DNA from: an uncultured Candidatus Saccharibacteria bacterium
Lineage (GTDB): Bacteria; Patescibacteriota; Minisyncoccia; SW-4-49-11
Assembly: GCA_964585065.1 (NCBI GenBank)
Contig: CAZPCB010000002.1
Location: forward strand, 68,886 to 132,885
DNA length: 64,000 nucleotides
Reading direction: 5' to 3'
Shown here: piece by piece, positions 1 to 64,000 of the stretch
Numbering within the stretch: position 1 is the stretch's first letter
How the letters are laid out: each line of letters starts with the position of its first letter
Program-made: the position numbers and the translations under genes
Notes under the pieces: generated by a model
Told to the model about the DNA's origin: nothing
Database searches by the model: none
The model's input: only the letters and a program-made list of their open reading frames with translations

Positions 1-287
1 AGCTTGGCATCTCCCCCACTAGCGGGAATTTGAAAGGTTTGCCCCTTATCGAGAGAATAATATTTTATACTATTACTGGTATCAATAGTAGCGTTGACAA
101 TAGCTTTGTCTGAAATTTTGGTAGCAAGACGAGTAGTATCAGCTGGCTTATTATTATCTTTAACAGTATCGGCGGCCTTCTCAGTATTGCGAGCACCAAT
201 ATACCCATAAATGAGTATACCAATAACAATAAGAGGTATAACCCCAATGGTTAGTATTAGTACTATTTTGTTCTTAAAGAATTGCAT
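1..287 (-). CDS. Hypothetical membrane-anchored protein (5' part; ORF runs off window start). Begins MQFFKNKIVLILTIGVIPLIVIGILIYGY then a soluble Thr/Asp-rich region
   Basis: Own translation of minus strand: ATG at 287-285, no stop before position 1; single N-terminal TM helix; immediately downstream of VirB4-like ORF in same orientation (not in supplied ORF track because it is open-ended). Confidence 0.4.
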   Translation of the reverse strand, partial: MQFFKNKIVLILTIGVIPLIVIGILIYGYIGARNTEKAADTVKDNNKPADTTRLATKISDKAIVNATIDTSNSIKYYSLDKGQTFQIPASGGDAK

Positions 288-293
288 ATGATT

Positions 294-2123
294 TTATAAG
301 TTTAATGAGAATGGGTCTGAGTTAGCTTCGTCAGTAACTTGAGCTTTGGCGGCCTGAATCTTGAGTAATTGTTCAGGGTCCGAGGTTATAATCTGATCTT
401 CTCCATATGATGCTACCACCTTGATAGCCGCATGTTTAAGTCCTGCAAAGAATATCCCCTCTCCCACATCTGACTCTAGAAGAAGGAATTTTTCTTCTTC
501 AGTAAGATAAAAGGTATCTTTAATAATATCTATAGAGGCTGGAGATTGTTTCAAGAGAATTTGTATTGATGAGTTGGTCAGAATAGCTTTTCCATATTCT
601 GAGGCGAGGAAATCAGCAATATCCTGAGTAATAGTGGTAAGCCCAAGATAATATTTACGGGCTCTTTTGGCAAGTGAGAAAAGAAAAGAAGCTACCGCTT
701 TGTCCTTCATCATAACCCAAGCTTCATCTACAACAAGAATACGCTTTTTGAGAGTTCTTCGGATCTCTTTCCATATATATTGAGTTACCACAAACATAGC
801 TAAAGGCTGAAGAGCATCCTCCATATCTCGAGTATTGAATACTACTAATTGATTAGCAAAATTAATATTGGTAGGTTCATTTACAAAACCACTAAAGCTC
901 CCAGTAGTATATTTGGATAGTCGAATAGCGAGACTTTCTCCCCCTTCCATATTATTGAGAATATTTTCTAAGTCAGAAAGAGTAGGAATATCTTTATTTT
1001 CATAATTTGGTGACTCAAGACTAATATCTTTGCTCGCATATGTCTCATACAAAGCTCTATCTAATACAGCTTCTTCTTCAGCAAGGAATTTGTCTTTTTC
1101 ATTTTCTCCTTGAAGCATCAGTTTTAACATACTCAAAAGATCCGCAATATTGGATTTGAGTAAGTCGGCGGGATTTTCATCATCGCGAGGTATAGGAAGG
1201 TCAAAAGGATTAATATGCTGATTGGAATTCAGTGATATTTTGATAAATGTCCCTCCCACAGCTTCGGTAAGATAAGAATATTCATTTTCAGGGTCAATAA
1301 CCAGTACATCTACATTGAGCATAAGATGTCTCAAAATTTCAAGTTTAGCTAAATAGCTTTTCCCAGCTCCGGACTTTGCAAAAATAACTTCATTAGCATT
1401 TTCCATAGAAAATCTATCAAAGAGAATAAGACTATTATTATGGCGATTAATTCCATATAAAATCCCTTTATTAGAGGAAATACTAGCTGAAATAAAGGGA
1501 AATGTAGTAGATAGCGGAGATGTATTAAGATTATTGGCAATAGCTAAATCATCTTTGAGAAGAGGAATAGTAGATTGAAATCCTTGCTCGGTTTGGAAAA
1601 GACAAGGCTTGGAATATACCATTTTGGTTTGAAGCATACTGTCTATTTGGGCAATATTTTTCTCTAATTGCGGTAGGCTATCTGCATAAACGGTAATATA
1701 TAATCCAAAGCGGAAAAATCTCTCAGTACCCTGCTGTAATTGATCTCGAAGATTTTCAGCATCCTGATAAGCAGTTTCTACCATAGGGTCTCGAACTAAT
1801 CCCTTTTCTTGCGCAATACTGATTTGCGCTTGAAAGCGTGTTACTTGGGTTCTGAGATTCTTTAAGATAACCCCACTATCCATAGGATACAGGAACATAG
1901 AAATATCCAAGACATAATCAAGGGTAATAAGTGGGCTAAACCATCCGGTTACCAGGAATCGAGGATATGTCATCACAAAAATAGTTCGGGCAAATTGAGA
2001 ACCAATTTGAATATATTTAGGGTCTACCAAAATACTTGCAGGTGCCAAAAGATCCCGAAGAGTATTTTGCCCTTTGAGGAAATCTGCAATTTCTGGAGTA
2101 GTTTGTGCTTGTTTCTTTGCCAT
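294..2123 (-). CDS. virB4: VirB4/TrbE/TraC-like type IV secretion (conjugative transfer) ATPase, C-terminal 609 aa part containing the NTPase domain
   Basis: Walker A FAKSGAGKSYLAK, Walker B-like ILVVDEAWVMM (DEAW typical of VirB4), central PRFLVTGWFSPL segment; architecture places Walker A about 470 aa into the reconstructed 834-aa protein as in VirB4. Confidence 0.7.
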   Translation of the reverse strand: MAKKQAQTTPEIADFLKGQNTLRDLLAPASILVDPKYIQIGSQFARTIFVMTYPRFLVTGWFSPLITLDYVLDISMFLYPMDSGVILKNLRTQVTRFQAQISIAQEKGLVRDPMVETAYQDAENLRDQLQQGTERFFRFGLYITVYADSLPQLEKNIAQIDSMLQTKMVYSKPCLFQTEQGFQSTIPLLKDDLAIANNLNTSPLSTTFPFISASISSNKGILYGINRHNNSLILFDRFSMENANEVIFAKSGAGKSYLAKLEILRHLMLNVDVLVIDPENEYSYLTEAVGGTFIKISLNSNQHINPFDLPIPRDDENPADLLKSNIADLLSMLKLMLQGENEKDKFLAEEEAVLDRALYETYASKDISLESPNYENKDIPTLSDLENILNNMEGGESLAIRLSKYTTGSFSGFVNEPTNINFANQLVVFNTRDMEDALQPLAMFVVTQYIWKEIRRTLKKRILVVDEAWVMMKDKAVASFLFSLAKRARKYYLGLTTITQDIADFLASEYGKAILTNSSIQILLKQSPASIDIIKDTFYLTEEEKFLLLESDVGEGIFFAGLKHAAIKVVASYGEDQIITSDPEQLLKIQAAKAQVTDEANSDPFSLNL

Positions 2124-2126
2124 ATA

Positions 2127-2804
2127 CTAAGTAATATCTAATTCAGCTAAATCATGAAGAGATTCAGTTGGTCTGGAATCAGGATTATAAAATGAATAAT
2201 ATAATTCAATTAATTCTTGAGTATTGAGAGGTGTCATATAAATTCCAGCCCGCTTTAGTCCATACATTACTCCATTTACTCTCTGCCAAAGCTGAGTTTT
2301 ATATTTCTCAAATTCTTGCTTATTATAGCGAACTGCAATTTTAGGGTTAAGCGCATTGCTGAGTTTATCAAAAAGACCTTCTTTTATCTCAACCGGATCA
2401 AAAGGAATAACTACATAAAAGGTTTTGTTTACAATATTAGCATCCGCCACCAATTCCTGAATAAATTGAGAATATTCTCCAATTTGAAGACGTAATAAAT
2501 CATTTTGCTGGGTTTGTTGGAACTCAGAAAGATAGTTGAGATACCCATTAATATTCAAAACCCTGGAGCTTACCTGTATTTGAAGAGGGAAGTCAAGAGA
2601 ATTAATAAAATTCTGATAAGCATAAATAATAGCATCTTGCTCATCAGAAGATTTGAGGTCAAAATTAATAGAAGACGTCATCAAAACAGCCCTCAATCCC
2701 CCATCTTTGAGAATCACCACACTGTCTTGAATAGTGTCGATAGATAAGTACTTTTGCGTACTAGTCTCCGGCTTATTTTTAATATTTGATTTTTTATTAG
2801 CCAT
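2127..2804 (-). CDS. N-terminal 225-aa segment of the same VirB4-like protein (separated from the ATPase ORF only by an in-frame TAG plus one codon)
   Basis: Same frame as 294..2123 (TAG TAT ATG junction at 2129-2121); N-terminal region LRAVLMTSSINFDLKSSDEQDAIIYAYQNFINSL resembles N-termini of Gram-positive conjugative VirB4 (Tn916 Orf16/PrgJ-type) as far as I recall. Confidence 0.4.
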   Translation of the reverse strand: MANKKSNIKNKPETSTQKYLSIDTIQDSVVILKDGGLRAVLMTSSINFDLKSSDEQDAIIYAYQNFINSLDFPLQIQVSSRVLNINGYLNYLSEFQQTQQNDLLRLQIGEYSQFIQELVADANIVNKTFYVVIPFDPVEIKEGLFDKLSNALNPKIAVRYNKQEFEKYKTQLWQRVNGVMYGLKRAGIYMTPLNTQELIELYYSFYNPDSRPTESLHDLAELDIT

Positions 2805-3132
2805 ATAGTGAGTATATCATATGGCAATAGTTTTGCAAAGAAGAAGAAAGAGGTTTTTATTTTGAATACATAATCAAAATATGCTACTATTGACTCGCAA
2901 GGTATCAAAATCCATGAATCTTCTCACCACTCTTCGAGGTAATATTGCGGCTATAGGGAGAATTTCATCTAATCTCCAAATCTCTTTAGACAAAAAACTA
3001 CCCATTCTCCCAGATTTAAGGAGAAAGCATTTATCCCATCTAAGAATAGAGGTTGCTGAGTTAAAGAGAATGGTGATTCTTTTGGAGGCAGACATAGATC
3101 GAATATAGAGAGTTTACATTTCATCTCAATAC

Positions 3133-3160
3133 CCTGTCACAAGGCAGGGTTATTTATTTT
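3133..3160 (+). terminator. Rho-independent terminator-like hairpin (CCCTGTCACAAGGCAGGG + TTATTTATTTT)
   Basis: 5-bp GC stem with T-rich tail on plus strand just after small plus-strand ORF 2881..3108. Confidence 0.4.
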
Positions 3161-3975
3161 AATCCCTGATATAGCTCTATCCAATTTTCTATAGTGAGAT
3201 TCTCGGGGCGGAGGGAGAGGAGGTTTTGAATATTTTGGGTATACTCCCCTATTGATTTATTGAGTTTAGTCTTGAGAGAGGATGAGATTTTTTTGCGCTT
3301 TTGTTGAAAGGCTAATTTGGCAAGTTGTATAATTTCTTCTCGATTATGTTCGACATAGCGATTATGGGGGATTAGTTGTATGAAGCTAGAGTCTACCTTG
3401 GGCTGGGGGTAAAAGCATGCTTTAGATATATGAGACAAAAGTTTAACATCGGCATATATATTGACACTGAGCTGGAATAGGGATTTCTCATGAGACAGGA
3501 GATTATTGGCTACCTCTTTTTGAATAAGGAGATTAATACTCTCAGCAGGATTATTTCTATCTACGAGTAATCTGATTATGGCTCCGGTAATATGATAGGG
3601 TATATTAGCAATAACCACATATGGTGTCTTGATGGTATCTATAATATCTTGGGATTTGAGTATATCTTGATGATATACGGTGAGATTGTCTGGGTTGCCT
3701 AGTACACTAGGGAGTATAGAGGCAAAAGTTTTATCGAGCTCTACGGCGATGACAGGAACCTTTTGTTGTATCAATAATTCAGTGAGTGATCCAAGTCCTG
3801 GACCTATTTCTAATAAAGTAGAATCAGTGCTTATATTGATTTTATTAATAATTTTGATAAGTAAATCTTTTTCAATAAAAAAATTCTGGGATAAAGACTC
3901 TAAGGGTTTTATCTGATATTCTTTTAATAAGGATATAATTTGGGATTGTGTCATAATGCTTGATAAGCTTGTCAA
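3154..3975 (-). CDS. rsmA: 16S rRNA (adenine1518/1519-N6)-dimethyltransferase KsgA/RsmA
   Basis: SAM-binding LLEIGPGLGSLTE, catalytic ANIPYHITG (NxPY) motif, length 273 aa. Confidence 0.85.
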   Translation of the reverse strand: MTSLSSIMTQSQIISLLKEYQIKPLESLSQNFFIEKDLLIKIINKINISTDSTLLEIGPGLGSLTELLIQQKVPVIAVELDKTFASILPSVLGNPDNLTVYHQDILKSQDIIDTIKTPYVVIANIPYHITGAIIRLLVDRNNPAESINLLIQKEVANNLLSHEKSLFQLSVNIYADVKLLSHISKACFYPQPKVDSSFIQLIPHNRYVEHNREEIIQLAKLAFQQKRKKISSSLKTKLNKSIGEYTQNIQNLLSLRPENLTIENWIELYQGLK

Positions 3976-3988
3976 AAGGCTTTAATAG

Positions 3989-4510
3989 TTGTATTATAAA
4001 GGTATTAATAGTATTTATCAAGGTGATATGGTATTGGATATCTTTTTCATTATTCTGAGCATTGCTTCTCTTGCCTTAGCTACATATAGCTTATGGAGAG
4101 TTCGATTTTTACAGAATAAGATTAAGGGAGTATTCCAATCTGAGACTATAGACAATGTGGATCAATTATTGGAATCATATTCTCAAAAATTCCAAACTAT
4201 TGATAAACAGCTGGATAAAATCTTTACAGAATTGCAATCCCATAGTACAATTCTTAATTATACTGTGCATAAAGTTGCGATTAAACGATTTAATCCCTTT
4301 GCGGATATGGGTGGTGATACGAGTTTTACTGCTGCCCTCTTGAATAATGAAAACTCAGGTATATTGCTTACCTATATTGCGACTCGAGAGCAAGGAGGTC
4401 GCTCTTATGCCAAAGCTATAGAAAAAGGTCGCTCAGCTCAAACTCTCAGTGAAGAGGAAAAAACAGTACTCGCCTCAGCTATTAATACTCCACTCATCAA
4501 TAAACTTTAG
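3989..4510 (+). CDS. Hypothetical N-terminally anchored membrane protein (possibly DUF4446-like)
   Basis: One TM helix then soluble domain with FNPFADMGGDTSFTAALLNNENSGILLTYI; no recognised catalytic motif. Confidence 0.35.
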   Translation: MYYKGINSIYQGDMVLDIFFIILSIASLALATYSLWRVRFLQNKIKGVFQSETIDNVDQLLESYSQKFQTIDKQLDKIFTELQSHSTILNYTVHKVAIKRFNPFADMGGDTSFTAALLNNENSGILLTYIATREQGGRSYAKAIEKGRSAQTLSEEEKTVLASAINTPLINKL

Positions 4511-4515
4511 ATATT

Positions 4516-6012
4516 ATGTCAGATTCAACTATTCAGCCTCGACCTCCAATTGTCACCATTATGGGACATATTGATCATGGGAAAACTAGTCTTCTTGATT
4601 ATATTCGTAAGGCTAATGTAACTGCAGGTGAAGCGGGGGGGATTACTCAACATATTGGGTCTTATCAGGTATCTCATAAGGATGCTACTATTACCTTTAT
4701 TGATACTCCTGGCCATGAAGCTTTTAAATCTATTCGAAGTCGTGGAATTAGAACGGCTGATATTATTATTATTGTTATTGCCGGAGATGAGGGGGTAAAA
4801 CCACAAACTCTTGAGGCTATTGAGCTTGCCAAAAGTACGCAATTACCTATTATTGTAGCTATTACTAAAATTGATAAGCCAAATCTCGTACTCGACAAGA
4901 TAAAAGCTGATTTGGCAGAATTAGACTTAACTCCTGAAGAATGGGGAGGACAAACTATTGTACAAAATGTATCTTCAGTGAGTGGTGAGGGTATTCCAGA
5001 ACTTCTCGAAATGATAGCTCTTGTAGCGGAAGTGGAGGAATTAAAAGCTAATTATGACCCTGCTGCTACAGATGGATTTATTTTGGAGTCATTCCTTGAT
5101 TCTAAGGCGGGACCTTTATCTGATATTGTGGTATTAAATGGAAAATTAAAATTAGGAGATGTGGTATTGGTCGGGAATACCGTATATGGGAAAATTCGCC
5201 GTATGACTAATGATGCAGGAGCTATTATAAAGGAAGCTTTACCAGCGCAGCCTGCTCGTATATTGGGGCTAAAAGGCGTAGCGTCAGCCGGAGATGAATT
5301 CCGTGTAGTAGCCACAGAAAATGATGCTATGGCTTTGATTGAATCTGCCAAAATACCTCCAGCTAATAATCCTGTTATTCAGTCTCTACTCGAAAAAGAG
5401 AAAACTCTTAATCTTATTATTAAAGCTGATTCTATTGGGTCTCTGGATGCTATAGAATATGCTCTTGGGCAAATTGTGCAATTAGATATCAAAATTACTA
5501 TTGTAGGACGAGAAGTAGGAGATATTACTGCTAATGATATTGCTCAGGCAAAAGTACAACAAGCAGTAATATTAGGGTTTGGTATTAAACAAGATAAGAA
5601 GATAAAAGAATTAGCTGAACTCAAGGATGTAGCCATCAAATATTATCGGCTTATCTATGAATTAATTGATGAAATTCGAGATCAAATCACCCAATTAGAA
5701 GGTCCAAAAGTTACGAGAACCGATTTAGGGGAACTCAAAGTATTAAAAGTATTTAAGGAAGATAAGAAAAGTCTTATTTTGGGAGGTGTTGTACAAACTG
5801 GGCGTATGGTACGCAATGGATTGATTGAAATTGAGAATTCAGAAGGTAAAGTTATAGTACAAGGAAAATTATCTAATCTTCAACAAGATAAACAAGATGT
5901 ATCTGATGTATCAGAGGGAAATGAATGTGGAATGGTGCTCTCAGTATCATTCAAGAAAACCACTCCAATAGAGGGAGATATATTGTATGTATATGAGCAA
6001 ATTAAAAAATAA
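4516..6012 (+). CDS. infB: Translation initiation factor IF-2 (short form, G-domain onward)
   Basis: G1 GHIDHGKTSLLD, G3 DTPGHEAF, G4 TKIDK; followed by rbfA as in nusA-infB-rbfA operons. Confidence 0.9.
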   Translation: MSDSTIQPRPPIVTIMGHIDHGKTSLLDYIRKANVTAGEAGGITQHIGSYQVSHKDATITFIDTPGHEAFKSIRSRGIRTADIIIIVIAGDEGVKPQTLEAIELAKSTQLPIIVAITKIDKPNLVLDKIKADLAELDLTPEEWGGQTIVQNVSSVSGEGIPELLEMIALVAEVEELKANYDPAATDGFILESFLDSKAGPLSDIVVLNGKLKLGDVVLVGNTVYGKIRRMTNDAGAIIKEALPAQPARILGLKGVASAGDEFRVVATENDAMALIESAKIPPANNPVIQSLLEKEKTLNLIIKADSIGSLDAIEYALGQIVQLDIKITIVGREVGDITANDIAQAKVQQAVILGFGIKQDKKIKELAELKDVAIKYYRLIYELIDEIRDQITQLEGPKVTRTDLGELKVLKVFKEDKKSLILGGVVQTGRMVRNGLIEIENSEGKVIVQGKLSNLQQDKQDVSDVSEGNECGMVLSVSFKKTTPIEGDILYVYEQIKK

Positions 6013-6015
6013 GTA

Positions 6016-6360
6016 ATGGCAGACAGGCATCTTATACGTTATCAACAACTTATTCAGGAGCAATTATCCCTATTGTTACTCCGAGAATTAGATGTGGATC
6101 CTGGTATTCTCGTTACCGTATCGCGAGTAATTGTGAGTGCAGATTTGCAAGTTGCTGATATCAAGGTGACAGTTTTCCCGAATGATAAACAGGGTACCGT
6201 ATTACAAAAACTACGTAAAACGCATAAAGAATATGAATATTTCTTGGCTGATATACTTTCACGAGGTCGCTCCCCGGAACTGAGATTTGAGATAGATACC
6301 GAGGCTCTCGAGGCTTATGAACTGGATAAGCTATTGGATGAATTAGAGGAAGAGAAATAA
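6016..6360 (+). CDS. rbfA: Ribosome-binding factor A
   Basis: Position after infB; RVIVSADLQVADIKVTVFP and C-terminal PELRFEID match RbfA pattern. Confidence 0.7.
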   Translation: MADRHLIRYQQLIQEQLSLLLLRELDVDPGILVTVSRVIVSADLQVADIKVTVFPNDKQGTVLQKLRKTHKEYEYFLADILSRGRSPELRFEIDTEALEAYELDKLLDELEEEK

Positions 6361-6386
6361 TTGTATTTCACCTCAACTTGTAAAAA

Positions 6387-6416
6387 ACTTGACTTTTTTT
6401 TGATAAAAGAGGTATA
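6387..6416 (+). promoter_or_regulatory. Putative sigma70-type promoter TTGACT-18-TATATT
   Basis: Near-consensus -35/-10 hexamers about 35 nt upstream of 6451 start. Confidence 0.3.
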
Positions 6417-6450
6417 TTAAATAGTATATATTAACTGATATTTAATCACT

Positions 6451-6927
6451 ATGAAAAAAGCTATCAAGTGGATTTTAATTGGATTCGTTATAATAATAGT
6501 AATAGCTATAGTTTCACCAGGAAGTGAGGAATCTCCAAAGGTTACAAAAAATGAAGATAATCTAAGTTCAGAACCAGTAAACAATAAAGATGAGAAGAGT
6601 GATGATGAATCTCAAAACATTCCAGCTGAATATAAGTCAGCCTTAAACAAGGCCACTTCTTATGCAAATACTCAATCTATGTCAAAAAAGAGATTGTATG
6701 ATCAACTTACATCAGAGTATGGGGAAAAATTTAGTGTTGAGGCTGCTCAATATGCAATTGATAATGTTAAGGCTGATTGGAATGCAAATGCTCTTGCTAA
6801 AGCAAAAAACTACCAAACACAACAAAATATGTCTCCAGAAAGAATTCGAGATCAGCTTGTTTCAGATTATGGGGAACAATTCACACCAGAAGAGACAGAA
6901 TATGCAATCACAAATTTGAATAATTAA
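6451..6927 (+). CDS. Ltp-family (host cell surface-exposed lipoprotein, PF07553-like) protein with two tandem Ltp repeats
   Basis: N-terminal TM/signal; two repeats SKKRLYDQLTSEYGEKFSVEAAQYAIDNV and SPERIRDQLVSDYGEQFTPEETEYAITNL matching the Ltp repeat. Confidence 0.6.
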   Translation: MKKAIKWILIGFVIIIVIAIVSPGSEESPKVTKNEDNLSSEPVNNKDEKSDDESQNIPAEYKSALNKATSYANTQSMSKKRLYDQLTSEYGEKFSVEAAQYAIDNVKADWNANALAKAKNYQTQQNMSPERIRDQLVSDYGEQFTPEETEYAITNLNN

Positions 6928-7049
6928 CCAGCTAAACATCTATAGTTAAATTATAATTTCTGAAAGTTACAGTATTAAAAGGGTCTGTATTAGAAGTAAG
7001 AGCAAAAAATTACTTGACTGTTACCCTATTAATTGTTGTATAGAGAGTT

Positions 7050-7088
7050 TTATAAATAAAAGACCAGATACGCGAGGGTATCTGGTCT
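7050..7088 (-). terminator. Rho-independent terminator for SpoU methyltransferase gene (10-bp stem GACCAGATAC/GTATCTGGTC, T-run on minus strand)
   Basis: Perfect 10-bp inverted repeat with 6-nt loop; minus-strand reading followed by TTTTATTTAT. Confidence 0.5.
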
Positions 7089-7127
7089 GGGGTTGGCGGA
7101 CAGCTTTGCTGGACAGGTGTGGTTGAG

Positions 7128-7721
7128 CTAAATTCCCCTCTTCACCCGATAATCATATAACACTATCCCTGTAGCGACAGAGACATTCAAGGATCTGGTG
7201 GTGCCATATTGTTCTATCTCAAGGGTTTGGCCACAAATATCTAAGATTTCTTGAGGTAGACCCTGGCCTTCATTACCTACGGCTATTAGAATATTCTGAT
7301 TCTCTGGCCACTGATAGCTATGTAATTCTACTGAATCAGGAGTTTGCTCTAATCCGAGTATAGTATCAAATTCTTGTTTAAGAGGAGCTAATTCCTCGAT
7401 AAAGCGAATATGCCTGAATTTCATAAAAAACTCAGCTCCAACACTGGTACGGCGGTCAAATTTTTTGCGGCCATAAATCAGCACCTCCTCCACCCCAAAA
7501 GTATTGGCTGATCGTATGATATTACCAATATTATTATCTCTATCAATATTCACCAGTAAGAGAGATATGGGGATTTTGTTCTCATTAATAGTCTCCAGTA
7601 TATCCTCTATTTTCGCCCAAGCAAGTTGATCGGTAATATTGCGTTTAGCATTGGCATCAAATGGTAAAGTTCCCTCCTCAATAGGTTCAAAAGTATAAGA
7701 TGAGGATTTTCGCTTAAGCAT
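7128..7721 (-). CDS. SpoU/TrmH-family RNA 2'-O-ribose methyltransferase
   Basis: SPOUT motifs LLLVNIDRDNNIGNIIRSANTFG, LIAVGNEGQGLP, TRSLNVSVATGIVLY. Confidence 0.8.
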   Translation of the reverse strand: MLKRKSSSYTFEPIEEGTLPFDANAKRNITDQLAWAKIEDILETINENKIPISLLLVNIDRDNNIGNIIRSANTFGVEEVLIYGRKKFDRRTSVGAEFFMKFRHIRFIEELAPLKQEFDTILGLEQTPDSVELHSYQWPENQNILIAVGNEGQGLPQEILDICGQTLEIEQYGTTRSLNVSVATGIVLYDYRVKRGI

Positions 7722-7845
7722 AGGGAATAGATAGTATATGTAAGGCTATTATAACACATTCTAAGGTAAAAATAAATATGTTGTTTTGGATTGACAAAAT
7801 TAGAAAAATATGATATATTTTTAAAGTCGTAATTCTGGTTATTCT

Positions 7846-8073
7846 ATGTCCAACCTCAACCCTATCAATGCAGCCCTCGAGGCTTTAGAGATCATTGATA
7901 TGGTCGACATTTATGCACCACTGGGAGCAATTCCCTCCGAGGAATTGAGTTCATACGCAATAGATTTCTTGAGGGGGTTGGCTCCAGATACCCTTGACTC
8001 TCTGGAAAGGTTAAGAACAGGAGCTCTGGCTTCCCGCGAGCGTATCCTCAAGGATATGCCTCGAGAAGTCTAG
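7846..8073 (+). CDS. Hypothetical small protein (75 aa), locally GC-rich
   Basis: ORF with markedly higher GC than surroundings, followed by strong terminator; no known motif. Confidence 0.3.
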   Translation: MSNLNPINAALEALEIIDMVDIYAPLGAIPSEELSSYAIDFLRGLAPDTLDSLERLRTGALASRERILKDMPREV

Positions 8074-8095
8074 CGCTACACTGCCAGCTCCCCCA

Positions 8096-8126
8096 AGCCC
8101 CCGTCTTCGGACGGTGGGCTTTTTCT
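8096..8126 (+). terminator. Rho-independent terminator (GCCCCCGTC-TTCG-GACGGTGGGC + TTTTTC)
   Basis: GC-rich hairpin with TTCG tetraloop and T-run. Confidence 0.6.
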
Positions 8127-8180
8127 TTCTCCTATCATTTCCCTAAAAACTGAATATATGCTATACTAAAAGCCGTAATT

Positions 8181-8254
8181 GGCTCCATGGCCGAGAAGTT
8201 AGGCACGGGTCTGCAAAACCCTCTACAGCAGTGCGAGTCTGCTTGGAGCCTCCA
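8181..8254 (+). tRNA. tRNA-Cys (anticodon GCA), CCA encoded; atypical T-loop TGCGAGT
   Basis: Manual fold: 7-bp acceptor GGCTCCA/TGGAGCC, anticodon loop CTGCAAA, T-stem AGCAG/CTGCT, discriminator T, 3' CCA. Confidence 0.65.
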
Positions 8255-8294
8255 CAATTATCCGTAAAAAGAGAAAATATAATATTGATATATA

Positions 8295-10298
8295 ATGCCA
8301 AAAGACAAAATTCATCCTATTCTTCAAGGACTTAATGATAAACAATTAGAAGCGGCTGAGACTATAGAAGGTCCTGTTTTAGTATTGGCTGGAGCGGGTT
8401 CAGGTAAAACATCTACGCTAACCAAGCGTATTGCCTATATGATTGCAAAAGGAATATCTCCCTATAGTATTTTAGCAGTAACATTCACCAATAAGGCTGC
8501 CAAAGAAATGAAGGAGCGAGTCAAACATTTGCTTGAGACTTCTTTTGGCGATAATGTGCCAGCCATGCCTATGGTGGGGACTTTTCACTCCGTTTGTCTG
8601 AATATTCTTCATCGAGAGGCTGAGGCTTTGGGCTATGATAAGTCATTTTTGATTTATGACACCACAGATAGCCAGAATATTATCAAGGATTTACTCAAAA
8701 AACGAGATATTCCAAAAGATCAGGTTAAGCCAGCTTCTATACAATATATTATCTCCAAAGCCAAAAATAATCTGATTACAGCCAGTCAATTTGCTGATTA
8801 TAATCCCACTACTCCCTTAGAGGAATTGGCCATTGAATTATATCAGGAATATCAGAAGCAATTGAGGAAGAACAATGCCATGGATTTTGATGATATTATT
8901 ATGAATACCGTAGTATTATTCAAAGAATTTGCGGATGTATTGGCAAGATATCAGGATAGATATCGCTATATTATGATTGATGAGTATCAGGATACCAATC
9001 AGGCTCAATATGAATTGGTAAAATTATTAGCCCTGAAGTACAAGAATCTCTGTGTGGTGGGAGATGATTTTCAGGCTATTTATTCTTGGCGAGGGGCTGA
9101 TTTTAAAAATATCTTGAATTTTGAAAAAGATTATAAAGATACCAAGGTGGTATTATTAGAGCAGAATTATCGCTCCACACAAATCATTTTGGATGCTGCT
9201 AATCAGGTTATAGATAAGAATACGCAAAAAAAGGATAAAAATCTTTGGACAGATAAAGAATCTGGAGAATTAATTCATTTGGTTGAAGCAGAGAATGAAT
9301 ATCAGGAAAGTTTATTTGTGGCACGTACTATCAAAGATTTGGTGGGTAGCGGTAAATATAGTTTATCAGGATTTGCTTGTCTGTATCGCACCAATGCTCA
9401 ATCTCGAGCTTTGGAAGAAGCCTTTTTGCAACTCCGAATCCCCTATCAAATTGTGGGTGGTACCAAATTCTATGAAAGAGCCGAAATCAAGGATCTTTTG
9501 GCTTATCTTAAGTTTTTATATAATACCAATGATACGGCTTCATTTCGGCGTATTATCAATGTACCAAAGCGATCAGTTGGTAAGGCGAGTATAGATAAAA
9601 TCTTATATGCTTATTCAGAAAGCAATGAAAATGAGCAAAATATCGATTTACTGGAATTATTGACTCATACAGACAAATATTCTCTCAAGATAACTGGAGG
9701 GGCTCGAAGAGGAATAATGGTCTTCTGTGAGCAAATTTTTGAGCTTAAGGGGGCTTTTGAGAGAGATAAGTATACATTATCTCAACTGGTAGCAGATATC
9801 TTAAAAATCACCCAATATACCAGCCATTGGGAAAAAAGCAAAGAAAATGAAGCTAGAATGGAATATATTGAGGAATTATTCACAGTAACGCAGAAATTTG
9901 ATAATCTTCCCGTAGAGGAAGCTTTGTATGAATTCTTACAGGAAACAGCATTATTATCCGATATTGATGGGATGAAGGCCTCTCAGGCAGTAACTTTGAT
10001 GACATATCATGCGGCTAAGGGGCTCGAATTCCCGGTAGTATTTATGATTGGTATGGAAGAAGGTATACTCCCCCATTCTCGTAGCCTCATCTCACATAAA
10101 GAATTAGAAGAAGAGCGTAGGCTTTGCTATGTGGGTATTACCAGGGCCAAGGATAAGCTTTATATGACATATACACAGCTTAGACGTATATTTGGGCAAA
10201 TTCAATCTAATCCCTCTTCACGATTTATTACTGAAATACCAGATCATCTTTTGGAGCAATTATCTCTCACCTATACTGATTATGATCCTGAATGGTAA
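8295..10298 (+). CDS. pcrA: ATP-dependent DNA helicase PcrA/UvrD family
   Basis: Walker A AGAGSGKTSTLT, DEYQDTN motif II, C-terminal YVGITRAK motif; 667 aa. Confidence 0.9.
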   Translation: MPKDKIHPILQGLNDKQLEAAETIEGPVLVLAGAGSGKTSTLTKRIAYMIAKGISPYSILAVTFTNKAAKEMKERVKHLLETSFGDNVPAMPMVGTFHSVCLNILHREAEALGYDKSFLIYDTTDSQNIIKDLLKKRDIPKDQVKPASIQYIISKAKNNLITASQFADYNPTTPLEELAIELYQEYQKQLRKNNAMDFDDIIMNTVVLFKEFADVLARYQDRYRYIMIDEYQDTNQAQYELVKLLALKYKNLCVVGDDFQAIYSWRGADFKNILNFEKDYKDTKVVLLEQNYRSTQIILDAANQVIDKNTQKKDKNLWTDKESGELIHLVEAENEYQESLFVARTIKDLVGSGKYSLSGFACLYRTNAQSRALEEAFLQLRIPYQIVGGTKFYERAEIKDLLAYLKFLYNTNDTASFRRIINVPKRSVGKASIDKILYAYSESNENEQNIDLLELLTHTDKYSLKITGGARRGIMVFCEQIFELKGAFERDKYTLSQLVADILKITQYTSHWEKSKENEARMEYIEELFTVTQKFDNLPVEEALYEFLQETALLSDIDGMKASQAVTLMTYHAAKGLEFPVVFMIGMEEGILPHSRSLISHKELEEERRLCYVGITRAKDKLYMTYTQLRRIFGQIQSNPSSRFITEIPDHLLEQLSLTYTDYDPEW

Positions 10299-10304
10299 AA
10301 ATTG

Positions 10305-10326
10305 ATATATATATATATATATATAT
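10305..10326. repeat. (AT)11 dinucleotide microsatellite
   Basis: Direct reading: atatatatatatatatatatat immediately after pcrA stop. Confidence 0.9.
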
Positions 10327-10378
10327 TGATATTTTGTACAATATGTACTACTATTACTGTAGTTAACTTGTTGCTTTT

Positions 10379-10537
10379 ATGTCTTCTCCTTTGTTCTTTC
10401 GTGTAGCTATCTTGGTTGTTGGAGGGTTATTCTCTGTCATCATAGCCTCCACCAGTTTCCCTTTTGGACTCATTGCTTTTTTCATAACACTTGTCGCACG
10501 GTTTTATATTGTCCGTGGCGGCAGCATAACTTTATAA
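10379..10537 (+). CDS. Small hydrophobic protein, 52 aa (MSSPLFFRVAILVVGGLFSVIIASTSFPFGLIAFFITLVARFYIVRGGSITL)
   Basis: Own translation; two predicted TM segments; followed by hairpin+T-run; below the 60-aa cutoff of the ORF track. Confidence 0.3.
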   Translation: MSSPLFFRVAILVVGGLFSVIIASTSFPFGLIAFFITLVARFYIVRGGSITL

Positions 10538-10566
10538 GCCCCTCTTCTTGAGTGGGCTTTTTTCAT
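10535..10566 (+). terminator. Terminator-like hairpin (AGCCCCTC..GAGTGGGCT + TTTTTTC)
   Basis: Imperfect GC stem followed by T6. Confidence 0.4.
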
Positions 10567-10608
10567 TTGTAAAACTGGATAATCTTTGCTATAATGCTCT
10601 TATATAGC

Positions 10609-10682
10609 GTCTCCGTAGCTCAATTGGATAGAGCAACAGCCTTCTAAGCTGTAGGTTATTGGTTCAATCCCAATCGGAGACA
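10609..10682 (+). tRNA. tRNA-Arg (anticodon TCT)
   Basis: Acceptor GTCTCCG/CGGAGAC, D-arm GCTC..GAGC, anticodon stem ACAGC/GCTGT loop CTTCTAA, T-arm ATTGG-TTCAATC-CCAAT; 74 nt. Confidence 0.8.
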
Positions 10683-10707
10683 CCGTTCAATTATTCAAAA
10701 CAAAATT

Positions 10708-12042
10708 ATGTCATATACTGAAAAACTAAAGACAATTGAGGATACAGTAGTAACTCCATATAAGCTTGCGCAAACAGATTCTTGGAAATTATTCAAGGTA
10801 ATGGCTGAATTTGTAGAGGGTTATGATTTGATGGCAAAATATAAAAATGAAGTTACTATATTTGGCTCAGCTCGTACTCATGAAGATGATCAATATTATA
10901 TAAAAGCTCGTAAACTCGGAGAATTATTGGGACTCAATGATTATACGGTGATTACCGGAGGTGGCCCTGGTATTATGGAGGCTGCTAATCGTGGGGCTTT
11001 TCAAGTGAAAGGAGATTCTATTGGGCTTGGTATTGAACTTCCCATGGAACAGCGTATTAATCCTTATGTTACTGACTCAGTTAATTTTAGCTATTTCTTT
11101 ACCCGCAAAGTAATGCTTACAAGTCCTTCTCAAGCTTTTGTGTATTTTCCTGGAGGATATGGAACTTTAGATGAATTATTTCAGGTGTTAAATGAAATAG
11201 CTCTTGGCTTTACACAAAGAGTTCCTGTTATTCTGGTGGGGCAGAAATTTTGGACTCCACTCATACAATTCTTACGAGATACTTGCCATTCTATTCTCGG
11301 AGCTATAAAAGCTGAAGATTTAGAAATGATTCATATTGTAGAAACAGCCGAAGAAGCCTTTGAAATTATTCGGAAAACTGAGGATTATCCTAATATATTA
11401 GCAACTTCATCTAATACGACCGCTATTGCGAGTGTAAATTGGCGAATATTTCGTATAATGGCAGAATTAGTAGAGGGGCTTGAATTCCTCGAATCTTTAC
11501 CCAAAAATGTGACTATACTTGGAAGTAATAAAGTGTCCCAAGATAGCCATTATTATCAGGATACTTATTCTATTGCACAGGAGCTTATAAAACATGATTT
11601 TAGTATTCTCACCGGAGGAGGTTTTGGTATAGCTGAAGCTGCTAATAAAGCTTCTTCGGAAGCAGAAAAATCAGCTTTTGCAACTCTTTTGCATCAAAAT
11701 GGAAAGACTATGAATAATTATGTCAGTGACTCTATTCATTTTAGATTCCCATTTACTCGGCAATTTATCTTAACAGGACCTACTAATCAATATTTGTTCT
11801 GTCCCGGGGGGCTTGGAACTCTGCATCAATTATTTGAGGTATTAACTCTCGTACAAACACATAAGGTAGATAAAACCCCGCTTATACTCTTTGATACTGA
11901 GTTCTGGAGGCCATTAGTAGAATATATCGATAAAGTATTTGCTCAAGAATACCGTACAATTAATCCAGATGATTTGAAGTTATTTACCCTTACTTTGAAT
12001 AAAGAAGAGGTATTAGCTGCTATATTAAAGAATAAGCAGTGA
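10708..12042 (+). CDS. Tandem-duplicated LOG family protein (two Rossmann-fold TIGR00730/LOG domains fused)
   Basis: Domain 1: IFGSARTHEDD, GGGPGIMEAANRGA, PGGYGTLDELFQVL (canonical). Domain 2: ILGSNKVSQDS, GGGFGIAEAANKAS, PGGLGTLHQLFEVL (DELFE changed to HQLFE). Confidence 0.75.
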   Translation: MSYTEKLKTIEDTVVTPYKLAQTDSWKLFKVMAEFVEGYDLMAKYKNEVTIFGSARTHEDDQYYIKARKLGELLGLNDYTVITGGGPGIMEAANRGAFQVKGDSIGLGIELPMEQRINPYVTDSVNFSYFFTRKVMLTSPSQAFVYFPGGYGTLDELFQVLNEIALGFTQRVPVILVGQKFWTPLIQFLRDTCHSILGAIKAEDLEMIHIVETAEEAFEIIRKTEDYPNILATSSNTTAIASVNWRIFRIMAELVEGLEFLESLPKNVTILGSNKVSQDSHYYQDTYSIAQELIKHDFSILTGGGFGIAEAANKASSEAEKSAFATLLHQNGKTMNNYVSDSIHFRFPFTRQFILTGPTNQYLFCPGGLGTLHQLFEVLTLVQTHKVDKTPLILFDTEFWRPLVEYIDKVFAQEYRTINPDDLKLFTLTLNKEEVLAAILKNKQ

Positions 12043-12112
12043 GTATAGTTGCAATTGGAGTGAGTTTTTGATAGAATATTCTAGACTTCCAAAGTCAGGA
12101 GGAATATTATGT

Positions 12113-12187
12113 GGTGGCCATAGTTTAGTGGTAAAACTTCGGGTTGTGGTTCCGACATCACGGGTTCAATCCCCGTTGGCCACCCCA
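12113..12187 (+). tRNA. tRNA-His (anticodon GTG) with encoded G-1 and 3' CCA
   Basis: G-1 + acceptor GTGGCCA/TGGCCAC, discriminator C, anticodon loop TTGTGGT, T-arm ACGGG-TTCAATC-CCCGT. Confidence 0.8.
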
Positions 12188-12238
12188 TAGTATTGCTCTT
12201 GCGGAAGCATCAGATTACTGATATACTACAACAAATGT

Positions 12239-12315
12239 GGGGGCGTAGCTCAGTTGGTTAGAGCGTCTGCCTGTCACGCAGAAGGTCACCGGTTCGAGCC
12301 CGGCCGTCCCCGCCA
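12239..12315 (+). tRNA. tRNA-Asp (anticodon GTC), 3' CCA encoded
   Basis: GGGGGCGTAGCTCAGTTGGTTAGAGC..CTGTCAC..TTCGAGC; close to canonical bacterial tRNA-Asp. Confidence 0.85.
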
Positions 12316-12321
12316 ATGAAG

Positions 12322-12347
12322 AAAACAGGTTTATCCTGTTTTTTTGT
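12322..12347 (+). terminator. Rho-independent terminator (AACAGG-TTTAT-CCTGTT + T7)
   Basis: Perfect 6-bp stem followed by TTTTTTT directly after tRNA-Asp. Confidence 0.7.
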
Positions 12348-12471
12348 TGGTAAAAGAGGGACGGCAGATGAGAAGGGGTCGGGAAACAGGAGTTTCCCGT
12401 GGCGGAAATACCAAAACCGAGGGGTTTTGGAAAACGGTTACGTTTTGGTTGTCCCCGCCAGAAATAAAGAG

Positions 12472-12500
12472 GAGAAGTTTTACTTCTCTTTTTTATTTAG
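12472..12500 (+). terminator. Rho-independent terminator (GAGAAG-TTTTA-CTTCTC + TTTTTTATTT)
   Basis: Hairpin plus T-run ending the GC-rich structured segment 12348-12465. Confidence 0.6.
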
Positions 12501-12616
12501 GGACGGCTGATACTGCCGAACACGAATAATGTGGATAAGTATACTTGAGAGGTAGTATAAAACATCATATAATAATATAAATTAAATTATATTATCATAT
12601 AAATGAATCAGGAGAC

Positions 12617-13528
12617 TTGTGGAGTAAGGTACAAAAATTATTAACAGAATATGAGGCGCCAAAGAGAACTGCATTATCAAAACAATATCCTTTTATTCAA
12701 AAGCCAATTTTATTTGTAAGACATACATCTCGTACGATATCTAATATTTTAGATTCTAAAATACGATGTTATCAGACGGAAGATTTTTTGCCAATGGTAG
12801 TTGCACGCCATCAATCGGTACTTAGGAGGAGGCTTGGTGATAGTGACTTGGAGCTACAAGAACAAAAGATAACTAATCTCAAACAGGCAATTAAACATTT
12901 AGATGGAGTAGTTATTGAACCGGGAAAAATATTTTCTTTATGGAAATTGATTGGGAAACCCACATATGACAAAGGATATGTAGATGGAATGTTACTTGCA
13001 AACGGGGCGGTTATCCCAGGTTTAGGGGGAGGATTATGTCAGCTCTCTAATTTTTTATACTGGATATTTTTACACACATCAATGCAAACTATAGAGAGAT
13101 ATCATCATTCTATGGATGTGTTCCCAGATTCAGGTAGAACATTGCCCTTTGGTGGCGGGGCGACTATATTGTATAATTTTATTGATCTAAAGTTAGAAAA
13201 TATATCAAATCAACCTCTTCAATTAAAAATATGGCTTACAGACACGCATCTTAAGGGACAAGTTCTAACCACAAAAAGAATTCCAGAAAAATACCATATT
13301 ATTGAAAAAAATCATTGTTTTGTAAAAAGGGGTGATATATATTTTCGATATAATGAAATTTTGAAGGAGTGTAGAGTAAATGGCGAAATACAGTCTACAG
13401 AATATGTTACGACAAATTTCGCACCAGTATTGTATAAAGTGACACCAGAATATATTCAAGAAAATAACTTCCAATTATTAGATTTTACCCATACAAATCT
13501 AAATGAGATATCTTTAACTCTTGCATAG
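12617..13528 (+). CDS. VanW-family protein (PF04294-like); TTG start per ORF track
   Basis: VanW signature region ANGAVIPGLGGGLCQLSNFLYW (GGGxCQxS..LY). Confidence 0.6.
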   Translation: MWSKVQKLLTEYEAPKRTALSKQYPFIQKPILFVRHTSRTISNILDSKIRCYQTEDFLPMVVARHQSVLRRRLGDSDLELQEQKITNLKQAIKHLDGVVIEPGKIFSLWKLIGKPTYDKGYVDGMLLANGAVIPGLGGGLCQLSNFLYWIFLHTSMQTIERYHHSMDVFPDSGRTLPFGGGATILYNFIDLKLENISNQPLQLKIWLTDTHLKGQVLTTKRIPEKYHIIEKNHCFVKRGDIYFRYNEILKECRVNGEIQSTEYVTTNFAPVLYKVTPEYIQENNFQLLDFTHTNLNEISLTLA

Positions 13529-13563
13529 ATAATTACAATCTGATATACTCTAATCTGTAATTA

Positions 13564-13636
13564 GGGCCTGTAGCTCATTTGGTAGAGCGCCTCGCTTGCA
13601 CCGAGGAGGTGGCTGGTTCGATCCCAGTCAGGTCCA
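13564..13636 (+). tRNA. tRNA-Ala (anticodon TGC) with G3:U70 identity pair
   Basis: Acceptor GGGCCTG/CAGGTCC giving G3-T70 wobble, anticodon loop CTTGCAC, T-loop TTCGATC. Confidence 0.85.
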
Positions 13637-13644
13637 CTAAGTAA

Positions 13645-13680
13645 ACAAAAAGAGGTTTTTCTAACCTCTTTTTGTTTTTG
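13645..13680. terminator. Bidirectional rho-independent terminator (AGAGGTT-TTTCT-AACCTCT flanked by A-run and T-run)
   Basis: 7-bp stem with A5 upstream and T5 downstream; sits between tRNA-Ala (+) and convergent minus-strand gene. Confidence 0.7.
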
Positions 13681-13689
13681 TAGATAATT

Positions 13690-14259
13690 TTATGCTAATA
13701 CATTAACCTTAGCTTTGATAAGAGAAGCAATTTCTAAGACCATAACCACACCAATGATAATGCTTTGCCAAGATACACCTTGTAATATCACATGTCCAAA
13801 AATTAACCACCCAATTATATAAGTAACTCTATGTAGTCTTTTCCAATTGGTTTTGAGCTTTTGCGTAGCCCAATTATTAGAGGTGAGGAACATCAGAAGG
13901 GTGAGAATCATTGCCAATACTCCAAATGCTTGATATAGGGGTAAATATACGGGTAATTTGTATTGAATTACTGGTATTACTTTCATTGCAAGATAATGGG
14001 TAAAAGCAGCCATAAACATCAATATACCAATTTGCCTCCGAACTGGTAATATGAGCTTGATGATTAAACTAAATTGCTTCGCAAGTCCAAATCGTTGAAT
14101 AATACTTGGTATAAGGGTTGTCACGAATAATAATAGGGCTATAGTACCAAATTTCTTCCCATAATCTGATCTTAAGGCAGGAGAAAGTGTGGCTAAGGGG
14201 ATAAATATTATAGGACTTATGTAGGTGAGCCAAATGATGATTTTATGTAAAGTTTTCAT
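13690..14259 (-). CDS. MsrQ/YedZ-like ferric-reductase-type transmembrane heme protein (orphan, no MsrP partner in window)
   Basis: Six TM layout; collinear similarity to E. coli MsrQ blocks: GTIALLLFVTTLIP, RRQIGILMFMAAFTHY, KLKTNWKRLHRVTYIIGWLIFGHV. Confidence 0.5.
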   Translation of the reverse strand: MKTLHKIIIWLTYISPIIFIPLATLSPALRSDYGKKFGTIALLLFVTTLIPSIIQRFGLAKQFSLIIKLILPVRRQIGILMFMAAFTHYLAMKVIPVIQYKLPVYLPLYQAFGVLAMILTLLMFLTSNNWATQKLKTNWKRLHRVTYIIGWLIFGHVILQGVSWQSIIIGVVMVLEIASLIKAKVNVLA

Positions 14260-14315
14260 ATATTTAAAATTATAAGGTTAGATTTAGTATACCACAGGGT
14301 AATACGATTTATAAT

Positions 14316-14343
14316 TACCAATGTTCCACGTGGAACATTGGTA
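14316..14343. promoter_or_regulatory. 28-bp perfect palindrome TACCAATGTTCCACGTGGAACATTGGTA in divergent intergenic region (copy 1 of 3)
   Basis: Direct reading; reverse complement identical; located between divergent genes 14259(-) and 14551(+). Confidence 0.5.
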
Positions 14344-14550
14344 GCTTACGACAAAAGGAGCTGAGCGCTCCTTTTGATATGTGATATTGAATTGTATTGC
14401 TTAAGCAGATTTATAATATACACCCAACCATCATAAATGTCAAGAGATAACATTTATATAAAAACTAATAATATATTGTTATAGATTTGCATTTTTATCA
14501 GATATTAGGTAGAATAAACAAAAATAGTCCATATATTACTTATTTTTGTA

Positions 14551-16362
14551 TTGTTTATGAATTCCCATATACGTAATCTTGCCATTATTGCCCATGTTGA
14601 TCATGGTAAAACCACTTTGATGGATGCTATTTTGCATCAAACTCAGATTTTTCGTGAAAATCAGGCTGTGCAGGAGCGTGTTATGGATTCTATGGATTTG
14701 GAGCGGGAAAAAGGTATTACTATTAGAGCGAAGAACGCCTCAGTTAGCTATAAGGATTATACTATTAATTTGATTGATACTCCTGGTCACGCTGATTTTG
14801 GAGGAGAAGTAGAGCGAGTACTTAAAATGGCTGATGGAGCCTTGCTTTTAGTAGATTCTAAAGAAGGACCAATGCCTCAAACTAAATTCGTGCTCAAAAA
14901 AGCTTTAGCTTTGGGGCTTCGAGTAGTGGTGGTAATTAATAAAATTGACCGGCCTGATGCTAATCCAGACTCTGTAGTGGATAAGACTTTTGATTTATTC
15001 GTGACGCTTAATGCGAATGACAAACAATTAGATTTTCCTATTGTATATGCTTCTGCTATTAATGGCTCTGCATCTCTCGAAATAGATCAAACAGGTAAGG
15101 ATTTAACTGAATTATTCGAGGTTATTGTAAATGAAATTCCAGCACCAACTTCTCCTATTGAGGATTCCTTTAGAATGCTTACCTTGAATCTTCAATTTGA
15201 TAAATTCAAAGGAACTATGGCTGTAGGGCGTATTGATGCGGGGAAAATTGTAAAAGGTATGTCAGTAGTGCGTATTGATAAAGCTGGTAATCAGACCAAA
15301 AATACTATTACGAGTTTGCTTCGATATAGTGGTATGGAACTTATTGATACAGATGAATTAATTGCAGGAGATATTGCTGTTATTGCGGGAATAGCTGGTA
15401 TTGAAATTGGAGATACTATTGCTGATGCGCAAAATCCAGTACAAATAGCTCCTATTGAAGTAGAAAGCCCAACTCTTCAAATGATGTTTGCGATTAATGA
15501 TAGTCCATTCTCAGGAAAAGAAGGAAAATATTCTACTTCTCGTATGATTCGAGATAGATTATACAAAGAACAAGAGACAAATATTAGTTTAAATATTGAA
15601 GATACTGCAAGTCCAGATAGATTTTTGGTAGCAGGACGAGGAGAGCTTCATTTAGCTGTTTTGATTGAGACTATGCGACGAGAAGGGTATGAATTCTCAG
15701 TGGGGCGACCTCAAGTAATTCTGAGAGATAATAATGGAGCTATAGAAGAGCCTTATGAGCTATTAAGTTTGGATGTGCCAGAAGAATATAGTGGTAAAAT
15801 TATTGAAGCTGTCAATAAGCGACAAGGAGAACTTGTGAATATGGAAATCAATGACCATAATGAGTCCCATATTGAATATAAGATTACTACACAGAATTTG
15901 ATTGGACTTAGAAGTATTCTCTTGACTCTTTCTAAGGGAACGGTAATTATGAATAGTTCTTTTCTAGAATATGGACCTCGAGTATCTAGTGGTAAAGGAC
16001 GGTCAACAGGGTCTATTGTGTCTCTGGAATTAGGGAAAATAACCAAATATGCTTTAGATGGAGCTTCAGATAGAGGGACTTTCTTTGTGACTGATGGAAC
16101 TGAAGTGTATCCTGGTATGGTGCTTGGAGAATCTAATCGTGAACAAGATGTAGAAATTAATCCTGTAAAGGCAAAGAAACTTACCAATATGCGTGCATCT
16201 GGATCTGATGATGGTGTATTTATAGCTCCACCAAAAGATATGTCTCTTGAGGCTAGTATTGAATATTTAGCTGATGATGAGCTTCTAGAGGTAACTCCAG
16301 AAAGCTTGAGAATTCGAAAAAGAGTATTAGACGCTAATGAACGCAAACGATCAAATAGATAA
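14551..16362 (+). CDS. typA: Translational GTPase TypA/BipA
   Basis: IAHVDHGKTTLMDAIL, DTPGHADFGGEVER, NKIDR; 603 aa. Confidence 0.9.
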   Translation: MFMNSHIRNLAIIAHVDHGKTTLMDAILHQTQIFRENQAVQERVMDSMDLEREKGITIRAKNASVSYKDYTINLIDTPGHADFGGEVERVLKMADGALLLVDSKEGPMPQTKFVLKKALALGLRVVVVINKIDRPDANPDSVVDKTFDLFVTLNANDKQLDFPIVYASAINGSASLEIDQTGKDLTELFEVIVNEIPAPTSPIEDSFRMLTLNLQFDKFKGTMAVGRIDAGKIVKGMSVVRIDKAGNQTKNTITSLLRYSGMELIDTDELIAGDIAVIAGIAGIEIGDTIADAQNPVQIAPIEVESPTLQMMFAINDSPFSGKEGKYSTSRMIRDRLYKEQETNISLNIEDTASPDRFLVAGRGELHLAVLIETMRREGYEFSVGRPQVILRDNNGAIEEPYELLSLDVPEEYSGKIIEAVNKRQGELVNMEINDHNESHIEYKITTQNLIGLRSILLTLSKGTVIMNSSFLEYGPRVSSGKGRSTGSIVSLELGKITKYALDGASDRGTFFVTDGTEVYPGMVLGESNREQDVEINPVKAKKLTNMRASGSDDGVFIAPPKDMSLEASIEYLADDELLEVTPESLRIRKRVLDANERKRSNR

Positions 16363-16375
16363 ATCAAAGTAAATG

Positions 16376-16408
16376 AAAAAGGAGGGCTGATATCAGCTCT
16401 CCTTTTGA
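16376..16408. terminator. Bidirectional terminator (GGAGGGCTGA-TA-TCAGCTCTCC with flanking A/T runs)
   Basis: 10-bp stem (one G:U) between convergent typA (+) and 78-aa ORF (-). Confidence 0.65.
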
Positions 16409-16423
16409 TTTGGTGGAGATAGG

Positions 16424-16660
16424 TTATCTCCGTTTAAGATGGTATCTTTTCTTTGACCGACTATATTTTAGGATTATGTACTTTAGAAGTTCATAGAACA
16501 AAACACCAAGCGGAAGAAATATCTCTTGAATACCTGCCTTGAAGGCTATCAGAGATTCTAAAACAGTCTTGAAGAGTTTTAATACCCAAAGTTTGCTTTT
16601 TCTCATCATGGTATTGAAAGATAACACCTCCAAAATAGCATAAAAATTTGAAAAATACAA
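16424..16660 (-). CDS. Hypothetical small basic protein (78 aa), possibly co-transcribed with the YvcK-like gene
   Basis: ORF abutting YvcK stop; no motif; could be spurious. Confidence 0.2.
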   Translation of the reverse strand: MYFSNFYAILEVLSFNTMMRKSKLWVLKLFKTVLESLIAFKAGIQEIFLPLGVLFYELLKYIILKYSRSKKRYHLKRR

Positions 16661-16662
16661 TA

Positions 16663-17649
16663 TTAAATAAGTCGATATAAAGCTTCAGCTAATTTCAAGG
16701 GATCATGACGGATTAAAGTGCGCCGTATAGGGTCTTTTTTATTTGGACTGATAAATATAGTGTCTGCAATAAGATCCTCGCCAATAAGGGTGGTTTTGCC
16801 GAGCTTAGGTGATTTAGAGTCTCTTACAACAGGTTCTCCTTCTTCTTTATATTTCTCCACCAATTCTTTATTAGGTTGTGTAGTATTATATAGTGCTATA
16901 TCAATTACTTCTGCCCCAATAAATCGATGTAATTCATTAATATGATCTTCAACTGACCAATTATTGGAATGCCCTACTTTGGACATTAAATTAACATTAT
17001 ACAAAATTTGGGCTGAAGTTTTAGTCAAAGCTTCTCTCATACCAGGTACAATCATATTGGGAGCTAGGCTGCAATAAAAATTTCCTGGTCCAATAATAAC
17101 GCTATCTGCTTTCATAATAGCATCATAAGCCTTTGGATTAATTTCTGTCTCAGGAGTTAATTCAATTTGCGTAACAGTATGTTTGGAGAGGATTTCAGAT
17201 GAAGAAATACAATCTTCTCCTAATAAAATATCTCCATTTCCAAGAGTAAGAGATAAATGAACATTTTCCGTAGTTACGGGGATAACTTGGCCTCTAATCG
17301 ACAAGATATTACTTGCGGTTTTGATGGCCTCTTCAAAATTCCCTGTTACTTTTTCAAGGGCAGATAAAAATAAATTTCCAAAATTATGCCCAGATAATTC
17401 CCCAGAGTCAAATCGATAATTGAATAATTCTCTCAATATTTCAGGAGATTCAGCTAGAGCAACCAGACATTGGCGGGCATCTCCCGGAGGAAGAACACCC
17501 AATTCATCCCTCAATTTACCAGTAGAACCCCCATTATCAGCCATAGTTACAATAGCCTGAAGATTGAGATTATGGAATACTTTAAGTCCCGATAATACGG
17601 TAAAGCTTCCTGTACCTCCACCAATAACAACAATATTTTTGAATGGCAT
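16663..17649 (-). CDS. YvcK/CofD-family (UPF0052, gluconeogenesis factor-like) protein
   Basis: N-terminal IVVIGGGTGSFTVLSGLK and overall YvcK-like layout, 328 aa. Confidence 0.75.
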   Translation of the reverse strand: MPFKNIVVIGGGTGSFTVLSGLKVFHNLNLQAIVTMADNGGSTGKLRDELGVLPPGDARQCLVALAESPEILRELFNYRFDSGELSGHNFGNLFLSALEKVTGNFEEAIKTASNILSIRGQVIPVTTENVHLSLTLGNGDILLGEDCISSSEILSKHTVTQIELTPETEINPKAYDAIMKADSVIIGPGNFYCSLAPNMIVPGMREALTKTSAQILYNVNLMSKVGHSNNWSVEDHINELHRFIGAEVIDIALYNTTQPNKELVEKYKEEGEPVVRDSKSPKLGKTTLIGEDLIADTIFISPNKKDPIRRTLIRHDPLKLAEALYRLI

Positions 17650-17798
17650 GAATGTTAACTATATGATAATTGTGGATAACTTGTGTATAAGTGGTACTTA
17701 TTCACAAATTATCCATATATTTTAGATATGATATTATTATAGTAGCATAATATATGCTTCCTGAATACAGAAATTCTGAATACCGATAAAGAAAAGAA

Positions 17799-19058
17799 AT
17801 GAAAAAGGTAAGTATATCAATAGTATTGGGGTTAATAGGAATTAGTATTCCTTTTTTAGTACGCACAACCCTTATAGCCTATCCATTACAAGGAGTTAAT
17901 TCCCCCTATCTTACAATATATCTATATAGTTTGGATATATTACTTTTACTGATGTGGGGATATTTTTTGTTCACTGCAAAAAAACTACCATTTAGTCACA
18001 ATAATATTGTGGATAAGTTGTGGGTAATTTTATTTTTTCTTCTCATTTTTCGTGGAATATATACCGAATATCCCCTTATAAGCTGGGTATATGTAGTTAG
18101 ATTATATTTGGGTATAAGTATTGTTTGGTATATCTCTCGATTACAGAATTGGGGCAATTCTTTGGGTTTGATTGCTGAAGGATTTGTTATTGGAATGTTT
18201 GGGCAGACAATAATTGCTATTACTCAAAGTATATTACAAAAGAGTCTTAATTTACCATTAGTTGTCGAGCCGGCCCTATCCCCACTTTTAGCAGGAATAT
18301 CCAAAACTATCATCAATGGAGATGTATTTATTCGGGCATATGGAACTTTTCCTCACCCTAATATCTTGGCTTTTGCTGGTCTTGTGGCATTGCTTATCAT
18401 ATACGCTCCTATATTTACTCGAAAACAATCATTGCTATTATATGCTTGTATTCTTCTAGTTATTGGATTTGTGGATCATTATCTACTCACATCTATACAG
18501 GCATTTACTATTACTATACTTACGGTATTATATCTTGGATATGGGAAAAGCATACAATTTCCCCAATGGTTTATTCGAGTAAGTGTTTGGTCTCTGCATA
18601 TACTTATTCTATTAGCATTCTCTAAAACTGCTTTTATACTTGCTCTTATACTAGATATTATATATTTGACATTAGCAAGAAATTCTCAATTGTTCCACGT
18701 GGAACAATTTCAAAATAATATCCGAAGTATAGGAAGAATAGTATTGAGGGTTGGTGCTTTGGGAATATTGTTAATTACTCTCATTATCCCTTATCCCCAA
18801 ATTATCGCAACAATATCTAAAAGGATTAATTATATGGCAGATGCTTGGCAAATGATTATGAATAATTGGTTTTGGGGTGTTGGACTGGGGCAATATGTTG
18901 CTAATCTCCCGAGCGGGGGTAGAGAATTCTGGCAATATGAGCCTGTACATAATATTATACTTTTGCTTTGGAGTGAAATTGGGTTATTGGGACTAGGTCT
19001 TCTTATTGCTATTATTATATTAGAGTATTATACGAGAACTTATGGATACAAAAAATAA
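17799..19058 (+). CDS. O-antigen ligase/polymerase (Wzy_C/PglL-like) family polytopic membrane protein
   Basis: About 10-12 TM helices; periplasmic-loop region WQMIMNNWFWGVGLGQYVAN typical of O-antigen ligase domain. Confidence 0.55.
   Translation: MKKVSISIVLGLIGISIPFLVRTTLIAYPLQGVNSPYLTIYLYSLDILLLLMWGYFLFTAKKLPFSHNNIVDKLWVILFFLLIFRGIYTEYPLISWVYVVRLYLGISIVWYISRLQNWGNSLGLIAEGFVIGMFGQTIIAITQSILQKSLNLPLVVEPALSPLLAGISKTIINGDVFIRAYGTFPHPNILAFAGLVALLIIYAPIFTRKQSLLLYACILLVIGFVDHYLLTSIQAFTITILTVLYLGYGKSIQFPQWFIRVSVWSLHILILLAFSKTAFILALILDIIYLTLARNSQLFHVEQFQNNIRSIGRIVLRVGALGILLITLIIPYPQIIATISKRINYMADAWQMIMNNWFWGVGLGQYVANLPSGGREFWQYEPVHNIILLLWSEIGLLGLGLLIAIIILEYYTRTYGYKK
18688..18709. repeat. 22-bp perfect palindrome AATTGTTCCACGTGGAACAATT inside the O-antigen-ligase-like CDS (copy 2 of 3)
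   Basis: Direct reading; encodes LFHVEQF in frame. Confidence 0.5.
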
Positions 19059-19428
19059 AGGTAGTCTTGGGGAGAGATTGGCAATAAAGTTTTTATTATC
19101 CAAGGGGTTTGAAATTATAGATCAGAATGTACGGCTGGGTAAATTATCCGAGCTTGATATTGTTGCAACCCAAAATAAGGTTCTACATATTATAGAAGTT
19201 AAAACTGTGTATAAATGTGGAAAACTTGTGGAAAACCTCGAATTTCCGATATATAATATTACTCCACGCAAAGTACAGCATCTTAAAAAGGGGGCTCAAA
19301 TCTATGTGCAGAAGCAGAAATTAGAGAATATGGATATCACTATCGATGCGATTGGCTGTATTGTGGACAATTGTCATCGTAAAAGTTATATTAGATTTTA
19401 TCCCAATATACTAGAGGGCCTTGACTAG
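19042..19428 (+). CDS. yraN: YraN/UPF0102 family endonuclease-like protein
   Basis: GERLAIKFLLSKGFEIIDQNVRLGKLSELDIVA...IIEVKT matches UPF0102 signature; 17-nt overlap with upstream gene. Confidence 0.7.
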   Translation: MDTKNKGSLGERLAIKFLLSKGFEIIDQNVRLGKLSELDIVATQNKVLHIIEVKTVYKCGKLVENLEFPIYNITPRKVQHLKKGAQIYVQKQKLENMDITIDAIGCIVDNCHRKSYIRFYPNILEGLD

Positions 19429-19450
19429 AATGTTCCATGTGGAACATTCT
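19427..19450. promoter_or_regulatory. 24-bp perfect palindrome AGAATGTTCCATGTGGAACATTCT upstream of cfa (copy 3 of 3)
   Basis: Direct reading; overlaps yraN stop; about 95 nt upstream of cfa start. Confidence 0.5.
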
Positions 19451-19543
19451 ATGCATTGCAAAATTAAAATGATAGGAGTAATATGATGATAAGAGACCTT
19501 TGGGGGATAAGCTCCACTCTCATATGAATTAATATGTTTCATT

Positions 19544-20677
19544 ATGAATCGGATTGAGAATATTTTTAAAAAAGCATTGGCTTTGGGAGATATACAAATT
19601 AATGGTAATAGACCTTGGGATTTTCAAGTTAAAAACCCAGATATTTGGAATAGGATAATGAGAGATGGTTCCTTAGGTGTGGGAGAAGGGTATGTTGATG
19701 AGTGGTGGGATACTCCATCTTTAGATGAGCTTCTATTTCGTGTTAGAAAATATCGTGTATTGGAGGCCTTGTCCCAAGTATTTGATAAAAGTTGGAAAAA
19801 CCGTTTTTATGTAGTCAAAAGTAAGATGCTTAATTTACAAGACAAAATTAGAAGTAAACAAGTTGTAGAAGAGCATTATGATATAGGAAATGATTTGTAT
19901 CAGGCTATTCTGGACCCCTATATGCAATATACTTGTGGATATTGGAAAAATGCTAAGACTCTCAACCAAGCTCAGGAGGATAAATTAGATTTAATTTGCC
20001 GTAAATTGAAATTAGAAAAAGGAATGCGAATATTAGATATTGGCTGTGGTTGGGGTGGCTTTTTAAAGTTTGCCAGTGAGAAATATGGAGTAATTGGTAC
20101 TGGTATTACGATTTCCAAAGAACAAAAAGTATTTGCTGAGAAAATGGTTGCAGGGTTGCCAGTGGAGATTGTATTTAGTGATTATCGAGACTTTGGAGTT
20201 GAGCCATTTGACCGTATTGTTTCTGTTGGAATGATAGAACATGTAGGATATAAGAATTATAGAGAATATATGCAATGTGTAAATCGTAATTTAAAAGATG
20301 ATGGATTGGCTTTATTGCATACAATTGGGGATAGTGTCTCCACCACAATACCTGAAGCTTGGATGCATAAGTATATATTTCCAGGGGGGCAATTGCCTTC
20401 AATACAACAATTGTCAGGTGCGTGGGAAAACATATTAACAGTACAAGACATACATAATATCGGGCTTGATTATGACCCAACACTTATGGCTTGGTATGAT
20501 AATTTTAAACAATCCTGGCCAGATCTAAAGGAGAAATATGGAGAAAATTTTTATCGTATATGGGAATATTATCTTCTTAGTTGTGCGGGTAGTTTTAGAT
20601 CTGGATATCTCCAATTATGGCAAATTGTTCTTACAAAGCAATCTGGGAGATTAGAGCGTTACGATGCAATAAGATAA
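19544..20677 (+). CDS. cfa: Cyclopropane-fatty-acyl-phospholipid synthase family SAM-dependent methyltransferase
   Basis: ILDIGCGWGGFLKFASEKYG SAM motif, overall CFA synthase/mycolic acid MT fold, 377 aa. Confidence 0.8.
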   Translation: MNRIENIFKKALALGDIQINGNRPWDFQVKNPDIWNRIMRDGSLGVGEGYVDEWWDTPSLDELLFRVRKYRVLEALSQVFDKSWKNRFYVVKSKMLNLQDKIRSKQVVEEHYDIGNDLYQAILDPYMQYTCGYWKNAKTLNQAQEDKLDLICRKLKLEKGMRILDIGCGWGGFLKFASEKYGVIGTGITISKEQKVFAEKMVAGLPVEIVFSDYRDFGVEPFDRIVSVGMIEHVGYKNYREYMQCVNRNLKDDGLALLHTIGDSVSTTIPEAWMHKYIFPGGQLPSIQQLSGAWENILTVQDIHNIGLDYDPTLMAWYDNFKQSWPDLKEKYGENFYRIWEYYLLSCAGSFRSGYLQLWQIVLTKQSGRLERYDAIR

Positions 20678-20724
20678 GTTTATCTTGCCAAGCAATCAGA
20701 AATAATGTACAATAATTGAACACT

Positions 20725-20812
20725 GCTAGGGTGGCGGAATGGTAGACGCAACGGACTTAAAATCCGTCGGTGATTAAACACTGTGAGGGTTCGAGTCCCT
20801 CTCCTAGTACCA
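20725..20812 (+). tRNA. tRNA-Leu (anticodon TAA), long variable arm, CCA encoded
   Basis: GCTAGGG-TG-GCGGAATGGTAGACGC...ACGGA-CTTAAAA-TCCGT...GAGGG-TTCGAGT-CCCTC; 88 nt. Confidence 0.75.
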
Positions 20813-20854
20813 ATTATAGTAATAGCCCTTGAGGACAGAGCTATATGTAATGTA

Positions 20855-20884
20855 TAAAAATCCCAGCAATGGGATTTTTTATTT
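20855..20884 (+). terminator. Rho-independent terminator (ATCCCA-GCAA-TGGGAT + T6)
   Basis: Hairpin with A-run before and T-run after, downstream of tRNA-Leu. Confidence 0.7.
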
Positions 20885-20943
20885 AGAAGCTTTCAGGATT
20901 ATTTGATATAATAGATTCATAATAAAGATAATGACTGCAAGTT

Positions 20944-23493
20944 ATGCCTTCTCCGATGATGACTCAATTCTATGAATTAAAACAGGCATATCCTAATGAT
21001 ATTTTGTTCTTTCGTCTAGGGGATTTTTATGAAATGTTTGGAGAAGATGCTAAATTAGTAGCTCCTATCCTTGATTTGGTATTAACTTCTCGTAAAAATA
21101 CCATAGATGGGAATATTCCTATGTGCGGTGTACCGTACCATTCATCAGCTCAATATATTAAAAAGCTGATTCGTGCAGGATATTCAATAGCTATATGTGA
21201 GCAACAGGGTAATGCCTCAGAGATTAAGGGTTTAGTACCCCGTAAAGTAGTAAAAGTTATTACTCCAGGTACGGCTTTGTTAGAAGGTGAATCAGCGGAG
21301 TCACGGTATATTGCAAGTATTTATAAGGATAAAAAGGGTTTTTTTGTGGCTTTTGCTGATTTGGGTACGGGATTATTTGAAACAGGTCAATTTAACGAAA
21401 CTGATATTAGAGATATATTAAAATCTCGACAAGTAAAAGAAGTAATTATTCCAGAGAATGCTCATATTATCAATTTGATACAGGATTTAGGGATAAAAGT
21501 AGTATCAGAGTCGCGTTGGAATTTTCAATTAGCAAGAGCCAAGGAAGTATTGACTAAGCATTTTGCTATTAGTAATATGTCTGGTTTTGGATTTGATGCT
21601 GAGGATAATAGTCTTATACCAGCAGGAGCTCTACTATCTTATCTTGTCTATACACAACAAGAGGATTTACGGCATATTACTCGATTACAAGAAATGAGAC
21701 AATCTCAATATATGCAATTAGATGCTCAGACAATACAGAATTTAGAATTATTCCAGGTTAATCGGGCAAGTAATAAGGCCAAAAGTTTTTATCAGGCTAT
21801 TAATTATACCAAGACTGCACTCGGTATACGATTATTGCGTCAATGGATACTCAATCCTCTTCTTGATATACAGTATATTGAATTAAGGCAAAGCCATATC
21901 TCGGGTTATGTTGAGAACAATACCAAAAGACAAGAAGTAAGAGAAGTATTGGTTTCTATTGCAGATATTGAGAGATTATTGGCGAGACTTTCAAGTAATG
22001 TGGGAGGTCCAAGAGATATGCTGCGTTTGAATCAAAGCCTTAATTATATTGAAGAGATATTGAGTATAGACATCGAGGATTACACCCAATTAGCGAGTAA
22101 GGCCATACGAGAATTACAGCCTCTAAGAGAGAAACTTAGCAAGGCTTTACAGGAGACGGTACCACTTTTAGCTCGAGATGGAGGCTTTGTTGCAAGAGGC
22201 TACCGAGATGATATTGACTCTCTTCTTGACTTGAGTCAGGGAGGCAAGGACTGGTTATTAGATTTTCAAGCTCGCGAGCAACAAAGATCAGGAATTAATT
22301 CTCTTAAAGTAAAATATAATAAAGTATTTGGATATTATATTGAAATCAGTAATGCCTATAAACAAATCAGTCTCCCTGATAATTATATTAAAAAACAGAC
22401 TCTTGCTAATGCGGAGCGATATATTACCCCTGAATTAAAAGAGTTCGAAGAAAAAATATTAGCCTCAGAGGCTGATCTCTTGGCCCAAGAGCAAATAATA
22501 TTTGAGGAGCTTCGACAATTGATTTTGCAATATGTAAATGAAGTATATACATTATCAGAGACTATTGCCTATATTGACTGTATTCAATCAGGCGCTGAAC
22601 TTGCTACTCAGTGGCATTATATTTGCCCCCAAATACATAATGACAAAGATATTATAATAGAATCTGGCCGCCATCCGGTATTAGAGCAAATTGTATCAGA
22701 ATATATTCCGAATAATTGTGAATTGACTGAACCTAATCATTCGCTGATGTTAATCACAGGTCCTAATATGGGTGGTAAATCTACCTATATTAGGCAAATT
22801 GCATTAATAGTATTATTGGCTCAGATGGGTTATTATGTTCCGGCCGATAAAGCTCATATTGGTATTGCAGATAGAATATTTACGCGAGTTGGAGCTTCGG
22901 ATAATATGGGAGAGGGACAAAGTACCTTTATGGTAGAAATGTTGGAAGTTGCAAATATTTTGCATAATGCAACGGCCTCAAGTTTGATTATTCTGGATGA
23001 AGTGGGAAGAGGTACTTCTACCTATGATGGAATGAGTATAGCAAGAGGGCTTATTGAATATATTCATAATACTATTAGAGCCAGAACTTTATTTGCGACA
23101 CATTATCATGAATTATTGGGGCTGGAAAGTGAATTTAAGGGCGTGGTTAATTATCAGGTAAAAATTCAAGAATCAAATGGAGATATTGTGTTCCTCCATA
23201 GTATTGAAAAGGGTGGGGCTGATAAAAGTTATGGAATTGCAATAGCCCAGTTAGCAGGATTTCCCTCTGATGTGTTAGAATTAGCAAAGAAAGCTTTAGC
23301 TCAATATGAGCAAAAGAAATCCCAAATATCTTTTTTGCCAAGCACCCCGAATAATCCAATAATAGCCCTACACCCAGATATAGAAAAATATAAATCATTA
23401 TTACAAGATATTCATTCCTATAATCTCAATGACATAACCCCTTTAGATGCTTTGAGTATTCTGGCACAATTACAAGAGAACAATTCATTATGA
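20944..23493 (+). CDS. mutS: DNA mismatch repair protein MutS
   Basis: ITGPNMGGKSTYIRQ Walker A, STFMVEM, DEVGRGTSTYDG; 849 aa. Confidence 0.9.
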   Translation: MPSPMMTQFYELKQAYPNDILFFRLGDFYEMFGEDAKLVAPILDLVLTSRKNTIDGNIPMCGVPYHSSAQYIKKLIRAGYSIAICEQQGNASEIKGLVPRKVVKVITPGTALLEGESAESRYIASIYKDKKGFFVAFADLGTGLFETGQFNETDIRDILKSRQVKEVIIPENAHIINLIQDLGIKVVSESRWNFQLARAKEVLTKHFAISNMSGFGFDAEDNSLIPAGALLSYLVYTQQEDLRHITRLQEMRQSQYMQLDAQTIQNLELFQVNRASNKAKSFYQAINYTKTALGIRLLRQWILNPLLDIQYIELRQSHISGYVENNTKRQEVREVLVSIADIERLLARLSSNVGGPRDMLRLNQSLNYIEEILSIDIEDYTQLASKAIRELQPLREKLSKALQETVPLLARDGGFVARGYRDDIDSLLDLSQGGKDWLLDFQAREQQRSGINSLKVKYNKVFGYYIEISNAYKQISLPDNYIKKQTLANAERYITPELKEFEEKILASEADLLAQEQIIFEELRQLILQYVNEVYTLSETIAYIDCIQSGAELATQWHYICPQIHNDKDIIIESGRHPVLEQIVSEYIPNNCELTEPNHSLMLITGPNMGGKSTYIRQIALIVLLAQMGYYVPADKAHIGIADRIFTRVGASDNMGEGQSTFMVEMLEVANILHNATASSLIILDEVGRGTSTYDGMSIARGLIEYIHNTIRARTLFATHYHELLGLESEFKGVVNYQVKIQESNGDIVFLHSIEKGGADKSYGIAIAQLAGFPSDVLELAKKALAQYEQKKSQISFLPSTPNNPIIALHPDIEKYKSLLQDIHSYNLNDITPLDALSILAQLQENNSL

Positions 23494-25262
23494 TACAATT
23501 ATTACCCAAACACATAATTAATCAAATTGCAGCAGGAGAAGTTGTAGAGAGACCAGCATCTATTGTAAAAGAATTAATTGAGAATTCCCTAGATGCAGGA
23601 GCAACTGAGATTAGTATTGATATATTAGATGCCGGACTGACGGAAATTAGTATTAAAGATAATGGTATAGGTATTGAAAAGGCTGATTTTGATAAAGTGT
23701 TTCAAAGACATGCTACGAGTAAAATTCAAACCATAGAGGATTTACAAAAATTATCTACGATGGGATTTCGGGGGGAAGCTTTATCCAGTATTCAGGCTGT
23801 AGCTCAGGTTGAGCTTATTACTCGTACGGCTACAGAAGAGACGGGATATCAATATAATCCTCATACGAATGAGATTAAGCAAATTGCAAAACATCATACG
23901 GGAACAAGTATTATTATTCGTAATTTATTTTATAATGTCCCAGCTCGCAAAAAATTTCTCAAAACACATAATACAGAACTTGCCCATATTACTCGTATTA
24001 TTGAGGAAATTGCCTTAGTTCATCCTGAAGTTGCTTTTATATATACTTCTCAAAAGAGAGAACTTATTAATGTTTTAGCAAGCGATGCCTTATCACGAGT
24101 AATAGCAATTCTTAAAGTACAAGAATCAGAATATTTACTTCCTCTTGATTCACAACAGCATAATATACAAGCAAGAGGTTTTATTGGACATCCTCGTATT
24201 TCCAAAAAATCCCCACAATATCATATTTTTGTGAATAATAGACCCATTACACAGCCATTACTCACAAAAGCCATACAGCAAGGTTTTGATACTATGTTAG
24301 AAATAGGGCATTATCCCTTTGCTTTTGTGTCGCTATCTATTCCCTCTGATGAAGTGGATGTAAATGTACATCCTCGTAAAACCGAAGTTAAATTTATTGA
24401 TGAGAGAGCTATATTCCAAGCTCTAAAATATATTGTGAGGGATACTTTGCAAAAATCAGCATTTGAAGTGGTATTAAAACCTAAATCCTCAGTTTTTAAT
24501 ACTCCGAGTAATACAAACTATATTCCAAAAACATCTTCTAATACAGGTTTTGAAGGCTATCACCTCAAAGAGAGAACAGAGACCTCTCATATATCAGAAC
24601 CCCATATTGCTCAGTATAGCCATAAACAGCAGAGCATACCTAATCAATATTCTTTTGAAAAGCTACAGCCAAACTTTAGAGAATTATTAAAAGCCGACAC
24701 CCTAAAACCTCAATATCTTCATATTTTTGACACCTATATTGTATATCCCAATCAGCAAGGAATTATGATTCTGGATCAACATGCAGTACATGAAAAAGTT
24801 ATTCTTGAGCAATTAATGAATCAAGATGCCCCAATAACTTCTCAACAATTATTATTCCCTATTGCGCATAATGTACCTCAATCAGAAAAAGATACTACTA
24901 TTGAAGTATTATCTCAATTACCAGGTTTTGAGGTGGATGATTTTGGATCTGCTGAAATTATTATTCGAGCAATACCAGTATTCCTTGCTAAAACCCAAAA
25001 AGCGGAAGAACATATTGCCGGGCTTATTGCCCTTATTCAAGAGCGGGGGCATACTACAGATATCATGGAACTTAAAACTGAGTTACTTAAAACCATTGCC
25101 TGTAAATCAGCTATTAAAGCTGGATATGGTATGACAAAACCTGAAATAGAAGCCTTAATTCAGGATGCAGCTAAGACAGATTTTGGATTTGCATGCTGTC
25201 ATGGGCGCCCAACTATGGTACAATTAGATAAAGATTGGTTCGAAAAGCAATTTTCAAGATAA
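23490..25262 (+). CDS. mutL: DNA mismatch repair protein MutL
   Basis: GHKL ATPase N-term NQIAAGEVVERPASIVKELIENSLDAGAT, GFRGEAL; overlaps mutS stop. Confidence 0.9.
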   Translation: MIQLLPKHIINQIAAGEVVERPASIVKELIENSLDAGATEISIDILDAGLTEISIKDNGIGIEKADFDKVFQRHATSKIQTIEDLQKLSTMGFRGEALSSIQAVAQVELITRTATEETGYQYNPHTNEIKQIAKHHTGTSIIIRNLFYNVPARKKFLKTHNTELAHITRIIEEIALVHPEVAFIYTSQKRELINVLASDALSRVIAILKVQESEYLLPLDSQQHNIQARGFIGHPRISKKSPQYHIFVNNRPITQPLLTKAIQQGFDTMLEIGHYPFAFVSLSIPSDEVDVNVHPRKTEVKFIDERAIFQALKYIVRDTLQKSAFEVVLKPKSSVFNTPSNTNYIPKTSSNTGFEGYHLKERTETSHISEPHIAQYSHKQQSIPNQYSFEKLQPNFRELLKADTLKPQYLHIFDTYIVYPNQQGIMILDQHAVHEKVILEQLMNQDAPITSQQLLFPIAHNVPQSEKDTTIEVLSQLPGFEVDDFGSAEIIIRAIPVFLAKTQKAEEHIAGLIALIQERGHTTDIMELKTELLKTIACKSAIKAGYGMTKPEIEALIQDAAKTDFGFACCHGRPTMVQLDKDWFEKQFSR

Positions 25263-25268
25263 ATATTA

Positions 25269-25284
25269 ATATATATATATATAT
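25269..25284. repeat. (AT)8 microsatellite running into the ATG of the downstream gene
   Basis: Direct reading atatatatatatatat followed by g (ATG at 25283-25285). Confidence 0.9.
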
Positions 25285-26227
25285 GAATGAGAGCAAAGCC
25301 CTATATTTGGAAGGAATTATTCTTCTTCTATTCATGTGGACTATCAGCAGTGTTTTTGCAGCTGTTATTGGAGTAATATCAATAATTTGGGGAATTGTCC
25401 TAGCCTCAATTTTTGGTATCACATATGTTGGCTTCTTAGGCTGGTATGCTAGTATGAAAGTAGAAAACAAGCATTTAAAAGAATATAATAGTCATATAAA
25501 GAGATTAATGATAGGTCATTCGCTTATACTACTGATACCTATATTTGCATTTGATTTGATTACTAAATTTATTATTCTAGCTTCAATTTTTATTGGAGCT
25601 GGAATTATATCATCCGCTTTTCATAAGATTGAAGAGAGTGAAAGAGACCATATCCATTTCCGGGTAAAAACTATTATCATGCCACATACTAGACCCATTA
25701 TTATATGGCTTATGATGATAACGGCCATATTCATTTATGGAAATACCCTCAAAACAAATCCAAATGGAATTAGGTTAGATGAATCCTTTATATCAGTACA
25801 GGTTGAGGCTTGGAGTCCTGTCTTAAAACAAGTAGCTCCTGAATTAAATATACAAGGGTCAGTCGGTAATTATGTGGAAGGACAAGTTAAAGATCAATCA
25901 TTAGGAGCAAATGTTACTAATCAAGATCAAGAAGTAAAAAAACAAGTATCTGGATTATCAGAAAAATTTGGTATTCCTCTTAGTCCAGATACTCCTATTG
26001 TAAAAGCCTTTGTGAGTTATGTTAATAAATTCCTCGAACCTTGGATGAGTGGTCCAATTTGGGGTGCTATTGTATCTTTTGCGGTATACTTAATCCTTGC
26101 TCCTTTTGTGGGATTCTATCAAGTAGGAATTAGATGGGCTATTATGTATATTCATAAACAGGCTTTGGAAAGGAATATATTAAATCTGTATCTTAAAAGT
26201 CTTAATAAGGAAAGATACCGTATTTAG
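25283..26227 (+). CDS. Hypothetical polytopic membrane protein (315 aa; start taken at MNESKALYLEG rather than the upstream track start that overlaps mutL)
   Basis: Several TM helices in N-terminal half; no catalytic motif. Confidence 0.45.
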   Translation: MNESKALYLEGIILLLFMWTISSVFAAVIGVISIIWGIVLASIFGITYVGFLGWYASMKVENKHLKEYNSHIKRLMIGHSLILLIPIFAFDLITKFIILASIFIGAGIISSAFHKIEESERDHIHFRVKTIIMPHTRPIIIWLMMITAIFIYGNTLKTNPNGIRLDESFISVQVEAWSPVLKQVAPELNIQGSVGNYVEGQVKDQSLGANVTNQDQEVKKQVSGLSEKFGIPLSPDTPIVKAFVSYVNKFLEPWMSGPIWGAIVSFAVYLILAPFVGFYQVGIRWAIMYIHKQALERNILNLYLKSLNKERYRI

Positions 26228-26288
26228 CACTCTTCACAGATTACTGCTAATACGATATACTATTCAAGAGTAATTAACAATTATATTA

Positions 26289-27380
26289 ATGGCAAAAGAT
26301 TATTATGAAATTTTAGGAGTGTCTAAGGATGCTAGTGATTCTGATATCAAAAAGGCATATCGCAAATTAGCACATACCTATCATCCAGATAAAAAGGGTG
26401 GAGATGAGGCTAAATTTAAAGAAGTAAATGAGGCGTATCAAACATTAAGCGACCCTCAAAAGCGTCAACAATATAATCAATTTGGCTCCAATTATCAGCA
26501 AGCTGGTGGAGCAGGTGGTTTTGGAGGATATGGTAATGCTCAGGGATTTTCTTTTGAGGATTTATTTGGACAATCTGGATTTTCTTTTGGTGGTGGCTTT
26601 GAAGATGTCTTCTCAGATGTATTTGGTGGAAATGGACGTGGTCGATCACAAGGGCAAGCCAAGGGACGCGATATACAATTAGAAGTAGAAATTAGCTTAG
26701 AAGAGGCTTATAGTGGTATTTCTAAATCAGTGGAATTAGATTTGAATATAGCTTGTGATTCTTGTGAGGGAACAGGAGCTCAGAATAAAAAGATGAAACA
26801 ATGTCCTGAATGTAAGGGGCAAGGTTTTGTTGAGAGACAAGTTCGGACTATGCTTGGAAATTTTGCTCAAAGAGAAACTTGTAGTACTTGTCAGGGTAGA
26901 GGTGAAATTCCAGAATCTATTTGTAAAAGCTGTCAGGGAAAAGGTGTCAAGAGACAAAAGAAATCTATTGAAATTGCAGTGCCAGAAGGAATATCCGATG
27001 GTCAAACTTTAGAAATGCGAGGAGCTGGAGAAGCGGCTGCTAGGGGTAAGGCTGGAAATATTTATATTCATATTCGAGTAAAAAAGCATAAGCAATTCGA
27101 AAGGCGTGGAGATGATATTTATTTAACCCAAGATATTATATATACCACAGCGGCATTAGGTGGAGATGTAGATATTGATACTTTAGCAGGAGCATTGAAT
27201 TTAAAGATTCCAAAATCTACGCAATCAGGAGAAATATTCCGCATTCGTGATAGGGGTATGCCACATTTACAGGGCCGTGGTAATGGGGATATGTTTGTAA
27301 CAGTAAGAATAACTACTCCAAAACATATATCTCGCCGAGCACAACAATTATTAAAAGATTTGCAATCTGAGGGAATATGA
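26289..27380 (+). CDS. dnaJ: Chaperone DnaJ
   Basis: J-domain YYEILGV..HPDK, G/F-rich linker, four CxxCxGxG zinc-finger repeats. Confidence 0.9.
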
Positions 27381-27413
27381 TATACTTAAATTAAAGTTTA
27401 AGTATATAAAAAT

Positions 27414-27935
27414 ATGGACGCATTGGAACCTCTATTTGGTAAAGTAACATTCAGCTCATTATCCGGTGACTTTGTGATTAGTATTGTATTAATTATTGGA
27501 CTTTCCATTTATATTTATCAAAAAGGAGTAAAAGATATTTTTATTTTAGCCCTTGCTCTCTATATTGGACAGGTAGTAGTATCAGTATTCCCTTGGGATA
27601 TTCCTAAAATAGGGAGTTTCCCAGGAGACGCGGTATTATTCATAGTATTATCTCTGGTGGTAAATTGGGGGTTACAAATATCTGCTCTTGGTGGTGGTTT
27701 ATCTATATCCAAGAAAAATCTAGGTCTTAATTTATTATTTGGAGTATCTGTCGCTGGACTTTTGTTGGTTAATGTATTAAGCGTCATCAAAACTCAAGAC
27801 AAATCTATTCTTAATACCATAGAACAATCATTATTTAGTAAAGAGTCATTTCAGGTATTTTGGACTATATCACCATTATTATTCCTCCCATTTCTCAAGC
27901 CTTCTGTCAAAAAATCTAGTTCAAAGAAAAAATGA
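27414..27935 (+). CDS. Hypothetical membrane protein (173 aa), overlaps nrdR start
   Basis: 4-5 TM helices, Lys-rich C-terminus. Confidence 0.4.
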   Translation: MDALEPLFGKVTFSSLSGDFVISIVLIIGLSIYIYQKGVKDIFILALALYIGQVVVSVFPWDIPKIGSFPGDAVLFIVLSLVVNWGLQISALGGGLSISKKNLGLNLLFGVSVAGLLLVNVLSVIKTQDKSILNTIEQSLFSKESFQVFWTISPLLFLPFLKPSVKKSSSKKK

Positions 27936-28384
27936 AATGTCCCCAATGTTCACACGTAGACACTCGTATTGTGGATTCCCGTATTTCTCGAGATAGTCTT
28001 ATTGTAAGGCGTCGTCGTATTTGTGAACAATGTAATTATCGCTTTACCACCGCTGAGACGAGGGAAGTTCTTGATGTTATGGTAGTTAAAAAATCAGGAA
28101 TAAAAGAGCGATATAGCAGCGAGAAATTATTAAAAGCTGTATCTATTTCACTGCATAAGCGCCCCTTTACCCAAGATAAAATACGAGATTTAATTCTCAA
28201 AATTGAAGTAGATTTATTCAAAAAAGATCCAAAAGAACTTCCAACCAAACAAATTGGAGATACCGTATTAAAACATCTTAAAGTATTCGATGAAGTAGCA
28301 TATATTCGATTTGCATCTATTTATCGAGATTTCCGTACTATTAAAGGATTTCGTCACGAAATCGATAAATTATTACAGGATTAG
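27932..28384 (+). CDS. nrdR: Transcriptional repressor NrdR
   Basis: Zinc ribbon MKCPQCSHVDTRIVDSR...RRRRICEQCNYRFTT and ATP-cone. Confidence 0.85.
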   Translation: MKCPQCSHVDTRIVDSRISRDSLIVRRRRICEQCNYRFTTAETREVLDVMVVKKSGIKERYSSEKLLKAVSISLHKRPFTQDKIRDLILKIEVDLFKKDPKELPTKQIGDTVLKHLKVFDEVAYIRFASIYRDFRTIKGFRHEIDKLLQD

Positions 28385-28391
28385 ACCCTGA

Positions 28392-29117
28392 TTACATTTG
28401 ATTATATAATTTTAAAATTGTTGAAGTATCATCATAGGCGATTAATTCCCCCTTGTGTAACAATATACATTTATTACAATGTTGTTGAATCTCATCCATA
28501 TTATGGCTTACAATAAGAGCAGTTTTACCCATTTTTTTGAGTCTTTGTAATCGATTATTTACTTTTACTTGAAAGGCAGCATCAGTAGTGGCTGGAATTT
28601 CATCAAAAAGATAAATATCAGCATTAATATTTAAAATAAGTCCAAGAATTAATCGGGTTTTCATCCCTGTGGAGAGGAATTTAATTTTTTGTGAGGTATA
28701 ATCATGGAGTTCAGAGAAATTCACGATATTATTATAGATTTTAGCTGCATCTTCACGAGGAAGGCCAACTTGAAGCGCTTTTACAAGTACCGCATCCTCG
28801 ACTCTTCCTTCTGGATGTAATATTTCATCAGGCCCAAAAAAAGGTAATACTGATCCTTCTACATTGATATTTCCTTGATCAGGACTATGTACTCCAGCCA
28901 AAAGTTTAAGGAAAGTGCTTTTTCCACTTCCATTTTTACCAATAATACCAATCCATTCCCCTTGATTAATATCAAGAGTTATATCTTTAAGCACAGGATT
29001 AATAGTATTCTTGAATGATTGAAATCCATCCATTTGGCCTCCAGAGCGGCTAGTATTCTTACTTTGAAGATTAAAATATTTGGTAACACTATCTACCTGA
29101 ATCAATTTTTTACTCAT
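28392..29117 (-). CDS. ABC transporter ATP-binding protein (TagH/Wzt/KpsT-like polymer export type)
   Basis: Walker A GIIGKNGSGKSTFLK, signature LSTGMKTRL, Walker B IYLFDE. Confidence 0.8.
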   Translation of the reverse strand: MSKKLIQVDSVTKYFNLQSKNTSRSGGQMDGFQSFKNTINPVLKDITLDINQGEWIGIIGKNGSGKSTFLKLLAGVHSPDQGNINVEGSVLPFFGPDEILHPEGRVEDAVLVKALQVGLPREDAAKIYNNIVNFSELHDYTSQKIKFLSTGMKTRLILGLILNINADIYLFDEIPATTDAAFQVKVNNRLQRLKKMGKTALIVSHNMDEIQQHCNKCILLHKGELIAYDDTSTILKLYNQM

Positions 29118-29439
29118 ATCAGTATTTTCTACAATATTATACTTAGTATAAAGAAATTTTGATAAAAAAGCAAGGTAAATATAAAGATTGAGTCTTTGAC
29201 CTAATGTAGATTGAATATGTTAATATAAGGGTATTAATTAATTAAACATATATGATACATTCCTATTGTGTTTATTTGGGTATATTTCAGGAGTAATTCG
29301 TGCTCAAGATGAAGACAATAATAATAAAATTATCAAAGCTATAAAGGAGCAAGATAATAAATAGGTTTTTATTTTAAGAGCAGTAATACCACTACTACGT
29401 ATTGGATGTATAGTAGCATTTTAAAATATAAAGATTGGT

Positions 29440-29523
29440 TGGTGCCGAGGAGAGGACTTGAACCCCCACGCTATAAGCACATGCTCCTAAGGCATGCGTG
29501 TCTACCAATTCCACCACCTCGGC
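29440..29523 (-). tRNA. tRNA-Leu (anticodon TAG), long variable arm, CCA encoded
   Basis: Reverse complement GCCGAGG-TG-GTGGAATTGGTAGAC...CATGC-CTTAGGA-GCATG...TTCAAGT...CCTCGGC-A-CCA; explains spurious ORF 29406..29669. Confidence 0.8.
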
Positions 29524-29668
29524 AATGGTATTATTCTACTATAGGTATTGACTTTTTGTCAATTATATGCTATACTTTCGTCCATCTCTCAAAGATAAGA
29601 CTAGATTTATCTATGTTTACCCTGTTTCTGATTAGAGTTTTGAGAGAAGATATTGGCTGTCCTATTTA

Positions 29669-30211
29669 ATGGATACATTATATATTGCAATGGCCTTGAT
29701 TGTTGGTGCCACAGGAGTTGTTCCTGCTAATCAACAAACTGTCATTGACAACTCGTATAACGAGTCTCAAATCTCTGTTTTACATGGAGTTAATTCAACC
29801 GAAACGGTTATTACCCCAAAACCTGCAAAGGTTAATGTAAAACAAGTAACTGTACAGACCCAAAAATCTTTCTTTGCTTCTGTTGAAGCTGAGTTAAGTA
29901 ATATTCCTGCTCAGGGTTCATGTTTCGACTATGTACCTGAGATGGCCCAAAAATATGGTGTTGATGCCGATCTTATGACTCGAATTATTCGAGCTGAGTC
30001 TGGTGGAAATGCTCTTTCTAAGAATAAAAACTCTACAGCTTCTGGTTGTGGACAGTTTATTCGAGGAACTTGGGCTGGAACTTTAAGACAAATGGGTCGC
30101 GAATGGGTAACCCCTTTCGATGCTAAGACTAATGTTGAGGCCATGGCTTTCAAAATCTCTCGTGGAGGTATTGGAGCATGGAATGCCAGCAAGTCTAAGT
30201 GGTCTAAATAA
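29669..30211 (+). CDS. Secreted transglycosylase-like domain protein (Rpf/IsaA-type lysozyme-like fold)
   Basis: N-terminal hydrophobic anchor; C-terminal RAESGGNALSKNKNSTASGCGQFIRGTWAG resembling the ESGGN..G.QF...TW motif of Rpf-type transglycosylase-like domains. Confidence 0.5.
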   Translation: MDTLYIAMALIVGATGVVPANQQTVIDNSYNESQISVLHGVNSTETVITPKPAKVNVKQVTVQTQKSFFASVEAELSNIPAQGSCFDYVPEMAQKYGVDADLMTRIIRAESGGNALSKNKNSTASGCGQFIRGTWAGTLRQMGREWVTPFDAKTNVEAMAFKISRGGIGAWNASKSKWSK

Positions 30212-30227
30212 TATTAGATCACAGTAC

Positions 30228-30254
30228 TAAAAACTCCCCGAGGGGAGTTTTTAG
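30228..30254 (+). terminator. Rho-independent terminator (AAAACTCCCCGAGGGGAGTTTTT)
   Basis: Near-perfect palindromic hairpin with T-run. Confidence 0.7.
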
Positions 30255-30438
30255 TTTATATATTTTGTCATTCCCGTAGGGAGCGACCTCTCAGTCGCCC
30301 AAAATAGACAATGGTTTTTAAGCATAGGCGACTGAAAGGTCTTTTCTACATAATGCATATTTACAACACCCAACTCTTGCAATAAGAGTAAAACCATGCT
30401 ATTATATAGGTAACTACTAAGTTTAATGCGTGCTAATT

Positions 30439-30705
30439 ATGTTAAATGCAGCCTCAAAAGAGCAAATTATTGAAAAATTCCAAAGTCATAAAGATGACAA
30501 TGGGTCTTCTTCTGTACAAATCGCTTTAATTACTGAGAGAATTGTATATTTAACTGAGCATTTAAAAGTGAATCGAAAAGATTTTCATTCACGAAGAGGA
30601 CTTATTCATCTTGTTTCTCAAAGAAAAAAACTATTATCTTATCTTAAAAAAACTGATCCTAAGGCCTTTGAGACAATTGTCAAAGAACTTGGGCTTCGAG
30701 CATAA
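30439..30705 (+). CDS. rpsO: 30S ribosomal protein S15
   Basis: LTEHLKVNRKDFHSRRGLIHLVSQRKKLLSYL; start chosen at MLNAASKE (in frame with track ORF); upstream of pnp as usual. Confidence 0.85.
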   Translation: MLNAASKEQIIEKFQSHKDDNGSSSVQIALITERIVYLTEHLKVNRKDFHSRRGLIHLVSQRKKLLSYLKKTDPKAFETIVKELGLRA

Positions 30706-30720
30706 GCTCACCCTATATCT

Positions 30721-32781
30721 ATGAGTTTTAAAACCTATCAAACACAAATAGCTGGACAAATACTAAAAGTAGAAACAGGTAAATTAGCAAATCAAGCTGA
30801 TGGTTCTGTTATGGTATCTCTTGGAGAGACAACGGTATTGGTGACCGTGGTGATGTCGCAAAAAGGAGTGAATTCTAATTATTTACCTCTTTTTGTAGAT
30901 TATCAAGAAAAATTTTATGCCAATGGTAAAATTAAAGGAAGTCGCTTTGTAAAGCGTGAGGGGCGTCCTAGTGATGAGTCTATATTAACTGGTCGTCTTG
31001 TTGACCGGGCTATAAGACCTTTTTTTGATCAATCCATTCGCAATGAAATACAAGTTATTGTAACTACATTATCTCTTGATGAGCGGAATGATCCGGATGC
31101 ATTAGCTTTATTTGGGGCATCCCTTGCTTTATCTATATCAGATATCCCTTGGAATGGTCCAGTTGCGGCTCTCAGAGTAGGGCAGCAAAATGGAGCAATC
31201 ATTGTTAATCCTTCATTTGATGAGAGAGAAGAAGGAGATTTTGATACTATTATTACCTTAAATGCTGATGAGAGATTGGTGATGATGGAATTTGGAGGAA
31301 AACAAATCCCTGAAGCCACTATATTAAAAGCTTTTGCAGTAGTAACACCTGAAATTAAGAAAATTATAGATTTCCAGAATGCTATTATTGCTGAGATTGG
31401 TAGGACTAAAAGAGAAGTTACTCTCTCAGAATCTAATACTGAGATTATAGAGGGTATTAAGTCTCTCATAAAGGGACGATTAGAGCCTGCTTTATATGGA
31501 GATACTCCTGCTACCAAGGAGGCCCATCATATTTTATTAACTGAACTAAATCAGGCTTATCCTGACCATAGAGATTTGGTAGAACATGTTCTAGATCAAG
31601 AATTGGATGCTATATTTAAGCAGAATATTATTGAGCAAGAGAAGCGTCCTGATGGAAGAGCTATTGATCAATTACGCGAATTAAGTGGAGAAACTGATAT
31701 ATTGCCTCGCGTACATGGATCTGGATTATTTAATCGTGGCACTACGCAAACTCTATCTATTTTGACTTTGGGGTCTCCTGGGGAGGCTCAAATTATTGAT
31801 GAGATGAAAGATGAGATCAAAAAACGATTTATGCATCATTATAATTTCCCTCCTTTTTCTGTGGGAGAGGTTAGGCAACTTCGTGGTCCTGGACGACGTG
31901 AAATAGGGCATGGAGCTTTAGCTGAGAAGTCTCTGGAAGGAGTATTACCTAATATAGCTGATTTTCCTTATACTATTCGTATTGTAACTGAGGTGTTAGG
32001 GTCTAATGGATCATCTTCTATGGCAAGTGTATGTTCTTCAACTTTGGCTCTATTGGCAGCAGGAGTTCCTATTATAGAACCTGTAGCGGGAATTGCTATG
32101 GGTATTGTAGAGCAAAATGGTAAATATAAAATTTTAACGGATATTCAGGGACCAGAAGATCATTTTGGTGAAATGGATTTCAAAGTAGCAGGAACACGAA
32201 ATGGAGTGAATGCTATACAAATGGATATTAAAGGGCAAGGAATGTCATTGGTTATGATAGAAGAGGCTTTGGAGAAAGCTAAAATAGCTCGATTCACTAT
32301 TCTTGACACCCTCAAAGGTGTTATTTCAGAAGCTCGTAATGAGGTTTCAGAATATGCTCCTAAAATTGAAACGTTTGTAATTAATCCAAAGAAAATTGGA
32401 GAAGTTATTGGAACAGGGGGTAAAATCATCAATGGTATTATTGATGAGACAGGAGTAAAAATTGATATAGAAGATGATGGACAGGTGTTCATTACGGGTC
32501 AGGATGCAGCTCAGGTTGTCCGAGCCAAAGAGTGGATAGAAGATTTGGTATATGAACCGCAAGAAGGAGAAGTATTTGATGGGAAAGTGGTGAAAATCAT
32601 GCCATTTGGAGCTTTTATTTCAATAAAACCAGGAATAGATGGACTTATCCACATTTCAGAATTATCTAAAGAACATGTTAATAATGTGGAAGATGTGGTA
32701 GAATTACATCAGGATATACGAGTAAAAATTAAAAAAGTAGATGCGGAGGGAAAGATAAGTCTTGTTCCCTATACTGAATAA
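30721..32781 (+). CDS. pnp: Polyribonucleotide nucleotidyltransferase (PNPase)
   Basis: Two RNase PH domains, KH and S1 C-terminus, 686 aa, rpsO-pnp synteny. Confidence 0.95.
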   Translation: MSFKTYQTQIAGQILKVETGKLANQADGSVMVSLGETTVLVTVVMSQKGVNSNYLPLFVDYQEKFYANGKIKGSRFVKREGRPSDESILTGRLVDRAIRPFFDQSIRNEIQVIVTTLSLDERNDPDALALFGASLALSISDIPWNGPVAALRVGQQNGAIIVNPSFDEREEGDFDTIITLNADERLVMMEFGGKQIPEATILKAFAVVTPEIKKIIDFQNAIIAEIGRTKREVTLSESNTEIIEGIKSLIKGRLEPALYGDTPATKEAHHILLTELNQAYPDHRDLVEHVLDQELDAIFKQNIIEQEKRPDGRAIDQLRELSGETDILPRVHGSGLFNRGTTQTLSILTLGSPGEAQIIDEMKDEIKKRFMHHYNFPPFSVGEVRQLRGPGRREIGHGALAEKSLEGVLPNIADFPYTIRIVTEVLGSNGSSSMASVCSSTLALLAAGVPIIEPVAGIAMGIVEQNGKYKILTDIQGPEDHFGEMDFKVAGTRNGVNAIQMDIKGQGMSLVMIEEALEKAKIARFTILDTLKGVISEARNEVSEYAPKIETFVINPKKIGEVIGTGGKIINGIIDETGVKIDIEDDGQVFITGQDAAQVVRAKEWIEDLVYEPQEGEVFDGKVVKIMPFGAFISIKPGIDGLIHISELSKEHVNNVEDVVELHQDIRVKIKKVDAEGKISLVPYTE

Positions 32782-32801
32782 TCACACAATAATACACAAT
32801 T

Positions 32802-33992
32802 ATGGCCGATCAAAATCAAAATACAATCCCAGGAACATTAAGAACTCTCAAAACTGATTTAGAGTTGAATAATAGTACCAATCCACAGGATAGATTACAG
32901 CAAGCAGGTAATTTTGTACAAGCAAGACCAGACCTTGAAAGTCCCGTAACGCCAGTAAACACATCTAATAAAGGAACTTTATCTACCTTAGATATTAATG
33001 ACTCAAAGCAAGATATTCCACAATCAAAACCATTAACTCCACAAGATTCAAGTTATTCTTGGAGTAATATTGATACGAGTACATCTACTACTGTGGATAT
33101 CAAAAAAGATATAGCTGCTCCTAATCTTTCAGTTACAAAGCCAGAATTAAAATCTGGATTTTCAGCTTTAGATACATCTGTAGATTTGCCATTAAGCGAT
33201 ACAGCAAAAGTTGATTCTAATCCTTCTACCATCCCCCCACTTAGTAATATCCCAGATTTTACCGGCCCAGAAGATACTGCTACTGAATCACCAAAATCAT
33301 CATCAAAAGCTATTATTACAGGAATTGTGGTTATTGTGTTATTAGGCCTTATTGGTTCAGGGATATATGTGTATACTACTCGATCAACTCCAACCACAAC
33401 TCCAACCACAACTCCAACCACAACTCCAACTCCAACAATTGCTGCTAAACCATTATTCACAGGTATTACAAAAAGTGATATAGAATTTAATGATATTGAG
33501 CCAATACGTAAAACGATCATTACAAGTCTTAATGGACAAAAAGCTCAATTTATAGAATTAAATTTGACTAAAGATAGTAAAAAAGTTTCTTTGGTTGATA
33601 TATCTACAGCTTTTGGATTGAATATCCCTTCAGCTATTACAGATAATGTAGCTGAATATTGGCTATATGGATATAATCAAGAAGGTATATATAAGTTAAC
33701 AGCTGCAATTCAATTGAAGACAGGACAAACAGCAAATACTCTTGTGGATAATTGGTCAACTGCAATACCTCGTGATTTAATGGCATTCTCACTAAGCTCA
33801 GCCTCCCGTATTGTGAATAAACCAGATATTACAAAGGTATCTATAACTAATAATTCAGGTAAAACATTTACTAATTATTATTATAATTACACCTCTCCAA
33901 CCGACTCGGCAGATGTGTCAAGTGTGGAAAACTATATTGTCATAGCCTCATCTCAGAGTTCAATGACCTATCTTTTGAATCAAATAAAATAA
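32802..33992 (+). CDS. Hypothetical surface/secreted protein with disordered N-terminus, one TM helix and a (TPTT)n linker
   Basis: TM AIITGIVVIVLLGLIGSGIYVY followed by TPTTTPTTTPTTTPTPT encoded by tandem 12-nt repeats (about 33388-33440). Confidence 0.4.
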   Translation: MADQNQNTIPGTLRTLKTDLELNNSTNPQDRLQQAGNFVQARPDLESPVTPVNTSNKGTLSTLDINDSKQDIPQSKPLTPQDSSYSWSNIDTSTSTTVDIKKDIAAPNLSVTKPELKSGFSALDTSVDLPLSDTAKVDSNPSTIPPLSNIPDFTGPEDTATESPKSSSKAIITGIVVIVLLGLIGSGIYVYTTRSTPTTTPTTTPTTTPTPTIAAKPLFTGITKSDIEFNDIEPIRKTIITSLNGQKAQFIELNLTKDSKKVSLVDISTAFGLNIPSAITDNVAEYWLYGYNQEGIYKLTAAIQLKTGQTANTLVDNWSTAIPRDLMAFSLSSASRIVNKPDITKVSITNNSGKTFTNYYYNYTSPTDSADVSSVENYIVIASSQSSMTYLLNQIK

Positions 33993-34392
33993 ATTGTGGA
34001 TAAGTCCTCTAGTCTGTATATAATTAAACTGATAGAATACAAGAGTGAGGTATAGAGTAATCATACAATCACAAGTATTGGTACATATTGGTCCTTAGTT
34101 ATATATATACTTGTGATTGAATTCTTGCTCTAATCTTTACAATCATAAACAAAAACTCAAATAAAAAATCGTTTAAGTAATATAAAAACAAAGTCCTAAA
34201 AAATATGCACCTTTGGCAAAAATAAAAAGGCGTTAGCCAAAGATTAGAAAAGAATATCTATTTTCTGGCAATCTCTATATATACCGCGAGGTTGTCAGAA
34301 ATAGAGCAAAATAAAATACTCTTACCCCCCTTTACACCAACAGAGTTAAGAAGGAGAGGGAAGAGTATTTTGTTTTTAATTTTAATACCTTT

Positions 34393-34420
34393 TTGTGAAA
34401 ATATTCTGATATGCTATAAT
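34393..34420 (+). promoter_or_regulatory. Sigma70-like promoter TTGTGA-16-TGcTATAAT (extended -10)
   Basis: Consensus -10 with TGn, 31 nt upstream of pilin gene start. Confidence 0.4.
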
Positions 34421-34451
34421 AGGAATAAGAAAAAAGTAAAAAACAACTCTT

Positions 34452-35771
34452 ATGAGAGGAGAAAAACAAAAAGGTTTTACATTATTAGAGGTACTTCTGG
34501 TAATAGCTGTAATAGGGATATTGGCAGCAATAGTATTGATAGCCATAAATCCAAATAAACAATTAGCCCAAGCAAGGAATGCAGAGAGAAGATCAGAAGT
34601 AAATACGCTATATAAAGCATTAGAACAATATCTAATAGATAATCAAGGATATCCAGTAGGAATAACAGAGACAGAGCAAGACATATGTATAAATAATAAT
34701 ACGACAGGATGTGTAAATCTAGGAGTATTGGTACCAGATTATGTAGCAGGTATACCAAAAGATCCAAGTGGAATAAGTTATAAGATAGGAATAGTAGATA
34801 GTAGGGTAAGAGTAAGAGCATCAGAAGCAGAATTAGGATCAACAATAGCAATAAGTGGAAGTGGGGGGAATATTGTAGCCTCGATAGCATTTGATTTAAA
34901 CATATCTCCAGCTATTTCAGGAAAAACTCAATGGAATTTCTTTTCAGATGGATCTCTAAATTTTTCTACACATGGTGAATGGACTATTATCCCATTGAGA
35001 GATATTACTGTTAACACTAAAATTTGGGGTGCAGGAGGAGCAAGTGGAGCAGTGTGGACTACGTCAAATTCTCTTACTGAAATCAGTCGTATGGGGAGCG
35101 GTGGTTCTGGAGGGTACAGTACAGGCTCTATTATACTGACAACTGGAAATACGTATATAATCCAAGTTGGTGAAGGAGGTAGTCGTCGCAATGGTATTGA
35201 TAGTAATGGTGGTGCAACATATCGTGCGGGGGGGTCCAATTCAAATATTGGAGGAGCTCAAGGTGGTGGATACTCGGGTATATTTATAACTAGTGTCATA
35301 CAGTCAAATGCTGTTATTATGGCTGGTGGAGGTGGTGCAGGATATGATCAAGATGGTGGGTGGTGTCCTTCTTCTGGTTCATCAGGAGCAGGTGGTGGTA
35401 ATGATGCTCAGAATGGGTTCAGTGCAGGTTTTCAGGGGGGGGGAGGTGCTACACAAATTGCTGGTGGTGGACCAGCAGCCTTTAATAATACAACAGCTGG
35501 GTCTGCTCTCAGAGGAGGGCTTGCAGGTAATGCGCATTTTCATTCCGGAGGAGGGGGTGGTGGGTATTTTGGAGGCGGCGGAGGTAATATCTGTGGAGGC
35601 GGTGGGGGATCTGGTTTTATCAATCCTGCTTTTGTGATCAATGGGTCAACACAGACTGGTAATGGATCAACTCCAGCTAACTCTAGTGATCCTATGAGAT
35701 TAGATTCGGGACAAGGTAGTGATAGTACTAGTAAGGCCACGGATGGGCGTATTATATTAATGCCTATTTAA
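34452..35771 (+). CDS. Type IV pilin-like protein (prepilin leader MRGEKQKG/FTLLEV) with large Gly-rich C-terminal domain
   Basis: Class III signal peptide G|FTLLEVLLVIAVIGILAAIVLIAINP; C-terminal runs GGGGGGYFGGGGGNICGGGGGSGF. Confidence 0.65.
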   Translation: MRGEKQKGFTLLEVLLVIAVIGILAAIVLIAINPNKQLAQARNAERRSEVNTLYKALEQYLIDNQGYPVGITETEQDICINNNTTGCVNLGVLVPDYVAGIPKDPSGISYKIGIVDSRVRVRASEAELGSTIAISGSGGNIVASIAFDLNISPAISGKTQWNFFSDGSLNFSTHGEWTIIPLRDITVNTKIWGAGGASGAVWTTSNSLTEISRMGSGGSGGYSTGSIILTTGNTYIIQVGEGGSRRNGIDSNGGATYRAGGSNSNIGGAQGGGYSGIFITSVIQSNAVIMAGGGGAGYDQDGGWCPSSGSSGAGGGNDAQNGFSAGFQGGGGATQIAGGGPAAFNNTTAGSALRGGLAGNAHFHSGGGGGGYFGGGGGNICGGGGGSGFINPAFVINGSTQTGNGSTPANSSDPMRLDSGQGSDSTSKATDGRIILMPI

Positions 35772-36017
35772 TCAAACTATAATCTTTTAACGAGGTTTTA
35801 ATTGATTTATAATATATGGCTATAACAAAGAAGTTGTAGATATAATTAGTTAGATTTCGAAAAAATCAATTAAATTATATTAACTGTACTTAATGCTATT
35901 CTTTCTTCATAGCTTATTGAATATTTATCTGTTCGTCCACATACTTCTCTTAACTATCTTACTTCTTTTCAATTCCTTGATTTAATATCTACGATCTCCC
36001 CCATCTCATACATAATA

Positions 36018-36046
36018 TTGACAAGATATTAAAACTGTCCTATACT
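36018..36046 (+). promoter_or_regulatory. Sigma70-like promoter TTGACA-17-TATACT for the infA-rpmJ-rpsM-rpsK-rpsD-rpoA-rplQ operon
   Basis: Perfect -35, near-perfect -10, 17-nt spacer, about 40 nt upstream of infA ORF. Confidence 0.45.
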
Positions 36047-36082
36047 AGTGAATAGATTATTGATAGTGAGTTATTACAACCT

Positions 36083-36316
36083 ATGCTCGAAAGCCAGGAT
36101 TTGAACGAAAAAAACCTTCTTATACAAGAAGGCATTGTAAGTGAGGTATTGCCAAATACAACCTTTCGTGTTATACTGGAAAACAATTCGGAGATATTGG
36201 CTCATCTTTCGGGGAAAATGCGTATGCATTATATCAAAGTATTGCCAGGAGATAAGGTTACTGTAGAACTGAGTGCCTATAATCTCACACAAGGAAGAAT
36301 TACTAGAAGGAATTAG
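36083..36316 (+). CDS. infA: Translation initiation factor IF-1 (true start possibly the in-frame TTG at 36101 giving [13 protein letters not shown])
   Basis: S1-like fold [15 protein letters not shown]...[26 protein letters not shown]. Confidence 0.85.
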
Positions 36317-36324
36317 GATATCAT

Positions 36325-36441
36325 ATGAAAGTTCAGGCTTCAGTCAAAAAACGATGTATCAAATGTAAAGTCATCAAGCGAAAGCGAGTGATTCGTGTTA
36401 TTTGCGAAGCAAATCCACGACATAAGCAACGTCAAGGATAA
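36325..36441 (+). CDS. rpmJ: 50S ribosomal protein L36 (38 aa)
   Basis: Own translation [38 protein letters not shown]; zinc-ribbon Cys pattern; below ORF-track size cutoff. Confidence 0.85.
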
Positions 36442-36459
36442 TATAAGATAGAGTAAATT

Positions 36460-36843
36460 ATGGTTAGAATTGCAGGAGTTGTCATCCCAGAGTATAAAAA
36501 CGTTGAAATTGCACTCACCTATATATATGGTGTGGGACTTACTCGTTCTCAAAAGGTTTTAGCTATAACCGGTATTGATCCTTACAAGAAAGCAAAAGAA
36601 TTAGATGAAAAAGAAGTAGCCCTTCTTAAAGAATGTATTGAAAAGAATTATAAAATTGAAGGAGATCTTCGAAGAGAAGTAGCTACTAATATCAAGAGAC
36701 TTAAAGATATTGGATCATATCGAGGAAGTCGACATGCAAAAAAACTTCCAATTAAGGGAAGAACAAAAACAAATTCTCGAACTATTCGAGGAAATGTTGT
36801 CCGAACCATGGGTAGTGGGCGAAGAAAAGTAGAGAAGACATAA
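36460..36843 (+). CDS. rpsM: 30S ribosomal protein S13
   Basis: MVRIAGVVIP...GVGLTRSQKVL, conserved operon position. Confidence 0.95.
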   Translation: MVRIAGVVIPEYKNVEIALTYIYGVGLTRSQKVLAITGIDPYKKAKELDEKEVALLKECIEKNYKIEGDLRREVATNIKRLKDIGSYRGSRHAKKLPIKGRTKTNSRTIRGNVVRTMGSGRRKVEKT

Positions 36844-36860
36844 TCATTAAATAAGTATTT

Positions 36861-37289
36861 ATGGGAAAGAAGCGCGTTGCACAGAAGGGAGATACAGCAT
36901 CTGGACTAAAAGTCGGGGTAAAGGAAACTTCATCTAAGAAAAAAGTATCTCGAGGAATCGGATATATTATTTCTACATATAACAACACTATGGTTTCTTT
37001 AGCTGACCTTTCAGGGAATACTCTTGCATGGTCTTCCTCTGGAGCTCTTGGATTCAAAGGAGCAAAAAAAGCAACTCCATATGCTGCTACTCTTGTTGCA
37101 AAAACTGTAGTAGAAAAAGTAAAGAAAACTGGGCTTGAGGATATTAAGGTTATTATTAAAGGTGTAGGACCAGGAAGAGAAGCTTCTATTCGAGGTCTTG
37201 CAGCAGCTGGACTCAATATCTTGTCCATTAAAGATTTGACTCCAGTTCCTCATAATGGAACCCGTGCACGTAAGCCAAGAAGAGTATAA
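36861..37289 (+). CDS. rpsK: 30S ribosomal protein S11
   Basis: GYIISTYNNTMVSLADLSGNTLAWSSSG...TPVPHNG. Confidence 0.95.
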   Translation: MGKKRVAQKGDTASGLKVGVKETSSKKKVSRGIGYIISTYNNTMVSLADLSGNTLAWSSSGALGFKGAKKATPYAATLVAKTVVEKVKKTGLEDIKVIIKGVGPGREASIRGLAAAGLNILSIKDLTPVPHNGTRARKPRRV

Positions 37290-37305
37290 TTGAGTATAAG
37301 AGTAT

Positions 37306-37905
37306 ATGTATAGTCGTAAGAAAGTTAAAATCTGTAGAAAATTTGGAGAAAAAATCTTTCCAGAGATTAAGATTAGTGATGAGCGTTTAGCTAAAGCTCC
37401 TGGAGTACATGGAGCTAAGCGACGTCGATCTGTTTCTGAATTCGGAAAACAGCTTCAAGAAAAGCAAAAAGTGAAATATGTATATGGACTTCGTGAAAAG
37501 CAATTCCGACGATTTTATGAAAAAGCTTTGGCTGATGCAGAACCTACTCCTACTGCTTTACTTCGTATTTTAGAGAGCAGACTTGATAATGTAGTATATC
37601 GCTCACATATGGCTGCTACCCGAGAACAAGCTCGACAAATGATTTTACATGGACATATTTTAGTGAATGGTAAAAAAGTTACTATTGCGAGCTTTATCGT
37701 AAAGCCCGGAGATATTGTTACTTACTCAGCAACTAAATCAAAACTTGTTGCTGAATATCGAGAAAAACTCAAGGATTCTGAACTACCAACTTGGCTTACT
37801 TTAGATAAGAAAGCACATAAAGTAGAAATTGCTCATACTCCAGGAGTGGAGGAGCTCAGTCAGAACTTCGACATTGCCCTCGTGATTCAGTATTATTCCC
37901 GATAA
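37306..37905 (+). CDS. rpsD: 30S ribosomal protein S4
   Basis: LESRLDNVVYRSHMAATREQARQMILHGHILVNGKKV. Confidence 0.95.
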   Translation: MYSRKKVKICRKFGEKIFPEIKISDERLAKAPGVHGAKRRRSVSEFGKQLQEKQKVKYVYGLREKQFRRFYEKALADAEPTPTALLRILESRLDNVVYRSHMAATREQARQMILHGHILVNGKKVTIASFIVKPGDIVTYSATKSKLVAEYREKLKDSELPTWLTLDKKAHKVEIAHTPGVEELSQNFDIALVIQYYSR

Positions 37906-37923
37906 TAATAATCCAATACATCT

Positions 37924-38856
37924 ATGCCTAATCATATCATCCTTCCTAAATCACCAGTACTCGTAAAAGAAGTAAATGCTTCTCAAGCAAGTTATGCTAT
38001 TGAACCTCTTAATCCAGGATATGGAGTAACTATTGCTAATTCGCTTCGAAGAGTTATGTTATCTTCTCTAGAGGGGGTTGCAGTTACTCATTATAGTATT
38101 AAAGGTGTAAGCCATGAATTCAGTACTATTCCTCATGTTTTAGAGGATGTTATTGATATTACCCTTAATATTAAGGCATTACGATTCAATGCAGTAATTG
38201 ATTCTCCTACAATTCTTACCATTAAGGCTCAAGGGTCTAAAGTTGTAACAGGAAAAGATATTAAACTTCCAGGAGGTATAACTATTATTAATCCAGAAGC
38301 TCCTATACTTACTCTTACTGATAAAGATGCAAAGGTAGAAATTGAACTTGTGATTGAAAAAGGTGTTGGATTTAGAAAAGAAGCAGAACAAGAAGGACAG
38401 GCAGAAGTTGGTCTTATTGCAGTAGATTCCATTTTTACCCCAGTGGTAAGAGTTTCTTATGATGTAGAGGATACTCGAGTTGGAGACAAAACTAATTATA
38501 ATAGAATTGTATTCCATATTACTACTGATGGAACTATTGCTCCTGTAGATGTAATTACCAAATCAGCAGCTATTCTAGTAGAACAATTCTCAGCTCTTAG
38601 TGGAGATATTGCTATTACTCCAGCTGTAAAAGAAGAGGAACAAGAGTCTTCAGAACTTGAAGTATCAAGTATCAAGATTGAAACTCTTGATCTTCCACAA
38701 AGAACTATTAAGGCTTTAGAGTCAGCAGGAATTAAGAATATTGCTCAATTAGCACAATTTACTAAGGCTGATTTATTAGAAATCAAGGGATTATCAGCAG
38801 CTGCTATCAAGAAATTGATAGAACAAGTAGCTGTATATGATATAACTCTTGCATAA
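37924..38856 (+). CDS. rpoA: DNA-directed RNA polymerase alpha subunit
   Basis: N-terminal dimerisation domain GYGVTIANSLRRVMLSS, C-terminal alpha-CTD LDLPQRTIKALESAGIKNIAQL. Confidence 0.95.
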   Translation: MPNHIILPKSPVLVKEVNASQASYAIEPLNPGYGVTIANSLRRVMLSSLEGVAVTHYSIKGVSHEFSTIPHVLEDVIDITLNIKALRFNAVIDSPTILTIKAQGSKVVTGKDIKLPGGITIINPEAPILTLTDKDAKVEIELVIEKGVGFRKEAEQEGQAEVGLIAVDSIFTPVVRVSYDVEDTRVGDKTNYNRIVFHITTDGTIAPVDVITKSAAILVEQFSALSGDIAITPAVKEEEQESSELEVSSIKIETLDLPQRTIKALESAGIKNIAQLAQFTKADLLEIKGLSAAAIKKLIEQVAVYDITLA

Positions 38857-38904
38857 AAGCTATAAATAAGGTACAATTGAGTGCATTAACAGGATCACAA
38901 GACT

Positions 38905-39255
38905 ATGAATAAGGGAAATAAGTTACATAAAATAGGGCGAAATCGAGAGCAAAGAAAAGCACTTTTGCGAAGTCTTGCTAATGATTTGATTATTCGTGGT
39001 TCTATTACCACTACTGAGGCTAAGGCTAAAGCTTTACAACCATTTGTAGAGAGAATGGTAACTCATAGTAAAAAAGGATCTATTGCATCTCGTCGTTATG
39101 TATTACGATTTTTGACCAAGGGAGCAACTCATAAATTATTTGAAGATATTGCACCGACTTATACTGAGAGAGTGGGAGGATATACTCGTATTATCAAAGC
39201 TCCTATTCGAGTAAGTGATGTCAGTAAAATGGCGGTAATTGAATTAGTTAAGTAA
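38905..39255 (+). CDS. rplQ: 50S ribosomal protein L17
   Basis: LGRNREQRKALLRSLANDLIIRGSITTTEAKAK. Confidence 0.9.
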   Translation: MNKGNKLHKIGRNREQRKALLRSLANDLIIRGSITTTEAKAKALQPFVERMVTHSKKGSIASRRYVLRFLTKGATHKLFEDIAPTYTERVGGYTRIIKAPIRVSDVSKMAVIELVK

Positions 39256-39261
39256 GTTTAT

Positions 39262-39627
39262 ATGCAAAGAGAAATTATTACCATTGATGCTGAGAATAAA
39301 CGATTAGGAGCACTTGCTACCGAAATCTCTAGCCTTCTGATAGGAAAAAATTCAGCACAATTTGAATATCATATTGATGGGGGAGCTAAAGTTATTGTAT
39401 ATAATACCAATAAGCTTTCTATTCATCCAAATAAAATTGCTTCTAAAACCTATTATCGACATAGTGGATATCCAGGAGGAATTAAGTCAATTACAGCAGA
39501 AAAGCAAATGGCTAAGGATTCTACTGAAGTTTTGAGAAAAGCAGTATATGGTATGCTTCCAAAAAATCGACTAAGAGCTAAGATGCTAACTCGATTAGTA
39601 TTACATAAGAATGATATAACGAAATAA
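39262..39627 (+). CDS. rplM: 50S ribosomal protein L13
   Basis: LGALATEISSLLIGKN...YYRHSGYPGG, followed by rpsI. Confidence 0.9.
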   Translation: MQREIITIDAENKRLGALATEISSLLIGKNSAQFEYHIDGGAKVIVYNTNKLSIHPNKIASKTYYRHSGYPGGIKSITAEKQMAKDSTEVLRKAVYGMLPKNRLRAKMLTRLVLHKNDITK

Positions 39628-39629
39628 GT

Positions 39630-40046
39630 ATGGCAACGACTAAGACTACAGCAAGTCATTATTATGAAGGAGTAGGACGACGAAAATCTGCAACTGCAAG
39701 AGTTCGAATTACCCTTTCACGAAAAAAAGAACATAGTTTTGTAGTTAATGATAAAGCTATAACTGAATATTTTGATTTAGTGGAGCAACATAGTAATATT
39801 ATAAAGCCTTTATCTGTACTTGGAGTAGAGAATTTTGATATTACGGTTAAAGTATCAGGAGGTGGAATTACTGGACAAGCAGATGCTATACAGCTTGGTA
39901 TTGCAAGAGCTTTAGTAAAATATGATGAAAGTTTGAAAAAACAACTCAAAGATAATAATTATCTTACTCGAGATCCAAGAGGAAAAGAAAGAAAGAAGCC
40001 AGGACTCAAAAAAGCTCGTAAATCCCCACAATGGGCAAAACGATAA
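39630..40046 (+). CDS. rpsI: 30S ribosomal protein S9
   Basis: YYEGVGRRKSATARVRI...C-terminal RKKPGLKKARKSPQWAKR. Confidence 0.9.
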   Translation: MATTKTTASHYYEGVGRRKSATARVRITLSRKKEHSFVVNDKAITEYFDLVEQHSNIIKPLSVLGVENFDITVKVSGGGITGQADAIQLGIARALVKYDESLKKQLKDNNYLTRDPRGKERKKPGLKKARKSPQWAKR

Positions 40047-40056
40047 AGAGTATTCA

Positions 40057-40084
40057 AAAGAGAGGAGTATATCCTCTTTTTTGA
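40057..40084 (+). terminator. Rho-independent terminator (AGAGGA-GTATA-TCCTCT + T5)
   Basis: Hairpin + T-run right after rpsI. Confidence 0.6.
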
Positions 40085-40128
40085 TTCTATATACAAATAT
40101 GATATAGTAATTATGGATAATAAAAAAT

Positions 40129-42837
40129 ATGCAAATAGAATACAAACAGCGCAAAGGATTTACGTTAATTGAGATACTTTTGGTAATAGCCTTAATGGGT
40201 ATATTATTAACTACCGTGCTAGTTGCAATTAACCCTAGTAGACAATTAGCACAAGTTCGTAATGCTCAGAGACAAAGTCATATGCAGGCTTTGCAAAAGG
40301 CCTTAGACTTTTATGCTACTAAAAATGAGGGATCATATCCTCCAGGAGTTACAAGTTCTTATCAAGATGTATGTAATACGGGGACTGAAATAGTAGGAGG
40401 AGTAACCAATTGTACGGGTAAATTAGATTTACGTATTCTTGTCCCAACATATATTGTCGGTATTCCAAAAGATTCACAAGCTATTGGTACTAGCTCGGGA
40501 TATTCGGTAGCACTTAATTCATCTAATAACGGTATTAGTTTAACTAGCGATAAAGCAGAATTAGGATCTACTATCGCTATTAATAAAATAATACAATCAA
40601 GCTATTCAGGATATATAGATTCTAGCTTGGATTCAGATAAACCGGTTGGTTTTGATAATGCTGTGAATGTTGTTTTGCAGCAAAGCAATGGTAAGTTAAT
40701 TGTAGGGGGTTATTTTACTAGTTATAAAGGAGTACCAGCAAATTCTATAATACGCTTAAATAGTGATGGAAGTATAGATAACACTTTTAATGTGGGAACG
40801 GGATTTGATTCTGGTATTAGTACAGTAGTAAGGCAAAGTGATGGAAAATTCGTCATTGGGGGACAATTTGGTAATTATCAAGGTGTGTCAGCAACTAGAA
40901 TAATACGTCTTAATAGTGATGGGAGCAGAGACAATACATTCAATATGGGGACTGGTTTTGCTAGTAATTACTTTGATGGTGCTGTGACTAACATTTTACT
41001 ACAAAGTGATGGAAAATTAGTAGTAGCAGGATATTTTTGGACATACCAAGGAGTATCGGCAAATGGAATAATACGTCTTAATAGTGATGGGAGCAGAGAC
41101 AATACATTTAATATGGGGACTGGTTTTGATAGTGGAACTAATAGTATTATACTACAAAATGATGGTAAGGTTTTAGTAACAGGCTCTGAATTTACTAGTT
41201 ATCAAGGTGTTTCAGCCAGTAGAATAATACGTCTTAATAGTAATGGGAGTAGAGACAATACATTTAATATGGGTGCAGGATTTGATAATTATGTAACTAA
41301 AGTAATACAACAAAGTGATGGAAAATTTGTCATTGGTGGAGGCTTTACCACCTATCAAGGAGTATCCGCAAATAGAATAATACGTCTTAATAGTGATGGG
41401 AGCAGAGATAATACATTTAATATCGGGACCGGTTTTAATGGAAATGGTACCTTCTCAGGATTTTGGGACGGTGGGATAAGTAGTATTGTGCAGCAAAGTG
41501 ATGGGAAATTGGTCATTGGTGGAGGATTTACTAGTTATCAAGGTGTTTCTTCGGGTACTAGCATCATACGTCTTAATAGTGATGGGAGTCGAGACAATAC
41601 ATTTAATATAGGTACTGGTATAGATACTTATGTAAGGATAGTTATGCAGCAGAGTGATGGTCAAATAATTGTAGGGGGAGACTTTACGACTTATAAAGAA
41701 GTCCCAGCAAATAAAATAATACGTCTTAATAGTGATGGGAGTCGAGATAGTAGTTTTAATATAGGGCTTGGACTAAATGGTGCTGTGAATACTGTTATAC
41801 AGCAAAGTGATGGTAAGCTAGTGATAGGAGGAGCATTTACTGGATATAGGGAAGTATCTTCAAAGAGAATAATGCGTTTAAATAGTGATGGAAGTCGGGA
41901 CAGTAGTTTTAATATCGGGACTGGTTTTGATGGGGGAGATGTTTATATCGTTGTACAGCAGAGTGATGGTAAATTAATGGTAGGGGGCTATTTCAGTAGT
42001 TATCAAGGAAGCTCAGCAAATAATATAATACGCTTAAACGCAGATGGAACTCGAGATAATACTTTTAATGTGGGAACCGGCTTCAGCTGTGCTTGTGGTA
42101 GTGGTGTAGGATCTATTGTACAACAAGCAAGTGGTAAATTAATCGTAGTGGGAAGCTTTACTACGTATCAAGGAGGGTCAGTAACAAATATAATACGCCT
42201 TAATAGTGATGGAAGTAGAGATAATACTTTTAATGTGCATGCTGGGTTGAATGCTGGGGCGCAGCAAATAATACAGCAAAGTGATGGTAAATTAATAGTG
42301 GTAGGACTCTTTACTCAGTATTTGGGAGTTTCAGCTAATAAAATAATACGTCTTAATAGTGATGGAAGTAGAGATAATACTTTTAATGTGGGAACGGGAT
42401 TTGATTCTGGTATATCTACGTTAATGCAACAAAATGATGGAAAATTAGTCATAGCAGGTAACTTTAGTACATATCAAGAATTGGCTGTAAATGTCATAAT
42501 ACGTTTAAATAGTGATGGGAGTCGGGATAGTGGTTTTAATTTTGTAAGTTCACCATTAAATTCTACACTAATGACTATTGCACAGCAAAGTGATGGTAAA
42601 TTAGTGATGGGAGGAAGCTTTTCGGGATCACAAGGAAATAGAATAATGCGCTTAAATAGTAATGGGAGTATTGATAATACCTTTAATACAGGTACTGGAT
42701 TTAATCCAGAAGATACTATTGGTTGGAATTGGGTATCTAGCATTATAAAACAAAGTGATGGCCAATTAGTTGTTGGTGGAACATTTACTAATTATAAAAA
42801 TCAACCAGCAGGATATCTGATCAGATTGAATCCATAA
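40129..42837 (+). CDS. Giant type IV pilin-like protein (leader MQIEYKQRKG/FTLIEI) fused to about 20 tandem delta-60-like beta-propeller repeats
   Basis: Class III signal peptide; repeated unit IIRLNSDGSRDNTFNxGTGF...QQSDGKLVIGGxFTxYQGVSAN about every 50-60 aa, matching delta-60 repeat consensus (DGSLDTSFG...QSDGKIVVAG). Confidence 0.6.
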   Translation: MQIEYKQRKGFTLIEILLVIALMGILLTTVLVAINPSRQLAQVRNAQRQSHMQALQKALDFYATKNEGSYPPGVTSSYQDVCNTGTEIVGGVTNCTGKLDLRILVPTYIVGIPKDSQAIGTSSGYSVALNSSNNGISLTSDKAELGSTIAINKIIQSSYSGYIDSSLDSDKPVGFDNAVNVVLQQSNGKLIVGGYFTSYKGVPANSIIRLNSDGSIDNTFNVGTGFDSGISTVVRQSDGKFVIGGQFGNYQGVSATRIIRLNSDGSRDNTFNMGTGFASNYFDGAVTNILLQSDGKLVVAGYFWTYQGVSANGIIRLNSDGSRDNTFNMGTGFDSGTNSIILQNDGKVLVTGSEFTSYQGVSASRIIRLNSNGSRDNTFNMGAGFDNYVTKVIQQSDGKFVIGGGFTTYQGVSANRIIRLNSDGSRDNTFNIGTGFNGNGTFSGFWDGGISSIVQQSDGKLVIGGGFTSYQGVSSGTSIIRLNSDGSRDNTFNIGTGIDTYVRIVMQQSDGQIIVGGDFTTYKEVPANKIIRLNSDGSRDSSFNIGLGLNGAVNTVIQQSDGKLVIGGAFTGYREVSSKRIMRLNSDGSRDSSFNIGTGFDGGDVYIVVQQSDGKLMVGGYFSSYQGSSANNIIRLNADGTRDNTFNVGTGFSCACGSGVGSIVQQASGKLIVVGSFTTYQGGSVTNIIRLNSDGSRDNTFNVHAGLNAGAQQIIQQSDGKLIVVGLFTQYLGVSANKIIRLNSDGSRDNTFNVGTGFDSGISTLMQQNDGKLVIAGNFSTYQELAVNVIIRLNSDGSRDSGFNFVSSPLNSTLMTIAQQSDGKLVMGGSFSGSQGNRIMRLNSNGSIDNTFNTGTGFNPEDTIGWNWVSSIIKQSDGQLVVGGTFTNYKNQPAGYLIRLNP

Positions 42838-42906
42838 TGGTTTTTATATACTAATTTAGTATATCTTTTATCCAATATATTGTAATGACATAGTTTACAA
42901 AGAGAA

Positions 42907-42932
42907 AAACCCTTCCTATGAAGGAAGGGTTA
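42907..42932 (-). terminator. Rho-independent terminator of the long minus-strand operon (CCCTTCC-TATGA-GGAAGGG; T-run on minus strand)
   Basis: 7-bp GC stem; minus-strand reading followed by TTTTTCTCTTT. Confidence 0.6.
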
Positions 42933-43199
42933 GCGAGAAAAAATCTCATCTACATCATTAAGTTGTTGAGGAGTTAAACTCTCTTGTTTTATTTGCATTA
43001 AGGTGCAAAGACGAATAATATCTGGTCTTTGAGGTTCTAATGGGCTTGGTATATTGGGATTGAGGCTAACTTTGTCTACTATTTTGTCCCATTCTACCAT
43101 TCTTAGTTTATAAGCCTTTTGTAATAAATCAGCCCTATGTACAGGGTCACTCTGTAACATCATTGTGTGGCTAAAATCAGTACGCATAAGAATGAACAA
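42930..43199 (-). CDS. Hypothetical protein (89 aa), last ORF of minus-strand operon
   Basis: ORF bounded by upstream gene and terminator; no motif. Confidence 0.3.
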   Translation of the reverse strand: MFILMRTDFSHTMMLQSDPVHRADLLQKAYKLRMVEWDKIVDKVSLNPNIPSPLEPQRPDIIRLCTLMQIKQESLTPQQLNDVDEIFSR

Positions 43200-43251
43200 G
43201 AATCACATCGCATATAAGTATGCCATAGACTTTTTAATTGTTCAAGACTTA

Positions 43252-44697
43252 TTAATTATTAAGATTAATAAGAGGGGTTCGAATAGGGAAGCTAAAGTAT
43301 TGAATAATATTGTCAGTATTAGTAATAACCGTCTTAGCATCATTACGTAATTTAATACTAGCTGTGCTAATTACATCATCAAGTAGTATATAAGAATTAA
43401 TGGAGCCTCTGGTATCGGACTCTACTACTTTTAAGGTATTATCTTCGATGAATAAAACATATTCTGAATTTGGTTCCCATAATTCAGATTGAACAATAGG
43501 TTTCTCACTAGTATATAATGTATCAAAATCTCCCTCTATACGAGATTTATACCCTTCAATAGTGTCAAGATATAGGATAGAGAGGCTATTTTTGGTCTTT
43601 AGGAGAGCTTTTTTTGAATCTAGGCTAAATTGTATATCTGTAATCTCAGAGTCTGAAATTTGGTTAAACCCTGGGGTTTTATCGCCAAGTGATTTCAGCC
43701 AAGTATGTTGCTTATCATCAAGAATAATAATATGACCTTGGCTTGGACTAATAAAAATTTTATCTATAATAATATCAGGCGTATTGATAGCAGTGGATTT
43801 CTTAGTGTCAAGATTATAAATACGAATAATATCTATAGTACTATCTTTATCAGAAGTATAGTAAATAGTGTTGTCTACAAAGTCACTATGTGTTATATCT
43901 GCTACAAGAACATCAGAACGGGTACTAAATTGTAGAGTAAGTTCATATAGTGCCCCTCCCTGTATGAATAATAATGTATCAGTATCCAGATTAACAATTT
44001 TAACGGGACTTGCATTAATATCAGTGATAGGGAATTGACTGGTAATATTGGTCAAAATAGGATTAGTATCAATATTAGTTATAACAAAATATTGAAATAC
44101 ATTATTGAGGGAAGTCTTGAAACTAAGAATATTTCCTGAACTATCCCAAGTAAAATCTGAATAATCTTGATTATCTAAACCTCCAAGCGCAATACTATCA
44201 GTAAGACGTTTACGCACTTTGGTATCAAGATTAAGAATCCAAAGTCCAGATTCCTTGGGATTATACGAGGTATATAGTATTGAGGAAGCATCAGGTACTC
44301 TTTGAATATTGCGAGCTGTTGAAAGATCGCTAAATTTTTCTAATTCAGGTTTTTCTGGGAAAAGAGTTACATCACTAATTAATTGTACAAAAGAAGGTTG
44401 TATCGATATTTTTTTAGCCCATGACTGATATCCTGGTAGAGATAATACTACATCTAAATCTTGTGGAGCAAGACCAACTTTCAAGAGTGGGCTTTTGGAT
44501 TCTAATTTGTCATTAATAGTAATTTCATAAGCAATTTTAGTATTGATTCGAACTCCTCCAGTAGAGGTGAGAATAGGTGCATCATTATCATCACGACTAA
44601 GTCTATAGCCCATGCCATATAAGGTGAGTATAGGAGCTATAATAAAGAAAAGAATTATGAGAGTACGGGCAAAGATTTTTTGTATATTTCTATTCAT
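43252..44697 (-). CDS. Secreted/membrane-anchored protein with PEGA-like domain and PD40/TolB-like beta-propeller repeats
   Basis: N-terminal TM; PEGA-like LKVGLAPQDLDVVLSLPGYQSW; repeated SxLYTSYNPKESGLWILNLDT-type strands. Confidence 0.35.
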   Translation of the reverse strand: MNRNIQKIFARTLIILFFIIAPILTLYGMGYRLSRDDNDAPILTSTGGVRINTKIAYEITINDKLESKSPLLKVGLAPQDLDVVLSLPGYQSWAKKISIQPSFVQLISDVTLFPEKPELEKFSDLSTARNIQRVPDASSILYTSYNPKESGLWILNLDTKVRKRLTDSIALGGLDNQDYSDFTWDSSGNILSFKTSLNNVFQYFVITNIDTNPILTNITSQFPITDINASPVKIVNLDTDTLLFIQGGALYELTLQFSTRSDVLVADITHSDFVDNTIYYTSDKDSTIDIIRIYNLDTKKSTAINTPDIIIDKIFISPSQGHIIILDDKQHTWLKSLGDKTPGFNQISDSEITDIQFSLDSKKALLKTKNSLSILYLDTIEGYKSRIEGDFDTLYTSEKPIVQSELWEPNSEYVLFIEDNTLKVVESDTRGSINSYILLDDVISTASIKLRNDAKTVITNTDNIIQYFSFPIRTPLINLNN

Positions 44698-44706
44698 ATA
44701 TATGTA

Positions 44707-45120
44707 TTATGCTTCATCTAAGGCTTTATTGGCAAGAGCATCAGCTTGTTTATTGAATTCTCGGCGAATATGTATAAAGTTTACAGATTTAAATTTAATT
44801 CTCAAATTCCAAATTTGAATAAAAGCTTTTTGAATTGCTTCATCTTTGAGCTCATAAATTCCTGTTAATTGTTTTTGGGCGAGTTCCGAGTCTAAATAGA
44901 CTTCAACTGCATATTTTTTAGTATTGACCTTGCCAACAAGAGATTTTGTTTTTTCAAGAGCAACCACAATAGCCTGATATTCAGCGTAATTATTGGTCGC
45001 AATACCAAGAGTCTGATGATGGGTTTTAATACTCCCATCTGGTAACTCAATTACTACTCCAAGAGAAGCTGGACCTGGATTTCCACGAGAAGCACCATCT
45101 GTATGTATTTTGATTGTCAT
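44707..45120 (-). CDS. rnhA: Ribonuclease HI
   Basis: IHTDGASRGNPGPASLGVVIE, YAEYQAIVVALE, catalytic DEDD layout, 137 aa. Confidence 0.85.
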   Translation of the reverse strand: MTIKIHTDGASRGNPGPASLGVVIELPDGSIKTHHQTLGIATNNYAEYQAIVVALEKTKSLVGKVNTKKYAVEVYLDSELAQKQLTGIYELKDEAIQKAFIQIWNLRIKFKSVNFIHIRREFNKQADALANKALDEA

Positions 45121-45171
45121 ATAAGATATAGGTTGATATTAGTATAGCATAAATATATTGAGGGGACAATT

Positions 45172-47001
45172 TTATGCTAGGGGAAGATTTGAGGGCGGAG
45201 AAAGTGTTGGATTAGCTTGTAATTCATTATCCAATGTATAATTGGGGTATAATTGTTCCCACAGCTCTTGGGGAGAATTATTTGGTGTTTTTAAATTCCT
45301 AAGATCAAGTAATCCAAATTGAATCATTTCTCTTGCAGTCTCAAGATTAATTCCAGATACTAATATGAGATTTTTTAGTTCAGGATATTTGAGAATTTCT
45401 TCTATTACAGCTTTCTGTTCCAAATATACCGTATCTTTGGTATCAGAAATCTGGGTATCTGTATTGTCAAAAGAAGAATTCCTGAATAATCTAGTTGAGC
45501 CGCTAAGTGCTGTTTTTATATATTCCTTGAATTTAGATGGACTTACTTGTTTCGATTGTAGAGAGCGAATACTTTCATAATATGTTTTTACACAATCTAT
45601 ATAAGTACCCCCAGATTGTTTGGTAGCCATGGCTCTCAGGTAATTAGGTTGAGGAGGGCTTTCATATCCAAATAATTCTTGAGATATTTGATCTTGATAA
45701 TACATAGCCCCACCTTCTTGGAATAATTCAGCTCTATCTCCGGCAATTTGACTGGAATGTGTATAGAGAGGTAAACCAATTTGGGCAGTATTTTCTCTTT
45801 GAAGAATATGAATTATTTCATGAGTAGCTGCCTTGGTAATTATTTTCTGAATATCCATTTCGGTAGCAGGGATTAATAATGTTTTACTTTGACTATCTAT
45901 TGCAAGAGTGTCTTTACCCGGTCTAATATAGCATCTCCATTTATTATCTGCCGGGTTTATATTTTTGGTTACTTGTTCAGCATCGGCGGGATATTCGCTT
46001 AATAGGTCATAGCTTGCGAGAATTTGGTCTAAATATTGTTTTGCCATTTCAGGAGTGATATTCTTCTCTTCTAATTTTTCTTGGTCTAGGCCTTTTTGTA
46101 AGAGGATTTGAGGCTTTTCTTGATTAATTGATTTGTTTAATTCAGCAATATGATCAGCCATTGTTAATAGATGATTATCTACTTGATTATAATTACCCGT
46201 ATCAGTATCAAGTGTACTTACTCCATATATAAATTTATCTAATTTGTATGGGGGTTTATGTGGAGTATGGGATTCTTCGCTCCGTAAAAATGTTTCTTGT
46301 TCTTTAGTTTCTGCAATGATGACATTAATTCTTTTAATTAATGCTTGTACGCGAAATATTTTAGCATGTATTAAAGCTTTACTTATATCGGTAGTGTCAG
46401 AAGCCTCTTCGGCATATAAGTCAGATCGCTTTTGTTTTAATTCTTGCCTTATTGCTTCTAACCCTTCAATTTTTGCTGTTAAGTTAGCAGGATATTGAAT
46501 ATAGGTGAGTTTTTCTGGGTTTTCAATATTCTCTATATCAAGTTCTCCCGTATCAGGATGAATATGTTGAGATAAAGTCTCTACCATAGTATCAGTATTC
46601 CAATCCGTACTCATTTTTACTAAATCTGTTATGATTTTGGGTTTTAATGTTCTCAGAATTGCAATATTTTCCCTAATATCAATGTCTCCTTCAAGGGATA
46701 CAAATTCAGGAATTTCTTTTAAAATAGCCTGACCCTCTGATGTATCAAAATACTCGGGATATAAAACTTTTTTACCAGTTGCTAACTTATAGTATTCTGC
46801 TAGTTTTTCTACAAAAGGATTCTCAAATTCTATTAAGTTCTGCTTTTCCTCCTCAGAAAGTATTTCCTTTTTTCTTTCACCAGATTCATATTGAGCTATT
46901 TCATATAATAATATTTGAGCTGAATAGGATGGACGCTCTGGATATAATTGAGGTTTATGTTCAGATTTAGGTTCAGTATTCTCAGAAGATTCTATCGACA
47001 T
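45172..47001 (-). CDS. DUF1704/MATCAP-like gluzincin metallopeptidase homolog (HExxH + QEGGA motif)
   Basis: ATHEIIHILQ (HExxH) followed about 30 aa later by AELFQEGGAMYY resembling the QEGLA motif of TIGR02421/DUF1704. Confidence 0.45.
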   Translation of the reverse strand: MSIESSENTEPKSEHKPQLYPERPSYSAQILLYEIAQYESGERKKEILSEEEKQNLIEFENPFVEKLAEYYKLATGKKVLYPEYFDTSEGQAILKEIPEFVSLEGDIDIRENIAILRTLKPKIITDLVKMSTDWNTDTMVETLSQHIHPDTGELDIENIENPEKLTYIQYPANLTAKIEGLEAIRQELKQKRSDLYAEEASDTTDISKALIHAKIFRVQALIKRINVIIAETKEQETFLRSEESHTPHKPPYKLDKFIYGVSTLDTDTGNYNQVDNHLLTMADHIAELNKSINQEKPQILLQKGLDQEKLEEKNITPEMAKQYLDQILASYDLLSEYPADAEQVTKNINPADNKWRCYIRPGKDTLAIDSQSKTLLIPATEMDIQKIITKAATHEIIHILQRENTAQIGLPLYTHSSQIAGDRAELFQEGGAMYYQDQISQELFGYESPPQPNYLRAMATKQSGGTYIDCVKTYYESIRSLQSKQVSPSKFKEYIKTALSGSTRLFRNSSFDNTDTQISDTKDTVYLEQKAVIEEILKYPELKNLILVSGINLETAREMIQFGLLDLRNLKTPNNSPQELWEQLYPNYTLDNELQANPTLSPPSNLPLA

Positions 47002-47055
47002 TTTGATATAATGACTATTTTATATTATTATATCATGGAGATATTAAATACAAAA

Positions 47056-48477
47056 TTATTTTCTAGGATCAATGATAAATCGCTTTAGAGAGTTTTCCCC
47101 AAGAATTATAGGGTATTTGAGCCCAGTACGAGTAATAATATTAGCTTTTGTTTCAAATATTTCATCACCTACTTGAATTTTAATATAAATAATAGGTCTA
47201 TAGGAATATCCATGACTACTATGAACCTTTGAAACTCCAACTATGTCAGGATGCTCTTCAATTTTTTGCCATATTTTATCTTTGGATAAAGTATTTATCT
47301 CGTCTAAAGTAAGTACAGGTTTAATATGAAATGTTTGCATATATGTTAATACATCCTTATATCCCAAGGCAATAGCTAGGCTCTCATCAATAGATGTTTT
47401 TCCCGCACCAGTATCAATTTTTGCTTGTACTTTTTGCTGCTGATCATCTTTTCCAAATAAGGTAATTTCCTCAATAAGCCCAATCACTTGTCGTCCAGTA
47501 ATTTCCTCAATTTCTTCTTCAATTTCTCCTCCGAACAAATCTTTTGCCAGTCTAATAGCTCTTTTTACTGTTTTTACTTTAAGACCTTTTACTTTTTGTA
47601 ATCTTTCTTTGAGTGGTGCGAGATTAGCAATTTGAATAGCGAGTCCTGGACGGGCATTAGCCTCTAATACTACAGGTCCTGCATCACGGTCAATGGCAAT
47701 ATCTACTCCCGTAAACCCTAATTTAGTGACATCAGCAGTACGAATCGCAATATCCAATATAGTATTCCAATACGGTATACGTATACCAGACAGACTAGTT
47801 TCTGTTCCTGGTATGGTATCGATAAATTTTTCTCGCATAATAGCATTGGTAGTAACTCCTGTTGCCATATCAATACCGATACCAATTCCGCCTAGATGAA
47901 GATTGGCTTTACCATCAGATTCCTTGGTAGGAATTCGTATCATTGCCATTACAGGAATACGATTGAATACAATCACGCGAATATCAGGAATTCCTTTATA
48001 GGCTAAGTGTTTGAATGATTTATTAATCTTAATTCTCTCCTCAAAGAAGGCCACATCGGGGCTATTGGTACGAGAATACGTACCATCAAGAATATTACTA
48101 ATATGATTATGTATCATGGTCTCACTCAGTTTTACCCCCTTGGTTTTCACCCATTGACGCTCTCCATCGCCGGTTCTTTTTTTGTCCTCTCCAAATATTA
48201 CCACAATTCCTTCCCCTCCAAATCCAGCAGTTGGTTTTAATACAAAACTTTTGGGAAGTTTATTATAATCAAAATTATTGAGTTTATCATATGATTGAAC
48301 AGTTGCTATGAGTTTTGGGGTAGGAATATTATTTTTTTGTAATTCTTTTTTGAATTTAATTTTATTATCTACTAATTTAACCCATTTGCTATAATTGTAT
48401 GGTTTAATATAAGAAAGATTGCGGGCATTCATCCCGAGTATTTTTTGACTAAATACAAATGATTCTAGCCAATTCAT
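47056..48477 (-). CDS. RimK-like ATP-grasp ligase (alpha-L-glutamate-ligase-related, GMNxRN N-terminus) fused to C-terminal retropepsin-like (RimB-type) aspartyl protease domain
   Basis: LGMNARNLSYIKPYN N-term; ATP-grasp core DIRVIVFNRIPVMAMIRIP...GKANLHLGG; C-terminal AKIDTGAGKTSID (DTGA) aspartyl protease motif. Confidence 0.6.
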   Translation of the reverse strand: MNWLESFVFSQKILGMNARNLSYIKPYNYSKWVKLVDNKIKFKKELQKNNIPTPKLIATVQSYDKLNNFDYNKLPKSFVLKPTAGFGGEGIVVIFGEDKKRTGDGERQWVKTKGVKLSETMIHNHISNILDGTYSRTNSPDVAFFEERIKINKSFKHLAYKGIPDIRVIVFNRIPVMAMIRIPTKESDGKANLHLGGIGIGIDMATGVTTNAIMREKFIDTIPGTETSLSGIRIPYWNTILDIAIRTADVTKLGFTGVDIAIDRDAGPVVLEANARPGLAIQIANLAPLKERLQKVKGLKVKTVKRAIRLAKDLFGGEIEEEIEEITGRQVIGLIEEITLFGKDDQQQKVQAKIDTGAGKTSIDESLAIALGYKDVLTYMQTFHIKPVLTLDEINTLSKDKIWQKIEEHPDIVGVSKVHSSHGYSYRPIIYIKIQVGDEIFETKANIITRTGLKYPIILGENSLKRFIIDPRK

Positions 48478-48480
48478 AGC

Positions 48481-49122
48481 CTATTGATTGCTAATAATTT
48501 TACGGAATCGGATATATTCAGAAATTCGGAGCCCCTCATAGCGTCCAAGGAATATAATTCCTGCAAATATAATCAAAATAATCCAAGGATTATAGAATAC
48601 TAAATCTCTTAAACTTGTAGTTGCTATGATAAGATTTCCAATAGCAGCAAGAATTAATGTCTCTACTGAGAGGATAACAGCAGTACGATACCCTTTTTCC
48701 ATTTGAGCATTGATGAATTTTTCTACCAAGGTGATAATAATCAAAATCTGATAAATCGAAGCCTGTACAAATACCGTGCTATCAGAGAATATTCCCCATA
48801 CTAGGCTCAAAAACATAGATAAGGCAGTAATAGAAAGTATCAAAGCCATTTTGGGTAAATACAAAATACGAATTTTGCGGAGTAAATATCTGACAATAGA
48901 AGCAATTACGAGAGATACAATAAAAATACTCACTCCATATTTGAAGCCAATTTGTGTTAAAGCAAAGGTGATAATAAGCGGTGTATAAATACCAAAAGCC
49001 TTAATCCCTACAATTTGTCGGGCTGCTACGATAAATCCTGCCATAATCGGAAACATCAAAAGAATGTCGATGGTTTCACGTGGCACACCATTATCCATAA
49101 GATATTGGAAGAAGATATCCAT
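48481..49122 (-). CDS. Seven-transmembrane protein (7TM component commonly paired with RimK-like ATP-grasp systems; no transglutaminase domain)
   Basis: Seven predicted TM helices over 213 aa; first gene of the minus-strand operon. Confidence 0.45.
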   Translation of the reverse strand: MDIFFQYLMDNGVPRETIDILLMFPIMAGFIVAARQIVGIKAFGIYTPLIITFALTQIGFKYGVSIFIVSLVIASIVRYLLRKIRILYLPKMALILSITALSMFLSLVWGIFSDSTVFVQASIYQILIIITLVEKFINAQMEKGYRTAVILSVETLILAAIGNLIIATTSLRDLVFYNPWIILIIFAGIIFLGRYEGLRISEYIRFRKIISNQ

Positions 49123-49207
49123 ACGTCAATATAACTTAACTAATTGAGATAATTGCATTACTTTGCTATAGTATAACATAAGAATACATTTTGACTAGTA
49201 GTAAATT

Positions 49208-50587
49208 ATGGACAGAACAGTATATGATAATTCCAGTTCACATAAAGGAAAATTCCAAACAAAACCAGGATTGAGAATTGAGGTGGTTGAAGAGATTTCT
49301 CGTCAAAAAAATGAACCTAATTGGATGTTGGAAAAAAGGCTCAAAGCCTTTGAATTATATCAACAAACGGAACTCCCGAATTGGGGGCCTAATTTGGAGG
49401 GATTAGATTTAGAGCAAATTATTTATTTTAGTAGACCAGATACAGAAGAGGCTAAGACTTGGGATGATGTTCCACAGGATATACGAGATACTTTTGATAA
49501 ACTTGGTATTCCAGAAGCTGAAAAACAGGCTCTAGGAGGGGTGGGAGCTCAATATGACTCAGATATGATATATCATAATCTCAAGCAAGATTTAAAGGAT
49601 AAGGGAGTTATATTCGAGAATATGGATACTGCCCTGCAAGAATATCCCGATTTGGTCAAAAAATATTTTATGACTCAATGTATTCCTATCAATGATCATA
49701 AATTTATTATGTTACATGCAGCGGTATGGAGTGGGGGGACATTTATCTATGTGCCAAAAGGGGTAAAAGTAGAATTACCTCTACAAGCTTATTTCCGTAT
49801 GAATATGGAGGCTGGAGGGCAATTTGAACATACGCTTATTATTGCGGATGAGGGCTCAGAGCTTACTTATATTGAGGGGTGTTCTGCTCCTCGATGGAAT
49901 GCGTCTGCCCTACATGCAGGGGGAGTAGAAATATTTGTACATAAAGGAGCTACGGTTAAATATATTAGTATAGAGAATTGGAGTAAAAATACCTATAATC
50001 TCAATACCAAAAGAGCTCTCGTGGATGCTCATGGTACTATTGAATGGCTTAATGGGAATATGGGAAGTGGTGTAACGATGTTATATCCTTGTAGTATCTT
50101 GAGAGGAGAATATGCTCGCTCAGATAGCCTCGGAATTGCCTTTGCAGGAGAAGGACAAGAGCAAGATACAGGCTCAAAGGTAATACATGCAGCACCTTAT
50201 ACCAAATCCACTATTAGTGCTAAAAGTATTAGTCAAGATAATGGAATTTCATCCTATCGCGGTTTGGTGAGAATTACTCCTAATGCTAGTCACAGCGAGT
50301 CTCATATTGTTTGTGATGCTCTCCTGATGAATGATGGAGCCAAATCCGATACCTATCCCGTGATGAAAATCGAAACGGCAGATGCTCAAATTGGTCATGA
50401 AGCTCGAGTTGGACGAGTAGGGGATGAAGAGATATTTTATTTGATGAGTCGAGGAATGACTGAAGCCGAGGCTCGCAAAATGATAGTCAATGGTTTTATA
50501 GAGCCAGTAGTCAAGGCGCTACCTCTAGAATATGCAATTGAGCTCAATCGCCTGATTGAACTTGAAATTATAGATTCAGCAATATAA
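49208..50587 (+). CDS. sufB: Fe-S cluster assembly protein SufB
   Basis: Conserved SufB C-terminal beta-helix region HEARVGRVGDEEIFYLMSRG, 459 aa. Confidence 0.9.
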   Translation: MDRTVYDNSSSHKGKFQTKPGLRIEVVEEISRQKNEPNWMLEKRLKAFELYQQTELPNWGPNLEGLDLEQIIYFSRPDTEEAKTWDDVPQDIRDTFDKLGIPEAEKQALGGVGAQYDSDMIYHNLKQDLKDKGVIFENMDTALQEYPDLVKKYFMTQCIPINDHKFIMLHAAVWSGGTFIYVPKGVKVELPLQAYFRMNMEAGGQFEHTLIIADEGSELTYIEGCSAPRWNASALHAGGVEIFVHKGATVKYISIENWSKNTYNLNTKRALVDAHGTIEWLNGNMGSGVTMLYPCSILRGEYARSDSLGIAFAGEGQEQDTGSKVIHAAPYTKSTISAKSISQDNGISSYRGLVRITPNASHSESHIVCDALLMNDGAKSDTYPVMKIETADAQIGHEARVGRVGDEEIFYLMSRGMTEAEARKMIVNGFIEPVVKALPLEYAIELNRLIELEIIDSAI

Positions 50588-50588
50588 T

Positions 50589-51242
50589 ATGGCAATTTTT
50601 ACTACACAGCAATCAACAGGACAATATATTGTTATTAAATCTCGTAATAATGAAGAATTGTCTCTGAGTACACTTGCCTCAGAGACTATTATTCATATTG
50701 GGGAGCAGTCTTGTCTCAATATTATAATCCCAGAGGGAGATTATAATCATAATATTCATATTATTGCGATAAAAGGGAGTCAAGTATCGATTAGAGAAAA
50801 AGAATCTTGGTCGGGTAATATAAACTGGAATATTGAGCTTATAGAGCCTTATGCTAATATAGATTATATATCACGAGTAAAAAGTAATAGAGAATCGAAT
50901 AATATTATCACTATTGCTCATCAGGCTCCCTATACCAAATCCAAAGTAGATTCCCGATATATTGTAGAGACTTCTCATCCATTAAAACAACATACTATTA
51001 TCACTATCCCTGCGACCATATCCCACTGTGAGGCTATACAATCAGCAGAGATAATACTATTAACCGAAAGACCTAAACTTGAAATTATCCCCGAACTCAG
51101 AGTCGCTACAGATAATAGTAATGCGAGTCACGGAGTATCTATACATCCAATTCAAGAGGCAGATATATTTTATTTGATGACGAGAGGTCTCACGAGAGAA
51201 CAGGCTCAAAATAGTATTATAGAGGGTTTTTTGGAGGGTTAA
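50589..51242 (+). CDS. sufD: SufD-like protein, unusually short (217 aa)
   Basis: C-terminal ASHGVSIHPIQEADIFYLMTRGLTREQA parallels SufB/SufD C-terminal motif; position after sufB. Confidence 0.55.
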   Translation: MAIFTTQQSTGQYIVIKSRNNEELSLSTLASETIIHIGEQSCLNIIIPEGDYNHNIHIIAIKGSQVSIREKESWSGNINWNIELIEPYANIDYISRVKSNRESNNIITIAHQAPYTKSKVDSRYIVETSHPLKQHTIITIPATISHCEAIQSAEIILLTERPKLEIIPELRVATDNSNASHGVSIHPIQEADIFYLMTRGLTREQAQNSIIEGFLEG

Positions 51243-51277
51243 TATATAGAAAAAAAGCCTCAATCTTAGAAGGGGGC

Positions 51278-51586
51278 TTATTGGCGAAGGCCATAATTGA
51301 GAGGTGGAAATCCTCTCTCAGAATGATTAGCCTCTACAATGTAGAGAACTGGATTTGAGCTATTTGTCTCAAGAGGCCAAAGACCAATATAGCAACTACC
51401 ATCACCTTGTATCAGGTTATCTCCAGATCGAGAAAAAGTCTGAATTGGAGATGCCAATGGATTCGCAATGATATGTAAATGAGGGGGTAGATGTTTGTTG
51501 GTGAATTGTTGTGTATATAGCTGAGCTTCTTTGAGAAGCTCTAACCATTCAGGATAAATTTTGAAATCCACATAAATGGGATTCAT
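51278..51586 (-). CDS. Hypothetical protein (102 aa) on opposite strand inside the suf cluster
   Basis: ORF fills 445-bp gap between sufD and sufS; no motif. Confidence 0.25.
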   Translation of the reverse strand: MNPIYVDFKIYPEWLELLKEAQLYTQQFTNKHLPPHLHIIANPLASPIQTFSRSGDNLIQGDGSCYIGLWPLETNSSNPVLYIVEANHSERGFPPLNYGLRQ

Positions 51587-51687
51587 TTGAATGAAGCAAC
51601 TTTGCTTGATTAAATTATCATAATAAACCCTATATTGTCAATCATATACTATACCCTTATTGAGCGATATCTTGTATACTAGAGTAT

Positions 51688-52890
51688 ATGAAGTCAATTG
51701 ACAATATTAGATTAGAGTTTGCACCATTGAATCAGGATATTATGTATCTTGATTCAGGTGCATCCGCGCTTACACCTAATGTGGTTTTGGATGCGATGAA
51801 TACGTATTACAGGGAATATCGCTCTAATATTCATAGAGGATTATATGAGTTATCACAGAGGGCAACTACAGAATATGAGGCGTCTCGCGAGACAATAGCT
51901 CAATTTATTGGGGCTAATCGACCTGAAGAAGTGATTTTTACGCGAGGCACTACAGATGGAATCAATATGCTCTCAGAATTATTGCAGGATAGATTTGAGG
52001 AGGGGCAAAATATTATTATTCCCGTGACTGAGCATCATAGTAATATGCTCCCTTGGCGAGAATTAGCTCGAAGGCAGCAATTAGAAATACGATATATTGG
52101 ACTTAAGGGAGGGATTTTAGATGAGGCAGCATTATTAGCCGCTATTGATGAGAATACCTCTGTGGTCGCAATAGGACATATATCCAATGTATTAGGGACT
52201 ATTCATAATGTGAAAAAAATCTCAGATAAAGCTCATAAAATGGGGGCTTTATGTATTGTGGATGGAGCTCAGGCTGTATCTCATATACCAATTTCTGTAT
52301 CGGAATTAGGGGTGGATGCTTATGCTTTTTCGGGACACAAATTATATGGCCCTACAGGTATAGGCGTATTGTGGGTGAATTATGAATTATTACAATCTCT
52401 CAAGCCTCGACGCATGGGGGGGGATATGGTGGATTATGTAACTTTGGAACAATTAGAATATGCTCCTATTCCTCAGAGATTTGAGGCGGGAACTCCACCG
52501 ATTGCGGAGGTAATTGGATTTGCCCGAGCCATACAATGGATTTCTGATATTGGTTGGGAGCAAGTTCAAAATCATGAGGGTAAATTAATTCAATATATGT
52601 GGCAGCAAAGTCTCTCTCGTCCATGGATACAATTATTAGGGGGAGACAAATCTATTCCTCGTATTGGATGCTTTGCTTTTACTATTGAGGGAATACATAC
52701 TCATGATATTGCTTATTTGCTCGCGAAAAAAAATATTTGTGTGAGGGCAGGACAGCATTGTGCTAGTGGTATTGCTGAAAAACTTGGTATAGCGGGTAGT
52801 ATACGAGTAACATTTGGTATATATAATACTGTAGAAGAAATTGATATCTTAATGGGTGAATTAGATACTATTTATCACAAATTTCAATAA
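51688..52890 (+). CDS. sufS: Cysteine desulfurase SufS (class V aminotransferase)
   Basis: PLP lysine region AFSGHKLYGPTGIGVLWV, RAGQHCA active-site Cys loop. Confidence 0.85.
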   Translation: MKSIDNIRLEFAPLNQDIMYLDSGASALTPNVVLDAMNTYYREYRSNIHRGLYELSQRATTEYEASRETIAQFIGANRPEEVIFTRGTTDGINMLSELLQDRFEEGQNIIIPVTEHHSNMLPWRELARRQQLEIRYIGLKGGILDEAALLAAIDENTSVVAIGHISNVLGTIHNVKKISDKAHKMGALCIVDGAQAVSHIPISVSELGVDAYAFSGHKLYGPTGIGVLWVNYELLQSLKPRRMGGDMVDYVTLEQLEYAPIPQRFEAGTPPIAEVIGFARAIQWISDIGWEQVQNHEGKLIQYMWQQSLSRPWIQLLGGDKSIPRIGCFAFTIEGIHTHDIAYLLAKKNICVRAGQHCASGIAEKLGIAGSIRVTFGIYNTVEEIDILMGELDTIYHKFQ

Positions 52891-52892
52891 TT

Positions 52893-53252
52893 ATGGATGA
52901 TATATATAGAGAATATATACTTGATTTATATCGTAACCCCCTCAATAAAGGAAAATTAAATCATTATACTCATCAAAAACAGGGTTTTAATCCTAATTGT
53001 GGGGATGATATTTGGGTATATCTGGATATTCAGGATGAAAGAGTAAAAGAGGCAAGTTTTGATGGGTCTGGCTGCGCTCTATGTATTGCAGGGGCATCTA
53101 TTATAACGGAGAAATTAAGAGGATTATCTATTACTGAAATATCTACTATTTCGGCCGAGCAATTATATCAATGGCTTGGTATTAATATGGAAAATACCCG
53201 CATAAAATGCGTGACTTTGGCTTTACGCACCGCTCAAGAGATGATAGTATAA
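52893..53252 (+). CDS. sufU: SufU/IscU-type Fe-S scaffold/sulfur acceptor (NifU N-terminal domain)
   Basis: NPNCGDD and GSGCALCIAG cysteine motifs, 119 aa. Confidence 0.75.
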   Translation: MDDIYREYILDLYRNPLNKGKLNHYTHQKQGFNPNCGDDIWVYLDIQDERVKEASFDGSGCALCIAGASIITEKLRGLSITEISTISAEQLYQWLGINMENTRIKCVTLALRTAQEMIV

Positions 53253-53287
53253 AGAATAATTAATAAGTCAATTAGGCAATATAGCTT

Positions 53288-54001
53288 ATGCTAAAATTAG
53301 AACATATAATCATCAAAAAAGATGAGAAAAGTATTATCAAGGATATATCAATTGATATAGAGGAGGGAAATATTCATTATCTCATGGGACCAAATGGAAG
53401 TGGTAAAAGTACTCTGGCTTTAGCTATTGCAGGATATCCAGAATATAATATTGAAGGAAATATATTTTTTAAAAATGAGAATATTATAGAGTTGTCGCCA
53501 GATAAAAGAGCTAAATTAGGACTATTCTTATCTATGCAATATCCTCCAGCCATAAAAGGGGTAAGTATTTTAAGCCTTATCAAAAATGCCTATCAAGCTA
53601 TCAATGGACCAGTAAATGTATTAGAATTCCGTACCCGAGTGGTTGAGGAGGTGAAGAGACTTGGGTTGGATGAATCAATTCTTTCTCGAGGAGTGAATGA
53701 AGGGTTTTCTGGTGGAGAGCGAAAACGATTAGAATTATTACAACTAATTATCTTGAAGCCCAAATTAGCAATATTAGATGAGCCAGATTCAGGGCTTGAT
53801 ATTGATGCCTTAAAATTAATGTCATCAGAGCTCAAACAGCTGAATCAAAATGGTATGACTTTTATTATTATTACTCATCAAGGACAATTAGAACTTATAC
53901 CTAATAAAGTGACAGTAATCAAAAATGGTATTGTGGTAGAAAAGGGTGATATTCAAGTTTTATCTCGGATTCAAGCACAAGGATATAATGCATATATATG
54001 A
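53288..54001 (+). CDS. sufC: Fe-S cluster assembly ATPase SufC
   Basis: Walker A LMGPNGSGKSTL, signature FSGGERKR, Walker B LAILDEPDSGLD. Confidence 0.9.
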   Translation: MLKLEHIIIKKDEKSIIKDISIDIEEGNIHYLMGPNGSGKSTLALAIAGYPEYNIEGNIFFKNENIIELSPDKRAKLGLFLSMQYPPAIKGVSILSLIKNAYQAINGPVNVLEFRTRVVEEVKRLGLDESILSRGVNEGFSGGERKRLELLQLIILKPKLAILDEPDSGLDIDALKLMSSELKQLNQNGMTFIIITHQGQLELIPNKVTVIKNGIVVEKGDIQVLSRIQAQGYNAYI

Positions 54002-54285
54002 TTACAAAAGCAGATATTATATCAGTATGTAAGACAATTCAAGATCCAGAAATTAATATAGATATTTATACTATTGGCCTAATTTATGATATTACCATTA
54101 GCGAGCAGGATGATATTATTATTTTGATGACATATACTACGCCACTTTGTCCATTTGGGGGGCGTATACAAAAAGAATTAAAAGTAGCTCTTGCTATTCT
54201 TAAACCCCATTCTATTACTATTAATGTAACTTTTACTCCTCCTTGGAAAGTAAGTGACGAATTAAGAGAGGCTCTAGGAATATAG
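53998..54285 (+). CDS. DUF59/MIP18-family Fe-S assembly protein (SufT-like)
   Basis: 95 aa, ICKTIQDPEINIDIYTIGLIYDI..., position at end of suf cluster. Confidence 0.7.
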   Translation: MITKADIISVCKTIQDPEINIDIYTIGLIYDITISEQDDIIILMTYTTPLCPFGGRIQKELKVALAILKPHSITINVTFTPPWKVSDELREALGI

Positions 54286-54348
54286 GTTTGTTTGAAAAAA
54301 ACTGTATTCAGTGTTATAATATTTTTATAATTCAAAACTAAAACCAAT

Positions 54349-56178
54349 ATGGTAAAACAGTTAAATAAAAACCCAAAGCTGTTTATATTGCTTGCATCGT
54401 TCGTCGCCATAGGTTTGATATCATTTGCGGGTACCTTTAATGTTGTGCATGGGAGGCAACAACAGCAACAACAGCAGCAGCAAACATCTAAATGTAATAA
54501 GTGTGGCCAATGTACAAATTGTTTGGCTTCAATCCAAAACAACTGGAGTAGGTTCCTTTGCGTGATTTTTCCACAATTCTGCTCGAGTTTAACTACATGT
54601 ACAGCTCCTGCTGTACAGCCATCCCAACCTTTTGTATGTACAGATGTACCAGTTTCTTACGTAGAAAGACTTTCACAATATAATATTAATGGTCTAGATG
54701 CTTCAATTTCAAGTAATGGTAAATATACAGTAAAGGGTATGACTACACATGGATCTTATAGCTGTGATACTATATTAAAAGCTATACTTGATTATAACAC
54801 TCCTCCTCCGACTAGTACATTTTCCGGGTACCAGTCTCTCTGGAACCGCCCTGTTCAACCTTCTACTCCTAAGTATAATGTTTGTGCCTATCCGAGTAGT
54901 GTCAGTGAACAGCGTCTAGAAAGAGTAAATTGGTCCTTTAATAATATGACAGCTGTCAAAGATTGTGGTAATGTAAAAGGAGTATATGCAGAATGCAATA
55001 ATGGAGCTGTTAATTTTGGTGCTTATCCAGGTTTTACAACAATAGGTGCAATTGCTAGTCCTTATCAAGCATTTACAGATCATAGCACTATAGTACAAAA
55101 TGCAGCCCCTAATCAATATAGATGGGGTGGTTTGTATCAGTATGGTATAAGCTCTGACAATGCAAAGCCAGGACCATATTCTTTTTACAGCACATCTTAT
55201 AATTATGAAACATTAAAATTAGCATTTAACTATGAAATGGTATACAGTAGTCTGCAACAAGCTGGTCCCTGTTGGTCTCCATTTCCATCTTTCAGAGAAT
55301 GCCATAGAGTACATTACTTTACCTATACTCCAAGAGTGCAACAGCCCAATATTACTCTAAACTCATATCTAATTAAGCATAGAGATAGACCAAGTCAACT
55401 GATTTATCGAAATAGTCCAATTAGAAAATCTTGGCAAATAGAGAATGCTAATTCTGGAAGTTGTAATATAGAAACGAAAAATTCTTCGGGAGAAGTTATA
55501 CCATTTCTTTCTAAAAGCGGATTGAATATTGACTTTAAACAAGGTAAGCAAATTGTAGACTTCTTACCTATTAATGGTGCAACAGGACAATATCTTGAAA
55601 AGGTAGATCAGAATGCAGATTATACAATTGGATATGATCCAAATAGAATACAGCCCGGTGTTTATAAGAGTATATTAACATGTAGTCTTAGTATAAACTG
55701 CTCATCAGGTTCGGGTACAGATGATTGTAAGAGAATCTCTCCAGGTAATCCTTATAGTAGCCCAATATCAGTTTCTGTTGATCAAGACTTTACAATATCT
55801 CCAGATCAAATAGTTACTTTGGCAGCGTCAGCTAAGCCAACTATCGTTTATAATAAATTTAGAAAAACTAAAATACTAGCTAATACAAAAGGTGCAAACG
55901 TGAATGATAAGCATAAGTATACACTTACAAAAATCCCTATAGGGTATAAGTTGACTTCATCTGCGACAATAGATAAGGTGGCTGATGCCTCAGGTACTAC
56001 TAACGCCTTCTGGGATGTTGAATTAGTTGTTAATCCCCAAACAAATGGAAGTGATGCAATAATAGGTGCATCAGAATTTGTTGTAGAAATGACTGATGAG
56101 CCATATGATAATCTTTATACGGCTAAAGCAAAAGTAACTTATCTTGGCAATAGAGATGTAAGAGAAGTTGCTAAATAA
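54349..56178 (+). CDS. Hypothetical secreted Cys-rich protein with N-terminal anchor and polyQ tract (609 aa)
   Basis: TM/signal FILLASFVAIGLISFAG, then Q9 tract, CNKCGQCTNC and many further Cys. Confidence 0.4.
   Translation: MVKQLNKNPKLFILLASFVAIGLISFAGTFNVVHGRQQQQQQQQQTSKCNKCGQCTNCLASIQNNWSRFLCVIFPQFCSSLTTCTAPAVQPSQPFVCTDVPVSYVERLSQYNINGLDASISSNGKYTVKGMTTHGSYSCDTILKAILDYNTPPPTSTFSGYQSLWNRPVQPSTPKYNVCAYPSSVSEQRLERVNWSFNNMTAVKDCGNVKGVYAECNNGAVNFGAYPGFTTIGAIASPYQAFTDHSTIVQNAAPNQYRWGGLYQYGISSDNAKPGPYSFYSTSYNYETLKLAFNYEMVYSSLQQAGPCWSPFPSFRECHRVHYFTYTPRVQQPNITLNSYLIKHRDRPSQLIYRNSPIRKSWQIENANSGSCNIETKNSSGEVIPFLSKSGLNIDFKQGKQIVDFLPINGATGQYLEKVDQNADYTIGYDPNRIQPGVYKSILTCSLSINCSSGSGTDDCKRISPGNPYSSPISVSVDQDFTISPDQIVTLAASAKPTIVYNKFRKTKILANTKGANVNDKHKYTLTKIPIGYKLTSSATIDKVADASGTTNAFWDVELVVNPQTNGSDAIIGASEFVVEMTDEPYDNLYTAKAKVTYLGNRDVREVAK
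54457..54483 (+). repeat. (CAA/CAG)9 trinucleotide tract encoding Q9
   Basis: caacaacagcaacaacagcagcagcaa read directly. Confidence 0.9.
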
Positions 56179-56214
56179 GCATAAAAGTTTTAAAAACACG
56201 ATAGAATTCATTTT

Positions 56215-56961
56215 ATGGTAAGCAGTAAAAATATTTTACTTATTTTCATACTATTACCCATATGTATATATTTAACTGCTACATCATATGGAATACTTCA
56301 AAAAGTACAGTTTTATCCAGAATGTCAGAATTACAGTTATGAGGAAAGAAAAAATTTCCTAAGTAAAACAACATATATTCATGGCACTATTACGGCTATA
56401 AAAGATGATAAAATAGATGTATATGTAAATTATAATCCTAGAAATAGATGGAAATGTTCACAGATGGAATCTCCATATAAAGACTATTTAGGAGCTACCA
56501 CAAAGATATATTCAGTTAACTTAAATCAGAATACCCCAATTTACTCAATGTATGAAGCTATTAGTACAAGTATTCCAAATGACCATACTCCTAGGCAAAA
56601 TCCTTCTCCTGAAGTCCAAATACCATCAGAAAATACATTTACTGGTTTAAGGTATAAAAAAGAAGATCTCACAATTGGATATAGAGTTGCAGTACTAGCA
56701 TCAAAACCAGTATTGAAAGAAAATTTATTTGATGCTGAATTGGTATTGATTTATCCAGAAAGAGATATTACATATTCTGCAATAATAACTATAATTATAG
56801 TTATTATTGCAGGTATAGGAAGCTATTACACAATAGAAGTTATTACTCATATACTTTATTATTTCACGAAAAATACCAATATACTTCTATTCTCTACAGT
56901 GATAAGACCAGTGGGAGCTATTGGGTTTTTTATATGGTATTTTTTATCACATTATACTTAA
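56215..56961 (+). CDS. Hypothetical bitopic membrane protein (N-terminal TM, soluble middle, C-terminal TM pair)
   Basis: Hydrophobic segments at both ends; very AT-rich. Confidence 0.35.
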   Translation: MVSSKNILLIFILLPICIYLTATSYGILQKVQFYPECQNYSYEERKNFLSKTTYIHGTITAIKDDKIDVYVNYNPRNRWKCSQMESPYKDYLGATTKIYSVNLNQNTPIYSMYEAISTSIPNDHTPRQNPSPEVQIPSENTFTGLRYKKEDLTIGYRVAVLASKPVLKENLFDAELVLIYPERDITYSAIITIIIVIIAGIGSYYTIEVITHILYYFTKNTNILLFSTVIRPVGAIGFFIWYFLSHYT

Positions 56962-56964
56962 TTT

Positions 56965-57561
56965 ATGAGATTACTTCAAAATTTTGTAGAAAATATATAT
57001 AATTTTATACCATTCGATAGTCAGCTTCTGACGGGATATATTATAATGCAAATAATAATTTTCACAATTATTAATATGTTTATACTATTAATTCAAATAT
57101 TAATAGTAAGATCTAAAATAAAAGAAACATTATATATAACTATCCCAATTCTTTTAATTAATAAAATATTAATTTTACCTATTCTCAACGATATAGTATT
57201 TATAACCCATGTATCATTAATATATGTTATGGTGTTCATAACCATATCAACTTTATTAGATATAGAAAGCTTTAAACTATATACGAATGATTACAAAAAA
57301 TTATGTAAATTTTATCAAATCATATCTATAATTTTACAAATACTTATTATAATTATTTTTATAACTCAGCCAATACTAAATCTACAAACTATCATTGGAA
57401 TAACTATATATTCGATACCCTTGATAATTGATATTGTTAATTTTAAATCAAATTTTAAAAATACGTTTAGACTAAATATTTATAAATATATATACCAATA
57501 TATCACTATAACTATATTAATTTTATTATCAAAAATAATAGTCCCTATACATTTTATGTAA
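56965..57561 (+). CDS. Hypothetical highly Ile-rich polytopic membrane protein (198 aa)
   Basis: About 6 TM helices; codon usage extremely AT-biased. Confidence 0.35.
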   Translation: MRLLQNFVENIYNFIPFDSQLLTGYIIMQIIIFTIINMFILLIQILIVRSKIKETLYITIPILLINKILILPILNDIVFITHVSLIYVMVFITISTLLDIESFKLYTNDYKKLCKFYQIISIILQILIIIIFITQPILNLQTIIGITIYSIPLIIDIVNFKSNFKNTFRLNIYKYIYQYITITILILLSKIIVPIHFM

Positions 57562-57589
57562 AACAACATAAAAGAACTCTCTCATATAA

Positions 57590-57679
57590 TAGTATCTCAA
57601 CTAAATCTAGTACTATTAATATCTCTTTACCCTGCCCTGGAAAATCAGTGATGAATTAAGACGGGCTTTAGGGGTGTGA
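57590..57679 (+). pseudogene. Ghost 3'-end fragment of a DUF59/SufT-like gene (encodes YLFTLPWKISDELRRALGV*)
   Basis: Roughly 75 percent nt identity and clear peptide similarity to the end of 53998..54285 (TFTPPWKVSDELREALGI*), including matching stop position. Confidence 0.5.
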
Positions 57680-57683
57680 ATTC

Positions 57684-57711
57684 TTGACAAGTTTTTGGAG
57701 GGTGCTATACT
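57684..57711 (+). promoter_or_regulatory. Sigma70-like promoter TTGACA-16-TGcTATACT
   Basis: Consensus -35, extended -10, 25 nt upstream of 57736 start. Confidence 0.45.
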
Positions 57712-57735
57712 AATTTATATACATAAAATCAATAT

Positions 57736-58662
57736 ATGAAATCACATCTTTTATCTATAATAGCAGCAAGTATTATTGTACTTGGTGGATCATTTTTAGT
57801 GGTAAATACTATTTTAGCTAAGGATGAGGCTTCAGAGTTAGATAAAAAATCTCAAGAATCACAACGTGAATTTGAGAAGCAGGCACAAAAAGTAAGAGAA
57901 ATAAAACCTCAAGAAGATACAAAACGCCCACCTTTGGTAAAGAAAGAGGATTCAGAAGATGATAATTCAGAAGATGAATCACAAAAAACTTTATTAGAGC
58001 GACAAAAAGAGCAAAATCAGCAATTAATGGAAAGACAAAAAGAACAAACTAAAAAAATGTCTGAAAAAACAAGAGAAGCTGAGAAGCAAGGTCTAGAGAA
58101 AAAAGATAAGGAGGATAGCCCAAACCCAAATGATGAAGGCCAAGATGATTCAGTAGATTCTTTGTCTGAGCAAATTACTGTAGGGCCAGAGCGAGAGAAG
58201 AAAATCAAGGATAAGTGTCAGGAAATTAGTAATAAAATTGCTGAACATCAAAATGAATTAAAGGCAAAAGCTGAAAAAAGACTTGGTAAATATAATAAAA
58301 TTATTACTCGATTAGAAGCAGTTTCAACAAAACTAGCAGATTTAGGTGTAGATGTTACCACATATAATGGATATGTAACTGAGGTAAAGTCTCAAGTTGC
58401 TGTATTAAATCAATCAATTAATACCTATATCGCTTCTCTTGGTACTAATACTACTCAACTTTGTACTAAGGAAAAAGCTGCAACAGAATTAAATACCCGA
58501 AAAGCTGATTTGAAGGTTATTATTGCCCAAGATAAAGCAATAAGAACTTATATCAAAGAAACAATAATTCCTTACCTCAGAAGTATAAAACCGCAACAAC
58601 CAACTTCAACAGAACAAGAGAATACAACAGTACCGTCCTCAAACCCCGCCCCAATCCAATAA
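57736..58662 (+). CDS. Secreted/anchored coiled-coil protein rich in K/E/Q (308 aa)
   Basis: N-terminal hydrophobic segment, long charged heptad-like region. Confidence 0.4.
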   Translation: MKSHLLSIIAASIIVLGGSFLVVNTILAKDEASELDKKSQESQREFEKQAQKVREIKPQEDTKRPPLVKKEDSEDDNSEDESQKTLLERQKEQNQQLMERQKEQTKKMSEKTREAEKQGLEKKDKEDSPNPNDEGQDDSVDSLSEQITVGPEREKKIKDKCQEISNKIAEHQNELKAKAEKRLGKYNKIITRLEAVSTKLADLGVDVTTYNGYVTEVKSQVAVLNQSINTYIASLGTNTTQLCTKEKAATELNTRKADLKVIIAQDKAIRTYIKETIIPYLRSIKPQQPTSTEQENTTVPSSNPAPIQ

Positions 58663-58683
58663 TATCAATATAATACTATTCAT

Positions 58684-59190
58684 ATGAGCGACAATCTTGA
58701 ATCCAATAATACAGAATCAGTAAATAGTGAGCCTATGGTTGCTACTCCAGAAGCTACGTCTACACCATCGGTAGAGACATTAATACCATCTGGAGAAACT
58801 AATCCTGGAATTACTTCATTTACTCCTGAGGAGGTAGTAGTTCCAACATCAGCTCCTACTACAACTGAACCCGTAAGCCCAATAGAAAATTTAGCAAAAA
58901 AAGAAGTAGTAACTCGACCATTATTATGGGGAGTAGTAGTATTCTTAGTATTCTTTGCGCTTGTAATAGGAGCCGTAAGTGTATATCGATATTATCAAGA
59001 TCAGAATAAGCCTGTAGAGGATGCATCTATATTACCTGCAACCACTCCAGCTAATACACAAAGTACTCTTGATACTACTCCCGTATCTACAGATACTAAG
59101 GTGCAGGCTGATGCCATTAGTGCAGAAGTACAAAGTATAGATACAGATATAGAAGGAGATGTTTTATCAGATTCTTCATTGGGTTTATAA
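58684..59190 (+). CDS. Hypothetical membrane protein with T/P/S-rich extracellular N-terminus and one TM helix
   Basis: TM LLWGVVVFLVFFALVIGAVSVY flanked by low-complexity T/P/S regions. Confidence 0.35.
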   Translation: MSDNLESNNTESVNSEPMVATPEATSTPSVETLIPSGETNPGITSFTPEEVVVPTSAPTTTEPVSPIENLAKKEVVTRPLLWGVVVFLVFFALVIGAVSVYRYYQDQNKPVEDASILPATTPANTQSTLDTTPVSTDTKVQADAISAEVQSIDTDIEGDVLSDSSLGL

Positions 59191-59269
59191 ATCAAGAGAA
59201 TAATTTATCTATTTGACAGTATTGATAATCTTGGGATACACTCTAGATAATGGTTAATATATTTTCAAG

Positions 59270-60661
59270 ATGACATATTTTATTATTACTGGTGCTACGG
59301 GAGATTTAGCTCGCACCAAATTATACCCAGCTTTAGCTGAAATGTTTTCTTATGGCCAATATATCGGGGAAACCCAATTTATTGGAGCTGGCAGAAAGCC
59401 TTATACACAAGAAGAATATCAGCAATTAGTGAGAGATTCTCTTGGTATACATGATTGGAAATTAGATTTTATTGATAATTTACATTATATACAATTAGAC
59501 TTTGATAGTATACTCACAATTCAGAATTTTATTCGGGATTATGACATACAAAAAGGGGATAGAATTATTTGGTATATGGCAATACCACCCCAAGCCTTTG
59601 GGAATATTATTAATACCTTAGTTGATATCAAGAAACAATATCATGATATAGAATATACTCTTGTATTTGAAAAACCATTTGGATCAGATATTATATCGGC
59701 TAAAACATTAAATAATCAGCTCAAAGAATCATTTAGAGAAGAGGAAATATATCGAGTAGATCATTATCTTGGGAAGGAGACAATACAAAACATTTTAGCT
59801 TTGAGATTTGGTAATACTATGTTTGAGCCATTACTCAATAATCATTATGTAGAGTCAATCTCTATTAATGTGTGGGAAGAGCGGGGTATTGATGAGAGAG
59901 CTGAATATTTTGATAATACTGGGATTATTAAAGATATTTTACAAAATCACATTTTACAAACCTTAGCTTTGATTACCATGGAAGCTCCTGTCGCTATGGA
60001 GGCAGAATATATTCGTGATGAAAAACATAAAATTTTAAAGTCTCTGAGACCAATTCAATCTGAGAATATTATCCTAGGACAATATATCGCCTCGAAGGGC
60101 AAAAAAGGGTATTTAGAAGAGTTAGGAGTAGCTCAAAACTCTAAGACAGAGACATATGTAGCGCTGACTGTCTATATAGATAATTTGCGCTGGGAAAATA
60201 CTCCTATTTATATATCAACAGGGAAGCGATTATCAGAGACAAAAGCGGAAATTAGAATAAAATTTAAGCAAAGTTTTAACTATTTTACTCATATTGATGA
60301 ATTTTGTAATCCTCAGCAAAATGAGCTCGTCATTAGTATACAGCCTAATGAAGAGGTATATTATACTGTTAATGCAAAATTTCCTGGTAAAGGAATGTGT
60401 ATACAGCCCGTAAAACTTAATTTCACCTATGAAGAATCATTCGGACAGCGGAGTCAAGGGGCTTATACACGGCTTATACAAGACATTATTGAGCAAGATC
60501 AATCACTATTCATCCGAGCTGATGAAATTGAAGCGGCTTGGAATTATGTGGACGCATTAATTCAATCGAATACTATACAAGAGAGACAACTTGTATTCTA
60601 TGAGGCAGGAAGTAATCCAAATAGTTATTCGCACCTCTATACAAAACAGGGGGAGGGGTGA
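59270..60661 (+). CDS. zwf: Glucose-6-phosphate 1-dehydrogenase
   Basis: NADP site IITGATGDLARTKLYPAL, active-site RVDHYLGKE, 463 aa. Confidence 0.9.
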   Translation: MTYFIITGATGDLARTKLYPALAEMFSYGQYIGETQFIGAGRKPYTQEEYQQLVRDSLGIHDWKLDFIDNLHYIQLDFDSILTIQNFIRDYDIQKGDRIIWYMAIPPQAFGNIINTLVDIKKQYHDIEYTLVFEKPFGSDIISAKTLNNQLKESFREEEIYRVDHYLGKETIQNILALRFGNTMFEPLLNNHYVESISINVWEERGIDERAEYFDNTGIIKDILQNHILQTLALITMEAPVAMEAEYIRDEKHKILKSLRPIQSENIILGQYIASKGKKGYLEELGVAQNSKTETYVALTVYIDNLRWENTPIYISTGKRLSETKAEIRIKFKQSFNYFTHIDEFCNPQQNELVISIQPNEEVYYTVNAKFPGKGMCIQPVKLNFTYEESFGQRSQGAYTRLIQDIIEQDQSLFIRADEIEAAWNYVDALIQSNTIQERQLVFYEAGSNPNSYSHLYTKQGEG

Positions 60662-60694
60662 TATACTAAAGAAAGTAAAAAACAATCAAAATAT

Positions 60695-61891
60695 ATGCAT
60701 AGAGTTAAAAGAGAACAAAAAGGCTTCACCTTACTCGAGATATTATTAGTAATAGCCGCAATAGGAATATTGGCAGCCATTGTACTAATAGCCATAAATC
60801 CAAATAGACAATTAGCGCAAGCAAGGAATGCACAGAGACGTAGTGATGTAAATACAATTTATAAAGCTATAGAACAATACTTAATTGATACAGGATCATA
60901 TCCCATAGGGACTATTAATGGGGTATCTACCCCTTTAAATAATACATATGTTGATCTTTGTTCATCAACAAGCCCTGGTAATACATGTTTAAATTTGAAT
61001 GCATTATTAACTCCACAATATTTGGCAGCTATTCCTCGAGATGCTCAGGCAAGTGTTGGTATCACAGGTTATAGAGTTGCTATCAATAGCTTGAATAATA
61101 GGGTTAGTGTTCAAGCTACTACTGTAGAATTAACACAATCAATAGCAATTAATGCATTTGCCCCTAATTGGACTCCCGCGAATATTACCACATCATTGTG
61201 GCTGGATGCCTCTGATAACTCAACTATTACTCAAAGTAGTGGAACAGTTAGTCAATGGAATGATAAAAGTGGTACAAATAAGCATGCAACACAAGCTACG
61301 AGTACGAGAAGACCAGCCATTACATCTAATGCAATCAACGGACTTTCAGCTTTAGATTGGGGGGAAACACAAAGTGATAAATCTATTGGATATTCGACAA
61401 CAGGATTATTGGTAAAAGATGTATATATTGTAGGGTGGTTTTCTGGAGCTTCATTTGGTAACTATTCAGCTTTATTTAACCCTTTTCTTGACAATACATT
61501 TGTAGGTATTACTGCATTGGGGGGTAATCCATATTTTTATAACTATTCTTCGAATACGGCATATTATTTTACTAATTATTATCTTAATGCATCTAGTACG
61601 GACTCAAATACTAATGTTTTTCCTACGGTCACAAGCCCATTTATTTTGAGAGCAAATGCTACACGTGTAGATACAAATGATTGGGTATCAGGATATGCTG
61701 TTGGAATGGATAGAAATTATAATACACTGGGTAGAAGCTGGACTGGTTTTATTGGTGAAATTGTAGTATCTTCAACTGATTTGACATTAAGTGACCGTCA
61801 AAAATTAGAGGGATATCTTGCACATAAATGGGGTCTCATTAGTGCTTTACCAATTACTCATCCATATAAGGTGGTTGCTCCAACCCAATAA
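60695..61891 (+). CDS. Type IV pilin-like protein (leader MHRVKREQKG/FTLLEI) with about 340-aa C-terminal globular domain
   Basis: N-terminal 60 aa nearly identical to that of 34452..35771; C-terminal domain unrelated. Confidence 0.6.
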   Translation: MHRVKREQKGFTLLEILLVIAAIGILAAIVLIAINPNRQLAQARNAQRRSDVNTIYKAIEQYLIDTGSYPIGTINGVSTPLNNTYVDLCSSTSPGNTCLNLNALLTPQYLAAIPRDAQASVGITGYRVAINSLNNRVSVQATTVELTQSIAINAFAPNWTPANITTSLWLDASDNSTITQSSGTVSQWNDKSGTNKHATQATSTRRPAITSNAINGLSALDWGETQSDKSIGYSTTGLLVKDVYIVGWFSGASFGNYSALFNPFLDNTFVGITALGGNPYFYNYSSNTAYYFTNYYLNASSTDSNTNVFPTVTSPFILRANATRVDTNDWVSGYAVGMDRNYNTLGRSWTGFIGEIVVSSTDLTLSDRQKLEGYLAHKWGLISALPITHPYKVVAPTQ

Positions 61892-61999
61892 CCTCATACA
61901 AATCAAAAACTACTTATTCATGATGTATTACAAGGAGAATTACTTATTTATATTAACGATTAAGCAATACGATTCTATCTAATATATTGAGATAAATTA

Positions 62000-62503
62000 T
62001 TATGTTTTTAATAAATATCCTAAACTTGATTGGCAGCAAAGTGCCACAGCAAGTCCATCAGCAGCATCATCTGGTTTGGGAATAGATTTGAGACCTAATA
62101 TGGTCGCTACCATTTGTTGCATCTGAGCTTTAGGAGCTTTCCCATAACCTGTTATTGCTTGCTTGATTTGAAGGGGAGTGAATTCAAATAATTGAAGCTT
62201 ATGTAATTCGGCATTGAGTAATATAACCCCACGGGCTTGGGCTACCGTAATGACAGTAGTGGTATTACGAAAAAAGAATAATTTCTCAACAGCCATAATA
62301 TTAGGTTTATGAGTAGCGATAATCTCCTTTAGGCTCTCATCTATAATAGCAAGTCTCTTAGAATCTGAGAGATGGGCTTCTGTGGTAATAACACCATAAT
62401 CCACTATATTAGATACACGAGATAAAGAGGTGTCAATAATACCAAATCCGGTAGTAGCAGTACCGGGATCAATGCCGAGAATACGATAGGGAGCATCACT
62501 CAT
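62000..62503 (-). CDS. ruvC: Holliday junction resolvase RuvC
   Basis: ILGIDPGTATTGFGII N-terminus and RNase-H-like fold, 167 aa. Confidence 0.9.
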   Translation of the reverse strand: MSDAPYRILGIDPGTATTGFGIIDTSLSRVSNIVDYGVITTEAHLSDSKRLAIIDESLKEIIATHKPNIMAVEKLFFFRNTTTVITVAQARGVILLNAELHKLQLFEFTPLQIKQAITGYGKAPKAQMQQMVATILGLKSIPKPDDAADGLAVALCCQSSLGYLLKT

Positions 62504-62512
62504 AGGAATATA

Positions 62513-63046
62513 TTAGGCTACAGTGCTTGTCCAAATTTCCTCTACATCATCTAATTCTTCTAGGATTTCAATGAGATTGTCTAATTTTTCTTGGGCCTCT
62601 TCAGTAATTTCAGTAGGTATATTTATTTTATATTCTTGTTCTCGAATAATTTCCTCAAACATCCAAATCACTGAACCACTCGCACCAAGACTACCTCCAT
62701 TTTTGGATAAAAGATGTCGTAAATCAGCCACCGTACGATTACCATTATCAGTATATGTCTTAATGAGAAGACCGACCCCCTCAGGCCCAAAACCTTCATA
62801 AATCACAACTTGCCCATTGGTATTGGCTGCCTTTTCTAATATACGACTAATATTATCTTTTGGCATATTAACTTCTTTTGCTTTTTCGAGAGCTAAACGG
62901 AGTTCCGGATTTATAGCAGGGTCGGTAGAACCTTTGCGAGCAGCAATTTGAATAAGTTTTACTACTTTAGAAAAATTCTGGGCTTTGAGCTTATCAGTGG
63001 CAGCTTTTTTATGTTTGATTTTAGAAAATTTATTATGTCCAGACAT
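62513..63046 (-). CDS. yebC: YebC/PmpR (TACO1) family protein, minimal 177-aa form lacking the central domain
   Basis: MSGHNKFSKIKHKKAATD N-terminus; start moved to M5 of track ORF. Confidence 0.75.
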   Translation of the reverse strand: MSGHNKFSKIKHKKAATDKLKAQNFSKVVKLIQIAARKGSTDPAINPELRLALEKAKEVNMPKDNISRILEKAANTNGQVVIYEGFGPEGVGLLIKTYTDNGNRTVADLRHLLSKNGGSLGASGSVIWMFEEIIREQEYKINIPTEITEEAQEKLDNLIEILEELDDVEEIWTSTVA

Positions 63047-63104
63047 AGATAAAAGCATTTAATATACTTCTATTATAGCATAAAATAGGCTATTTTGCAA
63101 GATG

Positions 63105-63141
63105 AGATAAAGTAAAAACCCCCCAAGCATTAGCATGGGAG
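63105..63141 (-). terminator. Terminator-like hairpin on minus strand overlapping the stop codon of 63130..63531 (CCTCCCA..TGGGGGG + T5)
   Basis: Minus-strand GC stem with G:U followed by TTTTT. Confidence 0.4.
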
Positions 63142-63531
63142 GGATTTGATTTGTGCAAGCCATGTATTAGCTTGCTGGAGATATTTGCGGCGGTCTTTGC
63201 TGTAGACCTGTGGTTGAGCTTTTAGCTTATCAGGTAGGGCTAGCTGATTTTCAATCAGCTCAATGAGGGTTCCTTTAATAGGCTTCCCCTCAATAATTAC
63301 TCCCCTATGTGCTGCTTCCAAGAATATCACCATGTTGGCAATGCTCCCAGAGCTGAGCTTGAAGAAGGCTTCAAAACGCTCCCCTAAAAACACATAGTCA
63401 GTTTTGGGAATTGAGAGCGGGATTCTTGCGGGGAAAGTGGGGTCCCTTGTTCTCAATAAATCGTAAACCTTTTGAAGGACTTGAGCTTCGGTGAGGCCTT
63501 GTTCAGAGAGAGCCATGAGATTAATGTACAT
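63130..63531 (-). CDS. Hypothetical protein (133 aa), locally GC-rich
   Basis: ORF with higher GC than neighbours, own terminator; no recognised motif. Confidence 0.35.
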   Translation of the reverse strand: MYINLMALSEQGLTEAQVLQKVYDLLRTRDPTFPARIPLSIPKTDYVFLGERFEAFFKLSSGSIANMVIFLEAAHRGVIIEGKPIKGTLIELIENQLALPDKLKAQPQVYSKDRRKYLQQANTWLAQIKSLPC

Positions 63532-63611
63532 ATAGTGTCGCGATTATAACATATATGCAAATTTTATGCAATATTGGGGGGCTATAGAACAATATGCTAT
63601 AATAAGAGTAT

Positions 63612-64000
63612 ATGAAGAAGAAAATTGTTATCTTAGACAGTAATGCGGTAATTCACCGAGCTTATCATGCTCTGCCTCCTTTTACTACAGCGGAGGGAGT
63701 AATGGTAAATGCAGTATATGGATATGCCAAATTATTATTAAAAGTAATAAAAGATATTAAGCCAGATATTGTATTAGCAGCTTTTGATGTGGCAGGAGGT
63801 ACATTTCGCCATGAGCAATTCGATGATTATAAGGCAAATCGGGTAGCGGCAGATCAGGATTTATATGATCAAATCCCTTTGGTACAGGAATTAGTAAGGG
63901 GACTTGATATACCTGTCTTGGAACTCGCAGGCTATGAGGCGGATGATATTATTGGAACTATTGCCGAGCAAACCAATAGAAGTAAGAATGAATTGGTAAT
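63612..64000 (+). CDS. polA: DNA polymerase I, N-terminal 5'-3' exonuclease domain (partial, continues beyond window)
   Basis: MKKKIVILDSNAVIHRAYHALPPF...LAAFDVAGGTFRHEQFDDYKANR...LELAGYEADDIIGT (FEN/5'-nuclease metal-binding motifs). Confidence 0.8.
   Translation, partial: MKKKIVILDSNAVIHRAYHALPPFTTAEGVMVNAVYGYAKLLLKVIKDIKPDIVLAAFDVAGGTFRHEQFDDYKANRVAADQDLYDQIPLVQELVRGLDIPVLELAGYEADDIIGTIAEQTNRSKNELV

Follow-up and report, generated by a model that had tools for sequence, protein, structure and literature searches.

At the start of the analysed window (the whole 64-kb stretch of DNA), three genes follow one another on the minus strand: a trsD-like gene (ORF1), a virB4 ATPase gene (ORF2), and the 5' end of a β-propeller gene (Table 1). 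ORF1 and ORF2 share one reading frame, with the junction letters ACT TAG TAT ATG; coordinates and letters confirm the layout of the original prediction, in which two same-frame minus-strand ORFs were parted by TAG-TAT before an ATG. The ksgA gene lies directly upstream of trsD, and yidC, rnpA, and dnaA are found 7-9 kb downstream.

Table 1. Position of the genes, motifs, and junction elements at the trsD-virB4 locus.
Feature	Position	Strand	Remarks
trsD-like gene ("TraC-like", Pfam PF26593), 225 aa, soluble	2127..2804	-	Profile and structure matches
trsD stop, TAG	2129..2127	-	End of the 225-aa ORF 2127..2804
Spacer TAT, 3 nt, from trsD stop to virB4 start	2124..2126	-	In-frame spacing
virB4 start, ATG	2123..2121	-	First codon of the 609-aa ORF 294..2123
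virB4 ATPase gene, 609 aa, with the latter half of the N-terminal domain and the C-terminal RecA-like ATPase domain	294..2123	-	
Walker A, AKSGAGKS, ORF2 residues 249-256	1356..1379	-	Residue 474 of the concatenated protein
Walker B, ILVVDEAW, ORF2 residues 462-469	717..740	-	
Propeller gene, first 95 codons of a 373-aa gene cut at the window edge	1..287	-	Full gene in loci L001 and L002
Promoter-like site, TTGCAA - 16 nt - (TG)TATACT	2811..2838	-	Consensus scan; ends 6 nt before the trsD ATG

The product of ORF1 shows homology to the N-terminal ~190-280 residues of complete VirB4 proteins, and both ORFs are collinear on full-length NCBIfam VirB4 profiles, with ORF1 at positions 91-281 and ORF2 at 282-889 of Mbov_0397, and at 12-120 and 171-728, respectively, of CD1110. 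This agrees with the combined VirB4-type protein that had been proposed for the two ORFs. A comparison of ORF1 with the NCBIfam TrsD/TraD family (NF041427) gives an alignment over positions 7-172 of 201 (28.1 bits, E 1.6e-6), far under the curated cutoff of 200 bits, which places it outside the family as curated; judged from sequence, the kinship is one of remote homology only, in line with the literature. The assignment to PF26593 is taken from a precomputed table, which lists matches (E ≤ 1e-5) for the identical 225-aa protein of L001 and L002 and for nearly all of the best 120 of 2142 ORF1 homologues, whereas a local Pfam search of ORF1 gave no match. These best 120 homologues span 145-247 aa, with identities down to 48%. 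When the family is reduced to representatives at 50% identity (3771), 148 of the best 150 are unfused to VirB4, and these comparisons make the 225-aa protein a family of its own. Natural TrsD-VirB4 fusions are rare (2 of the best 150), being P0292 (797 aa, three Ca. Colwellbacteria MAGs) and P0315 (898 aa), both collinear with ORF1 plus ORF2.

The sequence profile of ORF1 retrieved nothing significant from the PDB, and VirB4 surfaced by fold comparison alone. TrwK/VirB4 structures fill the first 14 places among the PDB matches of the AlphaFold2 model (pLDDT 75.6), with probabilities of 0.98-1.00 and E values of 1e-3 to 2e-2, after which the next matches jump to E > 0.1. No transmembrane segment was found in the ORF1 product.

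On the other hand, ORF2 alone belongs to the CD1110-family VirB4 (NF045971), reaching 365.3 bits (cutoff 325) over positions 171-728 of the 752 in the profile. It also matches P-loop_TraG (81.6 bits), DUF87, and AAA_10 above the Pfam cutoffs, with CagE_TrbE_VirB marginal at 20 bits, as well as the C-terminal domain of VirB4 in PDB 4ag5 (E 1.4e-40), and residues 313-734 of TrwK align to ORF2 residues 126-546. Its RecA-like ATPase domain carries intact Walker A and Walker B motifs, the first ~470 aa into the concatenated protein and the second of the DEAW type, as had been predicted. Nonetheless, the N-terminal and ATPase domains, which lie on one polypeptide in VirB4 as generally defined, are parted here by the stop between ORF1 and ORF2, and with the TIGR00929 VirB4_CagE and TraC models ORF1 plus ORF2 score under the curated cutoffs. 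Two further ORFs of the window (45172..47001 and 54349..56178), considered as VirB4 paralogues and rejected, have no similarity to VirB4 or to one another and returned no family match; their length of 609 aa, equal to that of VirB4, is a coincidence.

The 57 genes of the window end in TAA (43), TAG (8), or TGA (6), and TAG is therefore an ordinary stop here. One of the other seven genes ended by TAG is in frame with an unrelated neighbor. Among 23 closely spaced same-strand gene pairs in the window, 12 are likewise in frame, and four pairs have the exact spacing of stop, 3 nt, and ATG. Moreover, trsD and virB4 are in frame in only 5 of 22 related loci. Since these frequencies correspond to the chance level, the shared frame is a chance product of a 3-nt intergenic spacer, no more than a coincidence. 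Also, the missing Shine-Dalgarno (SD) motif before virB4 was dropped as a sign of translational coupling, because nearly the whole window is devoid of such motifs (SD-like in 2 of 57 genes).

The recovered related loci, all from Patescibacteria MAGs, show how constant the two-gene state is. In the GTDB genomes of Paceibacteria and Saccharimonadia, trsD adjoins virB4 as a separate gene in 22 of 22 loci, with spacers of 4, 4, 5 (seven times), 7, 1, 4, 6, 39, 42, 108, 214, and 448 nt, and of -1 (TAATG overlap) in three related loci. In the closest relatives (97% protein identity), TAA and 4 nt stand between the two genes, which are out of frame, and virB4 begins with a conserved ATG-GCA-AAR; the ancestor of the lineage was thus split already. 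Strong purifying selection acts on both genes, with a dN/dS of 0.00-0.04 for trsD and virB4 alike at a dS of 0.24-0.75 in the comparisons retained (L006, L007, L011, and L018). Values near 1 for virB4 (pN ~0.71) against L010, L013, and L014 were discarded as misaligned, the codons having been paired ungapped despite indels.

The gene order ksgA-trsD-virB4-orf365/373-Wzy-...-yidC-rnpA-dnaA is kept down to 66% TrsD identity, and the GC content of the trsD-virB4 region is uniform with its surroundings. Upstream of trsD, the block TTTRCAAAA...TGnTATAMT is the sole one conserved among 10 relatives in an otherwise unconserved region. It suggests a putative promoter at the site listed in Table 1, from which, given the short distance to the trsD ATG, the operon transcript would be leaderless or near-leaderless. 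The 349 nt between ksgA and trsD were considered as the site of a small gene or RNA, and this was rejected; no Rfam family matches this spacer, and its ORFs of 51-75 aa are taken as spurious because the region, save the promoter-like block, is unconserved among relatives.

Beginning 6 nt past the virB4 stop and probably co-transcribed with virB4, the third gene had been described as encoding a small membrane protein, but what the window holds is actually the 5' end of a membrane-anchored β-propeller gene. Its 373-aa protein is predicted to have a transmembrane helix at the N terminus and a 7-bladed β-propeller outside the cytoplasm (AlphaFold2 pLDDT 86.5); the structure matches are generic WD40/TolB-like propellers, and the Pfam match to PD40 is weak. 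Only 46 homologues were found, and both the close relatives and L033 keep the gene 3' of virB4.

A Pfam/NCBIfam search over window ORFs of at least 100 aa and 10 kb of flank, which diverged small membrane proteins could escape, recognized no VirB6, PrgI/VirB3, or VirB2-like pilin and neither a coupling protein nor a relaxase. The only matches were prepilins of the type IV pilus type and, at a distance of 27 kb, a generic SLT-domain protein. The earlier statement that few T4SS parts can be seen in the vicinity is thus correct for this lineage, also past the window start, where VirB6 and a relaxase had been suggested as genes to look for. Because no further parts were recognized, the remainder of the apparatus is unseen in this lineage; it may be located elsewhere, be too diverged for detection, or have been lost.

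The original prediction had offered three readings of the junction. Among these, a two-piece VirB4 is the correct one, both ORFs being collinear on the profiles, whereas a nonsense mutation and a sequencing error are refuted by the 22 split loci, the five independent assemblies that contain the junction, and the dN/dS values. A very recent nonsense mutation in an intact virB4 of ~835 aa, leaving a young pseudogene, would account for the single TAG between in-frame ORFs, and rare fused TrsD-VirB4 proteins do exist elsewhere in Patescibacteria. However, the other 21 related loci are split too, the relatives at 97% identity are out of frame and give ORF2 a conserved start of its own, both ORFs are constrained (dN/dS 0.00-0.04), and in-frame neighbors are common (12/23 pairs), so that such a mutation is improbable in the extreme. 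Nothing beyond the in-frame geometry speaks for a TAG introduced by sequencing or assembly error into a truly intact virB4. Four Logan assemblies, each from a separate sequencing run (SRR23086376, SRR8942238, SRR23548137, and SRR23548128), and the NCBI MAG JBIIRM010000006 share the identical junction TTAGATATTACTTAGTATATGGCAAAGAAA, which leaves an error with a negligible probability.

Read-through of a programmed TAG, giving a minor fused TrsD-VirB4 isoform beside the separate proteins, is very improbable as well. Although TAG-TAT-ATG would yield an in-frame fusion of 835 aa, similar to those of Ca. Colwellbacteria, the in-frame arrangement is absent already at 97% protein identity, and a conserved read-through context was not seen. 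Moreover, no suppressor is present among the 7 tRNAs of the window, and 6 of the 7 other genes ended by TAG meet another in-frame stop within 4-43 codons; on these grounds, and with TAG ending 8 of 57 genes, reassignment or suppression of this codon was rejected. Finally, the pair could be in decay and derive from an integrated conjugative element or a competence apparatus, as the absence of any other recognizable T4SS gene, coupling protein, or relaxase within ~74 kb would allow. The purifying selection on both genes, the core-gene synteny near dnaA, and the uniform GC content argue against this, no integrase or repeat boundary was noted, and VirB4 is present in 2417 of 3035 Patescibacteria genomes (PMC12102498). 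We consider decay very unlikely, and the relic of a conjugative element that had been suggested is not supported at what is a chromosomal, origin-proximal T4SS locus with conserved ksgA-trsD-virB4-...-rnpA-dnaA synteny.

Based on the evidence presented here, we are highly confident that positions 1..2804 correspond to the core ATPase operon of a chromosomal Paceibacteria T4SS, in which VirB4 is split over two anciently separate, probably co-transcribed genes and the TAG and the shared frame are accidental. The apparent VirB4 cut by an amber codon is the usual two-gene form, and since this form of TrsD-like protein plus VirB4 is already published for Patescibacteria, the finding is an ordinary one. 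Translated from a single mRNA on which stop and start lie close together, the TrsD-like and VirB4 polypeptides would be produced at matching levels and would associate non-covalently, rebuilding the N-terminal domain of VirB4, which in the R388 structure mediates protomer dimerization, membrane association, and contacts with VirB3/VirB8 (PMC12857230). The ATPase hexamer would then power T4SS assembly or substrate transfer. The T4SS of Patescibacteria has no relaxase and is probably used in the epibiotic lifestyle, not in conjugation. A further and rather doubtful possibility is that in this freshwater Paceibacteria family the origin-proximal locus has been pared to trsD-virB4 plus the propeller, the latter being a new extracytoplasmic T4SS component in the position that cell-wall hydrolase, VirB8, or pilin genes have in other clusters, or else that the TrsD/VirB4 motor serves a different envelope machine. 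Both variants are allowed by the absence of VirB6, PrgI, and pilin genes within ~74 kb and by the synteny and probable co-transcription of the propeller gene.

The locus is relevant mainly to annotation. A stop that parts the halves of a known protein in frame mimics a pseudogene or an error, and here it is normal gene structure; pipelines should neither merge nor flag the trsD-virB4 pair. The secretion ATPase concerned is widespread in Patescibacteria, and Ca. Southlakia epibionticum, the single species tested, cannot do without its T4SS (Wang et al. 2023, PMC10633639). The biology itself, with the VirB4 N-terminal module as a separate subunit and a T4SS without relaxase, is already published, and mild novelty is confined to three points: Firmicutes relatives that are collinear and split in the same way, the few re-fused proteins, and a propeller gene beside virB4 that is specific to the lineage.

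Among known systems, the locus resembles the Patescibacteria-clade T4SS (Quiñonero-Coronel et al. 2025, PMC12102498), where TrsD, remotely homologous to the VirB4 N terminus, is the most abundant component (2272 homologues, 1664 of them adjoining virB4) and the loci lie near dnaA/ksgA/rnpA without a relaxase. The VirB4 proteins of that T4SS form a monophyletic Patescibacteria clade nested in MPF_FATA. The TrsD-like gene right before a ~600-aa virB4, the chromosomal position near ksgA/rnpA/dnaA with no relaxase nearby, and the assignment to Paceibacteria are all found here; further parts near virB4 (VirB6, PrgI/VirB3, and pilin) are not. In this, the local set of trsD-virB4 plus a lineage-specific propeller differs from the full cluster of Moraniibacteriota (L034), which runs VirB6/TrbL - PrgI - TrsD - VirB4 - T4SS_pilin.

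A comparison with single-chain VirB4 proteins (TrwK of R388, CD1110 of CTn2, and Mbov_0397 of the Mycoplasma ICE) reveals the same order of parts, with the modeled ORF1 fold corresponding to part of TrwK and the ATPase domain and Walker motifs conserved in ORF2. The difference is that the chain is divided here inside the N-terminal domain, near TrwK residue 190 as extrapolated from the ORF2 alignment. The two-gene VirB4 is ancient and the norm in Patescibacteria, and it is present too in some monoderm conjugation systems. In TrsD/TrsE of staphylococcal pGO1/pSK41 and TraD/TraE of the Inc18 pIP501 type (MPF_FATA, pGO1 subclass), a ~200-aa gene also precedes a ~650-aa VirB4-type ATPase; in L032, for example, a 209-aa gene is followed after 10 nt by a 653-aa "TrsE protein." The NCBIfam TrsD profile aligns end-to-end with ORF1, but at 28 bits against the 200-bit cutoff this is remote homology only, and a single TraD sequence of the pIP501 type gave no significant hhalign match to the ORF1 family. 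Those systems differ further in being plasmid-borne conjugation machines with relaxase and coupling protein.

The closest non-Patescibacteria relatives found, as far as sequence comparison goes, are gene pairs of Firmicutes megaplasmids with the same split point and gene order. C. botulinum pCLJ carries PrgI, a "TraC family protein" of 257 aa (hhalign probability of 98% against the ORF1 family), and an ATP-binding protein of 620 aa. Pontibacillus NZ_CP062975 carries proteins of 274 aa and 621 aa, the latter a CD1110-family VirB4, to which ORF1 (33% identity, E 4e-26) and ORF2 (35% identity, E 1e-113) are related; a Firmicutes CD1110-type protein, at 35% identity, is the best VirB4 match outside Patescibacteria. 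The genes of these pairs overlap by 11 nt, and the clusters around them also contain PrgI, pilin-like, and cell-wall hydrolase genes, whereas at the present locus a 3-nt gap separates trsD from virB4.

The trsD-like gene (ORF1) and virB4 (ORF2) are, judging from the evidence, natively two separate genes. In the ORF list and reading of the minus strand of 1..3600, both ORFs lie in one frame, as in the original prediction, with the TAG of ORF1 followed by TAT and the ATG of ORF2 (ACT TAG TAT ATG). ORF2 is a VirB4 ATPase. Its Walker A motif, AKSGAGKS, is found at residue 249, corresponding to residue 474 of the concatenation (about 470 had been anticipated), and its Walker B motif, ILVVDEAW, contains the expected DEAW. 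Moreover, the NCBIfam profile of the VirB4-like conjugal transfer ATPase, CD1110 family, matches ORF2 with 365 bits (cutoff, 325) over positions 171-728 of 752, and Pfam P-loop_TraG, DUF87, and AAA_10 all exceed their cutoffs. ORF2 also matches the VirB4 C-terminal domain (PDB code: 4ag5) with an E of 1.4e-40, its residues 126-546 aligning with residues 313-734 of TrwK, the VirB4 of R388.

ORF1 is the N-terminal part absent from ORF2. In the Mbov_0397 VirB4 profile (894 positions), ORF1 covers 91-281 and ORF2 282-889; also, ORF1 aligns with positions 12-120 of the CD1110 profile and spans 7-172 of the TrsD/TraD profile (201 positions). Both ORFs therefore match VirB4 families of NCBIfam and not unrelated ones, the point on which a profile check had been proposed. 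An AlphaFold2 model of ORF1 built from 38 family members (pLDDT 75.6) was compared with the PDB by Foldseek, where the top 14 matches are all TrwK/VirB4 chains (probability 0.98-1.00; TM-score on query 0.34-0.55), being E > 0.1 for the matches after them. No transmembrane segment was found in ORF1. Among the other TrsD representatives, many have 300-440 aa, which implies an uncharacterised C-terminal extension.

The single in-frame amber codon had been read as a recent nonsense mutation, a sequencing error, or a two-piece VirB4, and only the last reading holds. A sequencing error is wrong since an identical TAG-TAT-ATG junction is present in four Logan assemblies, built from different runs, and in a Lake Mendota NCBI MAG (JBIIRM010000006), which also rules out an assembly error. 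A nonsense mutation is likewise wrong because in the nearest relatives, whose proteins are 97% identical, the junction is ACC TAA TAC T ATG, out of frame, so that the common ancestor was already split. Moreover, purifying selection acts strongly on both genes, with dN/dS of 0.00-0.04 at dS 0.24-0.75 against three related loci (L006, L007, and L018) and 0.025 for trsD against a fourth (L011). The suggestion of a relic was also mistaken. As for the shared frame, it is unremarkable in such a compact genome, where 12 of the 23 closely spaced same-strand gene pairs of the window are in the same frame, somewhat above the expected one-third, and four pairs, trsD/virB4 among them, have a stop, exactly 3 nt, and ATG. 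The window has a GC content of about 35% throughout, and its 57 likely genes end in TAA (43), TAG (8), or TGA (6), all three being used as stops, so the genetic code is standard.

The two-gene state is widespread. Searched against 5.8 billion proteins, ORF1 has 2142 homologues; the top 120, down to 48% identity, all measure 145-247 aa and belong to Parcubacteria/Paceibacteria, Moranbacteria, Portnoybacteria, and Minisyncoccia. A profile search across 1.84 billion representatives yielded 3771 matches, and 148 of the best 150 lack a VirB4 fusion. In GTDB genomes of Paceibacteria and Saccharimonadia, the trsD-like gene precedes virB4 in 22/22 loci, only five of them in frame. The distance from stop to start is 4, 4, 5 (seven loci), 7, 1, 4, 6, 39, 42, 108, 214, and 448 nt, and stop and start overlap as TAATG in three loci. 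The 448-nt spacer, from a Patescibacteria MAG, holds a 123-aa gene (L022:1616-1987) whose product presumably resembles the four-helix-bundle "23S rRNA intervening-sequence" proteins. Re-fused TrsD-VirB4 forms are rare within Patescibacteria: one of 797 aa (P0292) in three Ca. Colwellbacteria MAGs and one of 898 aa (P0315), present on four contigs. Each is collinear with ORF1 plus ORF2, which is independent evidence that the TrsD-like protein and VirB4 act as one unit.

The exact 609-aa protein is also encoded on L001, a 56-kb contig that matches the window at 100% identity across 2804 nt and has the order infB, DUF4446, ksgA, trsD-like, virB4, a 373-aa gene, a 75-aa gene, two Wzy_C genes, glycosyltransferase, flippase, yidC, rnpA, and dnaA; this order is retained in a related locus (L033) despite only 66% TrsD identity. 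Since the 373-aa gene directly follows virB4 there (L001:10096-11217, starting 6 nt past it), the ORF predicted downstream as a small membrane protein gene is its 5' end; the membrane helix stands, the small gene does not. The full-length product has a single transmembrane helix at its N-terminus, and AlphaFold2 confidently predicts a 7-bladed beta-propeller (pLDDT 86.5), with generic WD40/TolB-like propellers as structural matches. The protein has only 46 homologues, none of the known T4SS families matches it, and its gene is syntenic with trsD-virB4 across this Paceibacteria family.

The window has no recognisable VirB6, PrgI/VirB3, VirB2-like pilin, coupling protein, or relaxase; apart from three prepilin-type proteins and an SLT-domain protein, its remainder is housekeeping (mutS/mutL, dnaJ, nrdR, pnp, ribosomal proteins, rpoA, suf genes, zwf, and ruvC). 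In L034, a complete Moraniibacteriota genome, the same pair lies within a cluster of the order TrbL/VirB6, a 518-aa protein, PrgI, TrsD, VirB4, and, further on, T4SS_pilin. The SLT-domain protein could have a VirB1-like role, and no link between it and a T4SS was found. The three large prepilin-type proteins are paralogous and resemble giant pilins or pseudopilins of the type IV pilus type. The only loose end is the lineage-specific beta-propeller gene beside virB4, along with the lack of other recognisable T4SS genes in the vicinity.

Features of the window around and beyond the trsD-virB4 pair
Feature	Position	Strand	Remark
ORF1, trsD-like, 225 aa	2804..2127	-	
ORF2, virB4, 609 aa	2123..294	-	
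Propeller gene, 5' end	1..287	-	
ksgA-trsD spacer, 349 nt	2805..3153		no Rfam match
GC-rich hairpin	3131..3150		just past ksgA
SLT-domain (lytic transglycosylase) protein, 180 aa	29669..30211	+	27 kb from virB4
Prepilin-type, 439 aa	34452..35771	+	N-terminal cleavage/methylation signal
Prepilin-type, 902 aa	40129..42837	+	same signal; 13 delta-60 repeats
Prepilin-type, 398 aa	60695..61891	+	same signal
Further 609-aa ORF	45172..47001	-	no Pfam/NCBIfam family; no similarity to VirB4 or the next
Further 609-aa ORF	54349..56178	+	as preceding
GC dip, 0.27	56001..58000		elsewhere ~0.35
Membrane-protein ORFs in the dip	56215..56961, 56965..57561		no family
Stop + 3 nt + ATG, infB/rbfA	6012/6016		
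Stop + 3 nt + ATG	49122->48477		with TAG
Stop + 3 nt + ATG	56961/56965		
Genes with a TATAAT-like box directly before ATG	62513..63058, 63130..63531		examples among several genes; also trsD

Among relatives, the ksgA-trsD spacer is unconserved except for a promoter-like block, TTTRCAAAA...TGnTATAMT, ending 6-7 nt ahead of the trsD ATG. The spacer's 51-75-aa ORFs, one of them a gene of 75 aa annotated in Logan contigs, are probably not real genes. Only 2 of the 57 window genes have an SD-like motif upstream, so its absence ahead of virB4 is uninformative; this pattern, together with the TATAAT-like box of several genes, suggests SD-independent or leaderless translation genome-wide.

Two conserved, selected genes, collinear with single-chain VirB4, with intact ATPase motifs and tight stop-start spacing in most lineages, are consistent with one transcript, possibly leaderless, that would yield both subunits in matched amounts. 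TrsD would then dock onto VirB4, completing its N-terminal domain, and the hexameric ATPase would energise a relaxase-less T4SS. In R388, protomers dimerise through the VirB4 N-terminal domain, which also touches the membrane and VirB3/VirB8 (PMC12857230).

Finally, the trsD-like plus virB4 arrangement is already published (Quiñonero-Coronel et al. 2025, PMC12102498). In that study, VirB4 is present in 2417 of 3035 Patescibacteria genomes as a monophyletic clade nested in MPF_FATA, TrsD, a remote homologue of the VirB4 N-terminus, is the commonest T4SS component, with 1664 of 2272 Patescibacteria homologues adjoining virB4, and T4SS loci lie near dnaA, dnaN, rnpA, ksgA, and rpmH, with relaxases mostly absent. 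The TrsD homologue of Ca. Southlakia epibionticum is listed as essential, and this species requires its T4SS to grow as an epibiont (PMC10633639). The split VirB4 is also found outside Patescibacteria. Inc18 plasmids have a 209-aa gene ahead of that for the 653-aa TrsE protein, the 209-aa product matching the ORF1 profile without significance in hhalign. The same split is seen in C. botulinum pCLJ, where PrgI is accompanied by a 257-aa "TraC family protein" (hhalign probability of 98% against the ORF1 family) and a 620-aa ATP-binding protein, and in a Pontibacillus megaplasmid, with a 274-aa protein 33% identical to ORF1 and a 621-aa CD1110-type VirB4 35% identical to ORF2.

Follow-up and report, generated by a model that had tools for sequence, protein, structure and literature searches.

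A 902-residue prepilin with a 14-blade delta-60 repeat array as an example of the modular pilin design in Patescibacteria

Results

Gene, layout and flanking signals

A complete open reading frame of 902 codons plus a stop codon was found at positions 40129..42837 (+) of the 64-kb window (the whole stretch of DNA analysed), exactly where the first-pass annotation had placed it. Its product unites in one protein a class III signal, a pilin module of ~150 aa, a linker of ~20 aa and 14 delta-60 blades. It is probably a modular type IV pilin with two propellers from a Candidatus Paceibacteria (Patescibacteria/CPR) bacterium, a minor subunit that would show a binding module on pili. The reading as a prepilin-propeller fusion is backed by Pfam and TIGR family models, by the predicted structure, by profile matches of the head and by the fact that independent assemblies contain the fusion repeatedly. 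An identical protein is held at NCBI (P0001), a 98% identical copy lies on other contigs with the same layout, and the same architecture was observed in P0038 (on 9 contigs), P0081, P0084, P0089, P0091 and P0100.

The gene is preceded by a terminator-like hairpin after rpsI (40054..40084, +), which consists of a 13-pair stem followed by a T-run and which sets the ribosomal-protein operon apart from the pilin gene; six terminator-like sites were found, as compared with 0.9 expected in shuffled sequences. A promoter-like site with TTGATT, a 16-nt spacer, TATAGT and an upstream TG is located at 40081..40108 (+), 21 nt 5' of the pilin start codon. The site matches the consensus and no more; as such sites were not enriched over shuffles, it should be taken as weak evidence.

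Signal, pilin head and linker

The basic leader MQIEYKQRKG (10 aa; 40129..40158, +) ends with Gly-1 and is followed by FTLIE, as in the class III signals of type IV pilins. The prepilin motif KG/FTLIEILLVIA thus has Gly-1, Phe+1 and Glu+5, followed by a hydrophobic stretch of 24 residues, and the cleavage site of the prepilin peptidase is predicted after Gly10, before Phe+1. Both PF07963 (29.5 bits, cut-off 21.2) and TIGR02532 (26.2, cut-off 16.3) score above their thresholds, so that the bona fide prepilin N-terminus recognized in the first-pass annotation is borne out.

The pilin module (aa 11-155; 40159..40593, +) was delimited using an AF2 model, profile matches and stand-alone homologs. 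It is composed of the hydrophobic alpha1N segment FTLIEILLVIALMGILLTTVLVAI with Glu+5, a long helix reaching approximately residue 65, a loop that contains the conserved pair Cys82/Cys94, and a small beta-sheet ending at AELGSTIAIN. In the AF2 head model (pLDDT 87.3), the helix comprises residues 13-65 and the strands residues 79-82, 122-130, 135-140 and 149-151. Alignment A2 shows no variation at the Cys of query position 82, nor does alignment A4 at the corresponding Cys, position 80 of P0238. When the head profile was compared to the sequences of solved structures, all 17 matches were pilins or pseudopilins (best E = 1.2e-12), and the GspG match spans residues 1-96 of the GspG chain. A Foldseek search of the head model against the PDB gave PulG as the sole match, which was not significant (E = 0.13); the profile comparison was the more informative of the two. 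Stand-alone Patescibacteria pilins of ~150 aa are homologous to the head, with 30-60% identity.

Identification of the protein as a type II secretion pseudopilin (GspG or GspH) or as a Com pilin was rejected, as all the NCBIfam equivalog scores are under their cut-offs (GspH 32.4 vs 80, GspG 28.5 vs 88.85, ComGE 27.1 vs 49) and the matches to these three models are confined to the N-terminal helix.

The head is followed by a Ser-rich linker, IQSSYSGYIDSSLDSDK (aa 156-172; 40594..40644, +), delimited by its low pLDDT (51-58 in the head model and 33-52 in another model) and by alignment A2; the models predict it to be flexible.

The delta-60 array

The rest of the protein (aa ~173-902, about 730 aa) consists of tandem repeat units of 49-62 aa. 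As already proposed from inspection of the sequence, these belong to the delta-60/DUF5122 family: a search with the TIGR02608 model gave 322.6 bits (cut-off 76.5) in 13 stretches, and PF17164/DUF5122 gave 594.5 bits (cut-off 27) in 14 stretches. The earlier estimates of about 20 repeats and about 780 aa have to be corrected accordingly, to 14 blades and about 730 aa. Among the pilin fusions compared (n=7, the 98% identical copy included), six have 14 blades, and the remaining one has 13 detected blades. In the wider set of homologs examined, blade counts gather at 14, ~21 and ~28, and pilins with 7 blades also exist; this clustering near multiples of 7, together with the 7-blade pilins, suggests that the propeller unit is 7 blades. 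The 14 blades are therefore most likely two seven-bladed propellers, for which we infer a split into blades 1-7 (aa 173-534; 40645..41730, +) and blades 8-14 (aa 535-902; 41731..42834, +). The strand NQPAGYLIRLNP, conserved in the family, stands at the end of blades 8-14. Insertions that form variable loops lie at about aa 278-285, 437-449, 653-659 and 859-868. A duplication of a whole propeller, by which blade i would be closest to blade i+7, is absent from the matrix of unit identities.

Structure prediction confidently assigns a beta-propeller fold to the 14 blades. The predicted structure displays the propeller fold of the delta-60/DUF5122 family, and structure prediction thus agrees with the multi-blade propellers anticipated by the first reading. 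The propeller matches returned by Foldseek are generic and WD40-like, with 9-19% identity, so that neither a ligand nor an activity can be read from them. When the full-length sequence was searched against solved structures, the matches were limited to the N-terminal helix and included no delta-60 protein. The literature on the delta-60 repeat, DUF5122, TIGR02608 and IPR013431 (the last of which we take to be the InterPro entry for the delta-60 repeat) comprised modelling work, and no functional study was found. The motif N-x-D-G-x-x-D is invariant in every blade; given its resemblance to the FG-GAP repeats of integrins, it might be a Ca2+-binding loop.

Repeat DNA and integrity of the assembly

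In view of its internal repeats and its origin from a metagenome-type assembly, the open reading frame could in principle be an artefact, either a chimeric join of a pilin gene and a delta-60 gene or an array that was collapsed or expanded. In support of this, the segments encoding IIRLNSDGSRDNTFN.GTGF, 63-76 nt in length, are 62-93% identical to the reference copy. Two near-identical tracts are those at 40898..40960 (+), where a unit starts at aa 258, and 41066..41128 (+), offset by 168 nt, which agree at 62 of 63 positions. The first-pass annotation had correctly noticed the tract at 40898-40960 but paired it with 41074-41136, which is 8 nt out of register and matches at just 7 of 63 positions. 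Within the true pair, 18 of the 19 codons for the same amino acid are identical, and the remainder of both units has diverged. The near identity of DNA units that had been described thus applies to the tracts of 63-76 nt only; between complete units the identity is 58-80%, with a mean of 68%, and no exact internal repeat is longer than the one of 43 nt in the pair just mentioned.

Against an artefact stands also an independently assembled, 98% identical copy on a contig of a different MAG (Candidatus Paceibacteria), which likewise has 14 blades and keeps every blade-specific loop; this argues against assembly collapse or a recent change in copy number. Moreover, separate assemblies contain the same fusion in six or more further proteins of greater divergence, of which one is present on 9 contigs, and 14 blades is the mode of the family. 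Blade numbers near multiples of 7 across the wider family point to a structurally fixed count and not to free expansion and contraction. The recombinational instability and the assembly collapse that had been feared for this array consequently find no support, given DNA that has mostly diverged, the concordant copy and the blade counts of the family. We consider an artefact barely credible and reject it; judging from these sequence comparisons, the gene is correctly assembled and the fusion is real.

Relatives of the head and their modules

Two additional modular pilins are encoded in the window. The paralog at 34452..35771 (+; 439 aa) carries a glycine-rich PF12810 module, and its head is 47% identical in the aligned N-terminal part; that at 60695..61891 (+; 398 aa) is 43% identical in the aligned N-terminal part of the head, and its module matches PHROG 10356, a virion structural protein family. 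The three pilins have a common head and diverge directly after AELGSTIAIN, at the linker. Among the closest relatives of the head, ~123 of 150 are proteins of 260-870 aa with the head at the N-terminus. Scans of 97 of these ~123 proteins detected a ConA-like lectin module in 27, DUF5122 in 12, a glycine-rich module in 10, RCC1 in 5 and SBBP in 4, as well as PA14, GLEYA, F5/8-C, sialidase-N and fibrinogen-C modules; some head relatives bear ArabFuran-catal or FGE-sulfatase-like modules. Several giant prepilins are present per genome. The reuse of the head for many other binding modules suggests that this organism has a repertoire of adhesins that are displayed on pili.

In a comparison with a sister strain, both pilin genes were about 98.5-99% identical, with dS values of 0.017 and 0.048 and dN/dS values of 0.53 and 0.30; dS of the adjoining ribosomal genes reached 0.25. 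In a syntenic relative, two delta-60 pilins occupy the slot of the glycine-rich pilin of the window. A PHROGs search of the strain-specific insertions found nothing. Three window ORFs of 609 aa each were considered as copies of a mobile element, and this was discarded, since they are mutually unrelated.

Discussion

Comparison with known pilus-associated propellers

The 902-aa pilin is a well-formed example of a catalogued modular-pilin design and no new kind of system. The modular pilin concept was introduced by Raynaud et al. (2021, PNAS; PMC8179133) and includes S. sanguinis PilB, an adhesin with a vWA module, and PilC with a lectin module; the role proposed for such proteins is adhesion presented by the pilus. 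These pilins have a class III signal, a small pilin module, a short linker and a bulky module that is not specific to pili, and the same order of head, linker and DUF5122 array is found here. In Dataset S1 of that study, the combination IPR012902-IPR013431 is present in 5 proteins and IPR012902-PF12810 in 2 (PMC8179133). The protein described here differs in its 14-blade delta-60 array of ~78 kDa and in its origin from a CPR bacterium.

The nearest characterized parallel within the superphylum is PilX2 of Nanosynbacter lyticus TM7x (Saccharibacteria), a minor pilin that carries a beta-propeller at its C-terminus. PilX2 is required for binding to the host and dispensable for pilus extrusion: in the deletion mutant host binding was 4.6% as compared with 10.6%, pili were still formed, and the authors proposed a tip adhesin with a glycan ligand (PMC11623550). 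Additionally, RCC1-propeller modules are also found on relatives of the window head. PilX2, however, bears a single RCC1-type propeller of seven blades and lacks a predicted PilD signal, whereas the window protein has 14 delta-60 blades, a canonical prepilin signal and no RCC1 match in the Pfam scan, and we therefore do not assign it to the PilX2 type. By analogy with PilB and TM7x PilX2, its module plausibly has a role in adhesion via pili.

The PilY1/PilC tip adhesins of type IVa pili also show a beta-propeller at the pilus tip for adhesion, and Raynaud et al. ascribe to them the same logic of carrier plus effector (PMC8179133). PilY1, however, is not a pilin; it is held at the tip by minor pilins, and its propeller belongs to another family, IPR008707. 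As the window protein is itself a prepilin and has no Pfam match to the PilC/PilY1 family even at E up to 1, this identity was rejected as well. The repeat family is shared with delta-60/DUF5122 surface proteins of Bacteroidota, which align to about 80% of the query with 37-54% identity and in which 14 blades are common. These are exported by means of a C-terminal T9SS domain (PF18962) and not by an N-terminal prepilin signal with a pilin head; the presence of PF18962 in many delta-60 homologs supports an extracellular role of the module.

Proposed function and its alternatives

In the reading that we prefer, the precursor would be inserted into the membrane and cleaved by a prepilin peptidase after Gly10, and a type IV pilus machinery, with its genes in another part of the genome, would then take up the pilin via its hydrophobic N-terminal helix. 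Since the ~78-kDa module is far bulkier than the head, the protein is most likely a low-abundance (minor) subunit located at the pilus tip, where the propellers may attach to host cells or surfaces through a ligand that is probably a glycan or glycoprotein. The idea of a propeller displayed at the tip, or as an adhesin, was already put forward in the first reading of the sequence; the fusion on which it was based holds, and a pilus-borne adhesin is plausible, the tip position being deduced from the bulk of the module. Pfam scans of about 40 ORFs detected no prepilin peptidase, PilB, PilC, PilM or PilT in the 64-kb window, so that processing and assembly rest on family knowledge; type IV pili have been described as a well-conserved feature of Patescibacteria (PMC11623550).

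The absence of pilus machinery beside the gene, and beside the related fusion genes in loci L001-L004, could also mean that the prepilin signal serves for export and membrane anchoring only. Once cleaved, the protein would then be retained by its hydrophobic helix, or be part of a stub resembling a very short pseudopilus, and would bind or capture at the cell surface. A parallel for such an anchored, non-filament use is offered by sugar-binding proteins of archaea that carry class III signals (the "bindosome" of Sulfolobus), and the several giant prepilins per genome, as well as the bulk of a ~730-aa module relative to its head, are in line with it. We nevertheless regard it as unlikely, because the head is a full pilin module with 30-60% identity to ordinary stand-alone pilins from this phylum, it retains the polymerisation helix including Glu+5, and the characterised modular pilins (PilB) and TM7x PilX2 are tied to filaments. 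A propeller acting as an enzyme or enzyme scaffold, for example a glycan-active one carried by the pilus to the host envelope, appears still less probable than anchoring. Foldseek matches do include GH74 xyloglucanase, the alkylating enzyme CylK, galactose oxidase and Drp35 lactonase, Raynaud et al. noted predicted peptidase modules on modular pilins (PMC8179133), and the ArabFuran-catal and FGE-sulfatase-like modules mentioned above are carried by related heads. However, identity to the catalytic propellers is just 10-14%, one repetitive consensus is common to all 14 blades, as is typical of binding or scaffold propellers, and the sister modules on the head are mostly lectin-like. Pfam and NCBIfam scans of the protein gave no enzyme family at a significant E-value.

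Returning to the pilus-borne binding module, a wider and more tentative suggestion, which we consider possible though rather doubtful, is that the Paceibacteria-type head might be a dedicated carrier for swapped binding modules (lectins, delta-60, RCC1 and SBBP propellers, and glycine-rich domains), that the giant pilins might be host-recognition determinants of these episymbionts, and that recombination may carry the genes from strain to strain.

The Patescibacteria (CPR) are ultrasmall; to our knowledge, every cultivated member lives attached to a host cell, and we know of one lineage amenable to genetics, where host binding depends in part on a minor pilin that bears a propeller. The propeller pilins encoded by freshwater Paceibacteria are much larger, and their head also serves many lectin-like modules, which makes them concrete candidates for host-recognition adhesins. 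For the delta-60/DUF5122 repeat, the fusion provides a likely context of extracellular display.

Locus and N-terminus of the delta-60 pilin

The open reading frame of the delta-60 pilin (40129..42837, 902 aa) was found as claimed in the first-pass annotation; it lies on the plus strand. It starts 82 nt 3' of rpsI, and the rpsM-rpsK-rpsD-rpoA-rplQ-rplM-rpsI cluster ends just upstream of it. Between the cluster and the pilin gene there is a terminator-like hairpin at 40054-40084, and a promoter-like site at 40081-40108. The G+C content of the window is about 35%. No clear plus-strand terminator was found 3' of the gene. On the minus strand, an 89-aa ORF (42930-43199) may be a real gene, since its stop codon is immediately followed by a strong hairpin plus T-run (42908-42931) on the same strand.

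The protein begins with MQIEYKQRKG, followed by FTLIEILLVIALMGILLTTVLVAI, and its signal region displays Gly-1, Phe+1, Glu+5 and a hydrophobic stretch of 24 residues. The proposed prepilin N-terminus was confirmed by matches to PF07963 (29.5 bits, cut-off 21.2) and TIGR02532 (26.2 bits, cut-off 16.3).

The head as a shared carrier

The window encodes two paralogous prepilins on the plus strand, one with a PF12810 glycine-rich module (34452..35771, 439 aa) and one whose module matches PHROG 10356, a virion structural protein family (60695..61891, 398 aa; E = 8e-33). The N-termini of the three large prepilins are near-identical; over the aligned N-terminal part, the head of the delta-60 pilin shares 47% identity with the former and 43% with the latter. 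All three can be aligned over about 150 aa, up to AELGSTIAIN, and diverge beyond this point. Moreover, when the head by itself was used as the query of a word-index search, free-standing pilins about 150 aa long were retrieved from Minisyncoccia, Parcubacteria and Kaiserbacteria, which shows that the head corresponds in sequence to a complete pilin.

Exhaustive searching with HMMER yielded 19,319 matches to the head at E <= 1e-3; among the top 150, about 123 are proteins of 260-870 aa that carry the head at residues ~3-155. When 97 of these long relatives were scanned against Pfam, N_methyl was detected in 93, Laminin_G_3 (ConA-like lectin) in 27, DUF5122 in 12, Gly_rich_2 in 10, RCC1 and ArabFuran-catal in five each, SBBP in four, sialidase-N and Toxin_R_bind_N in three each, and PA14, GLEYA and F5/8-type-C in one each. 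Judged by these domain assignments, carbohydrate-binding and propeller modules dominate the repertoire on the head.

Related loci were also compared. A 53-kb contig, L001, is syntenic with the window (NrdR, PNPase, ribosomal cluster, 482-aa ORF, RNase H). It has two tandem delta-60 pilins (7247-12571) upstream of infA, in the slot occupied in the window by the glycine-rich pilin, and no delta-60 pilin after rpsI. In contigs L002-L004, a 953-aa delta-60 pilin is directly followed by a 791-aa DUF285 prepilin (L002 10001-15332). Fixed slots next to conserved operons appear to be sites of giant pilin gene turnover. No pilus machinery genes were found at the L001-L004 loci or within the 64-kb window. 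As a separate observation, a 609-aa ATPase at 294-2123 on the minus strand, with TraG P-loop and VirB4/CagE-like matches, may be part of the type IV secretion/conjugation-like system described for Patescibacteria in the literature.

Blade number and repeat similarity

The delta-60 assignment of the repeats was borne out by TIGR02608 (322.6 bits, cut-off 76.5, 13 stretches), and PF17164/DUF5122 scored 594.5 bits over 14 stretches. Anchoring the unit boundaries on the I[IM]RLN strand gave 13 full units of 49-62 aa, preceded by a part-unit from ~aa 173 and closed by an LIRLNP strand; together these make 14 complete blades (residues ~173-902), and an HMM made from the array's own units likewise detected 14. 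The array therefore comprises 14 blades over ~730 aa, rather than the approximately 20 repeats over ~780 aa first suggested.

Near-identity of the units at the DNA level was true only in part: between whole units the identity is 58-80% (mean 68%), and high similarity is confined to the segment encoding IIRLNSDGSRDNTFN.GTGF (62-93% to a reference copy over 76 nt). At the protein level whole units share 42-75% identity, and the longest exact internal repeat of the gene is 43 nt. The pair cited as an example, 40898-40960 and 41074-41136, matches at 7/63 positions as written, because the register is off by 8 nt; in the correct register (40898-40960 and 41066-41128, 168 nt apart), 62/63 positions match. 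Over their first 21 codons, units 2, 3 and 5 (40898-41440) agree in 16-18 of 19 same-amino-acid codons, whereas the second halves of these units have diverged, which suggests short-tract gene conversion between blades or mosaic ancestry.

Stability of the array and divergence from a sister strain

An identical protein, P0001, is found at NCBI on a 234-kb contig. A 98% identical copy of 903 aa, P0121, occurs on different contigs, including that of a Candidatus Paceibacteria MAG (L005, JBIIRM010000003.1). Applied to pilin fusions of greater divergence, the unit HMM detected 14 blades in P0038, P0081, P0084, P0089 and P0100, and 13 in P0091. Because the counts in 123 delta-60 proteins cluster at 14 (55 proteins), 19-21 (42) and 25-28 (7), and single-set 7-blade pilins exist (P0311, 506 aa; P0278, 590 aa), blade number looks structurally fixed in multiples of seven. 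No sign was seen of the suspected assembly collapse or of recent expansion or contraction, as the L005 copy also has 14 blades and keeps all blade-specific loops. Rare unequal recombination could occur via the 43-nt exact repeats. An assembly artefact as the origin of the delta-60 pilin is effectively excluded.

Synonymous divergence was compared between two genomes (window 34469-45151, L005 222-10890). The delta-60 pilin has a dS of 0.017 (dN/dS 0.53) and the glycine-rich pilin one of 0.048 (dN/dS 0.30); dS is 0.17-0.25 for rpsM, rpsK, rpsD, rplM and rpsI (dN/dS <= 0.05), and the range for the 481-aa ORF and rnhA is 0.29-0.46 (rnhA, 0.46). Low dS extends beyond the pilin genes, with values of 0.04-0.09 for rpoA, rplQ and the ATP-grasp gene. 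Seen in two genomes only, this mosaic divergence may stem from recent recombination or from a gene-specific sweep of the pilin alleles.

An ATP-grasp protein (47056-49122, minus strand) carries a fused Zn-protease-like domain (PF14397 and PF05618) and adjoins a 7TM_transglut membrane protein (PF14402), with which it looks like a gene pair. Two window segments are missing from the otherwise collinear L005 contig: ~45152-47039, with a 609-aa ORF (45172..47001, minus strand), and ~54274-57602, with a 609-aa ORF having a poly-Q, Cys-rich N-terminus (54349..56178, plus strand) and two smaller ORFs (248 and 198 aa). No Pfam or PHROG match was found for any of these ORFs, and the three 609-aa ORFs of the window are mutually unrelated.

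Predicted structure

The whole-protein AlphaFold2 model, based on an alignment of 43 sequences, has a pLDDT of 80-90 in the repeat region, and we infer that the 14 blades are split as 7+7 propellers. The head is poorly modelled there (pLDDT about 45), because few of the aligned sequences cover it. A model of residues 1-175 from 75 head homologs is confident, with a pLDDT of 87.3 and a pTM of 0.72. It has a helix (13-65) that is interrupted around Pro36, four beta-strands and a linker of low confidence (156-175). The sole pilin-like Foldseek match to it was PulG (E = 0.13). The head sequence profile matched 17 solved sequences, every one a pilin or pseudopilin (best E = 1.2e-12); the GspG match spans residues 1-96 of that chain.

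Proposed role

The analysis shows the protein's domain make-up and predicted folds, a recurrent fusion, and varied modules on the head. In sequence, the protein is a type IV pilin, a member of the delta-60/DUF5122 family and a modular pilin in architecture; it belongs neither with PilY1/PilC nor with the RCC1-type PilX2. Assignment as a T2SS or Com pilin equivalog was rejected. Databases already contain this architecture, P0121 and P0084 being annotated by one source as 'delta-60 repeat protein/prepilin-type N-terminal cleavage/methylation domain'. We take IPR013431 to be the delta-60 repeat. Dataset S1 of Raynaud et al. lists IPR012902-IPR013431 architectures (PMC8179133). No functional study of any delta-60 pilin was found in the literature.

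The main rival explanation is that the prepilin signal serves for surface anchoring only, without filament assembly; it is less likely that the propeller acts as an enzyme. The delta-60 module also occurs on T9SS-sorted Bacteroidota proteins, which fits an extracellular role. A pilus-borne binding role is supported by two precedents. Among the modular pilins defined by Raynaud et al., PilB was shown to be an adhesin (PMC8179133). The Saccharibacterium TM7x can extrude pili without its beta-propeller minor pilin, PilX2, but requires PilX2 to bind its host normally (PMC11623550). By analogy with these precedents and with type IV pilus biology, prepilin peptidase would cut the delta-60 pilin after Gly10 and the N-terminal helix would let the pilus machinery take it in; because its module is bulky, it would be a subunit of low abundance, probably located at the pilus tip, where the propellers may recognise a host or surface ligand.

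Follow-up and report, generated by a model that had tools for sequence, protein, structure and literature searches.

We propose, with moderate confidence, that the 7TM protein and the 473-aa ligase-protease fusion encoded at this locus of a tiny-genome bacterium are the Patescibacteria (CPR) version of Rlo, a system in which acidic chains would be built and trimmed at the membrane, here with the participation of the downstream 609-aa enzyme. Because a membrane protein, a ligase-protease fusion and an adjoining relative of MATCAP occur together, the locus appears to be a compact variant of the described Rlo system rather than an uncharacterised one. The preliminary description of this DNA was not aware of any characterised bacterial representative of the triad, but such representatives exist in RimK/RimB (reviewed in PMC12239564) and in the exact retropepsin/7TM/TIGR02291 triad rloABC of P. 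aeruginosa (PMC12239564); its build-and-trim logic is reasonable. In P. aeruginosa, a single operon comprises rloA (retropepsin), rloB (7TM plus inactive transglutaminase) and rloC (ATP-grasp); RloA cuts runs of at least eight Glu, and loss of rloB or rloC suppresses loss of the proteases; 96% of RloB hits are in Proteobacteria (Lormand et al., mBio 2025, PMC12239564).

The window, i.e. the whole stretch of 64,000 nucleotides that was analyzed, contains all six co-directional minus-strand ORFs of the preliminary description where it had placed them (Table 1), separated by intergenic gaps of 3, 54, 51, 9 and 52 nt in order from the 7TM gene. The motifs it had named (GMNARN, GKANLHLGG, DTGA, HExxH in the form HEIIH, and QEGGA) were all located, the positions of HEIIH and QEGGA being verified by translation, and its terminator corresponds to a terminator-like hairpin past the 89-aa ORF (42931-42908, with a stem of 10 bp and a T run behind it).

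Table 1. Features of the locus, in positions of the window.
Feature	Positions	Strand	Family or motif
RloB-like 7TM membrane protein, 213 aa	48481-49122	-	PF14402
ATP-grasp ligase-retropepsin fusion, 473 aa	47056-48477	-	PF14397/TIGR02291 + PF05618
ATP-grasp amidoligase domain of fusion, aa 11-300	47578-48447	-	TIGR02291/PF14397 type
Acidic inter-domain segment of fusion, DLFGGEIEEEIEEIT	47497-47541	-	conserved pattern
Retropepsin-like aspartic peptidase domain of fusion, aa 328-471	47065-47496	-	PF05618; DTGA at 47404-47415
Divergent long-form MATCAP/DUF1704-superfamily metallopeptidase, 609 aa ("M609" family; putative)	45172-47001	-	hhalign
MATCAP-like catalytic region of 609-aa protein, aa 223-551	45349-46335	-	HEIIH 45808-45822; QEGGA 45706-45720
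RNase H, 137 aa	44707-45120	-	RNase_H, RVT_3
481-aa membrane-anchored protein	43252-44697	-	PEGA + propeller-like matches, sub-threshold
89-aa ORF	42930-43199	-	no family match

Of the profiles that the preliminary description had proposed searching, PF14402 matches the 7TM protein (E 7.7e-23; 81.7 bits, cut-off 25), PF05618 matches the protease part of the fusion (2.2e-9), TIGR02291 matches its ligase part (3.2e-84) at 282.6 bits, slightly below the cut-off of 314.2, and PF08014 finds no match. Together with PF14397 (1.5e-69), these matches bear out the reading of the 473-aa protein as a RimK-related ATP-grasp ligase fused to a retropepsin, and the structure prediction suggested for it was run as well (AF2; pLDDT 85.8, pTM 0.64). 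More than 5000 homologs of the fusion were found at E<1e-10, the best 120 of which are all fused forms of ~450-500 aa from Patescibacteria, and at least 588 GTDB species genomes contain a relative. Across 33 diverged homologs, DTGA and many ATP-grasp positions are invariant, the latter taken to include the catalytic ones.

The fusion shares with RimK/RimB an ATP-grasp alpha-L-glutamate ligase fold and a retropepsin that, in RimB, is cytoplasmic, cuts poly-Glu and binds RimK (PMC12239564); here this physical association would be made permanent. The 473-aa protein has no signal peptide, and it is therefore predicted to be cytoplasmic, as RimB is. A fused-form RimK/RimB system for S6 glutamylation could account for these features, but the RimK models score far under their cut-offs (TIGR00768, 55 vs 143.4 bits; NF007764, 23 vs 331 bits), as does the RimB model NF052261 (19 vs 200 bits), whereas the best-scoring ATP-grasp models are of RloC type (TIGR02291, PF14397); moreover, RimK has no membrane partner and the rim locus no counterpart of the invariant 7TM protein, nor did we see any sign of S6 as the target, so that we consider this reading highly improbable. 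The LysX/ArgX-LysW ligases, which extend a small protein at its C-terminal Glu, offer another likeness, but the LysX model reaches only 22.9 bits on the fusion (cut-off 275.6), and neither a LysW-like carrier nor lysine or arginine biosynthesis genes lie near the module.

The 7TM assignment likewise holds, since the PF14402 match is accompanied by ~7 hydrophobic segments in a hydropathy scan. The NCBIfam RloB model NF052267 matches only over positions 312-506 of 508 (66.8 bits, cut-off 900), and the 213-aa protein is the 7TM module alone, without the inactive transglutaminase domain. Its gene lies 3 nt from the fusion gene, and a homolog stands immediately upstream of the fusion in 78/78 related loci, which cover Moranii-, Falkow-, Kerfeld-, Jackson- and Dojkabacteria as well as Paceibacterota; this pair is the sole invariant part of the locus. 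The 7TM proteins of the Falkow-, Kerfeld- and Jacksonbacteria loci are longer (517-554 aa), with PKD domains confirmed in one case (L007).

The likeness to RloABC consists in the same three families in one locus (TIGR02291/PF14397 for RloC, PF14402 for RloB, PF05618 for RloA), a 7TM gene that adjoins the ligase gene, and a conserved DTG active site. The differences are several: the order is 7TM then ligase-protease, the periplasmic transglutaminase domain of RloB is missing, a MATCAP-like peptidase is added, to which relatives add 1-4 ATP-grasp ligases, and the host belongs to Patescibacteria. The retropepsin here is at the C-terminus of a predicted cytoplasmic ligase whereas RloA is secreted, so that the two systems may differ in how they handle their product, a point that counts against our reading.

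The preliminary description had listed the six genes as one operon, and the co-directional genes, gaps of 3-54 nt and single terminator-like hairpin past the last ORF would suit a six-gene functional unit with the 7TM gene first and the 89-aa ORF last. We find such a unit scarcely credible, because neighborhood conservation falls into three grades: the 7TM-fusion pair is invariant, a MATCAP-like gene is a recurrent accessory (13/63 loci), and the remaining three genes are lineage synteny outside the system. The RNase H identification stands (RNase_H, 7e-12; RVT_3 also matched), but the gene is a neighbor and not part of the system, being found beside the module solely in Paceibacterota-type synteny (L001-L005, L008, L011, L012, L090-L097, L101, L103) and missing from the at least 70 other loci. 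The 481-aa gene, which in that lineage comes after RNase H, is probably also a neighbor; it has homologs no more than two genes away from the module in two other lineages only (L027, L081), and the two genes remain together even in L012, which lacks the MATCAP-like gene, and in L008, where that gene is replaced. As for its proposed PEGA and beta-propeller domains, faint matches to both were seen, but PEGA is sub-threshold (E 0.028) and the propeller signal weak. The 89-aa ORF, which has no family match in profile searches, is not conserved: its one homolog is in L001, from the same organism, and together with a 902-aa pilin-like gene it occupies the place where relatives have rpsI directly after the 481-aa gene.

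At a threshold as lax as E<10, the 609-aa protein still matches nothing in Pfam or NCBIfam. Its assignment to DUF1704/MATCAP thus fails the Pfam/TIGRFAM test set beforehand as decisive but gains support from fold and profile-profile evidence: in hhalign, residues 223-544 pair with genuine PF08014 proteins at 97.4% probability (E 1.3e-11), and those proteins match human MATCAP at E 1.6e-8. The metal-binding helix motif of MATCAP/TMCP1-2 (KIAA0895L, KIAA0895) and of PF08014/TIGR02421 "QEGLA" proteins is aligned (HEII-H with HEIGTH), as are the downstream (Q/E)EG(G/L)A glutamate (QEGGA with EEGVA) and the TKDxVY(L/R)E motif (TKDTVYLE with TKDIVYRE); at least 90% of 31 homologs retain H394, E395, H398 and E429, and those PF08014 proteins occupy the same position in the gene order of other Patescibacteria. 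To judge from its sequence, the protein is a divergent long-form member of the superfamily. Unlike MATCAP/QEGLA proteins it matches neither PF08014 nor TIGR02421, its HExxH lacks one residue of the family's HExxxH (retained in more distant M609 members), it carries an additional ~220-residue N-terminal helical region, and it is 13-14% identical to human MATCAP; the shorter motif counts against our reading. Eukaryotic MATCAP acts against TTL/TTLL ATP-grasp enzymes, an opposition to which the genomic linkage of the 609-aa protein with ATP-grasp ligases can be likened, although its substrate, unlike that of MATCAP, cannot be tubulin.

In the 13/63 loci where a MATCAP-like gene (of one type or the other) accompanies the core pair, it is found 1-4 kb past the fusion in the fusion's own orientation and with differing flanking genes; none was found elsewhere within the fetched flanks of the 80 genome loci (L010-L089), and this linkage favors our reading. 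Against it, 50/63 loci have no MATCAP-like gene, the core pair stands without one in L012, and the distant M609 members (24-29% identity; L006, L099, L100) have no adjoining ligase-protease module. The relatives' cluster carries 1-4 further ATP-grasp ligases, and in all 13 MATCAP-like-bearing loci among the 80 at least one separates the MATCAP-like gene from the fusion. The homolog of the 609-aa gene comes directly after a RimK-like gene in L002 and L004 (gap 2-20 nt), and the 606-aa homolog of L002, L004, L090 and L095 directly after two RimK-family genes, with a reverse-strand ATP-grasp gene between it and the fusion. This genome has lost the extra RimK-like ligases, no remnants of which were detected by tblastn in the whole window, and carries a larger Patescibacteria cluster in its most reduced form. 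Because the relatives' MATCAP-like gene sits behind the ligases that are lost here, the pairing of the fusion with the 609-aa enzyme is a putative one in this genome; of the proposed ligase-7TM-MATCAP association, the ligase-7TM link is the part observed throughout.

The same arrangement could mean that the peptidase is functionally unrelated to the fusion, its true partners having been the deleted RimK-like or cyanophycin-synthetase-like ligases, and is now an orphan adjoining an Rlo-like pair. A Photobacterium QEGLA protein adjoins, and is co-induced with, a GshB-like ATP-grasp (PMC10308900), and the 54 nt in front of the 609-aa gene contain an extended -10-like match, TGATATAAT, so that this gene may have its own transcription; promoter-like matches are not enriched overall (31 found vs 33.9 expected from shuffled sequence). 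We nevertheless regard an orphan peptidase as unlikely: among close relatives the extra ligases dwindle from 3 to none and the 609-aa gene is kept intact, two genotypes without an extra ligase (window/L001 and L103, 85% identical) conserve its catalytic residues, the MATCAP-like gene is always downstream of the 7TM-fusion pair across lineages that differ in their flanks, and the accessory ligases belong to the fusion's own cluster.

Returning to the Rlo-like reading, the domain identities, conserved active sites and gene linkage are what the analysis shows; the function is most likely the ATP-dependent building and endo- and exo-trimming of acidic (oligo-glutamate) chains at the membrane. Which amino acid and acceptor are used, what the 7TM protein does and whether the 609-aa enzyme acts on the fusion's product we infer as follows. 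The ATP-grasp domain, at the inner membrane face next to its 7TM partner, would use ATP to add amino acids to a carboxyl group, most likely alpha-linked L-glutamate by analogy with RimK, giving an acidic oligopeptide on an acceptor. The fused retropepsin would cleave inside the chain and limit its length, as RimB does for RimK and RloA for runs of at least eight Glu. The 609-aa metallocarboxypeptidase would most likely strip residues singly from the free C-terminus, as MATCAP/TMCP do on glutamate chains, polyglutamate being shortened by MATCAP-family enzymes (PMC10499314). The C-terminal protein tag of the preliminary description is possible as the product, but as one of several.

Among the other products would be a peptide on a cell-wall or envelope precursor, or a free polymer (poly-alpha-glutamate), built or modified by the ligases, exported or anchored by the 7TM protein and edited by the peptidases. 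In most Patescibacteria loci the cluster continues directly into a class A PBP (~840-960 aa), and GT4 glycosyltransferases, YdjC-like proteins, a Mur-ligase-like protein and a Ddl-like ligase are often among its products; because glycosyltransferase, YdjC-like and class A PBP genes so often follow, a cell-envelope role is pointed to. The name of PF14397 reflects an association with sugar transfer. In Pseudomonas, rlo mutations cause defects of cell shape, of hypo-osmotic tolerance and of beta-lactam sensitivity, and the authors suspect peptidoglycan homeostasis (PMC12239564); in another bacterium a RloB homolog influences the production of membrane vesicles (PMC12096838). Envelope biosynthesis instead of protein tagging is a possibility that we take seriously without favoring it, since PBP adjacency could be synteny without common function, in this window suf genes and RNase H border the module and its cluster is free of envelope genes, and the closest solved structures to the fusion's ATP-grasp all work on protein C-termini.

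The segment between the two domains of the fusion keeps the pattern [DEN]LFGGE[IV][EQ].E[IVL]E[EDG][ILM][ST]G in all 33 aligned fusions, down to ~50% overall identity. One may speculate that it is a self-processing site or a pseudo-substrate; in the AF2 model it is predicted, at lower confidence, to be a helix.

The core of the locus is a pair of adjacent genes encoding a 7TM protein and an ATP-grasp ligase fused to a retropepsin. The 213-aa 7TM protein matches PF14402 (7TM_transglut; E 7.7e-23, 81.7 bits against a cut-off of 25), and the NCBIfam RloB model NF052267 aligns with it at positions 312-506 of 508 only (66.8 bits against 900); since only the C-terminal 7TM part of this model is aligned, the window protein is without the inactive transglutaminase domain. 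The 7TM gene lies 3 nt from the ligase gene. The ligase part of the 473-aa fusion covers the full PF14397 model (E 1.5e-69, 234.7 bits against 31.4), and its best NCBIfam match is TIGR02291 (E 3.2e-84), at 282.6 bits a little under the equivalog cut-off of 314.2. The protease part matches PF05618 at residues 328-471 (E 2.2e-9, 37.8 bits against 27) and has the D-T/S-G catalytic motif and the retropepsin fold. The DTGA motif and many ATP-grasp positions, which we take to include the catalytic residues, are invariant in 33 homologs down to ~50% identity; the motifs quoted in the preliminary description were all found in the translated ORFs. Judged by eye, the N-terminus of the fusion, MNWLESFVFSQKILGMNARN, is no signal peptide.

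An association of ATP-grasp, 7TM-transglutaminase and aspartyl-protease genes was reportedly predicted from comparative genomics by Iyer et al. in 2009. In P. aeruginosa, a single operon carries rloA (secreted retropepsin), rloB (7TM plus inactive transglutaminase) and rloC (ATP-grasp); RloA cuts runs of at least 8 glutamates, and deletion of rloB or rloC suppresses the defects of protease loss (Lormand et al., mBio 2025, PMC12239564). The earlier suggestion that such a triad is uncharacterised in bacteria is therefore superseded by the description of rloABC (PMC12239564), which makes the window pair a variant of a described system. Three of five testable Rlo features are present, namely the RloC-type ATP-grasp, the adjacent PF14402 7TM partner and the retropepsin motif with its fold; the window pair differs in lacking the transglutaminase domain, the 7TM protein being just 213 aa, and in lacking a separate secreted retropepsin, the protease here being fused to a cytoplasmic ligase. 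The RloA, RloA2 and RloA3 models score only 27-37 bits on the fusion, far under their cut-offs of 210-280, and the host belongs to the Patescibacteria, whereas RloB matches are 96% in Proteobacteria (PMC12239564).

With no signal peptide, the fused protease is RimB-like in location. RimB, the retropepsin of the RimK/RimB system, associates with its ligase and shortens the poly-Glu chain of ribosomal protein S6 (reviewed in PMC12239564), and the shared location would suit a reading of the fusion as an S6-specific RimK system. The sequence models speak against this: the fusion falls under the cut-offs of RimK TIGR00768 (55 bits against 143.4), NF007764 (23.3 against 331) and RimB NF052261 (19.2 against 200), and because these models are unmatched we do not regard it as a RimK/RimB member and consider an S6-specific role highly improbable.

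The pair is very widespread. Fusion homologs at E<1e-10 number more than 5000, of which the best 120 are all fused and all from Patescibacteria, and a relative of the fusion occurs in 588 or more GTDB species genomes, so that Rlo, essentially proteobacterial as described in 2025, now has a very widespread Patescibacteria form in which protease and cytoplasmic ligase are one polypeptide and no transglutaminase domain is needed. We fetched 80 genome loci, called their ORFs and labelled these with HMMs built for this analysis. A 7TM homolog is immediately upstream of the fusion in all 78 loci with enough upstream sequence, and one to four extra ATP-grasp genes follow the fusion in 57 of 63, the first usually cyanophycin-synthetase/GshB-like and the others of the RimK family. 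After the ligases, the cluster commonly enters GT4 glycosyltransferase (~340 aa), YdjC-like (~210 aa) or Mur-ligase-like genes together with a class A PBP (~840-960 aa), which follows the ligase cluster in most Patescibacteria loci (L007-L089; L014 has a Mur-ligase-like protein); these neighbours hint at a connection between the module and the cell envelope. The fused form constrains models of Rlo in two ways: the chain has to be accessible from the cytoplasmic side, and conservation of the membrane partner is limited to its 7TM module. The pair also provides a minimal two-gene version of Rlo for reconstitution.

Loci of Falkow-, Kerfeld- and Jacksonbacteria (L007, L048, L064, L082, L087-L089) encode a longer 7TM protein of 517-554 aa, and in L007 its extra N-terminal part carries PKD domains at the place of the inactive transglutaminase domain of proteobacterial RloB. 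Judging from these sequences, the extracytoplasmic module of the 7TM protein seems to be interchangeable or dispensable. Many loci with the typical Patescibacteria gene order (L014, L017, L020, L026, L027, L042, L047 and others) come from records titled 'uncultured Bdellovibrionales', 'Micavibrio', 'Candidatus Bathyarchaeia archaeon' or 'Candidatus Fimivivens', which are probably mislabelled or misbinned metagenome-assembled genomes.

The 609-aa protein encoded downstream of the fusion had been put forward as a DUF1704/MATCAP-like metallopeptidase. Curated models give this call no backing, and by the profile check proposed along with it the call fails: neither PF08014 at E<10 nor TIGR02421 at E<0.1 matches the protein, Pfam and NCBIfam searches with it and with all 31 homologs were empty or at chance level (PF08014 in 0 of 31 family members), and PDB sequence searches, whether by the protein itself or by the profile of its family, fared likewise. 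The call nevertheless stands on three independent lines, namely fold, genomic position and profile-profile homology. The predicted model (pLDDT 86.3, pTM 0.84) has the MATCAP fold; a Foldseek search with it returned human MATCAP as the best solved match, the top four all being MATCAP (E 1e-3). Proteins of 430-470 aa with a HEIGTH motif occupy the slot from the ligases to the PBP in Moraniibacteriota loci and also in L010, the nearest of the GTDB species genomes; six of the seven analysed pass the PF08014 cut-off (E 1e-19 to 1e-31), and the seventh, in L042, gives E 2.6e-14. Aligned by hhalign, the 609-aa family profile and that of the seven slot proteins are homologous at 97.4% probability (E 1.3e-11, 285 columns), pairing HEII-H with HEIGTH, QEGGA with EEGVA and TKDTVYLE with TKDIVYRE, and the slot-protein profile matches human MATCAP at E 1.6e-8.

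In the window protein and those closest to it the metal-binding motif is HEIIH, an HExxH made one residue shorter than HExxxH by a deletion, whereas distant family members keep HExxxH (HEIEGH or HEIGTH in the alignment), as do PF08014 proteins. The third metal ligand is present, QEGGA (E429) being aligned with EEGVA of PF08014 proteins; the EEG motif of the MATCAP family has been described (PMC10499314). H394, E395, H398 and E429 are kept in at least 90% of homologs. Compared with MATCAP, then, the protein departs in curated-model match and HExxxH and agrees in fold, profile-profile homology and third ligand. An exhaustive profile search returned 468 clusters at 50% identity, mostly of ~600-620 aa, with an extra N-terminal helical region of ~220 residues relative to canonical members; this unannotated family (~470 clusters at 50% identity) is hereby defined as a long-form branch of the MATCAP superfamily and could join the MATCAP clan in annotation. 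The window holds two further ORFs of 609 aa, which we considered as paralogs and found to be unrelated: one is a VirB4/TraG-like P-loop ATPase (PF19044, E 5.8e-23, with a CagE_TrbE_VirB match), and the other, downstream of the suf genes, is without a Pfam match and is followed by the 2 kb of lowest G+C in the window (26.6%).

The expectation that all of these genes would be co-conserved in relatives holds for the 7TM-fusion pair and only in part for the peptidase. Of 63 loci, 13 have a MATCAP-like gene of one type or the other at 1-4 kb downstream of the fusion and co-directional with it; it is absent from the other 50, having been lost in L012, and none was found elsewhere in the flanks of the 80 genome loci (L010-L089). 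All 13 MATCAP-containing loci of the 63-locus count carry at least one extra ligase, and their flanks differ by lineage (suf genes and RNase H versus ruvC and PBP). In close relatives of the window, the extra genes between the fusion and the 609-aa homolog are a reverse-strand cyanophycin-synthetase/GshB-like ligase plus two of the RimK family, or a single 451-452-aa ATP-grasp_3. The 609-aa homolog is intact beside three extra ligases (L002, L004, L090, L095), two or three (L091-L093, L097), one reverse-strand 451-452-aa ATP-grasp (L101, L102; L094 has a same-sized unclassified ORF) and none (the window, whose organism is also that of L001, and L103). By tblastn, the window shows no remnant of the additional ATP-grasp genes of its relatives, and from their absence we view the window as the end point of a reductive series. 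The slot is also filled by DUF3541 (~327-330 aa; PF12060, E 1e-31), in four loci, among them L008, L010 and L011; L010 has DUF3541 and a canonical MATCAP gene together, and DUF3541 has no informative PDB relative.

The description that best suits the peptidase is that of an accessory recurring with the ligase cluster, and its pairing with the fusion in this genome is inferred. The 609-aa homolog in L002 and L004 is tightly coupled to a RimK-like gene and not to the fusion, and distant family members (24-29% identity) are in unrelated gene contexts, observations that would suit a reading of the peptidase as an orphan; this reading strikes us as unlikely. An independent case of ATP-grasp and MATCAP-like pairing is found in Photobacterium damselae, where low salinity induces a QEGLA-motif (DUF1704) gene 27-fold, the GshB-like ATP-grasp gene next to it 38-fold and rimK 52-fold (PMC10308900, Table 2), echoing the hypo-osmotic phenotype of rlo mutants. 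Our literature searches found no paper combining two or more of DUF1704, MATCAP and ATP-grasp, nothing relevant on Patescibacteria and RimK, and no description of the Patescibacteria fused form, of the long-form MATCAP branch or of a link between ATP-grasp ligase and MATCAP-like genes.

The domain identities, the conserved active sites and the linkage of the genes are direct observations, and homology suggests how the parts would act. The ligase would add alpha-linked L-glutamate, or another amino acid, to a carboxylate via an acyl-phosphate intermediate; the fused retropepsin, which would need to dimerise, would cut within the acidic chain; the MATCAP-like enzyme would nibble the C-terminal end of the chain, as eukaryotic members of its family take Tyr and Glu off C-termini and trim polyglutamate chains (PMC10499314); and the 7TM protein may serve to anchor or regulate the ligase or to export the product. 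Taken generally, it is this build-and-trim reading towards which we lean, by a modest degree. The acceptor could be a protein C-terminus, which is what the nearest ligase structures suggest; the Pseudomonas phenotypes, like the PBP, glycosyltransferase and Mur-ligase-like neighbours, suggest that it could instead be an envelope precursor or a free polymer. A version with an envelope product overlaps the build-and-trim reading, and we put it forward tentatively. The fusion also has an acidic inter-domain segment, DLFGGEIEEEIEEIT (aa 313-327), which is invariant in the same 33 fusions (consensus DLFGGEIEEE[IVL]E[ED]) and as conserved as the active sites, while the fusions overall are only ~50% identical; lying beside a protease with poly-Glu-cutting relatives, it could be a self-processing site or a pseudo-substrate.

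MATCAP-like peptidases recur beside bacterial ATP-grasp ligases, which bears on the origin of the tubulin tyrosination/glutamylation cycle. At its most ambitious, the build-and-trim reading becomes a complete and self-contained Patescibacteria 'glutamylation code' module, with the RloC-type ligase and accessory RimK-like ligases as writers, the fused retropepsin as endo-eraser and the MATCAP-like carboxypeptidase as exo-eraser, all acting under 7TM control at the C-terminal end of a protein of the membrane or envelope, and with the recurring ATP-grasp/MATCAP linkage of bacteria as the forerunner of the TTL/TTLL-MATCAP tubulin cycle in eukaryotes; this proposal is speculative, and we think it quite doubtful.

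Positions of features in the window and in related loci (L-numbers), each in the coordinates of its own sequence
Feature	Sequence	Position	Strand
VirB4/TraG-like ATPase, 609 aa	window	294-2123	-
Pilin-like protein, 902 aa	window	40129-42837	+
Terminator-like hairpin	window	42931-42908	
MATCAP-like protein, 609 aa	window	45172-47001	-
Ligase-retropepsin fusion, 473 aa	window	47056-48477	-
Acidic inter-domain segment of the fusion	window	47497-47541	-
7TM protein, 213 aa	window	48481-49122	-
ORF of 102 aa	window	51278-51586	-
ORF of 609 aa downstream of suf genes	window	54349-56178	+
Lowest G+C	window	56001-58000	
Extra-ligase site	L002	5233-7980	
Extra-ligase site	L004	5241-7998	
Extra-ligase site	L101	4593-5948	
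Extra-ligase site	L102	2960-4318	
DUF3541 gene	L008	9309-10292	

The six co-directional minus-strand ORFs of the locus lie at the positions first noted, encode 213, 473, 609, 137 (RNase H), 481 and 89 aa and are separated by gaps of 3, 54, 51, 9 and 52 nt; G+C in the window is ~35%. A terminator-like hairpin past the last ORF agrees with the terminator proposed at this end. Promoter-like matches in the region (31, against 33.9 expected in shuffled sequence) show no excess, so the scan was dropped as a guide to operon structure; with matches at the shuffled level and an extended -10-like string, TGATATAAT, in the 54-nt gap upstream of the 609-aa gene, sequence does not decide whether the locus is a single transcription unit. 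Rfam and tRNA scans found nothing inside the region, and a defence-system reading was dropped as PADLOC models gave no meaningful match. The window has its nearest relatives among metagenome-assembled genomes of Paceibacterota and further Patescibacteria.

RNase H and the 481-aa gene follow the module in the synteny of one lineage only, running on into rpsI-rplM, and are kept with or without the peptidase; we treat RNase H, the 481-aa protein and the 89-aa ORF as neighbours and not components. The PEGA and beta-propeller domains earlier assigned to the 481-aa protein have sub-threshold matches only. The 89-aa ORF has no homolog outside the source organism. It shares the interval from rpsI to the 481-aa gene, empty in relatives, with a 902-aa pilin-like gene, so that the two look like a lineage-specific insertion; in the 902-aa protein, a type IV pilin methylation motif at the N-terminus precedes 14 DUF5122 beta-propeller repeats (E 2.4e-183). 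An ORF of 102 aa without a family match separates sufD from the cysteine desulfurase gene, and a similar-sized ORF (102 or 108 aa) adjoins sufD in L001 and L002.

Follow-up and report, generated by a model that had tools for sequence, protein, structure and literature searches.

A probable divergent member of the MATCAP metallopeptidase superfamily encoded beside ATP-grasp ligase genes, mainly in Patescibacteria

Does a bacterial protein with a HExxH motif and a downstream QEGGA motif belong with the MATCAP-type carboxypeptidases, and what would such an enzyme act on? The question is raised by a gene at positions 45172-47001 (minus strand) of the window, by which we mean the whole stretch of 64,000 nucleotides analysed here. 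Translation showed that this gene is a real open reading frame of 609 aa with an ATG start. As the first-pass annotation had reported, it encodes HEIIH (residues 394-398, window positions 45808-45822) and ELFQEGGAMY (residues 425-434, positions 45700-45729). By our own estimate, a HExxH motif occurs by chance in about 2% of proteins of this size, and because about one such case is thus expected per 64-kb window, the motif alone is weak evidence. We consider the observation real because the motif residues are conserved in 119 diverged representatives of the family. The protein is acidic, with a pI of 4.9 overall and of 4.6 for residues 1-200. No hydrophobic segment suitable for a signal peptide or a transmembrane helix was found anywhere in the 609 aa, so secretion and membrane anchoring were rejected and a cytoplasmic location is predicted. 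Scans for promoters and terminators scored no better than shuffled sequence.

The family is large. A word-indexed search gave 32 clusters without a Pfam domain, one of them named Candidatus Paceibacterota, and an exhaustive profile search gave 469 clusters at E <= 0.001, 203 of them at E <= 1e-30 (clusters counted at 50% identity). When species-representative genomes were scanned with family profile A1, members were found mostly in Patescibacteria MAGs labelled Parcubacteria, Paceibacteria, Minisyncoccia or Nomurabacteria, with one Saccharibacteria and one Pseudobdellovibrionaceae bin as outlying labels. The nearest relative in that scan, on CALRBF010000001.1, is 87% identical to the window protein.

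An alignment of the 119 representatives, with a mean column identity of 19%, has only six invariant columns: G260, H394, E395, H398, E429 and Y526. R504, E528, Q529, N404 and Q401 are nearly invariant. E429 lies 34 residues after E395, and the earlier proposal of a third metal ligand some 30 residues past HEIIH thus held, the ligand role being a prediction. Y526, in the motif TVYLEQ (codon at 45424-45426, minus strand), is a candidate transition-state-stabilising tyrosine. Judged from the alignment, two histidines, a catalytic glutamate, a third-ligand glutamate and a tyrosine are the pattern that would be expected of an active gluzincin. The motif around the third ligand has x-E-[G/A/C]-G-A as its conserved core, with G431 in 110 of the 119 representatives and A432 in 96. 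The annotated likeness of QEGGA to the QEGLA motif therefore survives in this core and in the invariant E429, but not in the glutamine, which is present in only 5 of 119, and the idea that QEGGA equals QEGLA as a family signature was rejected.

The metal motif itself departs from that of the proposed relatives. MATCAP/TMCP enzymes carry HExxxH and have their third ligand within an EEG motif, and the positions mutated in catalytically dead TMCP2, E329 and E364, are 35 residues apart (PMC10499314). The window protein has the canonical HExxH instead, a correction to the first-pass annotation. Across the family, HExxH is found in 69 of the 119 representatives and HExxxH, mostly as HEIEGH, in the other 50. 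Both forms occur within single clades, and a crude UPGMA tree of these sequences implies about 17 switches between them. The distance between the two glutamates is 32 residues in HExxxH members.

Direct sequence comparison did not connect the window protein to MATCAP. Against Pfam and NCBIfam it matched nothing at E <= 10, including PF08014 (MATCAP, formerly named DUF1704) and TIGR02421 (QEGLA), and a phmmer search of PDB sequences gave no meaningful match. Family profiles A1, A2, A3 and A5 did not reach MATCAP in hmmsearch against PDB sequences, where they picked up nothing but noise from coiled coils or low-complexity sequence (spike S2, PspA, DEPDC5), and Pfam scans of 10 divergent representatives returned no MATCAP/DUF1704 match. 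A tblastn search of plasmids with P0187, a member of an outlying clade, sought a canonical QEGLA gene and matched nothing. The missing direct matches to PF08014, TIGR02421 and PDB, together with HExxH in place of HExxxH, count against the assignment.

An indirect connection was nevertheless found. The profile of the outlying clade retrieved P0187 and P0188, both named [quoted passage not shown] by NCBI. Their PF08014 scores, 31.5 and 33.8 bits, respectively, exceed the Pfam gathering score of 27, and residues 292-466 of P0187 align to positions 104-276 of the profile. TIGR02421 is matched by P0187 (E 1.1e-7), P0188 (E 2.9e-6) and P0162 (E 7.3e-5), with clade members scoring 22-31 bits against an equivalog cutoff of 338.65. 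The PF08014 and TIGR02421 alignments of these three proteins enclose their HExxxH and glutamate motifs. P0187 in turn matches the window protein over essentially its full length (BLASTP E 1e-19, 22% identity), with its HEAEGH facing HEIIH and its glutamate facing E429. Because P0187 matches both the window protein and the two family models, a transitive chain by sequence links the window protein with MATCAP/QEGLA proteins. The proposed relationship is thus supported through this intermediate, which aligns to the window protein with the motifs in register, but not by direct alignment to DUF1704/MATCAP. Consistent with this chain, when 30 diverse catalytic cores were scanned against Pfam one by one, PF08014 ranked top by number of members matched (3 of 30, best E 7.5e-4).

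The predicted structure points the same way. An AF2 model built from a 27-sequence alignment (pLDDT 84.9, pTM 0.82) has a three-stranded sheet at residues 355-378 (strands 355-360, 367-369 and 374-378), followed by the HExxH helix at 384-406 and by a helix at 428-444 that has E429 at its start. The model thus has the gluzincin features of HExxH on a helix, a glutamate ligand on a downstream helix and a sheet before the active-site helix, and the order of these elements is that of zincins. MATCAP came first in all three fold searches, in which the model matched the solved MATCAP catalytic domain. With Foldseek against the PDB, it was first at E 5.6e-3, the low TM-scores (0.24 and 0.40) being due to the two-domain nature of the query. 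Identity in the structural alignment is 13%.

The same comparison changes how the N-terminal part is read. As 270 residues of the full-length model align to MATCAP but only 186 of the core alone, the MATCAP-like fold takes in some 85 residues before position 340 as well, in agreement with the PF08014 coordinates on P0187. An N-terminal arm of 300 aa set apart for substrate recognition, as first proposed, does not fit this result. That the N-terminal 300 aa are acidic was correct (pI 4.9, net charge -20), but they are not coiled: the region is modelled as folded helices with pLDDT > 90, and a disordered or coiled arm was rejected. Roughly the first 200 residues would, on this model, form a lineage-specific helical extension.

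What the enzyme may do is suggested by its neighbours. Five genes lie close together on the minus strand, with gaps of 3, 54, 51 and 9 nt between them, and the third encodes the peptidase. Upstream, at 48481-49122, is a gene for a 213-aa 7TM protein that corresponds to the C-terminal (membrane) half of RloB: it matches PF14402 (7TM_transglut, E 7.7e-23) at profile positions 56-247 of 248 and NF052267 (RloB) at positions 312-506 of 508, and it has no transglutaminase domain. The second gene (47056-48477) encodes a 473-aa ATP-grasp ligase fused to a retropepsin. Its ATP-grasp domain (residues 11-300, 47578-48447) is RloC-like or alpha-L-glutamate-ligase-like, matching PF14397 (ATPgrasp_ST) at E 1.5e-69 and TIGR02291 ("alpha-L-glutamate ligase-like") at 282.6 bits, below the cutoff of 314.2. 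The RimB/RloA-like retropepsin domain at its C-terminus (47065-47499) carries the motif IDTGAG and matches PF05618 (E 2.2e-9) and NF052264 (RloA3, E 3.6e-9). All three modules of an Rlo-type operon lie side by side here, but each scores below its NCBIfam cutoff (66.8 against 900 for RloB and 36.5 against 210 for RloA, in addition to the value above). Downstream of the peptidase gene follow an RNase H gene (44707-45120) and a gene for a 481-aa protein of unknown kind (43252-44697). The genes for the RloB-like 7TM protein, the ATP-grasp-retropepsin fusion and the peptidase form a cassette read in one direction, with the peptidase gene at its end.

This arrangement recurs beyond the window. The order of 7TM protein, ATPgrasp_ST-retropepsin fusion, zero to three RimK-like ligases and peptidase was found in 14 of 19 fetched loci, several of the 14 being near-duplicates. 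The slot between ligase and peptidase is variable, with up to three extra ATP-grasp genes; it is empty in the window and holds a 451-aa ATP-grasp gene on the opposite strand in the 87%-identical relative. Three loci (L004, L018 and L019) have no ATP-grasp gene in the available DNA around the peptidase gene, which counts against a coupling to the ligases.

Characterised systems offer precedents for a peptidase that works beside such ligases. RimK extends the C-terminus of RpsF with alpha-glutamates and, in vitro, produces free poly-alpha-L-glutamate as well; RimB is a retropepsin-like endopeptidase that cleaves RimK-made polyglutamate tails and stimulates the synthesis of the free polymer; RimB-RimK hybrid proteins also exist (PMC11957791). 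In Pseudomonas aeruginosa, mutants without RloA proteases are rescued from their defects when rloB or rloC is deleted, which fits a ligase product that these proteases must clear (PMC12239564). MATCAP/TMCP enzymes are tubulin metallocarboxypeptidases that remove C-terminal residues from tubulin tails, and deglutamylation is also ascribed to MATCAP-type enzymes (PMC10499314). From these precedents, we propose an exo-acting peptidase that trims ATP-grasp products. Read by the examples of RimK/RimB and of the pairing of TTL/TTLL with MATCAP on tubulin, the cassette suggests a model in which peptide tails are added and trimmed. In this model, one or more ATP-grasp enzymes would extend a protein C-terminus or a free peptide by amino acids, of which alpha-linked glutamates are the most plausible. 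The fused retropepsin domain would cut these tails internally, and the MATCAP-like enzyme would trim them from the C-terminal end alongside it. In the predicted active site, H394 and H398 would bind the metal together with E429, E395 would activate water and Y526 would probably stabilise the transition state.

The window protein is most likely a very divergent MATCAP/DUF1704 relative, and we are confident, short of certainty, that it is a gluzincin of the MATCAP superfamily. The analysis showed the gene, the conservation of its catalytic residues, a match in fold, a transitive link by sequence and a conserved gene neighbourhood. We infer that the protein binds a metal, that it is an exopeptidase, what kind of substrate it has and that it is coupled in function to the ligases. 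For the full proposal, that the protein represents a deeply divergent and mainly patescibacterial (CPR) branch of MATCAP/DUF1704, cytoplasmic, predicted to use zinc or another divalent metal and functionally coupled to the ligases, we give a probability of roughly 0.6. The pI of 4.9 is a reason for caution, being unlike what one would expect of a polyglutamate-binding enzyme.

Other explanations differ mainly in what they say of the substrate. It is possible, if somewhat unlikely, that the protein is an active metallopeptidase whose target is not a protein C-terminal tail but a product of the ATP-grasp ligases that the 7TM protein handles, be it a free peptide or polymer or a cell-envelope precursor. 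Such a substrate may be, for example, poly-alpha-glutamate in free form or a glycan decorated with amino acids, and the enzyme may then be of an endo- or amidase type. The synthesis of free polymer by RimK, with its stimulation by RimB, fits this explanation, as do a membrane 7TM partner that is always there, osmotic tolerance and cell shape as the phenotypes of Pseudomonas Rlo systems (PMC12239564), and zero to three accessory ATP-grasp paralogues in a variable slot, reminiscent of stepwise peptide assembly. Pfam, moreover, calls the ATPgrasp_ST family "sugar-transfer associated", which leaves room for a ligase product other than a protein tail. However, neither the peptidase nor the ligase has a signal peptide or transmembrane segments, and MATCAP/TMCP, the nearest relatives with a characterised function, work on the C-termini of proteins (PMC10499314). 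A further reading, which we find improbable, is that the link to the ligases is one of synteny only, the peptidase having a housekeeping role and a substrate that is unrelated to them. In the window's clade, the cassette indeed lies within a block of conserved order, with SufBD on one side and RNase H, the 481-aa gene and ribosomal protein genes on the other. The three loci without ATP-grasp neighbours would also be explained, and so would the unequal divergence of proteins from the same genomes, in which the peptidase is 51-56% identical to that of the window where the ligase is about 93% (7TM protein, about 90%; retropepsin domain, about 48%). Yet the adjacency is kept in L005, L006, L016 and L017, in which the flanking genes differ and the peptidases are only 22-29% identical to the window's. 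Glutathione synthase, GshB, is an ATP-grasp enzyme as well. At low salinity, Photobacterium damselae induces both a canonical QEGLA gene (RS17025) and a GshB-annotated gene (RS17020) by 27-38-fold, and rimK by 52-fold (PMC10308900); consecutive locus tags suggest that RS17025 and RS17020 are neighbours. This pair argues against chance synteny and hints that the pairing of peptidase and ligase reaches beyond Patescibacteria.

Two more explanations concern the assignment itself. The protein may be a gluzincin nearer to the DUF885/M32-carboxypeptidase group, its resemblance to MATCAP reflecting no more than a shared gluzincin core, which strikes us as quite unlikely: the fold searches all put MATCAP first, PF08014 is the Pfam family matched by the most of the 30 cores while DUF885 is absent from the families they matched, and two members both pass the PF08014 gathering score and match TIGR02421. 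Nothing specific favours a catalytically dead scaffold or regulator that has retained the peptidase fold, except that the switching between HExxH and HExxxH could be read as a relaxed constraint on the active site; with the metal ligands, the catalytic glutamate and the tyrosine invariant across 119 highly diverged representatives, we judge it very improbable indeed. The preferred reading is that of a MATCAP-superfamily peptidase that would trim ligase products.

The window protein is not an enzyme of a new kind, since the superfamily was already known and some relatives carry the label DUF1704. It represents a large branch, for the most part without annotation, that is extended in structure, differs in the spacing of its metal motif and has a ligase operon that is conserved. 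Pfam and NCBIfam mostly miss this 469-cluster family, and its operon with RimK/Rlo-type ligases yields a testable hypothesis for its role, the trimming of ligase-made tails or polymers. The literature searched holds no tested function for bacterial MATCAP/DUF1704 proteins, and no mention of MATCAP together with ATP-grasp or RimK was found in it. The enzymes are a candidate for the missing "eraser" of the poorly understood Rlo/Rim-type systems, and they could be expressed in recombinant form even though their hosts are uncultured. Going further, Patescibacteria might carry a compact "writer-eraser" module, in which one to four ATP-grasp ligases build a protein C-terminal tail that a fused retropepsin and a MATCAP-like carboxypeptidase remove, an extension that we put forward tentatively and hold to be rather doubtful. 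If true, the eukaryotic TTL/TTLL and MATCAP pairing of the tubulin code would descend from, or parallel, an ancient prokaryotic operon, and the repeated switching between HExxH and HExxxH would provide a natural series for the tuning of metal-site geometry in such enzymes.

The nearest known system is that of MATCAP1/TMCP1 and TMCP2 (KIAA0895L, KIAA0895; PF08014; PDB 7Z5G, 7Z6S). The window protein resembles these enzymes in its gluzincin layout, with the third-ligand glutamate in an x-E-G motif 32-35 residues past the catalytic glutamate, in having distant family members that pass the PF08014 threshold and in its ATP-grasp ligase partner, by function or gene order, this being TTL/TTLL in eukaryotes and RimK/RloC-like in the window. 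It differs in the absence of a direct Pfam/HMMER match and the 13% identity, in its HExxH motif and in about 200 extra N-terminal helical residues. It is also acidic, bacterial and cytoplasmic, and it comes from a host without tubulin. DUF885 (PF05960; PDB 3IUK, 3U24, 3O0Y) and the M32 carboxypeptidases ranked below MATCAP in every search. With the QEGLA family of TIGR02421, the window family shares the E-G-x-A third-ligand motif and the matches of P0187, P0188 and P0162 to the model (E 1e-7 to 7e-5). However, its proteins exceed the 368 positions of the model by about 240 aa, its lineage is mainly Patescibacteria, the clade scores fall far below the cutoff and the window protein itself has no match.

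Finally, the neighbours of the peptidase correspond to the Rlo/Rim systems of Pseudomonas in their RloC-like ATP-grasp domain, RimB/RloA-like retropepsin and RloB-like 7TM module. RloA is a secreted protein, but the window retropepsin forms one polypeptide with the ligase and lacks a signal peptide, and the window 7TM protein does not have the inactive transglutaminase domain of RloB. No metallopeptidase partner is described for Rlo/Rim systems in the two papers cited for them (PMC11957791, PMC12239564); to their ligase, retropepsin and membrane modules, the window cassette adds a MATCAP-like metallopeptidase, and the loci of its family add zero to three RimK-like ligases.

The members of the cassette diverge at very unequal evolutionary rates, as seen when the window copy (45172-49122) was compared with those of five loci that carry relatives of the MATCAP-like gene (L001, L007, L010, L012, and L013). 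The ATP-grasp domain of the RloC-like ligase is ~93% identical and the 7TM RloB-like protein ~90% identical in these genome pairs, whereas the MATCAP-like protein retains an identity of only 51-56% in the same pairs. The retropepsin domain fused to the ligase shows 40-49% identity in several loci. Within the MATCAP-like family, the metal-binding motif itself varies: at the columns of window residues 394-398 in an alignment of 119 representatives, HExxH was found in 69 sequences and HExxxH in 50, with numerous switches between the two, even inside single clades. In another family alignment, HEIEGH and HE-GTH are found alongside each other.

Loci also differ in how many accessory ATP-grasp genes separate the RloC-like ligase from the MATCAP-like gene. 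The window has none, only a 54-nt gap (47002-47055). In L009 (6588-8000), L007, L008, L014, and probably L011, this slot holds a single ATP-grasp gene, which encodes 451 aa and lies on the opposite strand. Two RimK-like genes are found in each of L010 and L015, and three in L001 (5233-7980), L012, and L013. In L015, which comes from a MAG, the match to the MATCAP-like gene (8001-9828) comes as two pieces that overlap at ~8986-8990 and correspond to query residues 1-309 and 308-591, which suggests that this gene is frameshifted, through either pseudogenization or an assembly error.

Downstream of the cassette, a gene (43252-44697, minus strand) whose product of 481 aa has a hydrophobic helix at its N terminus invariably follows an RNase H gene in the window clade, with 69-88% identity. 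The protein has no Pfam or NCBIfam match, and L005 and L006, two distant cassettes, lack its gene. Elsewhere in the window, a pilin-like protein of 902 aa (40129-42837, plus strand), unusually large for its kind, carries a type IV pilin methylation motif (PF07963) at its N terminus and, after it, 14 DUF5122 beta-propeller repeats. Four successive ORFs of 609, 248, 198, and 308 aa (54349-58662, plus strand) have no Pfam match; the stretch that holds them includes a drop in GC to 26.6% at 56-58 kb, against ~35% elsewhere.

In Photobacterium damselae, low salinity upregulates a canonical gene of the QEGLA-motif type (A0J47_RS17025) and the gene with the locus tag directly before it (RS17020, annotated as GshB) by 27-38-fold, and rimK (RS00405) by 52-fold (PMC10308900). 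This induction resembles the phenotype that the rlo operon of Pseudomonas shows under hypo-osmotic conditions.
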